From assembly GCA_046595725.1 (NCBI GenBank), contig JBKJOC010000189.1, positions 1 through 30,295 on the forward strand: 30,295 nucleotides of DNA. The letters are read 5' to 3'. Position numbers and translations under genes: made by a program. The notes under the pieces were generated by a model that did not search any database, was not told where the DNA came from, and was given only the letters and a program-made list of their open reading frames with translations. Every line of letters starts with the position of its first letter. Within the stretch, counting starts at the first letter, position 1. Source of the stretch: Candidatus Eiseniibacteriota bacterium. Its GTDB lineage: Bacteria > Eisenbacteria > RBG-16-71-46 > DASYSL01. Of the stretch, positions 1-30,295 are shown one piece after another.

Positions 1-13
1 GTCGTCCCGCAAG

Positions 14-1405
14 ATGCCGACCCTGCTCGCCCAGGGCAAGCCCCGCACGCTGGGTGGCAGTGCGCGGCCGTGGCGGGTTCGGCTCTACGAGCCAGAGGAC
101 GGCGGCACGAAGTATCAGGTGATGTTCCGCGCCCCGGCCGGCGACGGCGAGCCGTGGAAGCGAGTGCTGCGTCGCGCCAACTCCGAGGAGGAAGCTCGCA
201 AGATCTTCAACCAAGCTGAGGCCGCGCTCGACACCGACAAGGAAGCCCCGGCCGGTGCCGACGTCCGCGCCTCTCGCACCATCCACATGCTCGGCGAGGA
301 GTACCTCCAAGACAGCCGTGAGCGCGGCAAGCAGCCCCGGACCATGGAGGGCCGCGAGTCCCGGCTCAACGCCCACATCAACCCCACCATCGGCGACGTG
401 CCGGTGGCCAAGTGGCGGGTCGAGCACAGCCGCAAGGTGATGGAGAAGGGCGGCAAGACCCTCTTCTCCACGCGCGGCCGTGAGGACCTTCGCGGGCAGA
501 TGGCGGCGATGCGCAAGTTGGCGTGGCGACTGGGCTGGCTCGATCGTTCGATCGATCCGCTCGACGGGTTGGAGATTGGCAGGGCCAACGTTCTCCACGG
601 AGCAACGGTTCATTACGTCGACCCACGCCTGCGGCCCGAGACTCGTCAGGTGAAGGCGATGGCCGACGCCGCCGATCTGCTGTGCGGGCCAGACGGTACT
701 GACCCGCTCCTGACTCGACTCGCCCTGTTCGGCACGAAGATCCGGGTTGCCGGGTTTGGCGGGCTGCGCCTCGGCGAGCAGAACGCACTGCGCGCAATCG
801 ACGTGTTCTTCGAGCACGGCTACGTCCATGTCAACGGGGCATGGATCACGCCACGCAAGGCCGACGGCTTCCGCGGTCCGGTGAAGAACCACTCGCTTCA
901 TGAGGTACCGCTGCCCGGCTCGCTCCTGCGCGACGAACTCCTCCCCCGCGTCAAAGAACTGCTCGGCCTACCCATGACGGCGACACTCCAGCAGGTCATC
1001 AACGCCCAGGACGCCGAGCGCGAGCGCCGAGCGGCGCTGGCGGCACGACAGAAGGACAGGAGCCTCGCGTGGTGGAACTACCCGGTTGCGACTGAGGACG
1101 AACTGTGGATCTTCATCGATACGTGGACCGGCATGCCCGTGAAGCCTGAGATGCACAACGAGCGTTGGCACCGAGTCCGCTCCTGGGTCGACGAGAACGA
1201 TCCTGACAACGCCTGGCCAAAGACGATCGTCTACCGCAACCTCCGCCACCACGCCGCCACCAAGTGGTTCCACGACGAGCTCGGCGAGCCGTGGGAGGTT
1301 GTCGCCCAGTACCTCGGCGACAGGCTCACCACGGTGCTGAATCACTACGTGCGGGCAGGCGAGGACTCCCTCCGCGACTCGGTGGCCAAACTCGTGAGGA
1401 TGTAG
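14..1405 (+). CDS. int: Tyrosine recombinase/integrase
   Basis: GLRLGE (catalytic Arg), RNLRHHAAT (H-x-x-R-like box), YLGD...NHY (catalytic Tyr). The frame is open to base 2, so the true start may lie upstream of the window. Confidence 0.9.
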   Translation: MPTLLAQGKPRTLGGSARPWRVRLYEPEDGGTKYQVMFRAPAGDGEPWKRVLRRANSEEEARKIFNQAEAALDTDKEAPAGADVRASRTIHMLGEEYLQDSRERGKQPRTMEGRESRLNAHINPTIGDVPVAKWRVEHSRKVMEKGGKTLFSTRGREDLRGQMAAMRKLAWRLGWLDRSIDPLDGLEIGRANVLHGATVHYVDPRLRPETRQVKAMADAADLLCGPDGTDPLLTRLALFGTKIRVAGFGGLRLGEQNALRAIDVFFEHGYVHVNGAWITPRKADGFRGPVKNHSLHEVPLPGSLLRDELLPRVKELLGLPMTATLQQVINAQDAERERRAALAARQKDRSLAWWNYPVATEDELWIFIDTWTGMPVKPEMHNERWHRVRSWVDENDPDNAWPKTIVYRNLRHHAATKWFHDELGEPWEVVAQYLGDRLTTVLNHYVRAGEDSLRDSVAKLVRM

Positions 1406-1479
1406 GTGTCATCCATTAGTGCGACGACGCCTTACCCTCGGACTAGCCCTCTACCAGTCGACCGACGTGGGCTTAGTCG

Positions 1480-4284
1480 CTATCGCCCAGATGCGGCGCG
1501 GCGGGCCTTCCGGTCGTCGGCGGGGACCTCGCGGCATAGCTCGGCCAGATCACACTTCGTGCACTTGTCCTCCCAGACCGGGAGCCTGGGCAGGTCGTTC
1601 TCCCGGAGCGAGTCGCCGGCGTCTTTGATGCGCCCGCGGACGGCGGTGAGGAGCGGATCCTCGACGAGCTCGCGGATCGTCTTGCCTTGCTCGTCGAGAT
1701 TAAGCACCTCGATCAGGTCGGCTCGCTCACCGGTGAGCTCCTCATACCCGACTGCGTAGACGTGCAACTGGTCCCGGGTGACGTCCTCGTCCTGAGCACG
1801 AGCTGTGGACTTGAAGTCAACGATGGCCAACTCATCACTGTCGAGGCGCCTGACCAAGTCGATCCTGCCGTCTACCGTGATGCCCGGAGCGACGTGCACC
1901 TGGATCTGTTTTTCGCTGTGGACGGTGCGTTCGAGGTCGGCCCCGTGCTCATTGAGGTACCGCTCCACAGCCTTGATGGCAGCAGCTCTCAACGTCGCCT
2001 TCAACGCCGGATAGGCGTAAGGCGCATGCAGGTGTCGGTCCACTAGTTCCTCGGCCGCAGCTGCAGTCAGCAGGTCACCCTCCAGTGCGCGCTTATGTGC
2101 CTCGGCGAGAGCGTCGTGGAGTCCTTTCCCGTACCCGAGCGCCTCGTGCAGCGGCGGGTTGAAGCCGTAAAGGAACCTAAGCTTGAACTGATACGGGCAC
2201 TCGAAGAGGTACTTCAACTCCGAGAACGACAGCGTGACGTTCGGAATCTCTCGCTTCGCATGCGGCACCAGTGTCGGGGCCGGTGCTCCAGGATCCCGGG
2301 TGAGGAACCACGTCTGCCGGGCACAGTGATCGAAGAACGCAGAACGGCGCCCATAGAGGCGGTTGCCTGGAACCGGGGAGTACGACACAAACAAAAACTT
2401 CTGGGCACGGGTCACCGCGACGTAGAACAGGCGCGTCTCGTCCTCAACGGTTCCCCTGTAGCGATCAGGACCCGCAACTGCAGTGTCAGGAATGACGTGG
2501 AACAGGCCGAGACCGCCCTGGCGCTTCGCGGGAAATCGGTTGCTTCGAAGGCACGGAACGAACACGACGGGCCACTGCATCCCCTTGGCCTGGTGGACCG
2601 TCGAAATGACGACGGCGTCAGGCGCCGCATACCCCACGTCGGCATCGGCGTCGGCGTAGTAATCGGGTGCTTGGAACTCCAGCCAAGCAGTAAACGCCTT
2701 GTACTTCTGGGCGGGATCGGTGTTGAAGTAGATCGCCTCGAAGTCCGAAATTGCCTGGCTGAATTTTCCGAGTTGGTAGAAGACAAGTTCAGCGCGAACT
2801 GAGTCTCCCGGCACGGTGTCCTCGCGGAGTCGCAGTGCTTCGAGGAACTCGAGGTAGAGCCGTTGAATGTTGTAGACCCCCCACCTCTCCCCTCGATCGA
2901 AGTCACGGCCCTCGTTCAAGACCCTCATCGCTGCTGCCCAGTCGCCAATGGCTGGGATCAAATTGGCGTCCTCAAAAAGACTGCGGAGTGCCACTGCGTC
3001 GATCTCGGCCACGACATAGCGGAAGACCCCGACGATTGCCTGGATCTCCGGGCTCTCAAAGAGACGATTCAGACCCTTGATGACATACGGGATCTGCCTA
3101 CTTCTCATCTCGTCAACGAGGGGGCCAGCGTCCCGAGCGACTGAGCGAAAGAGCACGGCACAGTCGGACCACGAAAGTCCTCGGGGGTCGGAGTCAGGCC
3201 CGTCTGTGAACGCGACCCCGCGCATCGCCTGAAGGCGGTCGCAGATCCACGCAGCCTCGGCCTCGGGATCTGGGAACTCGACCGCGAGGAGGTCTCCGCG
3301 GGCGAACTCCTGATGCCCGGAAGCAACCATCGCCTTCGGGAGGCGTGCGCCCATTGGGATGAGTTCGGCTACCGATCTACCAACTTCGACGACACCCTCG
3401 CTAGATCGAAAGTTGTCGTCCAACGTGACCTGTCGGACCCCGGTGTATCGGTCCTTAAAGGTCACGATGTTGCCGACTTCGCTCCCCCGCCACTGGTAGA
3501 TCGTTTGGTCATCGTCGCCGACCACGCACAGGTTGGCGCCAAACTGCGTCATGCCCTTGACGAGTCGCTCCTGAAGCGGGTTGACGTCTTGGTACTCGTC
3601 GACGACTACGTAGCGAATGTCATCGCTGATGTGCTTCTGCACCAGGCGCGCTGCGTCGTCCTCGTCAGGGTCACCCTCCAGGAATTGCACTGCAAGGTTG
3701 ATCATCTCGGTGAAGTCGAAGTACGAGTTGTCATAGAGGAGATTCATGTAGTCCCAGTGCGACTTGAGCACGCCTGCCGGAACGAGTGACTCGTCGACGG
3801 TGTCCTCTCTGAGCACGCTGGTCGCCTGCATGTAGAGCTTCGAGTGCACGAATCTGCGTAACCGTGGCGTCCCAGCCGAGAAGGTCGGACATTCGGCGAG
3901 ACCAGACTTGCGGCTGTTGCGGTCGATGAAGAGCCGGTTCGTTATGTCGGTGAGGACAGAGAACTTGAAGGTCTCGGGCACAAGCCGTTGCACCAGGTCG
4001 AGGGCGTAGCCGTGCATCGTCCCGAGGTACATCTCCGCCATGCCCTGCGTGCTCACGGCCTCCAATTCCAAAACGGTGTGGATGCGCTCCTTGAGTTCGG
4101 CTGCGGCCTTCTCCGTGAAGGTGAACGCGATGACGTTGCGCGGCTCGACACCGGGCTGCTTGAGGATCTCCACGACCCGCTGGGAGATCACCTGGGTCTT
4201 CCCGGAACCGGCACAAGCGATGATCTGGAGAGGCTCGTCAAGGCAAGCAATCGCCGCGGACTGCGCACTGGTGTATTCAGTCAT
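1480..4284 (-). CDS. UvrD/Rep-family (SF1A) helicase fused to C-terminal PD-(D/E)xK nuclease with 4-Cys motif
   Basis: ACAGSGKT, VVDEYQD, VGDDDQTIYQWRG, NFRS, STVHQAKG, EETR-like ETRLFYVAVTRA; C-terminal ECPYQF...GRIDL...IVDFKS...CTKCDLAELC. Start moved to ATG 4284, which overlaps the upstream stop (ATGACTGA). Confidence 0.9.
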   Translation of the reverse strand: MTEYTSAQSAAIACLDEPLQIIACAGSGKTQVISQRVVEILKQPGVEPRNVIAFTFTEKAAAELKERIHTVLELEAVSTQGMAEMYLGTMHGYALDLVQRLVPETFKFSVLTDITNRLFIDRNSRKSGLAECPTFSAGTPRLRRFVHSKLYMQATSVLREDTVDESLVPAGVLKSHWDYMNLLYDNSYFDFTEMINLAVQFLEGDPDEDDAARLVQKHISDDIRYVVVDEYQDVNPLQERLVKGMTQFGANLCVVGDDDQTIYQWRGSEVGNIVTFKDRYTGVRQVTLDDNFRSSEGVVEVGRSVAELIPMGARLPKAMVASGHQEFARGDLLAVEFPDPEAEAAWICDRLQAMRGVAFTDGPDSDPRGLSWSDCAVLFRSVARDAGPLVDEMRSRQIPYVIKGLNRLFESPEIQAIVGVFRYVVAEIDAVALRSLFEDANLIPAIGDWAAAMRVLNEGRDFDRGERWGVYNIQRLYLEFLEALRLREDTVPGDSVRAELVFYQLGKFSQAISDFEAIYFNTDPAQKYKAFTAWLEFQAPDYYADADADVGYAAPDAVVISTVHQAKGMQWPVVFVPCLRSNRFPAKRQGGLGLFHVIPDTAVAGPDRYRGTVEDETRLFYVAVTRAQKFLFVSYSPVPGNRLYGRRSAFFDHCARQTWFLTRDPGAPAPTLVPHAKREIPNVTLSFSELKYLFECPYQFKLRFLYGFNPPLHEALGYGKGLHDALAEAHKRALEGDLLTAAAAEELVDRHLHAPYAYPALKATLRAAAIKAVERYLNEHGADLERTVHSEKQIQVHVAPGITVDGRIDLVRRLDSDELAIVDFKSTARAQDEDVTRDQLHVYAVGYEELTGERADLIEVLNLDEQGKTIRELVEDPLLTAVRGRIKDAGDSLRENDLPRLPVWEDKCTKCDLAELCREVPADDRKARRAASGR

Positions 4285-5239
4285 CCTGGGACTCAATGTC
4301 GACGCGCGGAGCAGTAGCCTCGTTCGCGATTCCGTACGGAACATGAACTCCGGCAATGTGCTCCGCGGCGCCTGTCAGATGGATGTCCTGGTCGTCGAAG
4401 AAGATGTGCGGACGGAGAACTTGTAGCACCTTGGCCTTCTCGATGCCACCGAGGAAGAAGGCGTCGTTCACACGAACGCCCCACTCTCGCAGCGAGTGGA
4501 TGGCGCGCTCGTGTGCGGGCGCACTGCGAGCTGTGACCAGCGCGATGCGCAGTCGGGGCCGGTACGACTCATCGTCCAGACGGCGCTGTTCCTCCAACTG
4601 CTGGATGCGATTCAGATCCGCGAGGAGCGGCGTCAGCAGCCCAGGCTCGAGCGCCTCCGCCCGGCGAGCTGTCTCATGCTCCATGTACTCATCGATGCCA
4701 TCGGATTTGTATACCCGCTCTGACGAGTCGTCGGCCAGCACACCATCGAAGTCGAAGGCGATCCGAAGTGTGGGATCGGCGTCGTCGTACTCCGCCTCCG
4801 AGGGAAGAACATGACCGGCCGGGAAGCCGGCACTGATGGCTGCATCCACATCCGGGCGGTTGCCCGAGAGGAACAGCGACATTTCAAGCGCACCGATGTA
4901 CTCGTACGGCGCAACCCCCTGCGTGAAGATCGCTCGAGTCAAGTCGAGTTTGTGCTCGGCAATCGAACGCATCACCCTCAGGCCAGTGTCGGCGTCGTTG
5001 CGCGAAAGAACGATGACCTCGACGACCGGATCCGCCGGCCGAAGGTCGTTCAACCGAAGAAGACGCTGGATGAAAGGGAACGCGACCCCCTTTGGGAGGG
5101 TTGCGGCGATGTGATCGTCCTGATATTTCCGGTACGCAAGCTCGCCGTGTTCCCGGAAGTAGGCATCCGACTCCGTGAGATCGAACAGTGCGCTCGACGC
5201 GACTCCGACGACCAGCCGATCTGAAAGCTCATAAGCCAT
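4277..5239 (-). CDS. 5'-nucleotidase, cN-I type (HAD fold)
   Basis: LVVGVASSALFDL, GVAFPFIQRLL, LRIAFDFDGVLADD, LVTARSAPAHERA, PHIFFDDQ are typical of the PF06189-like family. Confidence 0.9.
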   Translation of the reverse strand: MAYELSDRLVVGVASSALFDLTESDAYFREHGELAYRKYQDDHIAATLPKGVAFPFIQRLLRLNDLRPADPVVEVIVLSRNDADTGLRVMRSIAEHKLDLTRAIFTQGVAPYEYIGALEMSLFLSGNRPDVDAAISAGFPAGHVLPSEAEYDDADPTLRIAFDFDGVLADDSSERVYKSDGIDEYMEHETARRAEALEPGLLTPLLADLNRIQQLEEQRRLDDESYRPRLRIALVTARSAPAHERAIHSLREWGVRVNDAFFLGGIEKAKVLQVLRPHIFFDDQDIHLTGAAEHIAGVHVPYGIANEATAPRVDIESQDD

Positions 5240-5245
5240 GTCGGC

Positions 5246-7951
5246 TCACACCTCGAAGACCTTCATGACTTCGTCGCCATAGTCATTGATGACCTTCACT
5301 GCGATCTTGTTGCCCTCGGAAGGAGCCGGGAACGGCCGCGAGACTGTCTGGTAAATCGACTCCCACGCGTCCTCGTCGACGTCGACCTTGAGCGCCGTCT
5401 TCAGCCGCTTGTACGGATCATTGCCCCCGGTGAAGTAGCAGTGCCGAACGAAGAACGACTCACCGTTGTAGTCCGTGTCGATCATCCAGAGCGCGATCTG
5501 GCTGGTGTCGTTGCTCCGCACCTCGCCTGTCGTGGGGTCGTAAATGTCGACGCCCTTGAGGTCGACGACGTAGCCGTCGGTGGTCTTGCTGATGTCGATG
5601 TCCGGCTCGCCGAACACCGTAAAGAGGTTGCCGGCTCCCGTCTTCTTCAACTCCTCCCCCATCAGCAGGTCGGCGTTCATCCGGACCATCAGCACCGGAA
5701 GCTTGCCCAGCAGGCGCGCTCCCTCCACCTGGGCGAAGCCCTCGTCGGACGCCTCGACCGTGACCCCGTCCGTTTCCGTCACGTTTGTGACGTTGGGATC
5801 GAATGCGAACCCAAGGATGCAGAGCAGGTTGACGTCCTCGGCCTGGATTGCTTCCTTAGCTGCGTTCTTCACGTACGCCGCGCTGACCGTGCCGTACTGC
5901 GGCCCGACGGCGATACCGACACGAGACGGCTTCGCGTGATCGCTGCTGGGCACCTGCTCACCGATCGCCTGGATGTACGAGCCGGCGTAGGTCTCGAACG
6001 CGGCAAACTTGATCCTCTCGGCCTTAGTTCCGTTTTGAATGCCGGCTTTGGAGAGGTTGTCCAGGATCGACTGCTCGAAGTTGGGAGCATCCGCGTTCTT
6101 GGCAGCGTCGGCCTCTGAGGTCGGTTCGCTCCAGTCCGTGAACGAGAGCGCACGGTGCGGACTCAGCGACTCAACCGAGAAGGGCCCGGCCACTCGAACC
6201 TTTTTGTTGTCTTGAAATGGCTTGTCGTGAAGGCGTTCGAAGTCAGCATGACGCTTTATCGCTGCGTCGATCTGCTCGCGAGCCATCCCGTCCTTGATGT
6301 CGGGATTGTTCGCGATCGACCGGAGAGTGATGCGCTGAACCCTCCCGCACACGAATCCTTGTCGAATGTCGCCGGAGAACTGCTGGCGCGCGAGCACCGT
6401 CGCCGTCAACGCTTGTTCCTTCTTGTGCCCCTCTACCGAGTCGGAGAGCAAATACCACGGGAAGCGAGCCGACATCACCCGCTGCCTAGCCAGCGTAAGG
6501 GCCACCCGCGAGGTGTCGATGGTCACCCATCGCCGTCCCCATTGCTCGGCGACGTATGCAGTCGTACCGGAGCCGCAGGTCGGATCGAGAACCAGATCCC
6601 CGGGGTCGCTCGTCATGAGCATGCAGCGCTGGATGACCTTTGTTGTTGTCTGAACGACGTAGACCTTGTCCGCCATGAAGCTGCTGACGGTGTCGTCCCA
6701 GAAATTGGACGACGGGTATGCAGGAAAATCGTCCAAGAAGCGGACGTAGCCAACACGGTTGGCCGTCGCCTCGATTCGGCCTGCCATCCGCAGTCTCTGC
6801 ACGCCCTCACGGTGAGTCTTCCACTCACCAGCAGTCGGCAGAAACTCTCGGCCCCCGAGTTCGATCGGGAAGAAGCCGGTTCTGCCCTCGCGCACGCGAG
6901 GCGATGTCATGTCACCCAGGGCGTAGAGCATCGCGCCCTCGGGCAACGTTCCGGACTTCTCAGTCGCAGTGGCGGACCGCCGGGTTCCATCCTTGAGCTC
7001 GATTCGGTTGTAGGCCGATGGGATGAACGTGTCGACCCCCTTGCCCTCAAATAGCTGTCGATACTTGAGCGACCCGCGGTCCTTGCCGTACCAGACTAGG
7101 TAGTCAGTTACAGGCGACAAGTACTCCGCTGTTGCTCCACTTGTCTTCTTCATGGCAATCATCGAGACAAAGTTTTCAGATCCGAACACCTCATCCATGA
7201 GCGACCTGACGAGATGAACGTTCTCGTCACCGATCTGAACGAAGCACGAACCGGTTTCGTTGAGAAGCTCGCGTGAAGCAAACAGACGGTCGCGTAGATA
7301 CGTCAGGTAGGAGCCGATTCCGAGTTCCCAAGTGTCTCGGAACGCGCGAATGACCTCCGCCTCGCGGGTCGCGTCAACACGGGCGCCATCCTTAACGTTT
7401 TTGTTTCGCGTTGAGGCTTGCCAGTTGGAGCCGAACTTGATGCCATACGGCGGGTCAATGTAGACCATCTGGACTTTCCCACGGAGCTTCTCCCGCTCGG
7501 CGAGGGACGCCATGACCTGGAGGCTGTCTCCCAGGATCATTCGGTTCGACCAGTTGGCGTCATGCTCGTAGAACTCGATTTGCTGTAGGTCGTCGAGGCC
7601 GTCGAACGAGTCGAACAGCGTGAGCTCTGGCTCGTCCTCTGGACGTTGGGCCGTCCGGCGAAGGTTCTCGATTAGCACGCGCGGATCGATCTTCTCCTGG
7701 ATGTAGATCGGTGGCGCATCCGCGACCAGAGCGTCGTCGTACCCCTCAAGCTCGTCGGACTTGGGGTACTTGCCACGCCACACCAACTGGGGGTCGAGCG
7801 TCTCGTCGCGCGCATAGCGGACCTGTCGGATCTCCTCCAGGACGGCACTGTCGTGGAAGTCGACGGTGTCTGCTGTGGGGATGTTGGTCCGCTTCTCGTC
7901 GTGGGTGATCGAGTTGACGGGGGTTGGGCCCTTGGAGGTGTTACGCGCCAC
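5246..7951 (-). CDS. mod: Type III restriction-modification adenine methyltransferase (Mod)
   Basis: YIDPPYG catalytic motif precedes DPTCGSGTT SAM-binding motif (beta order). Probable GTG start at 7951 with AGGAG upstream; ORF track start is 8005. Confidence 0.9.
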   Translation of the reverse strand: MARNTSKGPTPVNSITHDEKRTNIPTADTVDFHDSAVLEEIRQVRYARDETLDPQLVWRGKYPKSDELEGYDDALVADAPPIYIQEKIDPRVLIENLRRTAQRPEDEPELTLFDSFDGLDDLQQIEFYEHDANWSNRMILGDSLQVMASLAEREKLRGKVQMVYIDPPYGIKFGSNWQASTRNKNVKDGARVDATREAEVIRAFRDTWELGIGSYLTYLRDRLFASRELLNETGSCFVQIGDENVHLVRSLMDEVFGSENFVSMIAMKKTSGATAEYLSPVTDYLVWYGKDRGSLKYRQLFEGKGVDTFIPSAYNRIELKDGTRRSATATEKSGTLPEGAMLYALGDMTSPRVREGRTGFFPIELGGREFLPTAGEWKTHREGVQRLRMAGRIEATANRVGYVRFLDDFPAYPSSNFWDDTVSSFMADKVYVVQTTTKVIQRCMLMTSDPGDLVLDPTCGSGTTAYVAEQWGRRWVTIDTSRVALTLARQRVMSARFPWYLLSDSVEGHKKEQALTATVLARQQFSGDIRQGFVCGRVQRITLRSIANNPDIKDGMAREQIDAAIKRHADFERLHDKPFQDNKKVRVAGPFSVESLSPHRALSFTDWSEPTSEADAAKNADAPNFEQSILDNLSKAGIQNGTKAERIKFAAFETYAGSYIQAIGEQVPSSDHAKPSRVGIAVGPQYGTVSAAYVKNAAKEAIQAEDVNLLCILGFAFDPNVTNVTETDGVTVEASDEGFAQVEGARLLGKLPVLMVRMNADLLMGEELKKTGAGNLFTVFGEPDIDISKTTDGYVVDLKGVDIYDPTTGEVRSNDTSQIALWMIDTDYNGESFFVRHCYFTGGNDPYKRLKTALKVDVDEDAWESIYQTVSRPFPAPSEGNKIAVKVINDYGDEVMKVFEV

Positions 7952-10900
7952 GAGCGCTCCTATCTGCGTGCGTCTCGTCGAAGTCGAGGAGTTCGGGGTC
8001 GCCAATGATCGGCTGGTCGTCGTACAGAGCCTGGATCGCCTCGGCTATCCGGACCTTGAAGCTGTTGGGGTCGGTCATCTCGATGTAGCCCCAGCGTCCG
8101 TAGCCGCCCTGATTGTTGACCGCGGTGCACCAGGAGTCGCGGGCAGTGGTCGCCTTCTGTTGGGTCGGCCCGGGGCTCTTCTGACTGCCCGACACCTCGA
8201 TGATCAGAGTGCGCTCCACGTCAGATTCGTCATGCTTGACTAGGCGCACCAGGAAATCTGGGATGTAGGAGTGACTACGGCCCTTGTGGACATACGGGAT
8301 TGAGAAGCCGAGGTGGTCGTTCTTGACGAAGGCATGCACGTTCTTGTTCAGCTCGAGCTCGCTGGCCATGAGCTGCTCCCATGTGTTGCCGTCTTTGCCA
8401 TCGAGGGTGACATGGGACACCTCGGACTTCTCGGTTGTGACCACGCGCTTCCGAGTGATGAAGTCAACCTCGCCGGTGGAGCCCTCAGGATCGAAGCGGT
8501 TGATCATCGGCCGCAGCCGCTCGCGACGATTCCCGACGTGCCGAGTGATGGCGTTCCACACCTGCTCGGCCGCCAGCACCCGGGCCTCGGTGATGGTCAT
8601 CAGGTAACCAAGGCTGTAGTCGCCCTTGAGTTCGACGCGCTGCTCGATCCAGTCCTGGCAGATCTGCACGAGCTTCGGGAACAGCCAGGGCCTCTTGTCG
8701 CCCGCTGTCGTGAATTGCTCGTCAAGGATGCGCTTGGCGAGCTCGAATGCGACCTGCTTGGGCCGGTACTGCGTCGGGTCGCCGTCTTCAAGCTCTCGCT
8801 GCCCGACGACGCCACCCATCTCAACCCAGGTTGGCACCGTGTTCGGGCCGATCTCGAAAACCGGAGCGTTCTCCAGGTCGAGCCAGATGTCCTCGTCGGG
8901 GAGCTCGACCCGATATCCGTCGAGCTTCGGGAAGCCGATCCGCAGGTGCTCGCGTCCTTCGAGTGCACACACTTCGATCGATGGCTTGGGCGGGGCCGGG
9001 TCGACGATGGGCTTGTCGCTCGAGATGAACTGGAAGGGGATGCCGTAGACGTTGGCGTACTCCGGTTCGAAGTACCCGTCGTCGTTGGTCGCATAGTTGC
9101 GGCGCCGCAAACCACGTCCGACGACCTGCTCGCATAGCAGCTGGCTGCCGAAGGCTCGGACTCCGAGGATGTGGGTGACCGTGTTGGCGTCCCAACCTTC
9201 GGTGAGCATCGAGACACTGACAACGCAGCGGACGTCTGCGCCGAGCTTGCCCTTCTTCCCGACGGTGTTCATGACCTCGCGGAGAAGATCTTCATCGCTG
9301 AGCTTCTCGGCATCAGCGCCGGGGTTGCGCTGGCGGTACTCGGCCTTGAATTTGGCGATTTCGAGACCGGCAGCCTTCTTGAAGTCGTCCTTGAGCGCCT
9401 CACCGGATTCAAGCTGCGCTGAGTCGATAAGGATGCTGAAAGGACGCGCGACGGGCTGGCCATCGACGACGTTGCTGAACAGCGGAAGGTTGCCTGCCTT
9501 ATGCGCGAGGATCTCGCCGTCTTCGACGATCGCCTCCCCAGCGATCCAGTCGTAGACGAGCTTGCTCACCACGGTGTTGGGACAGACCACAATGAAGACG
9601 GGCGGGGTCTCGCCGTACTCCCTGAGTTCGGTCTGCCAATGCCGATAGGCCTTCTCGTAGCTACGGTACAAACTTCGTAGCGCGCCTTCGAGCTCCTTCG
9701 GCGGCAGCCAGTCCTTAACCGTGTCCTTGGCTGCGCGCTTCGGAAGGAGCGTTCCGACGTAGTCCCACAGCCGCAGGTACGTGACTAGGTCCTCGTCAGC
9801 GTCGTCGTCGACCGGGGTCCTGGGGACCTTCACGATGCCGGCCTCGATCGCATCCATCAGGGAGAAGTCGCTGACGGTCCACGGGTAGATGTAACCCTCG
9901 TTGTATCCACTGCCCGACAGGTAGAACGGGGTCGCCGAAAGGTCCCAAATCTGCTTGATCCCGGTCTGCTTGGCGATCGCCTGCAGTCCTGAGAACCAGA
10001 CACCGGCTTTCTCGTTCTCCTCCGCCTGTTCTTTGGCTACCTTCTCGCCAGTCTGGATTGGGCGGGCGAGGTAGCAGTGATGCGCCTCGTCGTTGAGGAC
10101 CATGATTTGCTGCTTGTCAGTACCCAGATCCCGAAGCACGCGGCTGACCATCGCCTGGGGCGTTTCCTTGAAGGGGTCGCCCTTCCTGTCGCCCTTGAGG
10201 AGGAGTCGCGTGTTTTTAGCGACGCCCTTAATCTCCTTGGCGTCTCGGAGCATGAAGGAGTGATAGTTGGTGATCACGATGCGCGCGCTGTCGAGCCCGC
10301 CCTTGAGGTCCGACGGGACCAGATCACGCAGGTCGTAATAGTTCTCGCTGTCTTCGGGGAAGAGAACGCGCAGCCGGTCTCGGATGGTGATGCCAGGTGC
10401 CACGATCAGGAACCGGTTGGTGAAGCGGGCATCACGAGGCGCGTACTGCTTGTTCAGGGTCTGCCACGCGATGAGCATGGCCATCACGATGGTCTTGCCC
10501 GAGCCGGTGGCCATCTTTAGAGCGGCACGTGGCAGTCCGTTGTTGTGGGCTTCGTTCTCCGGCTCAAGGCGCTTGCGCCAGTCCGTCGGCCACTCCTTCC
10601 GGCCCGCGACTTCGGTGAGGAAAATCGCCGTCTCAGCCGCCTCGCGTTGAGCGAAGATGACCCGATTCTCCCGGGTCGGGTCGGCCCAGTGCTGAAGAAG
10701 CTTGCGGGAGATTGGGGTCACGCCGGCGTACTGACCGTCGCGGCGCCACCTATCCACATCGCGGCGGATGTCGTTGATCAGGCTGTTCTTCTCGCGGCGC
10801 TCATGCGTCGCGTCGAAGTCGAAGCCCTCCTGCTCGGAGCCGTCCCCGCCCTTCTTGCCCTTGCGACTGACCGCGATCGGAATGAACGACTCGCTCGGCC

Positions 10901-11009
10901 GCCGCCCATCCCGGATCTCTCCCGTCGGCCCCTGAGGGCCGATGAGGTAGTGACGATCGGGTTGCTCATAAGGCGTGTTGAGGATCGGATTGTCAATCGT
11001 CCCCGTCAT
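7941..11009 (-). CDS. res: Type III restriction endonuclease/helicase (Res), BPTD_3080-like
   Basis: LKMATGSGKT, NDEAHH, SATP, MLTEGWD, C-terminal YIPDF...IIEVSG nuclease motif. N-terminus IDNPILNTPYEQPDRHY supports ATG 11009. Confidence 0.88.
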   Translation of the reverse strand: MTGTIDNPILNTPYEQPDRHYLIGPQGPTGEIRDGRRPSESFIPIAVSRKGKKGGDGSEQEGFDFDATHERREKNSLINDIRRDVDRWRRDGQYAGVTPISRKLLQHWADPTRENRVIFAQREAAETAIFLTEVAGRKEWPTDWRKRLEPENEAHNNGLPRAALKMATGSGKTIVMAMLIAWQTLNKQYAPRDARFTNRFLIVAPGITIRDRLRVLFPEDSENYYDLRDLVPSDLKGGLDSARIVITNYHSFMLRDAKEIKGVAKNTRLLLKGDRKGDPFKETPQAMVSRVLRDLGTDKQQIMVLNDEAHHCYLARPIQTGEKVAKEQAEENEKAGVWFSGLQAIAKQTGIKQIWDLSATPFYLSGSGYNEGYIYPWTVSDFSLMDAIEAGIVKVPRTPVDDDADEDLVTYLRLWDYVGTLLPKRAAKDTVKDWLPPKELEGALRSLYRSYEKAYRHWQTELREYGETPPVFIVVCPNTVVSKLVYDWIAGEAIVEDGEILAHKAGNLPLFSNVVDGQPVARPFSILIDSAQLESGEALKDDFKKAAGLEIAKFKAEYRQRNPGADAEKLSDEDLLREVMNTVGKKGKLGADVRCVVSVSMLTEGWDANTVTHILGVRAFGSQLLCEQVVGRGLRRRNYATNDDGYFEPEYANVYGIPFQFISSDKPIVDPAPPKPSIEVCALEGREHLRIGFPKLDGYRVELPDEDIWLDLENAPVFEIGPNTVPTWVEMGGVVGQRELEDGDPTQYRPKQVAFELAKRILDEQFTTAGDKRPWLFPKLVQICQDWIEQRVELKGDYSLGYLMTITEARVLAAEQVWNAITRHVGNRRERLRPMINRFDPEGSTGEVDFITRKRVVTTEKSEVSHVTLDGKDGNTWEQLMASELELNKNVHAFVKNDHLGFSIPYVHKGRSHSYIPDFLVRLVKHDESDVERTLIIEVSGSQKSPGPTQQKATTARDSWCTAVNNQGGYGRWGYIEMTDPNSFKVRIAEAIQALYDDQPIIGDPELLDFDETHADRSARGA

Positions 11010-11094
11010 GCGCACCCATTCCTGTCGACTCCCTTGAAGTCCCACCCTAGTGAGATCGCGCGCCTCGCGGGCCCCTTCCGCTGACGCAGGCCCA

Positions 11095-11337
11095 TCAGCT
11101 CGATCGGGCGAGCGACCGATAGCCCTCGGTCTCCGAAGACGTCAGATGCCAGCCCCGGCAGGCCCGGCATGGGTAGGCGCGACACTCTTGCCTGCGGGTC
11201 TCGGTGCGTTCCCGAATGGCCAACCGGCGGGCCGCCACAGCGCGGTGGAGTGCCTCCACAGCCTCGGTCTGATCGCGGAACCGGCGCTTTCCGCCGCCCG
11301 GGCACCGTGCGAGATGGCGACGAGCGTGTGATGCCAT
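11095..11337 (-). CDS. Small basic hypothetical protein (80 aa) with C...AYxCxxCxGWHLTS putative Zn-binding motif
   Basis: AAGGAG RBS 8 nt before ATG 11337; sequence MASHARRHLARCPGGGKRRFRD...ECRAYPCRACRGWHLTSS. It is only the tail of the ORF-track entry 11095..11958. Confidence 0.7.
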   Translation of the reverse strand: MASHARRHLARCPGGGKRRFRDQTEAVEALHRAVAARRLAIRERTETRRQECRAYPCRACRGWHLTSSETEGYRSLARSS

Positions 11338-11484
11338 GGTCGGGACTCCTTCTTCGACGCGGTCCCGAGATTGGACACGCCACACAATGCACGGCACCAC
11401 CGACAGAACCGAGCAAGGCAGATTCGCCTGCGGTCCACGCCTGCTCCTACTAGCCTTTGCTCCGAGGGGATGAGGACGACTCGG

Positions 11485-14400
11485 ATGACCAATGGACTTG
11501 AAGGCTTGACCAGCCTCTCCAGGTCGTCTGATCACCTGGGCAATCTGGCCAACGTTCTTAAGGACCTCGGCGGCGGCGGAACCTTGCTGCACGAATTGAC
11601 GCAGAACGCGAACGACGCCGGCGCGGACCAAGTCCGATTCACCGCGACCGACCACGAGCTCACCGTCTGGAACTCTGCCGTCTTCACCGATTGTGGCCGC
11701 CAGGACCTTCGGCAGTGTCCATGGAAGGTTGACGACGGGAAGCGCAGCTGCGACCTTCACTCGTTCAGACAGGTAGCCGGTCGGCACAAGGCGGACGACG
11801 ACGCCACAACCGGCGCGTTCGGAGTGGGCTTCACTGCCGTGTACCAGATAACAGATCACCCCGAGCTCGTGACCGGCGGAAGTCACCTGGTTCTCGACGA
11901 GTCGCGAGCCGAGGACGACCGCATCGAAGTGTGTCGCCGAAAGTGCGGGCGCGACCACTCGACAGCCGGAACGACCTTCTATCTACCGTGGGCGAGACAA
12001 CAGACGGCGCTGCGCACGGAGCTCGGTGCTTCTGCTCTCGGCGACGATGAGATCACCGATTTAATTGCTGAGATGGCCGCGGCTGCCGGCCCGGCGCTCG
12101 TGTTTCTTGAGCATGTGCAGCGCCTGGATGTCGACGCTCGCGGCATCCCAACCACCGTCACGCGGTCTCCGGATGGAGATCGAGTAATTCTTTCGGTCGA
12201 CGGCGTACGAGGCGAGTGGCTTCTTTTGGCCGGTCGCGCGGCGAGCTCGCAGGAACTCAAGGAACGGTTCGATCAGGGACACTCGCGATCGGACCTCGTC
12301 CAGGTCGCCGTTCCGATAGATGGAGACGTCGTGGGTCGGATCTACGCGGACCTGCCGACGGAAACTCCAAGCGGCTGGAGTGGACATATCAATGGCACGT
12401 TCTTCCCTCGGCAGGACCGGAAAGGGATCGAGTTCGACGGGGCCGGTTTCCGTGGGCGTTGGAACGATCTGCTGATTGACACCGCTGCCCGGATCATGGC
12501 CGAGCAGTTGGAGACCATCGCAAGTGCCCTCGGGCACCGAGTGGCGTGGGCATACGTGGTCGACGCAGAACTAATCAATCGAGCGATTCAAAAATCTGGT
12601 CAGTTCCCACAGGCGTTCGGGGCATTCTTCGAGCAAGCGAAAGCCTCGATTCCGCAGGCACCAATCGTCTTGTTGGTCGACGGCTCGTCGGTGACTCCCC
12701 GTGGCACCGTTGTACCCCGCAACGAGGTTGAGTACGACGCTGCCGACGTACTCGCCAAACTCGGACTTTCGATCATCGATCCTGATCTCCGACCGCTGAT
12801 TCTTCAAATCACGTACACGGAGTATGGGATCCGCCAGCTCAACACCGCCCACATCGTTGACGCCCTCCAGAATGCGGATCTTGTCGAAGCCTGGACACCC
12901 ACCCACACAACCGACTTCACCGCCAGCGACGTCGAGGTCGTCCTCCGCTTGCTCGACAACCTCCAAGATCGAGGCAAGTCGATCCTGGTTGACGCAGGAG
13001 CTGGCGAGGTCGCGATCGTTCCCTGCATCGATGGCTCGTTCGCGGTCGCAGACTCGGTCTCAAGGCTCCATGGCGACGACCGTGCACTGTTCGAACTCCT
13101 AGATCCCGAACTCAAGATCCTCGACGAGCCCCGGCTCGCGGCGCTCTGCCCCGCCCTGGTCGAACTATGCGACGACATCACCCCGAGCCGCGCGATCGAA
13201 ATCTTTGAGGCCGACTCAGAGGCACTCTCTGTTGGTCCCGATCTCGTTTTGGAGTGGCTGGCAAACCACCGGGCTGCCCTCGTCAATGAGGACTTGCGAG
13301 CACGTGTTTGTGCCCTGCCGATCTTCCCGAGTGCGTCAGGCGAGCTTCGGCCTCTCAACGACCTGTCGCTCCCATCCGACTTTGCTGATGTTCTCGGGGT
13401 CGCCGATGTGGTGGATCAAGACAAGATCGCCGGCCACACCGACCTACTGCGTCTCCTCGGTGCCAAGGAACTCGACGCGGCCGAGTACCTGACCAAACAC
13501 GTCGCGCCGTTCGCAGCCGATGGCGAGCTGACCACAGCGTTGGCTGCGGGCGTCCTGGAGATCGTCCACTGGCACCGCCCGGAGCTTGAGGCGCAAGGCG
13601 CACGGGATCTTCTCCGTCGAACCCCGCTCGTGCCATGCACTGACGGCATCATGCGGGTCGGACCCGAAGTGCACCTTCCCAACCGAGCGCTGAGCCTGAT
13701 CGCCCCGGACGCACCCATCGCCGACACAGCGCTCCTCGGGGACCATCTGCGGAGCGCTCTTACCTGGCTAGGCGTCGCTGACCAACCCAGTCACGCCGTA
13801 CTGAACGAGGCCGCTCGACGCCTCGGCGAGGAGGCCGCACAGCCAAACGTCGATGTTGCGCTCGCTGTCCTCAATGCATTGCCAAATCCGCCAGAGTCCG
13901 AAAACCCGCCAGCTGCCCTGAACGAGCTTCGCGCTTCATCCTGGCTTCCGTGCGAAGGGGGCGTACGCGGTCGCCCTGATGAGGTCTTCGCGATCTTCCA
14001 GCGGTACCTCTTCGAGTCCCAGGGCAAGAAGCTGGCCGTCGCCAGAGAGGACCAGCAGCGCCTCACGAAGGTCCTCGACTGGCTGGGCGTCCAAAGCACA
14101 CCGACAACGGCCATGGTCGTGGCTCACCTTCGTCATTGCGCAGAGCGTGGGCTCACCATGAACCCCGAGGTATACAGAGCGCTTGGTCAGGCGAAGGAGG
14201 AGTACCTCGTCACTGCCCTCCGCGGCGTCCCATGCATTCAGGTCGCCCTAGGCGAGTTCGTCGAACCGACCAACGTGTTCTGGTCAGATCCGGGGTTCGG
14301 CTCATGGGCGCAGGTGCTGTCCCCGACAGGCCGTGAGTATCAAGCTTTTTATGACCGCGTACGGGTGAACGAAGCGCCATCGCCGGACCAGATCGAGCAG

Positions 14401-15915
14401 ACGCTACGAGGCATCAGCCGAGCTGCCAGCAACGACCGCCTAGGTGAAGAGGACAAACGCGTCGTCCACCGCTGCTGGGAACTTCTAGATGAGGTCGTCG
14501 GTTCCGCAGGCGAACAATTGGCGCGTCTTGGTGCCATCAAGAGCGCAGTCGGACCGCGGGACATTCTCGAGATGCCCACGATGCTCCTGTTCGCTGACGG
14601 CCGGCGCCTCGCAGAGGGAATCCAGCTGATCAGAGACAACCTTGTCCGGCGAGACAAGACGACCCACCGCGCGCTCGCGGCCGCGGGTGTCCGTGCAGCC
14701 GAGGAGGTCATCACTCCTCATGTGGACGCCGCACTCAGATACGACGAAGCAGCGGACCTGCCGTCGAGGATCCGAGACCGGGTGTCCGCGCTGGAGCGCC
14801 TCGTCGAAGCTCAACGGACCGATGGAATCGACATAGACCTCGACCGGCTTGCGGACCTACGCATCGACGTCATGCCTGAGCTCGCGGTTGAGTACGTGAC
14901 CAGGTTTGCCCATCAGCATCACATTGATCCCCCGCGACCGACCGAAGCCATCTACTTCGCCGATGATCACCGCCTGATCGTGCGTGAAGACAAGCCGAGT
15001 CGACACGTGGGCCGTGAAATCGCTCTCTGTATTGCTCCAGATCTCGACGCCAGCTCCTTGGCTCCGTCAATCACCGAGGTCTTGGTCGCGCCGAGTCTTA
15101 CGGATGCCATGAGTGCGCTGGATGACTATGGTGTGCGCGACCTCGATGCGACGACGTGGCAGCCGGTCGAGAGTCAGTCGGCTGTCGAGGTCGACGTTGA
15201 CGACTCGGAGCGCTGGACCGACGAATCAGAACCGAACCCGGCTGACCCCACCCAAACCCGCGATAGTGATGCCGAGTCCGACCAGATCCCGGACCCGGAG
15301 GACGAAAGTGATCGAACGCTCGAGCATGGCACCGCGGCAGGGAAATCGAATCGCACCAAATCCAAAGCGCGAACGAGATCAGGCACCGGGCAACGGCGAA
15401 CGCAGATGGCGTCGTTCGTCTCGTTCGACGAGGACGAGCGCGAGTTCAACCAATCCGGCGACGAGGCACCCGAACGGTCGGCCGTCGATGAGGCTGGAGT
15501 CGCTCGGGTCCTTACCTACGAGCTGTCCTGCGGCCGCGTTCCCGAAGAGCAGGCCCACAACAACCCAGGCTTCGACGTGCTCTCAAGAGATGACGAGGGC
15601 GAGGTGGTTCGACGCATTGAAGTCAAGTCGATCGGCGGCGCATGGACGGGATTCGGCGTGTGGATGTCCGCCACGCAGCTTGAAGACAACCGCGTATCTG
15701 GAGACGACTACTGGCTGTACGTCGTGGAGCACGCCGAGGACGATGACGCCGCGGTCCTCCACCGGATTCAGAATCCCGCAGCCCGGGCCACAAAGTACGG
15801 CTTCGACGCTGGCTGGCAAGCGCTCCGCGAACCCGACCTCGAACGCGACGAGTCGGGGAAGCCATTGACCAGCGACACGCGCCGCCTACTCGGCTGGACC
15901 TCAGACGGAGCCTGA
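11485..15915 (+). CDS. Sacsin-like GHKL ATPase with internal repeats and C-terminal DUF3883 (NO VEIN C-term) nuclease-like domain
   Basis: ELTQNANDA, WNSAVFT, TGAFGVGFTAVYQITDHP; C-terminal GFDVLS...IEVKS...YWLYVVE. ATG 11485 has GAGG upstream; ORF track starts at TTG 11371. Confidence 0.8.
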   Translation: MTNGLEGLTSLSRSSDHLGNLANVLKDLGGGGTLLHELTQNANDAGADQVRFTATDHELTVWNSAVFTDCGRQDLRQCPWKVDDGKRSCDLHSFRQVAGRHKADDDATTGAFGVGFTAVYQITDHPELVTGGSHLVLDESRAEDDRIEVCRRKCGRDHSTAGTTFYLPWARQQTALRTELGASALGDDEITDLIAEMAAAAGPALVFLEHVQRLDVDARGIPTTVTRSPDGDRVILSVDGVRGEWLLLAGRAASSQELKERFDQGHSRSDLVQVAVPIDGDVVGRIYADLPTETPSGWSGHINGTFFPRQDRKGIEFDGAGFRGRWNDLLIDTAARIMAEQLETIASALGHRVAWAYVVDAELINRAIQKSGQFPQAFGAFFEQAKASIPQAPIVLLVDGSSVTPRGTVVPRNEVEYDAADVLAKLGLSIIDPDLRPLILQITYTEYGIRQLNTAHIVDALQNADLVEAWTPTHTTDFTASDVEVVLRLLDNLQDRGKSILVDAGAGEVAIVPCIDGSFAVADSVSRLHGDDRALFELLDPELKILDEPRLAALCPALVELCDDITPSRAIEIFEADSEALSVGPDLVLEWLANHRAALVNEDLRARVCALPIFPSASGELRPLNDLSLPSDFADVLGVADVVDQDKIAGHTDLLRLLGAKELDAAEYLTKHVAPFAADGELTTALAAGVLEIVHWHRPELEAQGARDLLRRTPLVPCTDGIMRVGPEVHLPNRALSLIAPDAPIADTALLGDHLRSALTWLGVADQPSHAVLNEAARRLGEEAAQPNVDVALAVLNALPNPPESENPPAALNELRASSWLPCEGGVRGRPDEVFAIFQRYLFESQGKKLAVAREDQQRLTKVLDWLGVQSTPTTAMVVAHLRHCAERGLTMNPEVYRALGQAKEEYLVTALRGVPCIQVALGEFVEPTNVFWSDPGFGSWAQVLSPTGREYQAFYDRVRVNEAPSPDQIEQTLRGISRAASNDRLGEEDKRVVHRCWELLDEVVGSAGEQLARLGAIKSAVGPRDILEMPTMLLFADGRRLAEGIQLIRDNLVRRDKTTHRALAAAGVRAAEEVITPHVDAALRYDEAADLPSRIRDRVSALERLVEAQRTDGIDIDLDRLADLRIDVMPELAVEYVTRFAHQHHIDPPRPTEAIYFADDHRLIVREDKPSRHVGREIALCIAPDLDASSLAPSITEVLVAPSLTDAMSALDDYGVRDLDATTWQPVESQSAVEVDVDDSERWTDESEPNPADPTQTRDSDAESDQIPDPEDESDRTLEHGTAAGKSNRTKSKARTRSGTGQRRTQMASFVSFDEDEREFNQSGDEAPERSAVDEAGVARVLTYELSCGRVPEEQAHNNPGFDVLSRDDEGEVVRRIEVKSIGGAWTGFGVWMSATQLEDNRVSGDDYWLYVVEHAEDDDAAVLHRIQNPAARATKYGFDAGWQALREPDLERDESGKPLTSDTRRLLGWTSDGA

Positions 15916-16104
15916 CTCCTCGACCTCCGCCCCAAGCCCATTGCCAACCACCAATGGCTCTTCAATCCCTCGCGCCATAGCCCCCTTCTCACCTGCCATT
16001 TCAGCGGCACGCATGCTATGAAATTCGGTAGGGAAAGCTGCGACCAACTACCCCCTGAACAGCGGTTTCGTGGTTATCGACGGTTGTTGACGGAGGCGAT
16101 TCGG
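15916..16104. promoter_or_regulatory. Candidate oriT/promoter region
   Basis: Non-coding gap directly upstream of the relaxase with short inverted repeats (CCATTG/CAATGG, GGTAG/CTACC). Positional inference only; no nic site recognised. Confidence 0.3.
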
Positions 16105-18645
16105 ATGCACGGCGGCGTGAAGATCTACCGGGGCGCAGCCGCCGCCGCGCGACACTACGTCGAGGCCGATCGCTCACGCGCCGATGACTACTACCTCGCC
16201 GAGGGCGGCGGCGTGGCGATGCGGTTCGTCGCCACCTCGGACAACATCGAACAGCGGGCTGACCTGGACGGTGACAACTACGAGCGGTGGGTGGCCGGGC
16301 TCGACGTCGAGACTGGTGAGCCGAAGGGTCGGCTGCGGCACGACGACCAAGCCGTGCGGTTCGTCGAGGTCACTGTCAACGGCCCAAAGACCTGGTCCCT
16401 CGCAGCGGCGCTGCATCCCGAAATCGCGGCCGTCTACGACAGCGCTCAGCTGGCGGCCGCCGAAGAGATCATCGGTTGGCTGGCCGAGCACGCAACGACG
16501 CGGGTCGGGCCGCAGGGTCGTCAGGTGCAGGTTCCGGTCGAGCGGATCGAAGCAGCTGTCGTACGGCACTTCACCTCCCGAGCCGGCGACCCTCACCGAC
16601 ATCTGCATCTCCAGATCAACGCCCGGGTCTTCGCCGACGGCAAGTGGCGGGGTCTCCATACCGTCGGGGTACGAGACAGCCTCGAGGCAATCAACGGAAT
16701 CGGGCACGCGGCGGTGATGACCAACCCGGCCTTCCGGGCGGCACTGACCGCGCATGGCTTCACCCTCGACAACGAGACCGGTGAAGTCGTCGAACTGACG
16801 CCGTACGCCGGTGCCTTCAGTGCCCGGGCCAAGCAGATCGAATCGAACATCGACACCTACGAGGCTGCCTGGCGGGCCGAGCACCCGGGCGACGAACCAG
16901 GACCGAAGCTTCGGCAGGTCTGGGATCGGCGGGCGTGGGCCGATGCCCGACCAGACAAAGTCGTGCCGACCTCGGGTGTGGAGTTACAGCAGCGCTGGGT
17001 TGAGGAGTTGAACGACCTCGGCTACCGGATGCCTGGGGTTGCGTCGAGCCCTTCTCCTTTACTGCCGGGATCGGTGGACCGAGGCGCCTTGGTCGAGCTC
17101 GCGTTGGCTCGCCTCGGCGTACGAAGGTCCGCCTGGAACTCTGCCGATGCGCGGGGCGAGGTCGAGCGACTGATCGCTGCCACCGGCAGTGTGATCGACG
17201 GCGTCGTTCGGCGTGAGCTGACTGAGGATCTGACCGCCCGCGTCGTGCCGGCCTCGCGGCCGCTTCTCGGCCGGACCGATGTGCCCGAACATGTGCGCGG
17301 GTTGACGTCGAGTGACGTCCTGGCCGTCGAGCACGAGATCGTCGACCGGATCGTCCAGCGCGCGGCGGCGGAGACGATCAAGATCGTGGAGGGTGCGGCC
17401 GGGGCCGGCAAGACCACCCGGTTGGCTGCCACCCGCAGGGCGGTCGAGGACAAGGGACATCGAATGGTGGTGGTGACACCGACCCGGAAGGCCGCGCAGG
17501 TGGCGGCTCGGGAGGTCGGCACAAGCGCCCATTCCGTCGCGTGGCTGCTGCATCAGCATGGGTTCCGCTGGGATGCGGACGGACGTTGGACCCGGGTCCA
17601 CCCATCGCCAGACGGCTCGGCACAACTCCGACGGGGAGACCTTTTGGTCGTAGACGAAGCCGGGATGCTGGATCAAGACACCGCTCGCTCGCTGCTGCTT
17701 CTCGCTGACGAAACCAGCGTCAGGGTGATGTTCGTTGGTGACCGCCACCAACTTCCCGCCGTCGGGCGGGGCGGCGTATTCGATCTCGCGATCCGCTATG
17801 CGCCGGATCGCGTCACCGAGCTCGACAGCGTTCACCGGTTCGTCGATCCGGCCTACGCGGACCTGTCCTTGCGGATGCGCCGCGGCGAGAAGCCAGGCGA
17901 GGTGTTCGACGAACTTCTGAGTCGCGGGGAGATCGTGGTCCACCCCAGCGAGGTCGAACGCCAACAGCAGCTCGCGCTCCGGGCGACGCACAGCGACCTC
18001 GTGATCGCTGACACCCGCGACGAAGTCGGCAAGATCAACCAGCTGGTCCACCAGTTCAGGAAAGCAAATCGGGAGGTCACTGATGACGTGACGACCGCAT
18101 CGGGTGAGCGCATCGGCGTCGGGGACAAGATCGCTACCCGCCGCAACGACCGCGACTCCGACGTCGCGAACCGGGAGACCTGGACGGTTGTTGCCAGCAA
18201 GGTCGGCGCCCTCACGATCGCTGGCGAGTCAGGTCGAAGGGTGCTCCCGTCCGACTACGTGCGCAAGCACGTCGAACTGGCCTACGCGACGACTGCTTAT
18301 GGAGCCCAAGGCTCCACCGTTCCGGTCTCCCACGTCCTCGTCGGCGAGCACACTGGCGCCGCCTCGGCGTACGTCGGGATGACCCGCGGTCGAGAACGCA
18401 ACGTCGCCCACCTCGTCGCCGAGTCGGTCGACGATGCCCGGCGTCAATGGATCGACGTCTTCGGACGCGACCGTGCAGACCTCGGGCCAGCTCATGCCGC
18501 CGGTGCTGCCGCCGAGGCGATCGACCGCTATGGACCGAAGGCGCCGAAGCGACCTGAAGTGCGGCCCCCGAGTCGCCGACGTCGCGAGGAGGAGTTCAGC
18601 CAGCGACCGCCGGCGCCAACCACGGGCCCGGGCCTCGGGCTCTGA
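16105..18645 (+). CDS. MobF (TrwC/TraA-like) relaxase-helicase
   Basis: N-terminal ADDYY tyrosines, GDPHRHLHLQI HUH motif, EGAAGAGKTT, VVDEAGM, VGDRHQL, YGAQG. GGAGG RBS before ATG 16105. Confidence 0.92.
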   Translation: MHGGVKIYRGAAAAARHYVEADRSRADDYYLAEGGGVAMRFVATSDNIEQRADLDGDNYERWVAGLDVETGEPKGRLRHDDQAVRFVEVTVNGPKTWSLAAALHPEIAAVYDSAQLAAAEEIIGWLAEHATTRVGPQGRQVQVPVERIEAAVVRHFTSRAGDPHRHLHLQINARVFADGKWRGLHTVGVRDSLEAINGIGHAAVMTNPAFRAALTAHGFTLDNETGEVVELTPYAGAFSARAKQIESNIDTYEAAWRAEHPGDEPGPKLRQVWDRRAWADARPDKVVPTSGVELQQRWVEELNDLGYRMPGVASSPSPLLPGSVDRGALVELALARLGVRRSAWNSADARGEVERLIAATGSVIDGVVRRELTEDLTARVVPASRPLLGRTDVPEHVRGLTSSDVLAVEHEIVDRIVQRAAAETIKIVEGAAGAGKTTRLAATRRAVEDKGHRMVVVTPTRKAAQVAAREVGTSAHSVAWLLHQHGFRWDADGRWTRVHPSPDGSAQLRRGDLLVVDEAGMLDQDTARSLLLLADETSVRVMFVGDRHQLPAVGRGGVFDLAIRYAPDRVTELDSVHRFVDPAYADLSLRMRRGEKPGEVFDELLSRGEIVVHPSEVERQQQLALRATHSDLVIADTRDEVGKINQLVHQFRKANREVTDDVTTASGERIGVGDKIATRRNDRDSDVANRETWTVVASKVGALTIAGESGRRVLPSDYVRKHVELAYATTAYGAQGSTVPVSHVLVGEHTGAASAYVGMTRGRERNVAHLVAESVDDARRQWIDVFGRDRADLGPAHAAGAAAEAIDRYGPKAPKRPEVRPPSRRRREEEFSQRPPAPTTGPGLGL

Positions 18646-18657
18646 GTGCCCCTGAAC

Positions 18658-19302
18658 TCAGGGTCGCGGGTCGAAGCGTGAGTCCCGAGGCAGAGGTGGT
18701 GGCGATTTGGGTAGTGGCCGGTAACCCCTGACCCGCGCGTTGGGGGCGACTTCGGGGTCCTCCCACCGAAAGAAGTTCAACGTGTGAGCCTCGATGGGCC
18801 GCGTGGCTAGTTCTACGGCTGGCGCCCACGCCTCGCGAACCGGATCGGGCAGGTCCAGTTCGTCCCACAGGTCGATCAGGAAGCCACCGTCAAGCCAGCG
18901 GATCATCTGCTGCGGCAGGCCACGACGAATGAGTAGCTCGTAGGCGCGTCGTCGGGCATCCCGCGTACGGAGATTCCAGTTCGATTGCTCGGTGGAATGA
19001 ATCAGGTCGGGGAAGTACAGTGTGGCGAAGCAGATCGGCGGCTCGACCGGCCATAGCCTGCTGGGCACCCAGAACGCCACGATCCCCTCAGGATGATGCT
19101 CGACCCAGTCGACCCGTGTGCGCAGGGTGAACTCCCTGTCGATCGCGGCCAGGATGCGCGCCGCGACCCTCAGGGATGGCGACTTCAAACCGCGCTCGTA
19201 CGCCGACAGGGTCGCCTGCGAAGTGCCCGCCAAGGCCGCCAATTCCACTTGGGTTAGACCTGCTTCGAGCCGCGCTTGCACCAACAAGAACGAGCGGTCC
19301 AT
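18658..19302 (-). CDS. XRE/HTH_3 DNA-binding protein with uncharacterised C-terminal domain
   Basis: ARLEAGLTQVELAALAGTSQATLSAYERGLKSPS is a classic XRE HTH. Confidence 0.85.
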   Translation of the reverse strand: MDRSFLLVQARLEAGLTQVELAALAGTSQATLSAYERGLKSPSLRVAARILAAIDREFTLRTRVDWVEHHPEGIVAFWVPSRLWPVEPPICFATLYFPDLIHSTEQSNWNLRTRDARRRAYELLIRRGLPQQMIRWLDGGFLIDLWDELDLPDPVREAWAPAVELATRPIEAHTLNFFRWEDPEVAPNARVRGYRPLPKSPPPLPRDSRFDPRP

Positions 19303-19407
19303 TTCGCAAGAATATCCGATTGACTGTATTTCGCAGGTTTTTGGGATCTCTCGCGCACCTATCCGTCACCAGCGATTCACACCGACTCGCGGTAACCAGG
19401 AGGAACC

Positions 19408-19656
19408 ATGCACGCGACTACTCACACCATCTCGTTCGCGGAACGCCACGAGGACGAGCTGCTCACCCTCGACGATGTCGCCGAGATATTGAGGGTCCCG
19501 GTGAACACCCTCCGCTGGTGGCGTCAGACCGGCACCGGGCCGTCGTACTTCAAGATCGGTCGACGGCTCTTCACCACCGTCGGTGAGCTGCGCACCTTCC
19601 TTCGCCAGCAACGGCTCGCACCCCGCCCGGTCATCGCCGCGCCGAAGGTTGGCTGA
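19408..19656 (+). CDS. Excisionase-like HTH_17/AlpA protein
   Basis: LLTLDDVAEILRVPVNTLRWWRQTGTGPSYFKIGRR; AGGAGG RBS. Confidence 0.85.
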   Translation: MHATTHTISFAERHEDELLTLDDVAEILRVPVNTLRWWRQTGTGPSYFKIGRRLFTTVGELRTFLRQQRLAPRPVIAAPKVG

Positions 19657-19661
19657 TTGCC

Positions 19662-19943
19662 ATGGACGACCCGCGCCACGTCTTCCTTCATGCAAGCGAC
19701 GTGCTGGCTCGCTACGGCTGGGGTAAGACCAAGGGTTACCAGAACCTCAAGGACCGGGAGCTCGTGCCGCCGCCGGTGATGACCCACCCCGACAGATGGC
19801 GGCTGGACCAGTTGCTGAGGTGGGAGGAACGGCGGATGGCCTTGGCAGAGGCTGCGCTGGAGGCGCTCGTCGCGCCCGGCCGGGAACCGACGACCGTCAC
19901 TGACCTACTTCCCCAGCCCAAGCGTCGGCGGCGCGCGGGGTGA
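19662..19943 (+). CDS. Second AlpA/Xis-like small DNA-binding protein
   Basis: FLHASDVLARYGWGKTKGY...PPP...RWRLDQLLRWE pattern; starts 5 nt after the previous gene. Confidence 0.7.
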   Translation: MDDPRHVFLHASDVLARYGWGKTKGYQNLKDRELVPPPVMTHPDRWRLDQLLRWEERRMALAEAALEALVAPGREPTTVTDLLPQPKRRRRAG

Positions 19944-20134
19944 GCCGAGTGCGAGTTAAACGCGGCGAAATGACGCACCTCGCGATTTTGGCCGCAGGGC
20001 ACGGCAGATGGCGTGACCCGCTTGGACAAAGATCCGATCGAGGTTCTTCCTGTCGTCGTACTGGCACGCCTTGGGGCGCGGTTAGATGCGGTAGATGCCA
20101 CAGTGCCCGGAAACTTCTCCGGCCGGTTGCAGGG

Positions 20135-20905
20135 TTACGCGCGACGATGATGTCGGCAGCTCAGGCTGTTCTTGCACGGAGTGCCTTGCTTGGTAGGGAG
20201 CCCACATGTGCCGCTCAGTCCGACACGAACAATGAGCGGCGTCGTGTCCTTCGCTGGCAAGAGATGCCCGCTTCGCTTCATCTCTAGTTCGGCGATACTG
20301 AGTCGCTCGGATCGATCGTCCTCGCGCACTATCGCTGCCGATAGCAGCTGTTCGAGAGCTGCCGACGATTGAGTGGCAAGCGTCGCGGCGCACGCTTCAT
20401 CGTTTTGGTCGCGCGAGATGAGGCGCCAGTCGATCACGCGGTTTGAGATTGCCGCTACGTCGTTCAAGAAGACTCGCTGCGTGCGGCCGTTTCCTTCCCT
20501 GAACGGGTGCAACTGATTGATGTCGAGATAGAGCGACGCGATCTCACGCAAGAAGGTCGCATCATCCACGGTCGCGCTCATAAGCAATCCCGCTCGTAAG
20601 CGGTCAAAGATCTTGGTCGCCCGTGCCGCCAACGTGTCCGAAGGCCAGAAACCGTCGGGACCTGCCTTGCCGATCCCGACGGTCCGGAACAATCCGGCCC
20701 ATTCATACACGTCCTGAAAGAGGTGTCTATGAATGGCACTGAGGTGGGAGGCATCAAAGGTCTTGTTCGTTAGACCGTTCCAGCCAAGCAGGCGCGAGTC
20801 AACGAAATCGGCCTCTGCCTGCCGCAACTCATCGCGATCAGTCAACCCCAGACGATTCCGGAGGACGCCCGCGCTTCTGTCGAGATATGGGTCAGACGAC
20901 GCCAT
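20135..20905 (-). CDS. fic: Fic-domain adenylyltransferase toxin, class I (VbhT-like)
   Basis: Canonical HPFREGNGRTQR; N-terminal DPYLD...VLRNRLG; HRHLFQDVYEWAG. Confidence 0.92.
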   Translation of the reverse strand: MASSDPYLDRSAGVLRNRLGLTDRDELRQAEADFVDSRLLGWNGLTNKTFDASHLSAIHRHLFQDVYEWAGLFRTVGIGKAGPDGFWPSDTLAARATKIFDRLRAGLLMSATVDDATFLREIASLYLDINQLHPFREGNGRTQRVFLNDVAAISNRVIDWRLISRDQNDEACAATLATQSSAALEQLLSAAIVREDDRSERLSIAELEMKRSGHLLPAKDTTPLIVRVGLSGTCGLPTKQGTPCKNSLSCRHHRRA

Positions 20906-21071
20906 AGCGCTTGCGGGTACGTAGCAATACCTCGTCCGCGCCGATCTTTCCGTCTACGTAGTCCTGGGCGTCAGCAAAGAAGGCAGCGCTCGGCTCAGAG
21001 CCCTCGAGCCGGCCCGAGTGGACGGCGTCAGCAACTTTCTCACTGCGTTCAATTATCTGCCGTAGGTTCAT
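20892..21071 (-). CDS. vbhA: VbhA-like antitoxin (59 aa), absent from the ORF track
   Basis: Hand-translated MNLRQIIERSEKVADAVHSGRLEGSEPSAAFFADAQDYVDGKIGADEVLLRTRKRYGVV; SGRLEG fits (S/T)xxxE(G/N); overlaps fic start by 14 nt. Confidence 0.88.
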   Translation of the reverse strand: MNLRQIIERSEKVADAVHSGRLEGSEPSAAFFADAQDYVDGKIGADEVLLRTRKRYGVV

Positions 21072-21114
21072 GGGTCACTCTCCGTCCTTCGATAGTTGCG
21101 GTCCGCGTGCCCGA

Positions 21115-21154
21115 GCGAAGCGACTTCATTCTATGTCGCAGGCAACCGCTTCGC
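21115..21154. promoter_or_regulatory. Putative vbhA-fic promoter with nested inverted repeats
   Basis: Minus-strand TAGAAT (21128..21133) enclosed by GCGAC/GTCGC and GCGAAGCG/CGCTTCGC inverted repeats. Confidence 0.45.
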
Positions 21155-21187
21155 CCAACCGCACGACAACGCGTGCCGAACCGGCAG

Positions 21188-21388
21188 CTAACTAAGTAGC
21201 GACTGCGCGCGTTCGATCCGCTCTCGAAGGCCCTGCTGAAAGTTGGGGCTCTCCTTCACGGAAGCGATGTGAGTGTCAATCGCCGCTCGAATCACCTCAG
21301 AGATGGGCTGATTCTCGACATCAGCCACCGTCTCGAGCAGTTCAGCTTGCTCTAGAGACAGCCGGATCGTCATTGCCTTCTGAGTCAT
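21188..21388 (-). CDS. Ribbon-helix-helix (CopG/Arc-like) regulator, 66 aa
   Basis: MTQKAMTIRLSLEQAELLETVADVENQPISEVIRAAI fits the RHH beta-helix-helix pattern. Start at 21388 follows a TTGCAT-N17-TACGTT-N6 promoter. Confidence 0.8.
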   Translation of the reverse strand: MTQKAMTIRLSLEQAELLETVADVENQPISEVIRAAIDTHIASVKESPNFQQGLRERIERAQSLLS

Positions 21389-21394
21389 GCGCAA

Positions 21395-21486
21395 AACGTA
21401 CATCAAGAAACCGTGATATGCAAACACCGTGGCACCTTGGCGTGACGAAACCAATACAGTGGAGAACCGTGATACCGTGGTATCAC
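21395..21486. promoter_or_regulatory. Divergent promoter region with operator repeats
   Basis: Perfect GTGATACC-GT-GGTATCAC palindrome (21469..21486); AACCGTGATA at 21409 and 21465; ACCGTG at 21410, 21426, 21466, 21474; plus-strand TACAGT at 21455. Confidence 0.7.
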
Positions 21487-21528
21487 TTCGTACAACGCGG
21501 AGGGTTCTCGACACCAAGGAGGAGTGCG

Positions 21529-22041
21529 ATGACCGACCAGTCTCGCCCCAGCCCGATCGACATCCACATCGACGGTGTGAAGTACAAGCACCGCCCCGGC
21601 CCGATCACCCCGGCGGAGATCCGCCGGATCGCGGACCCCGACATCCCGGCAGACAAGGACGTCTGGCTCGACATCGACGACGACCTCGACCGTCGCCTCG
21701 ACGAGACCGACACGATCGACCTCGTCGCCGGCATGCATTTCTTCAGCGAGTTCCCCGCGATCACGATCACGATCGACCGGATCCCATACGAGGTGTACGA
21801 ACGCAAGATGACCGGGGCGCAGTTGCGGGTCCTCCCGTCGCCCGACGTGGCCGCGGACCGCGACCTGTGGCTCGACGTTCCCGACGCCCGCGACCGGAAG
21901 ATCCAGGACGAGGACGTCGTTACCCTCAAGGACGGCATGCGGTTCTTCACGGCCCCCGGCCGGATCAACCCGGGCCAGTCCACCGAGGCCGGTCAGGACG
22001 ACCAGGGTGAGGACCAGGGCCACGACGAGGTGACCCGGTGA
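21529..22041 (+). CDS. Multi-ubiquitin-domain protein (two beta-grasp repeats, ...INPG followed by 21-aa extension)
   Basis: Two repeats I.I.ID..Y......T..(E/Q)(I/L)R...P....D.D.WLD.....D........L..GM.FF; AAGGAGGAG RBS before ATG 21529. Confidence 0.85.
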   Translation: MTDQSRPSPIDIHIDGVKYKHRPGPITPAEIRRIADPDIPADKDVWLDIDDDLDRRLDETDTIDLVAGMHFFSEFPAITITIDRIPYEVYERKMTGAQLRVLPSPDVAADRDLWLDVPDARDRKIQDEDVVTLKDGMRFFTAPGRINPGQSTEAGQDDQGEDQGHDEVTR

Positions 22042-22421
22042 AGTTGCCGGCCATCGACAGCCAGTTCCTGAACAAGGCTGGCATCGCCTACCGGACCTTC
22101 GAGGACGGGAGCGGGATGCTGAACGTCGAACTCATCGACTTCCCGCTCCCGCCCGGGCTCACGGTGGCGACCGCGAACATCCTGTTCCGCCTGTCCGCAA
22201 ACTACCCGGACACGCCACCCGACATGTGGTGGACAATCCCGCACCTCACCTCGGTGAAGGGCGGCGTCATCCCCGCGACCGAGCACATCGAGCACTACGA
22301 CGGCCGGACCTGGCAGCGCTGGTCGCGGCACCTCGACCCGCAGGCGTGGCGCCCCGGGATCGACAGCCTCGAGAGTTACGTGCGCCTCCTGCGTAACGAG
22401 CTGGAGGTGGCCGCGGCATGA
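22038..22421 (+). CDS. Prokaryotic E2/UBC-like protein (family E), cysteine-free
   Basis: FPLPPG...ILFRLSANYPDTPPDMWW...WQRWSRH...WRPGIDSL; no Cys in the 127 aa; GTGA overlap with the Ubl gene. Confidence 0.85.
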   Translation: MKLPAIDSQFLNKAGIAYRTFEDGSGMLNVELIDFPLPPGLTVATANILFRLSANYPDTPPDMWWTIPHLTSVKGGVIPATEHIEHYDGRTWQRWSRHLDPQAWRPGIDSLESYVRLLRNELEVAAA

Positions 22422-23830
22422 TCGCTCAGGTGACCGCGGTCGAGGCCACGCTCTGTGTCGACGACCGGATCTACGACGACCTGTACGGCGCCGCGATCGG
22501 CCAGCTCGAGACCGGAGCGGTCGTGCTCGCCACCATGGTCACCTCCCCGACCGGTCAGGTGCGGCTCAAGGCGACCAAGGTGATCCCGGTGCCTGACGAT
22601 GCGTACCTGGTCAGGAAGAAGGACAGGCTCACGATCGGCTCCGAGGGTTACATGCACGCCCTCGCCGAGGCCGAGGCGACCGGCATGGTCGCGCTCTGGG
22701 CGCACACGCACCCGGGCGACGGGTCGCGGGTCTCGCCCAGCCGGCACGACCTGGTCGTGAACGACGAGTTGCGACAGGTGTTCGCGCTGCGTTCTTCCCT
22801 GGCGACGTACGGGTGGATCGTTCTGGGGCACCAGGACGGGCGGCTATCGTTCACTGGCGCCCTCGAGTCCGAGGGCCAGGAGCAGGTCCGGATCACGCGG
22901 CTGAACGTCGTGGGTAGCCGTTTCAACAGGCTGGTCGCCCAGGACGAGCGCGGGGCGAAGGACGCCGACGGGCTCCCGGACCTCTTCGACCGCAACATCC
23001 GCGCCCTCGGCACGGAGGTCCAGAAGGTCATCAGCGACCTGACCTTTGGCCTCGTCGGTGCTGGCGGGACCGGCTCCGCTGTGGCGGAGCAGCTCGTACG
23101 CCTCGGCGTACGCCGGCTCATCATCATCGACCCGGACACCCTCTCGATCAGCAACACCACGAGGGTCTACGGGTCGACCCCGGCCGACGTAGATCGACCG
23201 AAGGTCGAGGTCCTCGCCGACCACCTCAAGCGGATCGCTCCGGACCTCCAGGTTGAGATCGTCCAGGGGGACATCACAGCCGAGGCGGTCGCCCGGCGAC
23301 TTCTCGACGCCGACGTGGTCTTCGGCTGCACTGACGACAACGCCGGCCGGCTCCGCCTGTCGCGGCTGCCGTACTACTTCGATATCCCCGTGATCGACTG
23401 CGGTGTCATCCTCACCTCCGACAGCAACGACATCATCGAGGGGATCTTTGGCCGCGTCACGGTCCTTCACCCCGGCACCGCATGCCTGATGTGCCGCGAC
23501 CGTATCGACCTGGGGCGCGCCGAGGCCGAGGTCAGGGAGGTTGCTGAGCAGGAGCGTCTCGAGCGCGAGGGTTACGCGGCCGCTCTGCCTGGCGTCGAGC
23601 CGGCTCTGGTCCCGTTTACCACGATGGTCGCCGCATGGGCGGTCAGCGAGCTGCTCGAGAGGCTCATCGGCTACGGCGAGGACCCGACGCCGAGCGAGAT
23701 ACTGCTCCGGGTTCACGACCGTCGGGTCGGAGCGAACCTGCAGCCGCCGACGGAGGGCCACTACTGCGACCCCGACAAGCAGCTCGAGCACGACGAGGAC
23801 ATGTTCCTCGGGATGAACTGGACGCGGTGA
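22418..23830 (+). CDS. JAB/JAMM peptidase - ThiF/E1 adenylyltransferase fusion
   Basis: N-terminal E..G and HTHP-x8-SRHD; C-terminal GAGGTGS, IDPD, SNTTR, GCTDD, CLMC. ATGA overlap with the E2 gene. Confidence 0.9.
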   Translation: MIAQVTAVEATLCVDDRIYDDLYGAAIGQLETGAVVLATMVTSPTGQVRLKATKVIPVPDDAYLVRKKDRLTIGSEGYMHALAEAEATGMVALWAHTHPGDGSRVSPSRHDLVVNDELRQVFALRSSLATYGWIVLGHQDGRLSFTGALESEGQEQVRITRLNVVGSRFNRLVAQDERGAKDADGLPDLFDRNIRALGTEVQKVISDLTFGLVGAGGTGSAVAEQLVRLGVRRLIIIDPDTLSISNTTRVYGSTPADVDRPKVEVLADHLKRIAPDLQVEIVQGDITAEAVARRLLDADVVFGCTDDNAGRLRLSRLPYYFDIPVIDCGVILTSDSNDIIEGIFGRVTVLHPGTACLMCRDRIDLGRAEAEVREVAEQERLEREGYAAALPGVEPALVPFTTMVAAWAVSELLERLIGYGEDPTPSEILLRVHDRRVGANLQPPTEGHYCDPDKQLEHDEDMFLGMNWTR

Positions 23831-23832
23831 TC

Positions 23833-24177
23833 ATGGCGAAGTCGAACTGGCACACGATACTAAGCGGGCTCCTTGGCCGAGTCCTCCGACGCGTTCGGAT
23901 CCCGGGGCCTCCCGTGAACTCGGTCTTCGACGTCCCTGACCACCTGCCGCGGAATACCGGTGTGGTCGTCCGCAAAGGGGACGCCGATCAGTGGCTCGCG
24001 TTCGACTGCCCCTGCCGGGCCAGGCACCGCGTGATGCTCAACCTGGACCAGCGGGCCTGGCCGGTTTGGACGGTCCACGAGTCGGCGCCGCTCACGCTCG
24101 TGCCGAGCGTCGACGAGAAGACCGAACACGGACGGTGTCACTACGTCATCAAGAAGGGAAAGATTCGATGGGTGTGA
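23833..24177 (+). CDS. DUF6527-like small Cys/His protein
   Basis: WLAFDCPC...H.VMLNL...P.W....LTLVPSV....RCHYVIKKGKIRW. Real start ATG 23833 (or GTG 23827 overlapping the E1 stop). Confidence 0.72.
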   Translation: MAKSNWHTILSGLLGRVLRRVRIPGPPVNSVFDVPDHLPRNTGVVVRKGDADQWLAFDCPCRARHRVMLNLDQRAWPVWTVHESAPLTLVPSVDEKTEHGRCHYVIKKGKIRWV

Positions 24178-25244
24178 ACGAGGCAAACGAGAACGCAGGA
24201 GACGCGACCCGCGTCGATGCGGACAAGGCCTTCGAGGGTCCGTCGAAGGCCAGCGGGGAGGAGCCCGACATCCGGGTCGGTGCCGACGCGGCGGAGAGCC
24301 TTGCCCCGGGCCTGCCTGCGGAGCCGGCGATCCCCGCGGTCCCGACCCTGACGCCGACCCCTACTCCTGTCCCCCTGGCGACCGGGACGCAGACACGCGG
24401 CGTCAAGCGGACCCCGTTGTTTGCGGCCATCAACGCCGCGCGCTACGGGCGACAGGAGGCGATCGGCGAGATCGAGCAACTCACAGGTCGCACCTTGATC
24501 TGCCTCGTCGGCGAGAATGCCCTGATCGAGCGCGTCCACGTACCTGCCTTCGCCGACCTGCTGCACAACATCGACAAGGGCACCGGCATCGACCTGATGG
24601 TGAACAGCCCCGGCGGAGACATCGACACCGCAGAGAAGCTCATCACCTTGGTCAGGAAGAAGGCGGGTGACCAGTCGGTCCGGGTGATCGTGCCGGCCTA
24701 CGCGAAGAGCGCGGCGACCCTGATCGCGCTAGGAGCGCAGGAGATCGTGATGAGCGAGACGTCTGAACTGGGCCCGATTGACCCCCAGGTCACGCTCGTC
24801 GACGGTAACGGTCACAAAACCGTGCACTCAGCACAGAACTACGTCACGACCTACGAGGAGTTCGCGAGCAAACTTCAGAAGGACCCGGATGACATCGTCG
24901 CCAGGTTGATGCTCGACAAGCTCGACCCCGTCACCCTGCGCAAACTCACGCGATCAATGAAGCGGTCGAAGTCGATAGCCGCGGAACTGCTTCAGACTGG
25001 CATGGTGCCGAACGAGGCGGAAGCCTTGGCCATCGCTGACGCCCTCGCGGACACGAAGCGTTGGCACTCGCACGGGCAAATGATTGGCCACGAGAAGTGC
25101 GTGGGGCTCGGCCTGAAGGTTACGTACCTTCCCAGCTCGTCTGACCTTTGGCAGTTGCTTTGGCAGCTCTATTGCCTGCAGACATGGCATCTGAAGAGCG
25201 ATACCACTCTCTTCGAGAGCCGCATCGCGTCCCTGCTTATCTGA
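24168..25244 (+). CDS. SDH-family Clp-fold serine protease with Pro/Ala-rich N-terminal extension
   Basis: DLMVNSPGGD, VPAYAKSAATLIALGA.EI.M...SELGPIDPQ, HSHG. Start at ATG 24168 or GTG 24174, both overlapping the previous stop. Confidence 0.87.
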   Translation: MGVNEANENAGDATRVDADKAFEGPSKASGEEPDIRVGADAAESLAPGLPAEPAIPAVPTLTPTPTPVPLATGTQTRGVKRTPLFAAINAARYGRQEAIGEIEQLTGRTLICLVGENALIERVHVPAFADLLHNIDKGTGIDLMVNSPGGDIDTAEKLITLVRKKAGDQSVRVIVPAYAKSAATLIALGAQEIVMSETSELGPIDPQVTLVDGNGHKTVHSAQNYVTTYEEFASKLQKDPDDIVARLMLDKLDPVTLRKLTRSMKRSKSIAAELLQTGMVPNEAEALAIADALADTKRWHSHGQMIGHEKCVGLGLKVTYLPSSSDLWQLLWQLYCLQTWHLKSDTTLFESRIASLLI

Positions 25245-25285
25245 CCAGTTCGGTGCGCTGATTCGCGCAACCAGAACTGGGTCAG
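25241..25285. terminator. Imperfect long hairpin right after the protease stop; possible terminator
   Basis: CTGAC-CAGTTC-GGT-GCGC ... GCGC-AACC-A-GAACTG-G-GTCAG nested complementarity between convergent genes; no U-tract. Confidence 0.5.
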
Positions 25286-25475
25286 TCGCCCGCGGCGAAG
25301 ACCGTGTGGCGCCTGCTGTCTGGGTCGAGACGGAACCTGTGCTTTCGGGACTCGCCAAGCGCCACCTCCAGTGCATGCTGGCTAGCCCTTTCCGCGGCTG
25401 CAATAGCTTCACGATCTGTGTCATCTTTGCTGGATCGCGAGTGATCTCCGAAGATTCTCTCGGTGACAAGTGTTC

Positions 25476-26837
25476 TCATGCGTCAGACTCCTCACCCTTA
25501 GACAGCGATTCCATTTTGGATACTACGTCCGCCAGGGTCTGCTGCATCGCCCAACTTGGGTTGCGCTCGTGGCTGAAGTAGTGCTTCCGCTTCACCCAAA
25601 CGAAGCCGTCACCCTTAGAGATCACGGCAACGTCCGTAGCGCCGCCGACAGTCTCGTGCTGGCGATCCAGACTGACCCGGTTCCGAAGTGAAGTCAGTTC
25701 AACCAAGTTCTCGGCCAGATCTGCGATCTCACGTTTCGACAGAAACGCTGCGCTTGCCTCGATCGGCTCGACTCGGCGGCGGTGCACATCGTCCATGTAG
25801 GTCGCGAAGTCATTCCAGGAGGTGTTCATGTACCTCCGCGTCGCGGCACGCACCCTCTTCAGTTGGTTGGCTCCCATCTTGGGCGCCTCCGCCTTCACGA
25901 TCTCGAAGAGGGCGGTGTGGATCCCACCGGCCCAGGTCTGCCAAAAGGACGTGATGCTCCGCGCGACCGCGGGGTCGATGCCCTGCAGGAACATCACTGC
26001 TTCGTTCGTCTGCGCATAGGCGTGGATCAGAGCAGGTCGAGACGACGAAACTCGTTCGGCAGTCCCGTCTACTCGCACGAGTCTTCCTTCAACAAAGCCA
26101 GCGATCCTGCAGTGAGAAACGCCAGGGAACAGCTCCTCATTGCCGAAACCACAGATCACGACACCCGACCACACGGCGTTCTTCTCGGGAGGATTTAGCC
26201 GAAGGATGACCTTTAGAAGAACCGTCGCAAACTTCTTCCGAAGCTGGACCGTCAACGACAACTCCTTGAACTTCGACGGCAACATCTCAACGATCGCCGC
26301 GTGCCACTTTGCAAGGAACTCGTCCTCGTCGATCCCGTGCGCCCAGTCCAGGATCGGGAGCCCACCCATCTGACTGTCGACTTCATCCAACTTCTTCGAG
26401 AACAAGTTGCGCCGTTCAAGCTTGCTCGGTTCCTCCGCGACGAGTTCCTCAATAATCCCGTTGAGGAGCAACAAACAGAACGGGACCGCAAGAGTCTGGA
26501 GCATCTCCTCCTCGTCGATGGCACCCTCGACGTCAGGGATCGCCTTCTGTACATACGAAAGAAAGTCATCTACGTACTCGTCGAGCCGATCAAAGCGCGC
26601 CAACCGGTGCTTCTCCCGATATGACTTGACCAGCGATTCCCAAGGGATGCCGGCGATCTCGGCGCTGTTGTAGACCATCAGGCCTACCGGTACGCCTTTG
26701 ACCAACTCGAACAGTTTGTTGGCTTCGACATACGTCTTCATGACCTTGGGAGACTCTGGGCCGCTAGTAATGGTCACGGCACTATCGGCGGCAAGAGCAA
26801 CCGCAGACTTATTCAGAATCGCGATCTCGGTGGTCAA
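25476..26837 (-). CDS. Hypothetical protein with proteasome-beta/HslV-like (Ntn-hydrolase) N- and C-terminal motifs
   Basis: TTG start with AAGGAG RBS; mature TTEIAILNKSAVALAADS places Thr1 and Asp17 in register; NKLF; C-terminal TVGGATDVAVISKGDG. CDS is confident, fold call is inferred. Confidence 0.7.
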   Translation of the reverse strand: MTTEIAILNKSAVALAADSAVTITSGPESPKVMKTYVEANKLFELVKGVPVGLMVYNSAEIAGIPWESLVKSYREKHRLARFDRLDEYVDDFLSYVQKAIPDVEGAIDEEEMLQTLAVPFCLLLLNGIIEELVAEEPSKLERRNLFSKKLDEVDSQMGGLPILDWAHGIDEDEFLAKWHAAIVEMLPSKFKELSLTVQLRKKFATVLLKVILRLNPPEKNAVWSGVVICGFGNEELFPGVSHCRIAGFVEGRLVRVDGTAERVSSSRPALIHAYAQTNEAVMFLQGIDPAVARSITSFWQTWAGGIHTALFEIVKAEAPKMGANQLKRVRAATRRYMNTSWNDFATYMDDVHRRRVEPIEASAAFLSKREIADLAENLVELTSLRNRVSLDRQHETVGGATDVAVISKGDGFVWVKRKHYFSHERNPSWAMQQTLADVVSKMESLSKGEESDA

Positions 26838-27285
26838 GGGCCAACTCCTTCAGGGTCCCCAGAAGAGTAGTGATTCGACACCGCGACGGCTCGCATATCA
26901 ATGTTCGCGCGAGCGTCGAAAGGGCTCGCACAAGCGATCGATAGTCGACATTCTCGAACGGTCGGGCAGTTGGCCTTCAGAACTGGCGGGCACTAGCAAT
27001 CGCATTCCACGGGTTTCAGCGCGCAGGTCAACTGGTCACGACAAGGCACGCAGTCTAGGACGGATCCGCCCAACCCGTCGATGGGCAAGTGGAGCCGAAA
27101 GTTCGCTGGCAGGGCCGAAGGGATTCTGCGCGTCATTCTGGGCTGGTTGACCGCGCCTCACAGATCAGGCTGCGCCCGAAAGAACGAGACTCGCCATAGA
27201 TCGACGACCCGGTCGATATCGACGGGGTCAACGAAGGTGTCGACCGTGGACTTGGCCCGCTCGGTGCTCGGACTCTTGCAGTCGG

Positions 27286-28047
27286 TCACGCCACCCGCTG
27301 CCCCAGCAAGATGTCGGCCTGCTCTGCCATCCGGTCGATGCCGCCGTACGCATCGAGGATCACCTGATCGCGCGTAGCTACCGTGACGCCGCCGAGCTCG
27401 ATTCGGCCGAGCTCGCTCACCCCGTCGAACGGGATCAACGTGACCCGCATACCGAACGAGCCTGGCTCCCTGCGGGTGAGGCTCGCAGCCTCGGCGGCGC
27501 GAGCGATGTCTTCGACGTAGAGCACCGGCCACGCTTCGCCTGCGCTGGAGCGGTAGAGGTTGGCGCCGGCGTCTCCGGTCACCGCGTACTCAACTCCTGC
27601 CCTATCCAGAGCCTCAGCAACATCGGACGCGGTCGGTCCAACCAGGAAGTCCACGGCACCGGGCCGGCGCGTCAGCCGAGCCGCGCGTCCGGCACGGAGC
27701 AACAGATCGGCCTCCTTGCCGGGCACCACTCGACCCAAGCCATCGAGGAGGCCGATCCGCGCCCAGCGCTCGCGCCACGCGTCAACCTCGGGAGTAATTG
27801 CAATATTCAGCGTCGGGTCGAGCGCGAGTCGCGCGGCCGCAATCACCGCGACGTCGGCAAGCCCGGTAAAACCGAGGGGCTCCCCCAACGCCGTGAAGAT
27901 CTCCTGCGCCAGGTCGAACGACGGACTCACCGCACCGGACTCGATCCGGGTCACCGTTGTCGGCGCGACATCGACCAACGCCGCGAGTTGACGGGCACTC
28001 AGCCCGTTCACGCGGCGCAGAGTCGAGACGCGCTCGGCGAGGTCCAT
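27286..28047 (-). CDS. XRE HTH fused to AbiEi-like (type IV antitoxin-like) C-terminal domain
   Basis: LRRVNGLSARQLAALVDVAPTTVTRIESGAVSPS; C-terminal YAVTG...VATRDQVILDAYGGIDRMAEQA resembles AbiEi_2-type tails. HTH is firm, AbiEi call is tentative. Confidence 0.65.
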   Translation of the reverse strand: MDLAERVSTLRRVNGLSARQLAALVDVAPTTVTRIESGAVSPSFDLAQEIFTALGEPLGFTGLADVAVIAAARLALDPTLNIAITPEVDAWRERWARIGLLDGLGRVVPGKEADLLLRAGRAARLTRRPGAVDFLVGPTASDVAEALDRAGVEYAVTGDAGANLYRSSAGEAWPVLYVEDIARAAEAASLTRREPGSFGMRVTLIPFDGVSELGRIELGGVTVATRDQVILDAYGGIDRMAEQADILLGQRVA

Positions 28048-28053
28048 GACCAA

Positions 28054-28082
28054 AGTCTAGCCGAGTGTTGCAAATAAGCAAC
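28054..28082 (-). promoter_or_regulatory. Leaderless promoter TTGCTT-N16-TAGACT-N6-ATG with overlapping GTTGC-N6-GCAAC inverted repeat
   Basis: Read directly at 28076..28081 (-35), 28054..28059 (-10), 28067..28082 (inverted repeat). Confidence 0.6.
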
Positions 28083-28160
28083 GCAGGGTGGGCTGCGGAC
28101 GCACTGCCATCGAGGAGATCACCCCGATCGCGTGGCCGGCGAGTTAGGGGTGACGGGCTT

Positions 28161-28180
28161 TCGAATATTTCGAGTATGGT
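28161..28180 (+). promoter_or_regulatory. TCGAA-TAT-TTCGA inverted repeat and TATGGT -10 box, 6 nt before ATG 28187
   Basis: Read directly; no Shine-Dalgarno present. Confidence 0.55.
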
Positions 28181-28186
28181 TGCGAC

Positions 28187-28705
28187 ATGGCCACCGTAGA
28201 AAGAGCCGCTCGTCTGCGGCAATCGAAGACCTATCTGCCTGACCATGAGCGCGAAGAGCTGCTCCAGTTCGCCCAGGTTTTGAACGGCATCAACATCACC
28301 GTCGGCAAGCCGGGGCACGCGATGCTTGTTGGCTCGGACGGCAAGCAGGTGCCGATTCCGGCCGAGCTGTTCCAGGTGTTGGAAGAGGCTGCCAACGTCT
28401 TGGCACTTGGCGACGGAATCTCGATATTGCCTTACGCGGCGAAGCTCACCACCCAGGAGGCTGCTGACTTCCTCGGCATGTCTCGTCCGACATTCGTCAA
28501 GATCCTCACATCCGGTGAGATCGAGTTCGAGATGGTTGGCCGTCATCGTCGCGTGATGCTTCGAGACGTGGTCGCGTACCAGGCCCGCGCCCAAAGTGTG
28601 CGGCGCGCCGCACTGGCCGACATCGCAAAGAACTCGATCGAGCACTACGACAAGCTGCCGAAGGGCGTGCCCTCATTGGATCGGCACTCAAGAACCGAGA
28701 ACTAG
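28187..28705 (+). CDS. Excisionase-family (HTH_17) DNA-binding protein
   Basis: VPIPAELFQVL...LTTQEAADFLGMSRPTFVKILTSGEIEFEMVGRHRRV. Confidence 0.85.
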   Translation: MATVERAARLRQSKTYLPDHEREELLQFAQVLNGINITVGKPGHAMLVGSDGKQVPIPAELFQVLEEAANVLALGDGISILPYAAKLTTQEAADFLGMSRPTFVKILTSGEIEFEMVGRHRRVMLRDVVAYQARAQSVRRAALADIAKNSIEHYDKLPKGVPSLDRHSRTEN

Positions 28706-28800
28706 TGGCAGTCCCTTGGTCAAAGGACCGAGCTTCAACATCGGCTGTTGTGTGCCACAGCTTCCAAACAATGTTCCACAAGTATGCGTAGAGTGACATT

Positions 28801-30006
28801 GTGGATCTGAAGATGTTCCAGAAGTCAGCCCCGGGGACACTTGTGTCCATCTCGGGGAACGACCCGCTGCTCGGAGCGTGGACACATCAGGCTTTCGTGC
28901 CAAACGCCCTGCCGTCCGCGAGCCCCACACTGAGCAGTAAGACCTACTTGGCCGTCGCGGAGGCTCGCGCGGCCCTTGCTGCACTGGACAGCACCGCGCG
29001 GCAACTACCCAACCCCACATTGCTTCGGATGCCCACACTCCGCCGCGAGGCGCAGAGCACTTCCGCGTTGGAAGGAACGTACGCGCCACTGGCCGACGTA
29101 CTCATCGCGGACGACGAGGAGCCGTCTTCGCCAGAACTGGTCGAGATCCTCAACTACGTGCGTGCCGCCAACCACGCCTTCGCCTGGATCGCAGACGGCC
29201 GACCGATCTCGATTTCCTTCCTCAGCGACCTACAAGGCCTGCTGATGCACGGCACCCCCCTGGAGTCGGTCTCCGGGCGCTTGCGTGAAACACAGGTCGT
29301 GATCGGACGCAGAGAAGATGCAGATCCACACGCGTTCCCAGCCCAGAACGCCCGCTTCGTTCCTTCCCCTGAAGGCACCGAACTCCAGACCGGCGTGCAA
29401 ACGCTCGTCGACTGGCTCCGAGCCGATCACCGAGGCCAGATCGACCCGGTCATCGCGGCAGCAATGTCGCACTACCAGTTCGAGACACTGCACCCGTTCC
29501 GAGATGGCAACGGCCGCCTTGGCCGACTCTTGATCGTCCTGCATCTCGTCAACACCGACGTCTTGAGCGAGCCGACACTCACCGTCTCGCCGTGGTTCGA
29601 AGCGCGACGAGGGCAGTACTACGACCGGCTCTTGGCAGTGAGTACGGCGGGCGACTGGGACGGATTCGTCGCCTTCTTCGCCGAGGGGCTCCGCCAGGCT
29701 GCGGAGGCGACCCACGCCGAGATGCGGGCACTAGTCGCAGTTCAAGCCGACCTCAAGGGCATCATCCGAGCGTCAAAACTGCGCGCCGACAACGCGCACG
29801 CGTTGGTCGACCTAGCCATCGCCAATCCAAGCTTCACCGTCCGAAAGGTCGAGGCCGACCTCGAAATCTCGTACGGACGCGCTAACAAGTTGATCGCACA
29901 ACTGATCGACCTGGGTGTTCTGAACGTCGTAGACGCGGACGCGTACAAGCGCAGATTCTTCGCTCCGCGGGTGCACGAAGTCCTCACATCGCGGATCATC
30001 CAATGA
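28801..30006 (+). CDS. Fic family protein, class II (N-terminal inhibitory helix, C-terminal HTH)
   Basis: REAQSTSALEG contains TxxxEG; HPFRDGNGRLGR catalytic loop. Confidence 0.9.
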   Translation: MDLKMFQKSAPGTLVSISGNDPLLGAWTHQAFVPNALPSASPTLSSKTYLAVAEARAALAALDSTARQLPNPTLLRMPTLRREAQSTSALEGTYAPLADVLIADDEEPSSPELVEILNYVRAANHAFAWIADGRPISISFLSDLQGLLMHGTPLESVSGRLRETQVVIGRREDADPHAFPAQNARFVPSPEGTELQTGVQTLVDWLRADHRGQIDPVIAAAMSHYQFETLHPFRDGNGRLGRLLIVLHLVNTDVLSEPTLTVSPWFEARRGQYYDRLLAVSTAGDWDGFVAFFAEGLRQAAEATHAEMRALVAVQADLKGIIRASKLRADNAHALVDLAIANPSFTVRKVEADLEISYGRANKLIAQLIDLGVLNVVDADAYKRRFFAPRVHEVLTSRIIQ

Positions 30007-30035
30007 CTGCCACTGGCCACCAGCTGCGGGGCCAG

Positions 30036-30076
30036 AGTGATACACGAAAGTGATACAAACTGGCCCGGAAACGGCG

Positions 30077-30086
<10 letters not shown>
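30036..30086. repeat. Paired short direct repeats near the element end (candidate integrase arm / Xis sites)
   Basis: AGTGATACA at 30036 and 30049; AAACGGCG at 30069 and 30079. Confidence 0.6.

Positions 30087-30295
<209 letters not shown>

Follow-up and report, generated by a model that had tools for sequence, protein, structure and literature searches.

The operon described here, carried by a window of 30,295 nucleotides from Candidatus Eiseniibacteriota bacterium (contig JBKJOC010000189.1), is best explained as a layered defence operon in which a three-gene core of Res, Mod and a UvrD-Cas4-like helicase-nuclease is combined with a swappable, embedded nucleotidase cargo, a reading to which we assign a probability of roughly 0.6. 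The operon presents a compact anatomy with intact catalytic motifs, its helicase-nuclease is linked to restriction-modification (RM) genes across many loci, and the content of the slot between Mod and the helicase-nuclease varies. Since relatives either lack the nucleotidase gene or have a different defence gene in its place, we regard the arrangement as a layered defence operon assembled from parts that are already catalogued.

The sequence-only reading of this DNA had described four co-oriented genes with tight junctions, and this is confirmed on the minus strand, with the junctions exactly as it gave them (Table 1). Res starts at an ATG which is the 13th codon of the longest open reading frame. 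The GTG start of Mod overlaps the Res stop by 11 nt (GTGGCGCGTAA) and is preceded at a distance of 5 nt by an AGGAG Shine-Dalgarno sequence; a gap of 6 nt separates the Mod stop from the start of the nucleotidase gene, which is preceded by GAGG, and the ATG of the helicase-nuclease overlaps the nucleotidase stop by 8 nt (ATGACTGA). Homologous contigs, called independently, show the identical 11-nt Res/Mod overlap and tight junctions, and the arrangement is therefore not due to chance. The operon is carried by an integrative mobilisable element. The divergent arrangement of TmtA and Res recurs in the relatives L138, L189 and L190, and in L103 TmtA adjoins, again divergently, a remnant of Mod. 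PF06189, UvrD-Cas4 and the Res family are rare accessory genes in a sample of 206 genomes from the host's phylum, with 2, 2 and 18 occurrences respectively.

Table 1. Coordinates of the operon genes and of neighbouring features in the window.
Feature	Positions	Strand	Size or remarks
Res, Type III-like restriction subunit, SF2 helicase-type ATPase, BPTD_3080 family	7941..11009	-	1022 aa
Mod, beta-class N6/N4 DNA methyltransferase	5246..7951	-	901 aa, GTG start
PF06189 5'-nucleotidase-family protein, tandem HAD fold, PADLOC candidate PDC-S08, proposed embedded cargo	4277..5239	-	320 aa
UvrD-Cas4-like helicase-nuclease, SF1 helicase + PD-(D/E)xK nuclease, 4-Cys Fe/S motif	1480..4284	-	934 aa
Tiamat TmtA, separate system, divergent from Res	11371..15915	+	PADLOC TmtA PDLC03969, 1291 bits
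Tyrosine recombinase of mobile element, convergent with operon end	14..1405	+	weak PF00589 and PF14659 matches
TrwC relaxase	16018-18645		part of mobile-element context

The Res and Mod translations carry the motifs of a Type III RM system, namely those of an SF2 helicase-like ATPase in Res and of a beta-class methyltransferase in Mod. Res matches PF04851 (ResIII, E 7e-12) in a Pfam profile search and, over its full length, the NCBIfam model NF046055 of the BPTD_3080 family restriction endonuclease with 1165 bits (cut-off 800 bits), and its translation contains a Walker A GSGKT and a DEAH motif. The Pfam search gave no nuclease domain in Res and a PDB sequence search no match to EcoP15I Res; the translation holds a putative PD...E.....K-like stretch (YIPDF...IIEVSGSQK). 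Mod matches PF01555 (N6_N4_Mtase, 98 bits) and the PADLOC model MTase_III PDLC03632 (E 6e-252), among solved structures EcoP15I Mod (4zcf_A, E 1e-13) comes closest to it, and in its translation DPPY lies ahead of an FxGxG-type AdoMet-binding motif, DPTCGSGTT. In Type III RM, cleavage is ATP-dependent and requires two inversely oriented unmethylated sites, and one strand is hemimethylated.

The helicase-nuclease matches PF00580 (UvrD-helicase), PF13361 (UvrD_C), PF12705 (PDDEXK_1) and Cas_Cas4, and fits the definition of UvrD-Cas4: an N-terminal UvrD/Rep SF1 helicase, a C-terminal PF12705 nuclease and four Fe/S cysteines. In an alignment of 29 family members Lys29 of the Walker A motif GSGKT, D823-F-K825 and C696 are invariant, with C908, C911 and C917 at least 90% conserved; the motifs singled out in the sequence-only reading (the Walker A Lys, DFK and the DFDG Asp of the nucleotidase) all prove invariant in the family alignments. 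A Type III-like Mod lies no more than 6 kb away at 26 of the 39 UvrD-Cas4 loci of at least 44% identity, with Res also in view at 20 of these 26, and one further locus retains a remnant of Mod; the 12 Mod-negative loci are, without exception, truncated by a contig end within 4 kb or gene fragments. The gene orders found include Res-Mod-X-UvrD, UvrD-Mod-Res, UvrD-RadC-Mod-Res and convergent arrangements, and the adjacent Mod/Res genes belong to at least four sequence families. This variety of gene order and of Mod/Res family argues that the linkage of UvrD-Cas4 to RM is due to selection and not to shared ancestry. A UvrD-Cas4 clade at about 30% identity has Dcm as its partner instead (13 loci). 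The passages of Hudaiberdiev et al. (2017, BMC Evol Biol 17:232, PMC5704561) that deal with these fusions give Type III Mod+Res as the commonest neighbourhood and Dcm as the second, note WYL/HTH and Schlafen-like neighbours, and predict an ancillary role for the fusion; the Mod+Res and Dcm pattern is thus re-derived here from independent metagenome loci. The proposal that the helicase-nuclease is a real and conserved accessory of Type III-like RM is supported, and agrees with that earlier published prediction.

The nucleotidase covers positions 1-302 of the 302 of PF06189 with 404 bits (cut-off 28.2 bits) and matches the PADLOC model PDLC04900 (PDC-S08) with E 2e-135. D163 and D165 of the DFDG motif, T236, K268 and D283 are invariant in an alignment of 30 sequences, where D282 is at least 90% conserved; these six are likely the HAD catalytic residues, with motifs I-IV intact. 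In the AF2 model (pLDDT 89) both halves are HAD-like when compared with the T4 Pnkp phosphatase (residues 6-146, Z 11.9; residues 148-305, Z 11.1). The closest structural neighbours of the model are polynucleotide 3'-phosphatase domains, which counts against the predicted nucleotide substrate. At 14 of 80 species-level loci the same family sits between hsdS and hsdR in Type I operons lacking UvrD-Cas4, in the order hsdM-hsdS-Nt-(YhcG/RhuM/Abi_2/SLFN)-hsdR, and according to a quick tree the Type III context was gained or lost at least twice and the Type I context at least five times; the nucleotidase has been recruited into RM operons independently. Payne et al. (bioRxiv 10.1101/2024.01.29.577857) defined the PDC candidates by their embedding in operons of BREX, DISARM or Type I RM. 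Embedding in a multi-gene defence system is found for the nucleotidase in the window and in L082, L084 and L191 (between Mod and UvrD-Cas4) as well as at the 14 hsdS/hsdR loci; the text of Payne et al. makes no mention of a nucleotidase. The literature searched gave no experimental defence evidence for the UvrD-Cas4 family or for PDC-S08.

Comparison of the slot between loci shows that its occupant turns over quickly on a conserved backbone. The slot holds the nucleotidase in the window, L082, L084 and L191, YaaC in L138 and L188, an OLD-family ATPase in L189 and L190, SIR2 in L103, GmrSD in L104 and AbiEi/AbiEii in L107 and L108, and is empty in L100-L102 and L106. Relatives with helicase-nuclease genes as much as 78-91% identical already differ in carrying YaaC, the OLD-family ATPase, SIR2 or nothing at this position, the more distant ones having GmrSD, AbiE or an empty slot. 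The suggestion that nucleotidase and helicase-nuclease form a pair, or that the four genes form a fixed system, is not supported in view of this variability among close relatives, the Type I operons that hold the nucleotidase without UvrD-Cas4, and the Res-Mod family itself, which frequently stands alone. Since the nucleotidase family recurs inside RM operons, to call it an accessory arm of RM is fair in a loose sense, but it is not a fixed partner. The set of four corresponds to no named system, in keeping with the sequence-only reading, but both accessory parts are catalogued, one as the UvrD-Cas4 fusion and the other as PADLOC PDC-S08.

In a core carrying an exchangeable cargo, self DNA would be marked by Mod and unmethylated invader DNA cut by Res together with Mod. 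The helicase-nuclease would load at the cut ends and unwind and degrade the DNA in the manner of RecB/AddAB, and such end degradation would make restriction irreversible without a need for host RecBCD/AdnAB. The nucleotidase would provide an autonomous second layer, dephosphorylating (d)NMPs and so starving phage replication or salvage; it would be co-transcribed with the RM genes yet mechanistically independent of both RM and the helicase. Several observations sit less easily with this explanation. The start/stop overlaps flanking the nucleotidase would suit an integrated system equally well, and those small, effector-like slot genes that lack a sensor domain (SIR2 at 338 aa, the nucleotidase) should presumably depend on a regulator, which favours a partner model. 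In L103, moreover, SIR2 and UvrD-Cas4 have been kept after the loss of Res-Mod, with Mod persisting only as a remnant. These points lend some weight to the idea, which we nevertheless consider unlikely, that UvrD-Cas4 senses DNA ends and acts with the gene directly upstream (nucleotidase, SIR2, OLD-family ATPase or YaaC) as an exchangeable effector, so that restriction cuts would set off nucleotide or NAD depletion. Such a scheme is near to the sequence-only notion of one integrated four-gene system. It agrees with overlaps of 4-8 nt between slot gene and UvrD-Cas4 for the nucleotidase, SIR2 and OLD ATPase, with the pairing of an OLD-family ATPase and a UvrD-type helicase as in the Gabija/class 2 OLD architecture, with a second, distant SIR2-Dcm-UvrD-Cas4 locus (L164), and with the presence of the four-gene block in four contig families whose flanks differ. 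The independent capture of a nucleotidase beside a distant UvrD-Cas4 (L067) points the same way, but the two genes are convergent there and so are not co-translated. Many loci have an empty slot, the UvrD-Mod-Res arrangements show no recurring gene ahead of UvrD, the self-sufficient AbiEi/AbiEii and GmrSD also fill the slot, and the Type I operons with nucleotidase but no UvrD-Cas4 number at least 14, all of which weighs against the scheme. Its fullest form, in which UvrD-Cas4 is an end-sensing hub that couples RM cuts to the exchangeable upstream effector as a modular relay from restriction to abortive infection, appears quite improbable. If it were true, nucleotides would be depleted where the effector is the HAD nucleotidase and NAD where it is SIR2, an OLD-family nuclease/ATPase or YaaC serving as the effector in other loci, and the operon in the window would be the nucleotide-depleting version.

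The position of the nucleotidase in Type I operons also recalls PrrC, which is embedded almost exclusively in Type I RM (Payne et al., bioRxiv 10.1101/2024.01.29.577857) and occupies the same hsdS-X-hsdR slot. A latent abortive-infection effector, silenced by the RM complex and freed by a phage anti-restriction protein, would be in keeping with the repeated entry of the nucleotidase into both Type I and Type III RM operons, and the degenerate N-terminal HAD half in the structural model may be regulatory. The Type I and Type III host enzymes, however, have no common subunit for it to bind, and much of the family is found away from RM genes altogether; we hold this to be very unlikely. At the opposite extreme the nucleotidase could be a normal metabolic enzyme of nucleotide or phosphate salvage, carried along in the operon with no role in defence. 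The family forms genus-wide clades in Demequina, Nocardioides and Streptomyces, whose neighbours include a PhoX alkaline phosphatase (Nocardioides) and a NiFe hydrogenase gene; these large clades look vertically inherited and PhoX adjoins in Nocardioides, on which grounds the enzyme may be metabolic. Identity between the clade copies and the protein of the window is only 57-75%, with the likely catalytic residues unchanged. A mere passenger is nonetheless the least probable of the explanations weighed here, given the repeated independent embedding with tight junctions in RM operons that also hold Abi_2, RhuM, YhcG, SLFN or GmrSD cargo, the recognised defence genes filling the slot in relatives, and the nucleotidase's occurrence in 0 of the 14 same-genus and same-family genomes searched.

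Both accessory families are large and widespread, with a defence role predicted for UvrD-Cas4 in 2017 and for PDC-S08 in 2024. The backbone TmtA/Res-Mod-X-UvrD-Cas4, with at least five different occupants of X, constitutes a natural swap series which opens two questions: whether a mobile RM system brings its own end-processing nuclease and so renders restriction irreversible, and whether embedded genes act autonomously or via their host system. It extends ‘guilt-by-embedding’ to Type III systems, beyond Type I RM, BREX and DISARM, and adds YaaC and a SIR2 lacking a sensor to the list of candidates.

The Res-Mod pair shares with the canonical Type III systems EcoP15I and EcoP1I an EcoP15I-related beta-class Mod, an SF2 ResIII Res ATPase and the overlap of the two genes. 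Unlike in those systems res precedes mod, Mod bears a C-terminal extension of about 350 aa, and Res belongs to the BPTD_3080 family, having no sequence-detectable PDB similarity to EcoP15I Res. The fusions of PMC5704561 present the same UvrD SF1 helicase with a PF12705 Cas4-like 4-Cys nuclease and the same Mod+Res neighbourhood, but the passages of that paper on UvrD, type III restriction and methyltransferases contain neither a variable slot between Mod and the fusion nor a nucleotidase. The helicase half matches GajB models (E 8e-51), and L189 and L190 resemble Gabija further in having an OLD-family ATPase directly upstream of the helicase gene. The GajB-model matches fall within the helicase region (residues ~25-465 of the open reading frame); unlike in Gabija, this is followed by an Fe/S nuclease domain of the Cas4 type, and the gene is linked with methyltransferases. 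Gabija was rejected as an assignment for the window, where the neighbouring genes give no match to Old models or to those of GajA, the OLD-family ATPase-Toprim nuclease that is encoded beside GajB. The nucleotidase matches the model of PDC-S08, a candidate of Payne et al., whose Type I embedding is seen again here; unlike in that survey the host is a Type III-like RM with UvrD-Cas4, a class outside that work. Nucleotide depletion by HAD phosphatases acting as antiphage effectors is proven, as in PUA-Cal-HAD (bioRxiv 10.64898/2026.01.15.699771), which shares with PF06189, as predicted here from sequence, a Mg-dependent DxDx(T/V) HAD type acting on nucleotides. The HAD of PUA-Cal-HAD is a capped single-domain dNTP gamma-phosphatase on a sensor scaffold, whereas PF06189, which belongs to the cN-IA nucleotidase family, has two HAD domains in tandem and no identified sensor. 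Parallels in organization are PrrC of the EcoprrI Type I locus and TgvAB of the Type I locus on Vibrio cholerae VPI-2 (bioRxiv 10.1101/2024.04.04.588119), where, as here, a defence gene is nested in the same orientation among RM subunit genes. The nested product is an anticodon nuclease in PrrC, a GmrSD-type nuclease in TgvAB and a predicted HAD nucleotidase here, and the first two differ in mode, TgvAB being autonomous and PrrC controlled by its RM system.

ORF analysis of the window, which is one entire 30,295-bp contig of a MAG that is 81% complete, places four long ORFs on the minus strand from 11009 to 1480, encoding Res, Mod, a nucleotidase and a helicase-nuclease (UvrD-Cas4). The GTG start of Mod follows an AGGAG Shine-Dalgarno sequence at a distance of 5 nt and gives an 11-nt overlap with the end of Res, the nucleotidase follows Mod after a gap of 6 nt, and the nucleotidase and helicase-nuclease genes overlap by 8 nt (ATGACTGA). 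Identical junctions are present in homologous contigs whose genes were called independently, so that the four-gene operon described in the sequence-only reading is borne out by ORFs, Pfam matches and these calls alike. Scans of 1300-11600 returned no promoter-like sites and fewer terminator-like sites than the shuffled expectation. Over its full length Res belongs to NCBIfam NF046055, 'BPTD_3080 family restriction endonuclease', with a score of 1165 bits where 800 is the cut-off, while Mod matches the PADLOC MTase_III model PDLC03632 (E 6e-252) and has EcoP15I Mod as its closest solved relative.

Coordinates of the features in the window and in homologous loci (L numbers), with the occupants of the slot between Mod and UvrD-Cas4
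Feature	Locus	Position	Strand	Remarks
Tyrosine recombinase	window	14-1405		abuts operon 3' end
Helicase-nuclease	window	4284-1480	minus	Pfam UvrD-helicase/UvrD_C/PDDEXK_1/Cas4
Nucleotidase	window	5239-4277	minus	Pfam PF06189, 404 bits, full length
Mod	window	7951-5246	minus	Pfam N6_N4_Mtase; GTG start
Res	window	11009-7941	minus	Pfam ResIII; starts of all four genes as chosen in the sequence-only reading
80-aa ORF	window	11098-11337	minus	Cys-rich
Tiamat TmtA	window	11371-15915	plus	PADLOC 1291 bits; divergent from Res
Slot: nucleotidase	window, L082/L083, L084/L085, L191
Slot: YaaC-like protein	L138, L188
Slot: OLD-family ATPase	L189, L190			PADLOC Old 2e-35, also GajA/AriA
Slot: SIR2	L103
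Slot: empty	L100/L101			helicase-nuclease in 78-91% identity group
Slot: empty	L102, L106			59-72% identity
Slot: GmrSD	L104			59-72% identity
Slot: AbiEi/AbiEii	L107, L108			59-72% identity; L108 adds DUF4209 protein
Mod C-terminus remnant	L103	8519-8986		155-aa ORF
HerA-p464-D12 trio	L082	13824-18391
HerA-p464-D12 trio	L191	10176-14784
HerA-p464-D12 trio	L189	12233-16493
HerA-p464-D12 trio	L190	11858-16172
HerA-p464-D12 trio	L138	12886-16083
HerA-p464-D12 trio	L102	7604-12245
HerA-p464-D12 trio	L103	13305-18006
HerA-p464-D12 trio	L157	12749-17084
RadC-like gene	L134	4934-5659		PF04002; also L137, L140, L165, L128, L099, L126
hsdM-upstream protein	L003	5269-7227		~620-720 aa
hsdM-upstream protein	L005	5297-7243		~620-720 aa
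hsdM-upstream protein	L186	3849-5726		~620-720 aa; 10 further loci

With a recombinase at its 3' end and TmtA followed by a TrwC relaxase on the other side, the operon is the cargo of a defence-packed mobile element. Of 206 genomes sampled from the host phylum, two carry PF06189 and two the helicase-nuclease (both counts including the host), 18 have the Res family, and the nucleotidase is absent from 14 of 14 same-genus or same-family genomes. TmtA is also divergent from Res in the closest relatives (L138, L189 and L190; in L103 it stands divergently beside the Mod remnant), and since this arrangement is conserved the backbone of TmtA and the opposed Res-Mod-X-UvrD-Cas4, X being the slot gene, appears to move as one block. 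The Cys-rich ORF that separates Res from the TmtA start region and is oriented like Res carries a CP...C...CxxC...GWHLT pattern and a GAAGGAG Shine-Dalgarno sequence, has no Pfam match and no homologue in any locus fetched, and could encode a controller protein or be no gene at all.

The association of the helicase-nuclease with restriction-modification was followed across 87 loci carrying relatives of 24-91% identity, with neighbours labelled by phmmer and Pfam. At 44% identity or above, a Type III-like Mod lies within 6 kb in 26 of 39 loci, in 20 of which Res is also in view; 12 of the remainder are gene fragments or have a contig end less than 4 kb away on at least one side. The one additional locus, from Myceligenerans (L103), has lost Res-Mod and retained SIR2 and UvrD-Cas4, and only the last 82 residues of a Type III-like Mod are left there (PDLC03632 positions 902-983, E 3e-34). 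Gene order varies (Res-Mod-(X)-UvrD, UvrD-Mod-Res, UvrD-RadC-Mod-Res and convergent) and the Mod/Res pairs come from at least four sequence families, which argues for linkage kept by selection beyond shared inheritance. In a clade of ~30% identity a C5 methyltransferase is often directly upstream of UvrD-Cas4, as in 13 loci. The converse does not hold, as Res-Mod pairs of the window's family are commonly found without the helicase-nuclease in representative genomes. Among 29 family members (mean column identity 82%) no variation is seen in the Walker A lysine, the DEYQD box, the D-F-K nuclease motif or C696, while the other three cysteines of the Fe/S motif, C908, C911 and C917, are conserved to at least 90%. 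The helicase-nuclease is thus tied to RM, as already published: in Hudaiberdiev et al. 2017 (PMC5704561) the UvrD-Cas4-like fusion is monophyletic, has Type III Mod+Res as its top context and Dcm as its second, exactly the contexts recovered here, and is predicted to have an ancillary defence role. No later literature using the UvrD-Cas4-like fusion term was found.

Several other arrangements accompany UvrD-Cas4. A RadC-like JAB-domain gene lies directly downstream of it in several loci of the UvrD-Mod-Res arrangement, between it and Mod/Res where these lie downstream, and L164 presents a second, distant SIR2-Dcm-UvrD-Cas4 arrangement. A trio of a HerA-like DUF87 ATPase (~680 aa), an unannotated 454-465 aa protein and a D12-class (Dam-like) methyltransferase is found next to UvrD-Cas4 in either orientation, in L157 beside a relative of just 30% identity. 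Its PADLOC matches are weak HerA/mad8 matches and PD-Lambda-5_B for the methyltransferase, and the trio may represent a methylation-based system yet to be characterised. UvrD-Cas4 was rejected as part of this trio, which the window and most loci at 44-70% identity do not have, whereas Mod is nearly always there. Membership of Gabija was likewise rejected, the window being without GajA, and Hma and MADS were not assigned, with only weak domain-level PADLOC matches (mad2, mad3, mad8).

The gene between Mod and UvrD-Cas4 differs among relatives whose helicase-nucleases are 78-91% identical, many of which also share the divergent TmtA. At 59-72% identity the occupants include AbiE and GmrSD, systems sufficient by themselves. 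The nucleotidase is not tied to the helicase-nuclease. The sequence-only reading had taken the four genes as one set; instead, as the slot occupant varies in relatives, they comprise a three-gene core and one swappable candidate. It was right to see the extra genes as accessory to RM, given the linkage of UvrD-Cas4 to Mod and the presence of the nucleotidase in RM operons.

The nucleotidase matches the PADLOC phage defence candidate PDC-S08 (E 2e-135). Payne et al. (bioRxiv 10.1101/2024.01.29.577857) defined the PDC candidates, PDC-S08 among them, by their location inside BREX, DISARM or Type I RM systems, and no published test of PDC-S08 was found beyond its appearance in one survey of Pseudomonas aeruginosa defence systems. 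A lack of association with RM, suggested by Type III-only queries, was overturned when one locus proved to read hsdM-hsdS-Nt-(95 aa)-SLFN/HTH-hsdR, Nt being the nucleotidase, and Type I queries were added (hsdS-Nt-hsdR). Across 80 species-representative loci (57-75% identity) Type I operons embed the nucleotidase in 14, and in 13 of the 14 hsdS ends less than 200 nt from the nucleotidase start. Frequent companions are YhcG/DUF1016, RhuM, Abi_2 and SLFN, classic Type I cargo. Directly upstream of hsdM, 13 nucleotidase-embedding Type I loci also carry a ~620-720 aa protein with no Pfam or PADLOC match. A Microbacterium locus (L067) has Mod-Res-Nt and then a distant UvrD-Cas4 in convergent orientation. 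In a quick maximum-likelihood tree with SH-aLRT support only, the L067 nucleotidase falls far from the window's clade, and the tree requires two or more gains or losses of the Type III context and five or more of the Type I context. That the nucleotidase was recruited repeatedly and independently into RM systems of two types is new here. Demequina, Nocardioides and Streptomyces present genus-wide clades, vertically inherited by appearance, some of whose genes adjoin a PhoX or hydrogenase gene; the vertical-looking clades indicate that the family also has apparently chromosomal members.

The family alignment shows the likely HAD catalytic residues to be conserved, D163, D165, T236, K268 and D283 without exception and D282 to at least 90%. 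A PDB sequence search returned no solved structure, and the AlphaFold model (pLDDT 89) presents a tandem duplication of the HAD fold, an architecture predicted here for the first time and detected solely by an exhaustive structural aligner; Foldseek gave nothing at E 0.001 or better. Residues 148-305 bear the catalytic motifs, while residues 6-146 form a degenerate HAD-like half with VGVASS in place of DxD, and this N-terminal half of the PF06189 protein is predicted to be catalytically dead. The best match of either half is the 3'-phosphatase domain of T4 Pnkp (Z 11.9 for 6-146 and 11.1 for 148-305), ahead of many HAD phosphatases and deoxyribonucleotidases at Z 9-10; their alignment to each other is weak (E 0.02). 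Since the enzyme's closest structural neighbours are 3'-phosphatase domains that act on polynucleotides (T4 Pnkp, Pnkp1), it may act on nucleic-acid ends.

Architecture, intact active sites, linkage statistics and slot turnover are the observed basis for the reading we favour, with a probability of roughly 60%, of a layered operon in which a Type III-like RM and UvrD-Cas4 form the core and the nucleotidase is an independently acting embedded cargo. The proposed steps follow what is established for Type III enzymes, RecB/AddAB-type helicase-nucleases and HAD nucleotidases. Unmethylated DNA would be cut by Res and Mod, UvrD-Cas4 would enter and degrade the ends so that restriction becomes irreversible without host RecBCD/AdnAB, and the nucleotidase, working independently, would add a second layer in which (d)NMPs are dephosphorylated; no protein-protein binding is claimed. 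HAD enzymes in other systems are proven nucleotide-depleting effectors (bioRxiv 10.64898/2026.01.15.699771). That UvrD-Cas4 acts as a hub controlling the upstream effector is unlikely: OLD+UvrD (Gabija-like) and SIR2+UvrD pairs do exist, and the SIR2 and nucleotidase proteins are without sensor domains, but the slot is empty in some loci, self-sufficient systems also occupy it, and the nucleotidase is present in Type I operons that are without UvrD-Cas4. For the nucleotidase itself, a PrrC-like guard is improbable and a metabolic passenger slightly more so.

The three-gene core of the layered operon is already described as a prediction, and the swappable nucleotidase is already catalogued as a candidate; a cargo slot with fast turnover in Type III/UvrD-Cas4 operons is new here. 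The natural swap series at this slot makes both families, UvrD-Cas4 and PDC-S08, directly testable, and its pattern resembles the 'embedded gene' hotspots reported for Type I RM, BREX, DISARM and Hma.

Follow-up and report, generated by a model that had tools for sequence, protein, structure and literature searches.

The DNA analysed here, part of a mobile element, carries a full Type I Bub operon for ubiquitin-like conjugation, in which Ubl and E2 are separate genes and which is followed directly by a gene for a ClpP-fold serine protease. This protease was found to be confined to one discrete, widespread and cross-phylum Bub clade, and is not a general Bub feature. The cassette of this clade consists of six fixed parts, namely the genes for Ubl, E2, JAB-E1, BubE and the protease, preceded by an oppositely transcribed RHH gene with its operator of GGTATCA repeats. 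New here are the fixation of the protease in one Bub clade, the apparently swappable 3' position that it occupies, and the conserved RHH gene with its operator.

Gene organisation and assignment to Bub

The window, which is the whole stretch of 30,295 nucleotides, contained five ORFs at 21529–25244 encoding Ubl, E2, JAB-E1, DUF6527 (BubE) and an SDH-type ClpP-fold serine protease (Table 1). The GTG start of E2 overlaps the Ubl stop codon by 4 nt, and the ATG of JAB-E1 overlaps the E2 stop codon by 4 nt. A 2-nt gap separates JAB-E1 from BubE, and BubE overlaps the protease gene by 10 nt. The stem-loop after the protease gene had a fold energy of −32.7 kcal/mol (z = −5.0; 0/200 shuffles folded as well) and is likely the operon end, with no U-tract (T-run) after it. 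In a promoter and terminator scan of 21000–25600, neither a sigma-70-type promoter nor a T-run terminator was found, which is not surprising in high-GC Actinomycetota. The ORFs, their Pfam matches and the hairpin bore out the preliminary description of five genes with overlapping or near-touching junctions; that description stood for the five genes and left out another conserved part, the sixth, which is the RHH gene transcribed in the opposite direction together with its operator. Dozens of unrelated contigs show the identical gene order, again with coupled junctions, so the arrangement is not due to chance. A 453-aa ORF (25476–26837, minus strand) was rejected as a part of the system, having no family matches and not being kept beside other cassettes. 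The public sequencing runs containing this DNA were soil metagenome DNA from a single study, with no RNA run among them.

Table 1. Coordinates of the cassette and its upstream neighbours in the window
Feature	Position	Strand	Basis
Fic toxin	20135–20905	−	Fic 3.7e-15; downstream of RHH gene, same strand
VbhA-type antitoxin	20892–21071	−	VbhA 3.9e-13; downstream of RHH gene, same strand
RHH (CopG/DUF6290-type) DNA-binding protein, divergent from Ubl gene	21188–21385	−	RHH_1 8e-05, DUF6290 1.3e-05 (Pfam)
Divergent control region, RHH to Ubl	21386–21528		Repeats, palindrome, RBS
BubA-like Ubl precursor	21529–22041	+	Two beta-grasp domains; Multi_ubiq 1.8e-14 (Pfam)
BubB-like E2, cysteine-free	22038–22421	+	Prok-E2_E 1.3e-31 (Pfam)
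BubCD-like JAB peptidase–E1 fusion	22418–23830	+	ThiF 6.3e-39 (Pfam)
BubE (DUF6527) Ser-His peptidase with Zn site	23833–24177	+	PF20137 4.3e-17 (Pfam)
SDH-type ClpP-fold serine protease	24168–25244	+	PF01972 (SDH_protease) 2.8e-15
Stem-loop beginning at protease stop codon	25241–25285	+	Fold energy against shuffles

Judged by sequence, genes one to four make up a Type I Bub operon in the split Ubl/E2 form. The Ubl–E2 fusion (BubAB) of the type example is replaced here by the two overlapping genes; the split form has already been catalogued as Type I, 'DUB+E1 fusion', in Table S1 of bioRxiv 10.1101/2024.11.21.623953. The Ubl corresponds to the Type I pattern of beta-grasp domain(s) with a C-terminal glycine exposed by processing. 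Its G149 (in ...INPG) was invariant in 80/80 sequences and was followed in all of them by a tail of 1–26 residues; the window Ubl has a 21-residue acidic tail, whose removal is required to expose the glycine. The E2 had its best PDB match in Citrobacter BubB (9eae_C, 2.6e-12), with the QRWSRH motif aligned. In agreement with a Type I Prok-E2_E protein, the catalytic cysteine is replaced by Ser/His/Asp, and the whole protein has zero cysteines. The residues D62/S96/H98 align to D299/S333/H335 of published BubB; D62 and S96 were invariant, and H98 was present in 81/82 sequences.

The best PDB match of JAB-E1 was Citrobacter BubCD (9ea4, 1.6e-22, over residues 45–424). This protein joins a JAB/JAMM peptidase to a ThiF-type E1 whose crossover-loop tyrosine, Y386, corresponds to the published Y370. 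Conservation at 99–100% was observed for the JAMM residues E31, H96, H98, S108 and D111, the adenylation residue R249 and Y386. The spacing of the JAMM residues (HxHx9SxxD) is unusual, and scores against Pfam Prok-JAB are weak or absent, the window protein giving no match. In BubE, S92, H103, C59, C61, H65 and C102 were invariant in 46/46 sequences, revealing a Ser-His dyad (published as S92/H102) and a Zn site in which His replaces Cys as one of the ligands. By alignment, every published Bub catalytic residue is conserved in the first four genes.

The matches of E1 and E2 to solved Citrobacter BubCD and BubB upheld the initial gene identities and the choice of Bub over Bil; Bil identity was rejected, the E1 having just one ThiF domain, preceded by the JAB domain, and the E2 being free of cysteine. 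The initial 'DUF6527-like' label was right as to family and could be sharpened to BubE, which has been shown by experiment to be a Ser-His deconjugating protease. With BubE counted, the peptidases of the operon number three, and not one. PADLOC has no models for Ubl, E2, BubE or the protease, and generic CBASS E1–E2 models alone touch the ThiF domain.

The protease and its association with one Bub clade

The protease scored 56.5 bits against Pfam SDH_protease (cut-off 31.3) and belongs to this family, while the stricter NCBIfam equivalog NF047768 was not reached (68.8 bits; cut-off 250). The SDH-type family is defined by a Ser-Asp-His triad order. The same order was found in the putative triad S181, D205 and H302, which was invariant, within a ClpP-like fold. 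The AlphaFold model (pLDDT 85.6; residues 1–56 below 50) predicted approximately 80 disordered N-terminal residues, a ClpP/crotonase-like core and a helical C-terminal domain, and fold matches were obtained with 1510-N, SppA, ClpP, MJ1495 and MJ0137. From the invariant residues and the confidently predicted fold, the protease looks active. Its identity as a ClpP proteolytic subunit was rejected on account of the residue order, a score against the ClpP family (PF00574) of 20.0 bits, just under the cut-off of 20.2, and the lack of an AAA+ unfoldase gene in the cassette or adjoining it; the last point also speaks against a breakdown of folded proteins in the manner of ClpP.

Among metagenomic loci picked by E2 similarity alone, the protease lay directly after bubE in 38/41, a fraction that overstates the number of independent cases since some of the 80 metagenomic loci are near-duplicates. 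This synteny ran against a refuting outcome named in the preliminary description, the absence of the protease from homologous operons. The same cassette surrounds all six sampled protease homologues (47–71% identity), which come from Rhodococcus, Williamsia, Micropruina, Pelomonas and uncultured organisms, and the protease-bearing cassette was also found in Methylocystis, Rhizobium and Phenylobacterium. Of the 46 plasmids encoding a Bub-type E1, exactly the seven whose E1 was at least 47% identical had a protease orthologue, and the protease was found in 0/17 sampled canonical Bub operons. In the E1 tree, protease-bearing operons grouped together (outgroup split 98/88, clade branch 85/83), and the divergences of E1 and protease were correlated (Spearman 0.51). 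The bubE and protease genes are translationally coupled; in most E2-selected loci the two overlap or lie almost end to end.

These data bear on whether the protease might be an independent passenger, that is, a stand-alone mobile-element gene (a defence or exclusion factor, or a gene of plasmid biology) locked beside one Bub lineage without biochemical coupling. More distant protease relatives do occur singly, next to integrases, in prophage-like elements, and defence genes cluster by adjacency. Against this, the association is near-complete in both directions within the clade, the start/stop overlaps with bubE are kept from Actinomycetota to Pseudomonadota, and there is no room for a separate promoter; we therefore consider a passenger very unlikely. 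No fusion of the protease to BubE or Ubl was found among the longer matches of a representative search. A phage collection yielded no close protease orthologue (all matches ≤36% identity), and a genome-contig scan with a single protease sequence gave one short irrelevant match only, in Agrobacterium.

In two loci nested within the protease clade (L052 and L093), a dCTP-deaminase defence protein occupies the protease position (PADLOC 1.6e-138), starting 14 and 63 nt after bubE, respectively. Identity between the two deaminases is 57%. On our best reading, the position after bubE is a swappable effector slot, and the replacement favours an effector controlled by conjugation over tagging linked to proteolysis. 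The deaminase is, however, self-sufficient as a single-gene defence, and its place after bubE could also reflect defence-island adjacency and not effector exchange. Since the deaminase operons lack the protease and still have tailed Ubls, they also bear on the suggestion that the protease is a third Ubl-processing peptidase, removing the tail after G149 or recycling conjugates with or instead of JAB and BubE. The tail to be removed in all clade Ubls, the unusual JAMM spacing and the poor Prok-JAB scores would suit such a role, but both known peptidases look functional from their conserved JAMM residues and dyad, and canonical Bub operons do not have the protease at all. This role is quite improbable.

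Regulation, genomic setting and proposed function

The RHH protein was 68–88% identical in every sampled orthologous cassette, and its gene was divergently upstream in 53/61 metagenomic loci with enough upstream sequence; some clade members have CapH/CapP-like regulators instead. The control region contains ACCGTG(A/G)TA repeats, a perfect palindrome (GTGATACC-GT-GGTATCAC, 21469–21486) and the RBS AAGGAGG (21516–21522) before the Ubl gene. The GGTATCA motif was present in 55/62 distinct RHH–Ubl intergenic regions, usually in the tandem form GTGGTATCwwGGTATCA after cTTGTCAA. The RHH protein is a candidate repressor of the Bub operon, which would stay repressed through binding of the protein to the repeats over the promoter.

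The window also holds Tiamat, PDC-S08, a type III restriction-modification system, a TrwC relaxase and an integrase, and elsewhere relaxase or T4SS genes adjoin the cassette. A Fic gene lay upstream of the cassette in 13/45 loci with room, as well as in the Methylocystis, Rhizobium and Phenylobacterium plasmids, and the Fic/VbhA pair is a facultative neighbour. The location on mobilisable or conjugative elements and in defence islands points to a possible role in defence, directed at phages or competing mobile elements and perhaps acting through abortive infection. Up to 2026, protection against phage had not been demonstrated for any Bub operon.

Roles can be proposed for the Bub genes because the biochemistry of Bub has been published and the residues concerned are conserved here. 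In Type I Bub, the joining of Ubl to its targets is ATP-dependent and proceeds via oxyester intermediates. The JAB domain would trim the Ubl tail after G149, and the E1 would adenylate the Ubl and then carry it on Y386. The E2 would carry the Ubl on S96 and pass it to lysines of target proteins, from which BubE (S92/H103) would take it off again. Taken as a whole, the most suitable explanation, which we hold to be fairly probable, is a Bub clade cassette repressed by the RHH protein and serving in defence against phages or competing mobile elements, with the protease as output enzyme and proteolysis coupled to tagging. The protease would then be the effector of the clade, most likely switched on or off by the conjugation machinery; its action on tagged proteins would be a less likely mode of coupling. 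A third peptidase besides JAB and BubE could be redundant housekeeping, which counts against the output-enzyme reading.

Alternatively, the Ubl would mark targets such as phage proteins, and the ClpP-fold protease would recognise the Ubl and degrade the tagged protein, a minimal bacterial analogue of ubiquitin-dependent proteolysis. Conjugation machine and protease are co-inherited and translationally coupled, the triad residues appear intact, and BubE would be available for tag recycling, as in eukaryotes. However, there is no gene for an unfoldase partner, the proteins closest to the protease in structure (1510-N, SppA) cleave peptides or flexible termini, dCTP deaminase substitution is ill-suited to a degradation arm, and the Bub authors judged Ubl conjugation in bacteria unlikely to be a degradation signal. 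Such tag-directed degradation is thus unlikely. A self-contained mobile weapon of immunity or competition, in which Ubl attachment directs targets to, or licenses, the operon's protease, seems rather unlikely; if true, it would represent an independent prokaryotic coupling of Ubl conjugation to dedicated proteolysis. The protease-bearing clade is a natural place to test the degradation-signal question.

With the protease as output enzyme, the cassette would provide the first candidate output for Bub, a pathway whose biochemistry is well described. Experimental handles are given by a fixed protease with apparently intact catalytic residues at the operon end as a concrete candidate output, by two loci with a proven anti-phage enzyme in the same position, and by a simple candidate repressor and operator as a way to induce the system. 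The published operon catalogue, built on four gene families, misses conserved accessory parts.

Comparison with known systems

The closest known system is Type I Bub of Citrobacter sp. RHBSTW-00271 (Ye, Gong, Chambers & Corbett, 6E.1/DUF6527; bioRxiv 10.1101/2024.11.21.623953). Both have a Gly-ended Ubl, a cysteine-free Asp/Ser/His E2, a JAB-E1 with a crossover tyrosine and the BubE Ser-His peptidase. The window differs in a C2HC instead of a C4 Zn site in BubE and in a JAMM spacer two residues longer, and its clade adds a fifth operon gene, the protease, and the divergent RHH gene, neither of which is a listed component. The placing of the protease outside described systems was sustained by the Bub papers examined, among them the bioRxiv preprint, in which there is no mention of the protease, the exchange at the 3' position or the RHH gene with its operator. 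In the literature searched, the SDH-type protease family had no link to Ubl systems.

Bil (bacterial ISG15-like) likewise comprises an operon of Ubl, E2, JAB and E1 on defence islands that conjugates the Ubl to proteins, and acts by direct tagging of a phage tail protein. In contrast to the window, Bil has catalytic cysteines and an IAD-AAD-CYS type E1, and lacks DUF6527 and a protease effector. With the SDH-type ClpP-like proteases (PF01972; MJ1495/MJ0137), and structurally 1510-N/NfeD and SppA, the window protease shares the ClpP/crotonase-like core, the nucleophile serine in a G/A-x-S-A motif and the Ser-Asp-His residue order. It is a divergent member, with its own helical C-terminal domain, a disordered N-terminal extension and no membrane anchor. 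The PADLOC dCTPase, found in the same post-bubE position in two clade operons, is a nucleotide-depleting single-gene system unrelated to proteases.

Similar to type II CBASS with Cap2/Cap3, the cassette combines E1/E2-type conjugation with a reversing peptidase that would tune an operon enzyme, and effectors appear to be swappable at the operon end. Type II CBASS conjugates the CD-NTase itself and signals via cyclic nucleotides, whereas the window encodes a free Ubl and no nucleotide cyclase, and the last gene of its clade encodes a protease or, rarely, a dCTP deaminase.

Organisation and family assignment of the operon

The preliminary description had claimed a five-gene ubiquitin-like conjugation operon carrying a Clp-fold protease and followed by a hairpin, and this architecture could be recovered in full. 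Five same-strand ORFs matched the corresponding Pfam families and were joined by 4-nt overlaps at the Ubl/E2 and E2/JAB-E1 junctions, a 2-nt gap at JAB-E1/bubE and a 10-nt overlap at bubE/protease. An AAGGAGG ribosome-binding site lies 5' of the Ubl ATG, and a stem-loop beginning at the protease stop codon folds at -32.7 kcal/mol (z = -5.0).

Features of the window and of related loci (handles beginning with L) compared with it
Feature	Coordinates	Strand	Match or remark
Integrase-like gene	14-1405		
UvrD-PD-(D/E)XK helicase-nuclease	1480-4356		
PDC-S08 5'-nucleotidase	4277-5239		2e-135
Type III methyltransferase	5246-8005		
ResIII helicase	7941-11045		
Tiamat TmtA	11371-15915		PADLOC E = 0
TrwC relaxase	16018-18645		
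Fic toxin + VbhA-type antitoxin	20135-21071	-	Directly downstream of RHH gene, same strand
RHH protein, 65 residues	21188-21385	-	Divergent, upstream of Ubl
Ubl	21529-22041	+	Multi_ubiq 1.8e-14 (Pfam)
E2	22038-22421	+	Prok-E2_E 1.3e-31 (Pfam)
JAB-E1	22418-23830	+	ThiF 6.3e-39 (Pfam)
BubE	23833-24177	+	DUF6527 4.3e-17 (Pfam)
Protease, 358 residues	24168-25244	+	SDH_protease 2.8e-15, above cut-off (Pfam)
CapH/CapP-like pair (HTH + Peptidase_M78)	L015:6456-7417; L128:3314-4272		Replaces RHH
dCTP-deaminase (dCTPase, PADLOC) genes	L052:2464-4128; L093:11186-12745		In the protease's place

The 6E/DUF6527 operon family is now named Bub. Its JAB domain uncovers the C-terminal Gly of the Ubl, which is borne on the crossover-loop Tyr of E1 (Y370) and on S333 of E2 (with H335 and D299), while conjugates are taken off by BubE/DUF6527, a Ser-His peptidase (S92/H102); separate Ubl and E2 genes are catalogued as Type I Bub in Table S1 of the same work, which lists 544 DUF6527 operons (Ye et al., bioRxiv 10.1101/2024.11.21.623953). 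The closest solved relatives of the window's E1 and E2 were Citrobacter BubCD (1.6e-22) and BubB (2.6e-12, with the QRWSRH motif in register). Alignment of 46-82 orthologues revealed 99-100% conservation of the E1 JAMM residues E31/H96/H98/S108/D111, adenylation R249 and Y386, whereas D62 and S96 of E2 were invariant and H98 was kept in 81/82. S92/H103 and C59/C61/H65/C102 of BubE were likewise invariant. The Bub-like assignment made earlier was thereby borne out, and, judged from sequence, membership of the operon in Bub is solid. A Bil operon was rejected on the basis of these solved relatives and conserved residues, the cysteine-free E2 and the split form in Table S1.

In every Ubl, INPG (G149) preceded a tail of variable length, which has 21 residues in the window; the Ubls are therefore precursors in need of trimming. 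Two beta-grasp domains were present in only 18 of 80 Ubls from related loci, which form the window's own actinobacterial-type subclade. The remainder, including all sampled proteobacterial Ubls, had a single domain, the counterpart of the window's second.

Modelling of the protease (overall pLDDT 85.6) predicted disorder over residues 1-56 (pLDDT <50) and confidence below 90 until about residue 80, a stretch that varies between homologues, followed by a high-confidence region at residues 82-358. Fold comparison revealed that the core resembles stomatin-specific protease 1510-N, SppA and ClpP, the nearest relatives being the uncharacterised PF01972 proteins MJ1495 and MJ0137. S181 (AKSAAT), D205 (GPIDPQ) and H302 were invariant among homologues, as were the GG of SPGGD and K157/K180. 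The protease had neither a signal peptide nor a membrane segment, and the window annotation gave no AAA+ partner gene near the cassette. Assignment as ClpP itself was rejected, PF00574 scoring just under threshold and the residue order being Ser-Asp-His.

Linkage of the protease to one Bub clade

Protease homologues at 47-71% identity followed bubE in the same order in all six sampled cases, which came from Rhodococcus fascians, Williamsia herbipolensis, Micropruina glycogenica, Pelomonas (Betaproteobacteria) and metagenomic contigs. Cultured carriers of the cassette include R. fascians A21d2, W. herbipolensis, Pelomonas sp. SE-A7 and, on a plasmid, Methylocystis iwaonis. In the reverse test, loci were chosen by E2 alone, and the protease was still present beside E2s of about 50% identity. 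An E2 alignment search yielded 80 metagenomic loci, 41 of which had bubE and at least 500 bp downstream; absence of the protease from homologous operons had been named in advance as counting against the proposal, and it was found immediately after bubE in 38 of the 41, a few near-duplicates making the independent cases somewhat fewer. The bubE and protease genes overlap or nearly touch in most of the 38, and the divergence of E1 and protease was correlated (Spearman 0.51). The protease might be an unrelated passenger gene, but this reading is disfavoured by the tight association in both directions.

Bub-type E1 occurred on 46 plasmids in PLSDB. The seven with an E1 at least 47% identical to that of the window were exactly the seven with a protease orthologue of at least 44%; beyond these seven, E1 identity fell to 40% or lower and protease identity to 48% or lower, the latter over short stretches only. 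A decayed copy of the cassette lies on the Microbacterium sp. SGAir0570 plasmid (NZ_CP027930.2, 5035-8826), with E1 truncated, an antisense ORF called over it and the protease in three 'hypothetical protein' pieces.

Canonical Bub had the protease in none of 17 DUF6527 places among 401 sampled alphaproteobacterial genomes, and it was also missing from the sole other Bub operon among 206 genomes of the window's phylum. One protease-free operon, inspected closely, was a classic BubAB + BubCD arrangement. In the E1 tree, the protease-bearing operons all fell within a single group of 50 rows, separate from canonical Bub (outgroup split 98/88; protease clade branch 85/83).

The protease profile collected 418 representatives (50% clustering) at 1e-30 or better. 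A member at 1e-66 was still Bub-linked, and members at about 1e-51 and below were stand-alone, one adjoining a prophage integrase. Two distant relatives (L129:6294-7268 and L101:4938-5843) were stand-alone genes adjoining integrase genes in prophage-like elements, a position typical of accessory or defence cargo.

Two Bub preprints and the accompanying Table S1, the 2006 survey of Iyer, Burroughs and Aravind, the 2026 paper on CapK/CapS and full-text searches by family name contained no mention of the ClpP-like/SDH protease or the RHH regulator; nor was RHH among the Bub regulators named in this literature. Measured against these sources, both appear to be conserved parts new to Bub, with putative functions.

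Regulatory region and genomic setting

The RHH protein, a sixth component, was the best-conserved product of the cassette (68-88% identity), and its gene was divergently upstream in 53/61 loci. GGTATCA could be found in the RHH-Ubl intergenic region of 55 of 62 distinct loci, usually as a tandem GTGGTATCwwGGTATCA directly past cTTGTCAA, so placed that the sites would overlap a promoter. The window carries ACCGTG(A/G)TA repeats and a palindrome, GTGATACC-GT-GGTATCAC, at 21469-21486. In some members of the clade RHH gives way to a CapH/CapP-like pair (HTH + M78 peptidase), which links the clade with the DNA-damage-responsive control previously described for Bub and CBASS.

In 13/45 related loci a Fic gene lies ahead of the cassette, and it holds this position also on plasmids of Methylocystis, Rhizobium and Phenylobacterium; the Fic pair may share RHH with the Bub operon as a common regulator. 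Elsewhere the neighbours were relaxases, TraG/VirD4 coupling proteins or T4SS genes. The cassette was missing from the window's five congeners, and the DNA came from soil metagenomes. Its gene content marks the window as part of an integrative, mobilisable element that carries a defence island. A 453-residue ORF (25476-26837, minus strand) converges on the operon end; it matched nothing in Pfam, NCBIfam or PADLOC and lacked counterparts beside other cassettes.

The post-bubE position and the predicted role of the protease

Two of the three metagenomic exceptions, the related loci L052 and L093, encoded after bubE a protein of 520-560 residues that PADLOC identified as a dCTP-deaminase defence protein (1.6e-138), with bubE-deaminase gaps of 14 and 63 nt. 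Their E1s were 60% and their deaminases 57% identical, so the deaminase-Bub link is old, and both loci were nested within the protease-bearing clade (subclade support 100/96 in the E1 tree). With a dCTP deaminase in the protease's place, the post-bubE position appears to act as an effector slot of the kind seen in other defence operons, although the deaminase may be a self-sufficient defence gene that simply landed there.

Following published Bub chemistry, the pro-Ubl would first be trimmed, the trimmed Ubl activated on E1 Y386, handed on to E2 S96 and joined to lysines, and the attachment undone by BubE. In this clade the protease is inferred to serve as the output enzyme, with tagging coupled to proteolysis. 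It could instead be a third Ubl-processing peptidase, but the intact JAB and BubE sites disfavour this. Breakdown of tagged proteins by the protease seems rather improbable, because no unfoldase is present and a dCTP deaminase can stand in for the protease; for the same reasons, an effector controlled by the conjugation machinery is favoured. Such control would resemble type II CBASS, in which Cap2/Cap3 tune the CD-NTase, the conjugation machinery here governing a protease.

Follow-up and report, generated by a model that had tools for sequence, protein, structure and literature searches.

The window, i.e., the entire 30,295-nucleotide stretch of DNA analyzed here, carries a two-gene mobile cassette that consists of a Thr1 protease and a translationally coupled protein of ~65 amino acids. 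We consider it rather probable that this cassette serves as an autonomous mobile conflict or addiction module, and that the Bub (ubiquitin-like conjugation) operon next to it would be a separate module of the same island. Taken alone, the window gene represents another instance of a widespread mobile cassette in which a proteasome-like protease is combined with a micro-protein; the first member of this family was characterized only in a 2026 preprint, and conflict or defense is the leading guess for the role of the cassette. The addition made by the window is the repeated physical association of the cassette with Bub operons. If this association is functional, it provides a testable partner for both the cassette and Bub; if it is a mere co-location in islands, it is ordinary.

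The hydrolase gene, of the PMI-4/Rrp type with a predicted proteasome-beta fold and a Thr1 nucleophile, occupies positions 25476..26837 of the minus strand and encodes 453 aa. A Shine-Dalgarno-like GAAGGAG read from the sequence (26851-26845, minus strand) is located 7 nt before the start codon TTG at 26837. The translated ORF starts with M-T-T-E-I-A-I-L-N-K-S-A-V-A-L-A-A-D-S, such that removal of the methionine would give Thr1 and Asp17, with the lysine of ANK41LF becoming Lys40 in mature numbering; residues 396-411, near the C-terminal end, are TVGGATDVAVISKGDG. All these elements, i.e., the N-terminal Thr1/Asp17, NK40LF and the C-terminal motif, had been listed in a preliminary description of this DNA and are indeed read in the 453-aa ORF. 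We infer from MetAP specificity that Met1 removal exposes Thr1. Searches of Pfam, NCBIfam and PADLOC gave no real match for the hydrolase: Pfam PF00227 fails to detect it, PADLOC has no model for the family, and phmmer against PDB sequences returned nothing. The host genome has a separate HslV-type gene elsewhere (183 aa, PF00227); hhalign of the family profile against this HslV-like sequence yielded a probability of 0.8%, a value that is uninformative because the template was one sequence.

The AF2 (AlphaFold2) model of the hydrolase, built on 37 homologs, has a pLDDT of 87 and a pTM of 0.81. The sole Foldseek matches of this model in PDB are 20S beta subunits and Anbu, at a probability of about 1, and VIA-align gave a Z of 16 and an rmsd of 3.1-3.5 A over 185-190 residues, i.e., nearly the whole beta subunit, with residue 2 superposed on chain residue 1 and residue 419 on about residue 192. 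By both methods, the four-layer alpha-beta-beta-alpha Ntn fold is present in the model, and its core strands lie within residues 4-58, 224-275 and 401-416. The extra 230-odd residues are modeled as helices in two places, one insertion (about 66-213) after or around H1/H2 and the other (about 277-388) between H3 and H4; large insertions had been anticipated from the size of the protein.

Residue conservation was counted over 253 diverse family members, among which the N-terminus is present in 237. Thr2, directly after the initiator Met and aligned with Thr1 of the proteasome, is kept in 237/237; Asp18, Ser19, Lys34 and Lys41 are each found in 253/253, and Gly52 in 243/253, a degree of conservation well beyond chance. 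Lys41 is part of a K-L-F-x-L motif where strand 42-44 begins; this motif presumably resembles K33-L-F-Q-I of the Thermoplasma beta subunit, and because of this likeness Lys41 is read as the Lys33 equivalent, in agreement with what had been suggested for the lysine of NK40LF. Judging by sequence, the catalytic set is intact: Thr1, Asp18 as the equivalent of Asp17, Lys41 as that of Lys33, and Gly52 as that of the oxyanion glycine. On the basis of the model, the hydrolase belongs to the proteasome-beta family of N-terminal-nucleophile peptidases with Thr1, and the fold that had been proposed from the letters stands, as does the conservation of its Thr, Asp and Lys.

A word-indexed search identified at least 2934 homologs of the hydrolase, and a profile search that covered 1.84 billion cluster representatives identified 6260 at E<=1e-3 and 3659 at E<=1e-30; nearly all of the profile matches are about 420-455 aa long and align end to end. 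The family spans almost every bacterial phylum, as well as methanogenic and other archaea, and is absent from 205/205 other genomes of the window's phylum. Decaying copies with stop codons or truncations were observed in Acidimicrobiia. Family records named by their depositors are all hypothetical or uncharacterized, except for one JGI record that is named a MarR-family regulator.

This family is not new and had already been catalogued in 2021, when Fuchs, Alva and Lupas defined 22 new proteasome homolog groups, including those termed PMI, i.e., "Proteasome homolog with Multiple Insertions" (PMC8665760). PMI-4, the largest and most widespread PMI group, covers most phyla as well as Euryarchaeota and phages, and its long insertions follow H1/H2 and separate H3 from H4; nothing telling was reported on PMI gene context (PMC8665760). 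The hydrolase family fits PMI-4, with PMI-3 as the alternative, an assignment made by features and taxonomic spread and not by alignment. Compared to the published description, the model has the insertions after H1/H2 and between H3/H4, without a helical S3/S4 insertion and without a propeptide, and the spread of the family, including phages, agrees with Table 1 of that paper (PMC8665760). According to Fuchs et al., the PMI insertions sit at the sites of ring contacts and are expected to hinder ring formation (PMC8665760), which makes ring assembly of the hydrolase doubtful.

The family very probably also includes Rrp (SP_1145) of S. pneumoniae TIGR4, which was described as an Ntn hydrolase of 44.8 kDa with additional domains and a likeness to proteasome beta and Anbu (10.64898/2026.08.10.744006). 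According to the same preprint, Rrp is an active protease with relaxed specificity that cuts bL27 and mutant bL27 at several sites, it was detected in purified ribosomes, and its expression slows the growth of E. coli; its gene is located on a phage-like (satellite-like) element with int, dnaD, dnaI and terS, and the authors read it as a general quality-control protease rescuing bL27 processing (10.64898/2026.08.10.744006). The pneumococcal members of our family have 396 aa and 44.83-44.88 kDa, vs. 44.8 kDa stated for Rrp, and a pneumococcal member aligns end to end with the window hydrolase (BLASTP, 26% identity, E 7e-35). These members reside near addB/addA, on an element with dnaD/dnaI-like genes in the same layout as that of Rrp, and are followed by a 58-aa ORF; in addition, the homolog list of a streptococcal satellite protein overlaps that of the window family profile. 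The pneumococcal cluster is taken to be the putative SP_1145, equated by mass and context rather than by an accession match. It should be noted that the preliminary description overlooked Rrp (2026) and the PMI families (2021), along with the coupled 65-aa gene described below.

The small partner gene (25282-25479, minus strand, 65 aa) lies directly downstream of the hydrolase gene. Its ATG (25479-25477) overlaps the hydrolase TGA (25478-25476), a GAGGAG (25493-25488, minus strand) is found 8 nt upstream of this ATG, and the encoded protein has a conserved helix at residues about 21-41. For the family as a whole, we counted ORFs of 45-95 aa on the same strand that start within -40 to +60 nt of the hydrolase stop, and used 694 other long genes within the same loci as controls: such an ORF is present in 88/91 family loci vs. 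179/694 (26%) control genes. Phage and satellite copies of the family carry the small ORF as well. An HMM of the main partner subgroup, which has the motif …EFEKxYFPKS…LG..LA.ESL…, matched 49 loci, all at that position, and none elsewhere among 14,109 ORFs. The partner gene is mostly unannotated across the family.

The close clade, defined as the hydrolases with 44-56% identity to that of the window, comprises 9 loci including the window; its partners can be aligned over a helix with the pattern A..AA..A...AL..AL, and all are preceded by a purine-rich, SD-like stretch (GGAG/GAGG/GGGG). The window partner is without the …EFEKxYFPKS… motif of the main subgroup, phmmer alone finds no relative of it, and hhalign does not detect any similarity of the close-clade partners to those of the main subgroup. 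Therefore, the correspondence of partners across clades rests on position, not sequence, and, because sequence similarity between clades is undetectable, the function of the small ORFs may differ from clade to clade.

Prediction of the hydrolase-partner complex gave a score of 0.38, vs. 0.01 for the best control, which lends a contact weak support. The pass mark for this prediction was reached by 58/80 solved complexes and 2/110 mismatched pairs, and the passing scores of 0.60 or less comprised 7/80 solved complexes and both passing mismatches. In the predicted interface, the partner helix 21-41 would run along hydrolase residues 290-316, i.e., the long helix after the conserved A275-Q276, which we take to stand at the place of the Gly-Ser-Gly of the proteasome. 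The translational coupling of the two genes is evident from their overlap, and the contact between their products is a weakly supported prediction.

No neighbor of 70 aa or more is conserved among 84 family loci, the largest cluster being Fic proteins in 6 loci, and the same-strand upstream neighbors of family genes are unrelated housekeeping or phage genes. Family members occupy the terminal position of Streptococcus satellite phages and, in a lambdoid Providencia phage, the interval from Q/dam to the holin, in both cases with the small ORF; others are located on plasmids, beside Gabija-like OLD-TOPRIM and UvrD genes, and in ICEs with TrwC and integrase. The window itself also carries an integrase, a TrwC relaxase, a type III-like restriction-modification set, a UvrD-nuclease and two Fic genes. 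The hydrolase family is carried sporadically by prophages, phage satellites, plasmids, ICEs and defense islands.

On the same strand, 449 nt upstream of the hydrolase gene, is the gene for a 255-aa XRE-type HTH protein (27286..28053, minus strand), a possible regulator of the cassette. Such a protein was rejected as a general third component: it is found within 1.5 kb in just 8/91 family loci. A 171-aa ORF at 24954-25469 (minus strand) was rejected as a gene as well; its product is rich in Arg, Ser and Pro and without a family match, and the ORF overlaps the adjacent SDH protease gene by 290 nt. Consensus scans around the cassette identified no sigma-70 promoter and no U-tract terminator. A stem-loop at 25241..25285 covers both convergent stop codons (SDH protease end 25244, partner end 25282) and folds at -26.3 kcal/mol (z -3.8), with 0/200 shuffles folding as well; it is a likely shared transcription stop.

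The Bub-type operon (21529..25244, plus strand) converges on the cassette, such that 37 nt separate the two stop codons and one hairpin spans both; the operon is not divergent from the hydrolase gene, a point that the preliminary description missed or misjudged. The operon includes genes for the Multi_ubiq Ubl (to 22041), Prok-E2_E (22038-22421), the ThiF E1 (22418-23830) and DUF6527/BubE (23833-24177), and, as an extra gene, a ClpP/SDH-like serine protease (24174-25244), all on the plus strand. Because the hydrolase and Bub genes are on opposite strands and convergent, they are not co-transcribed. As had been stated before, no alpha-type subunit and no unfoldase of the Clp/HslU/PAN (AAA ATPase) type was found among the large ORFs of the window. 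The published set of Bub genes does not include the hydrolase, and Bub operons exist in non-actinobacterial phyla too (Ye et al. 2024, 10.1101/2024.11.21.623953). The window hydrolase is not located in the operon, nor, judging by 10 sampled Multi_ubiq genomes, is the hydrolase co-inherited with Ubl, E2, E1 and BubE.

A Ubl/E1 operon adjoins the cassette in 6/9 close-clade loci, namely the window, L001, L084, L085, L086 and L090; no such operon lies beside the cassette in L087, L088 and L089. L001 and L085 have a type I-like Bub operon convergent with the cassette, L084 and L086 have type II Bub with CapH/CapP-like HTH and M78 genes in between, and L090 has a different, 632-aa E1 at 2 kb from the cassette. 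The type of Bub differs between sisters because the window hydrolase (type I-like Bub) pairs in the tree with that of L084 (type II Bub). Three distant and separate branches of the tree are also found beside Ubl/E1 operons: L034 with a convergent JAB-E1 operon, L028 with an E1, a weak Ubl match and M78, and L008 with the order Multi_ubiq, E2_E-like, E1, hydrolase and small ORF on one strand. The hydrolase of L008 follows the E1 after a 14-nt gap and occupies the slot where BubE normally sits, the sole in-operon placement that was seen. DUF6527 was not found in the three, possibly incomplete, genomes with L008, L028 and L034.

The association does not extend to the family at large. No Ubl/E1 operon was found in any of the 70 non-actinobacterial family loci or at six further PMI loci taken from evenly sampled Actinomycetota, and no additional PMI-Bub adjacency emerged when Actinomycetota and Acidimicrobiia were sampled evenly. 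Among 400 evenly sampled Actinomycetota, 10 genomes contained Multi_ubiq and 2 the hydrolase, with no overlap, i.e., 0/10 sampled Multi_ubiq genomes carry the hydrolase. Because these base rates are low, the adjacency is far above expectation and is very unlikely to have arisen by chance. A metagenome scan for further close-clade loci gave just 5, of which 4 were not long enough to reveal their neighborhood. The majority of family members and of Bub operons occur without each other, and the link is confined to certain lineages; it recurs in close relatives, and any functional meaning of it is putative.

If the cassette is an autonomous conflict or addiction module, the small protein would bind to H3, the long helix adjoining the active site, and would gate or direct the protease, either as an inhibitor (antitoxin) or as an adaptor. 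The pair would work alone as conflict cargo of the integrative element, in phage exclusion, in abortive infection or as an addiction module, and the released protease would cut cellular or phage proteins with loose specificity. The neighboring Bub operon would then be a separate module of the same island, cooperation with it being optional and lineage-confined. Among the properties of toxin-antitoxin-like pairs, the coupling of the genes is seen, and harm is suggested solely by the preprint's observation that E. coli grows slowly with Rrp. It should be noted that the repeated proximity of Bub operons to the cassette within the window's own clade suggests a cassette that is not fully autonomous there, and that the authors of Rrp interpret it as a protease of general quality control (10.64898/2026.08.10.744006).

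An alternative, to which we assign a minor yet appreciable likelihood, is that the protease is the working arm of the Bub pathway in the window's clade, either as part of a tag-and-degrade system, as had been proposed initially, or in the removal or processing of Ubl, where it would overlap with or replace BubE. In favor of this proposal is the adjacency itself, in 6/9 close-clade loci with both Bub types and in the three distant branches, which at base rates of 10/400 and 2/400 Actinomycetota is very unlikely to be fortuitous; in the window, the two units are just 37 nt apart, with one shared hairpin between them. The best lead is L008, with its hydrolase inside the operon after E1 at the usual place of BubE, and no DUF6527 was found in the genomes with L008, L028 and L034. 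Conversely, the window genes are convergent on opposite strands and not co-transcribed, adjacency is missing from 70/70 non-actinobacterial loci, despite the existence of Bub operons in those phyla, and from the six further PMI loci, the hydrolase is absent from 10/10 sampled genomes with a Bub-type Ubl, and the Bub paper names no such component (Ye et al. 2024, 10.1101/2024.11.21.623953). In addition, both the hydrolase cassette and Bub are island cargo, which by itself favors co-location. With the same minor yet appreciable likelihood, a proteasome-family Thr1 protease was recruited to the Bub conjugation pathway in some actinobacterial-type mobile elements; if the two cooperate in degrading or deconjugating Ubl-tagged proteins, a Ubl tag and a proteasome-type protease would have been paired independently in bacteria.

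We regard as improbable that the hydrolase is a general cytosolic quality-control peptidase, as is assumed for Anbu and proposed for Rrp, which would clear aberrant or unprocessed proteins and have no role in conflict. The intact proteasome-type active site, the cleavage of bL27 and mutant bL27 by Rrp at several sites, and the detection of Rrp in purified ribosomes are consistent with such a function, whereas the family is rare, patchy and decaying in some genomes, is located almost exclusively on mobile elements at cargo positions, and is found here in a host that already has an HslV-type gene. Quality control also leaves unexplained the obligatory micro-partner and the slow growth of E. coli upon expression of Rrp. 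Still much less credible is a Connectase-like sequence-specific transpeptidase or ligase, with the small partner as its substrate. Connectase shows that the fold can ligate (PMC7980362), and the conserved …EFEKxYFPKS… of the main partner subgroup is a candidate recognition site; however, the window partner is without this motif, and Rrp behaves as a loosely specific hydrolase. The comparison with Connectase made in the preliminary description does not hold because H1/H2 are present in the hydrolase and the two-helix S3/S4 insertion is absent. The autonomous conflict or addiction cassette is the reading that we favor.

Compared to known systems, the hydrolase shares with the 20S proteasome beta subunit, Anbu and HslV the alpha-beta-beta-alpha Ntn sandwich and the catalytic residues, but is about twice their size and without an alpha subunit, an HslU/AAA partner or the Anbu operon partners. 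In particular, HslV has about 175 aa and HslU as its AAA+ partner, whereas the hydrolase has 453 aa and no AAA+ unfoldase nearby. Connectase is defined by the lack of H1/H2 and by a two-helix S3/S4 insertion over the active site, and the hydrolase shows neither feature. The neighboring operon resembles the known Bub operons in having Multi_ubiq, Prok-E2_E, E1 and DUF6527/BubE, and the hydrolase resembles BubE in being a non-cysteine peptidase with a hydroxyl nucleophile at the 3' side of the operon; unlike Bub components, it is encoded here on the other strand, and most of the sampled Bub loci lack it.

The likeness to PMI-4 and PMI-3 includes the proteasome-like core with equivalents of Thr1/Asp17/Lys33/Gly47, without a propeptide and without an AAA+ partner, and, for PMI-4, the widest spread of all PMI groups, over many bacterial phyla, Euryarchaeota and phages. 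The coupled small partner gene, the mobile cargo positions and the clade-specific Bub adjacency found here set the family apart from PMI-4 as described. With the pneumococcal 396-aa proteins equated with Rrp, the hydrolase shares full-length homology and the N-terminal MT(A/T)EI…D-S and C-terminal ETVG…ISKG motifs, and the pneumococcal relative is likewise located on a mobile element with a small (58-aa) ORF after the gene. The N-terminal extension of bL27, the substrate of Rrp, is a feature of Firmicutes. The window hydrolase, in contrast, is 57 residues longer than the pneumococcal proteins, only 26% identical to the one aligned, and belongs to another host phylum, where it resides on an ICE-like island beside a Bub operon and not on a phage satellite.

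The hydrolase gene was absent from all 205 other genomes of the window's phylum (0/205), and the closest relatives of its product are actinobacterial (Mumia, Actinoplanes, Micromonospora). Transfer from another phylum is the probable origin of the island, unless mis-binning placed the contig in this metagenome-assembled genome (MAG), which is 81% complete. Acidimicrobiia genomes include copies of the hydrolase gene that contain internal stop codons or are truncated (G920:C57:6966-8261; G956:C1:1210202-1210450; G712:C1:1959921-1960472), as expected for dispensable cargo. The window's genome also encodes a separate 183-aa PF00227 protein (G000:C229:11840-12355; locus L091, positions 1492-2043, minus strand), with a 472-aa ORF immediately upstream on the same strand. 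These two genes are probably HslV and HslU, so the host encodes a proteasome-type protease of its own.

The commonest neighbour cluster near the cassette consists of Fic/DOC genes (6 of 84 loci): two are in the window (20135-20905, minus strand; 28801-30006, plus strand), and further ones are at loci L003, L041, L047 and L065. Elsewhere in the window, located between a restriction-modification block and a relaxase, is a gene for a 1514-aa protein (11371-15915, plus strand) that combines a sacsin-like ATPase domain at the N terminus with a NOV_C domain at the C terminus.

M78 peptidase genes lie between, or alongside, the cassette and E1 operons at loci of close hydrolase relatives (L084, 3767-4754; L086, 3014-4042; L090, 7541-8853) and of distant branches (L028, 7429-8316; L034, 13806-14921); in L028, the M78 gene is immediately 5' of the hydrolase gene, on the same strand. 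Most of the M78 genes at these five loci adjoin an HTH gene, a pairing comparable to the CapH/CapP regulators.

At L008, in an Acidimicrobiaceae MAG, the genes for a Multi_ubiq Ubl, an E2_E-like protein, an E1 and the proteasome-like hydrolase, followed by a small ORF, form an operon in this order on one strand (7839-11532, plus strand), with a divergent HTH gene upstream. No DUF6527/BubE was found across the whole genome of this MAG, and the operon may be a Bub variant with the hydrolase in the BubE slot. The window's own Bub operon includes an extra gene, for a ClpP/SDH-type serine protease (24174-25244, plus strand), which is translationally coupled behind BubE, its start overlapping the BubE stop. 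At L001, the locus of a close hydrolase relative, the Bub operon has a related SDH_protease gene about 2 kb away. The published Bub gene set, in contrast to the window's operon, contains no ClpP/SDH-type serine protease.
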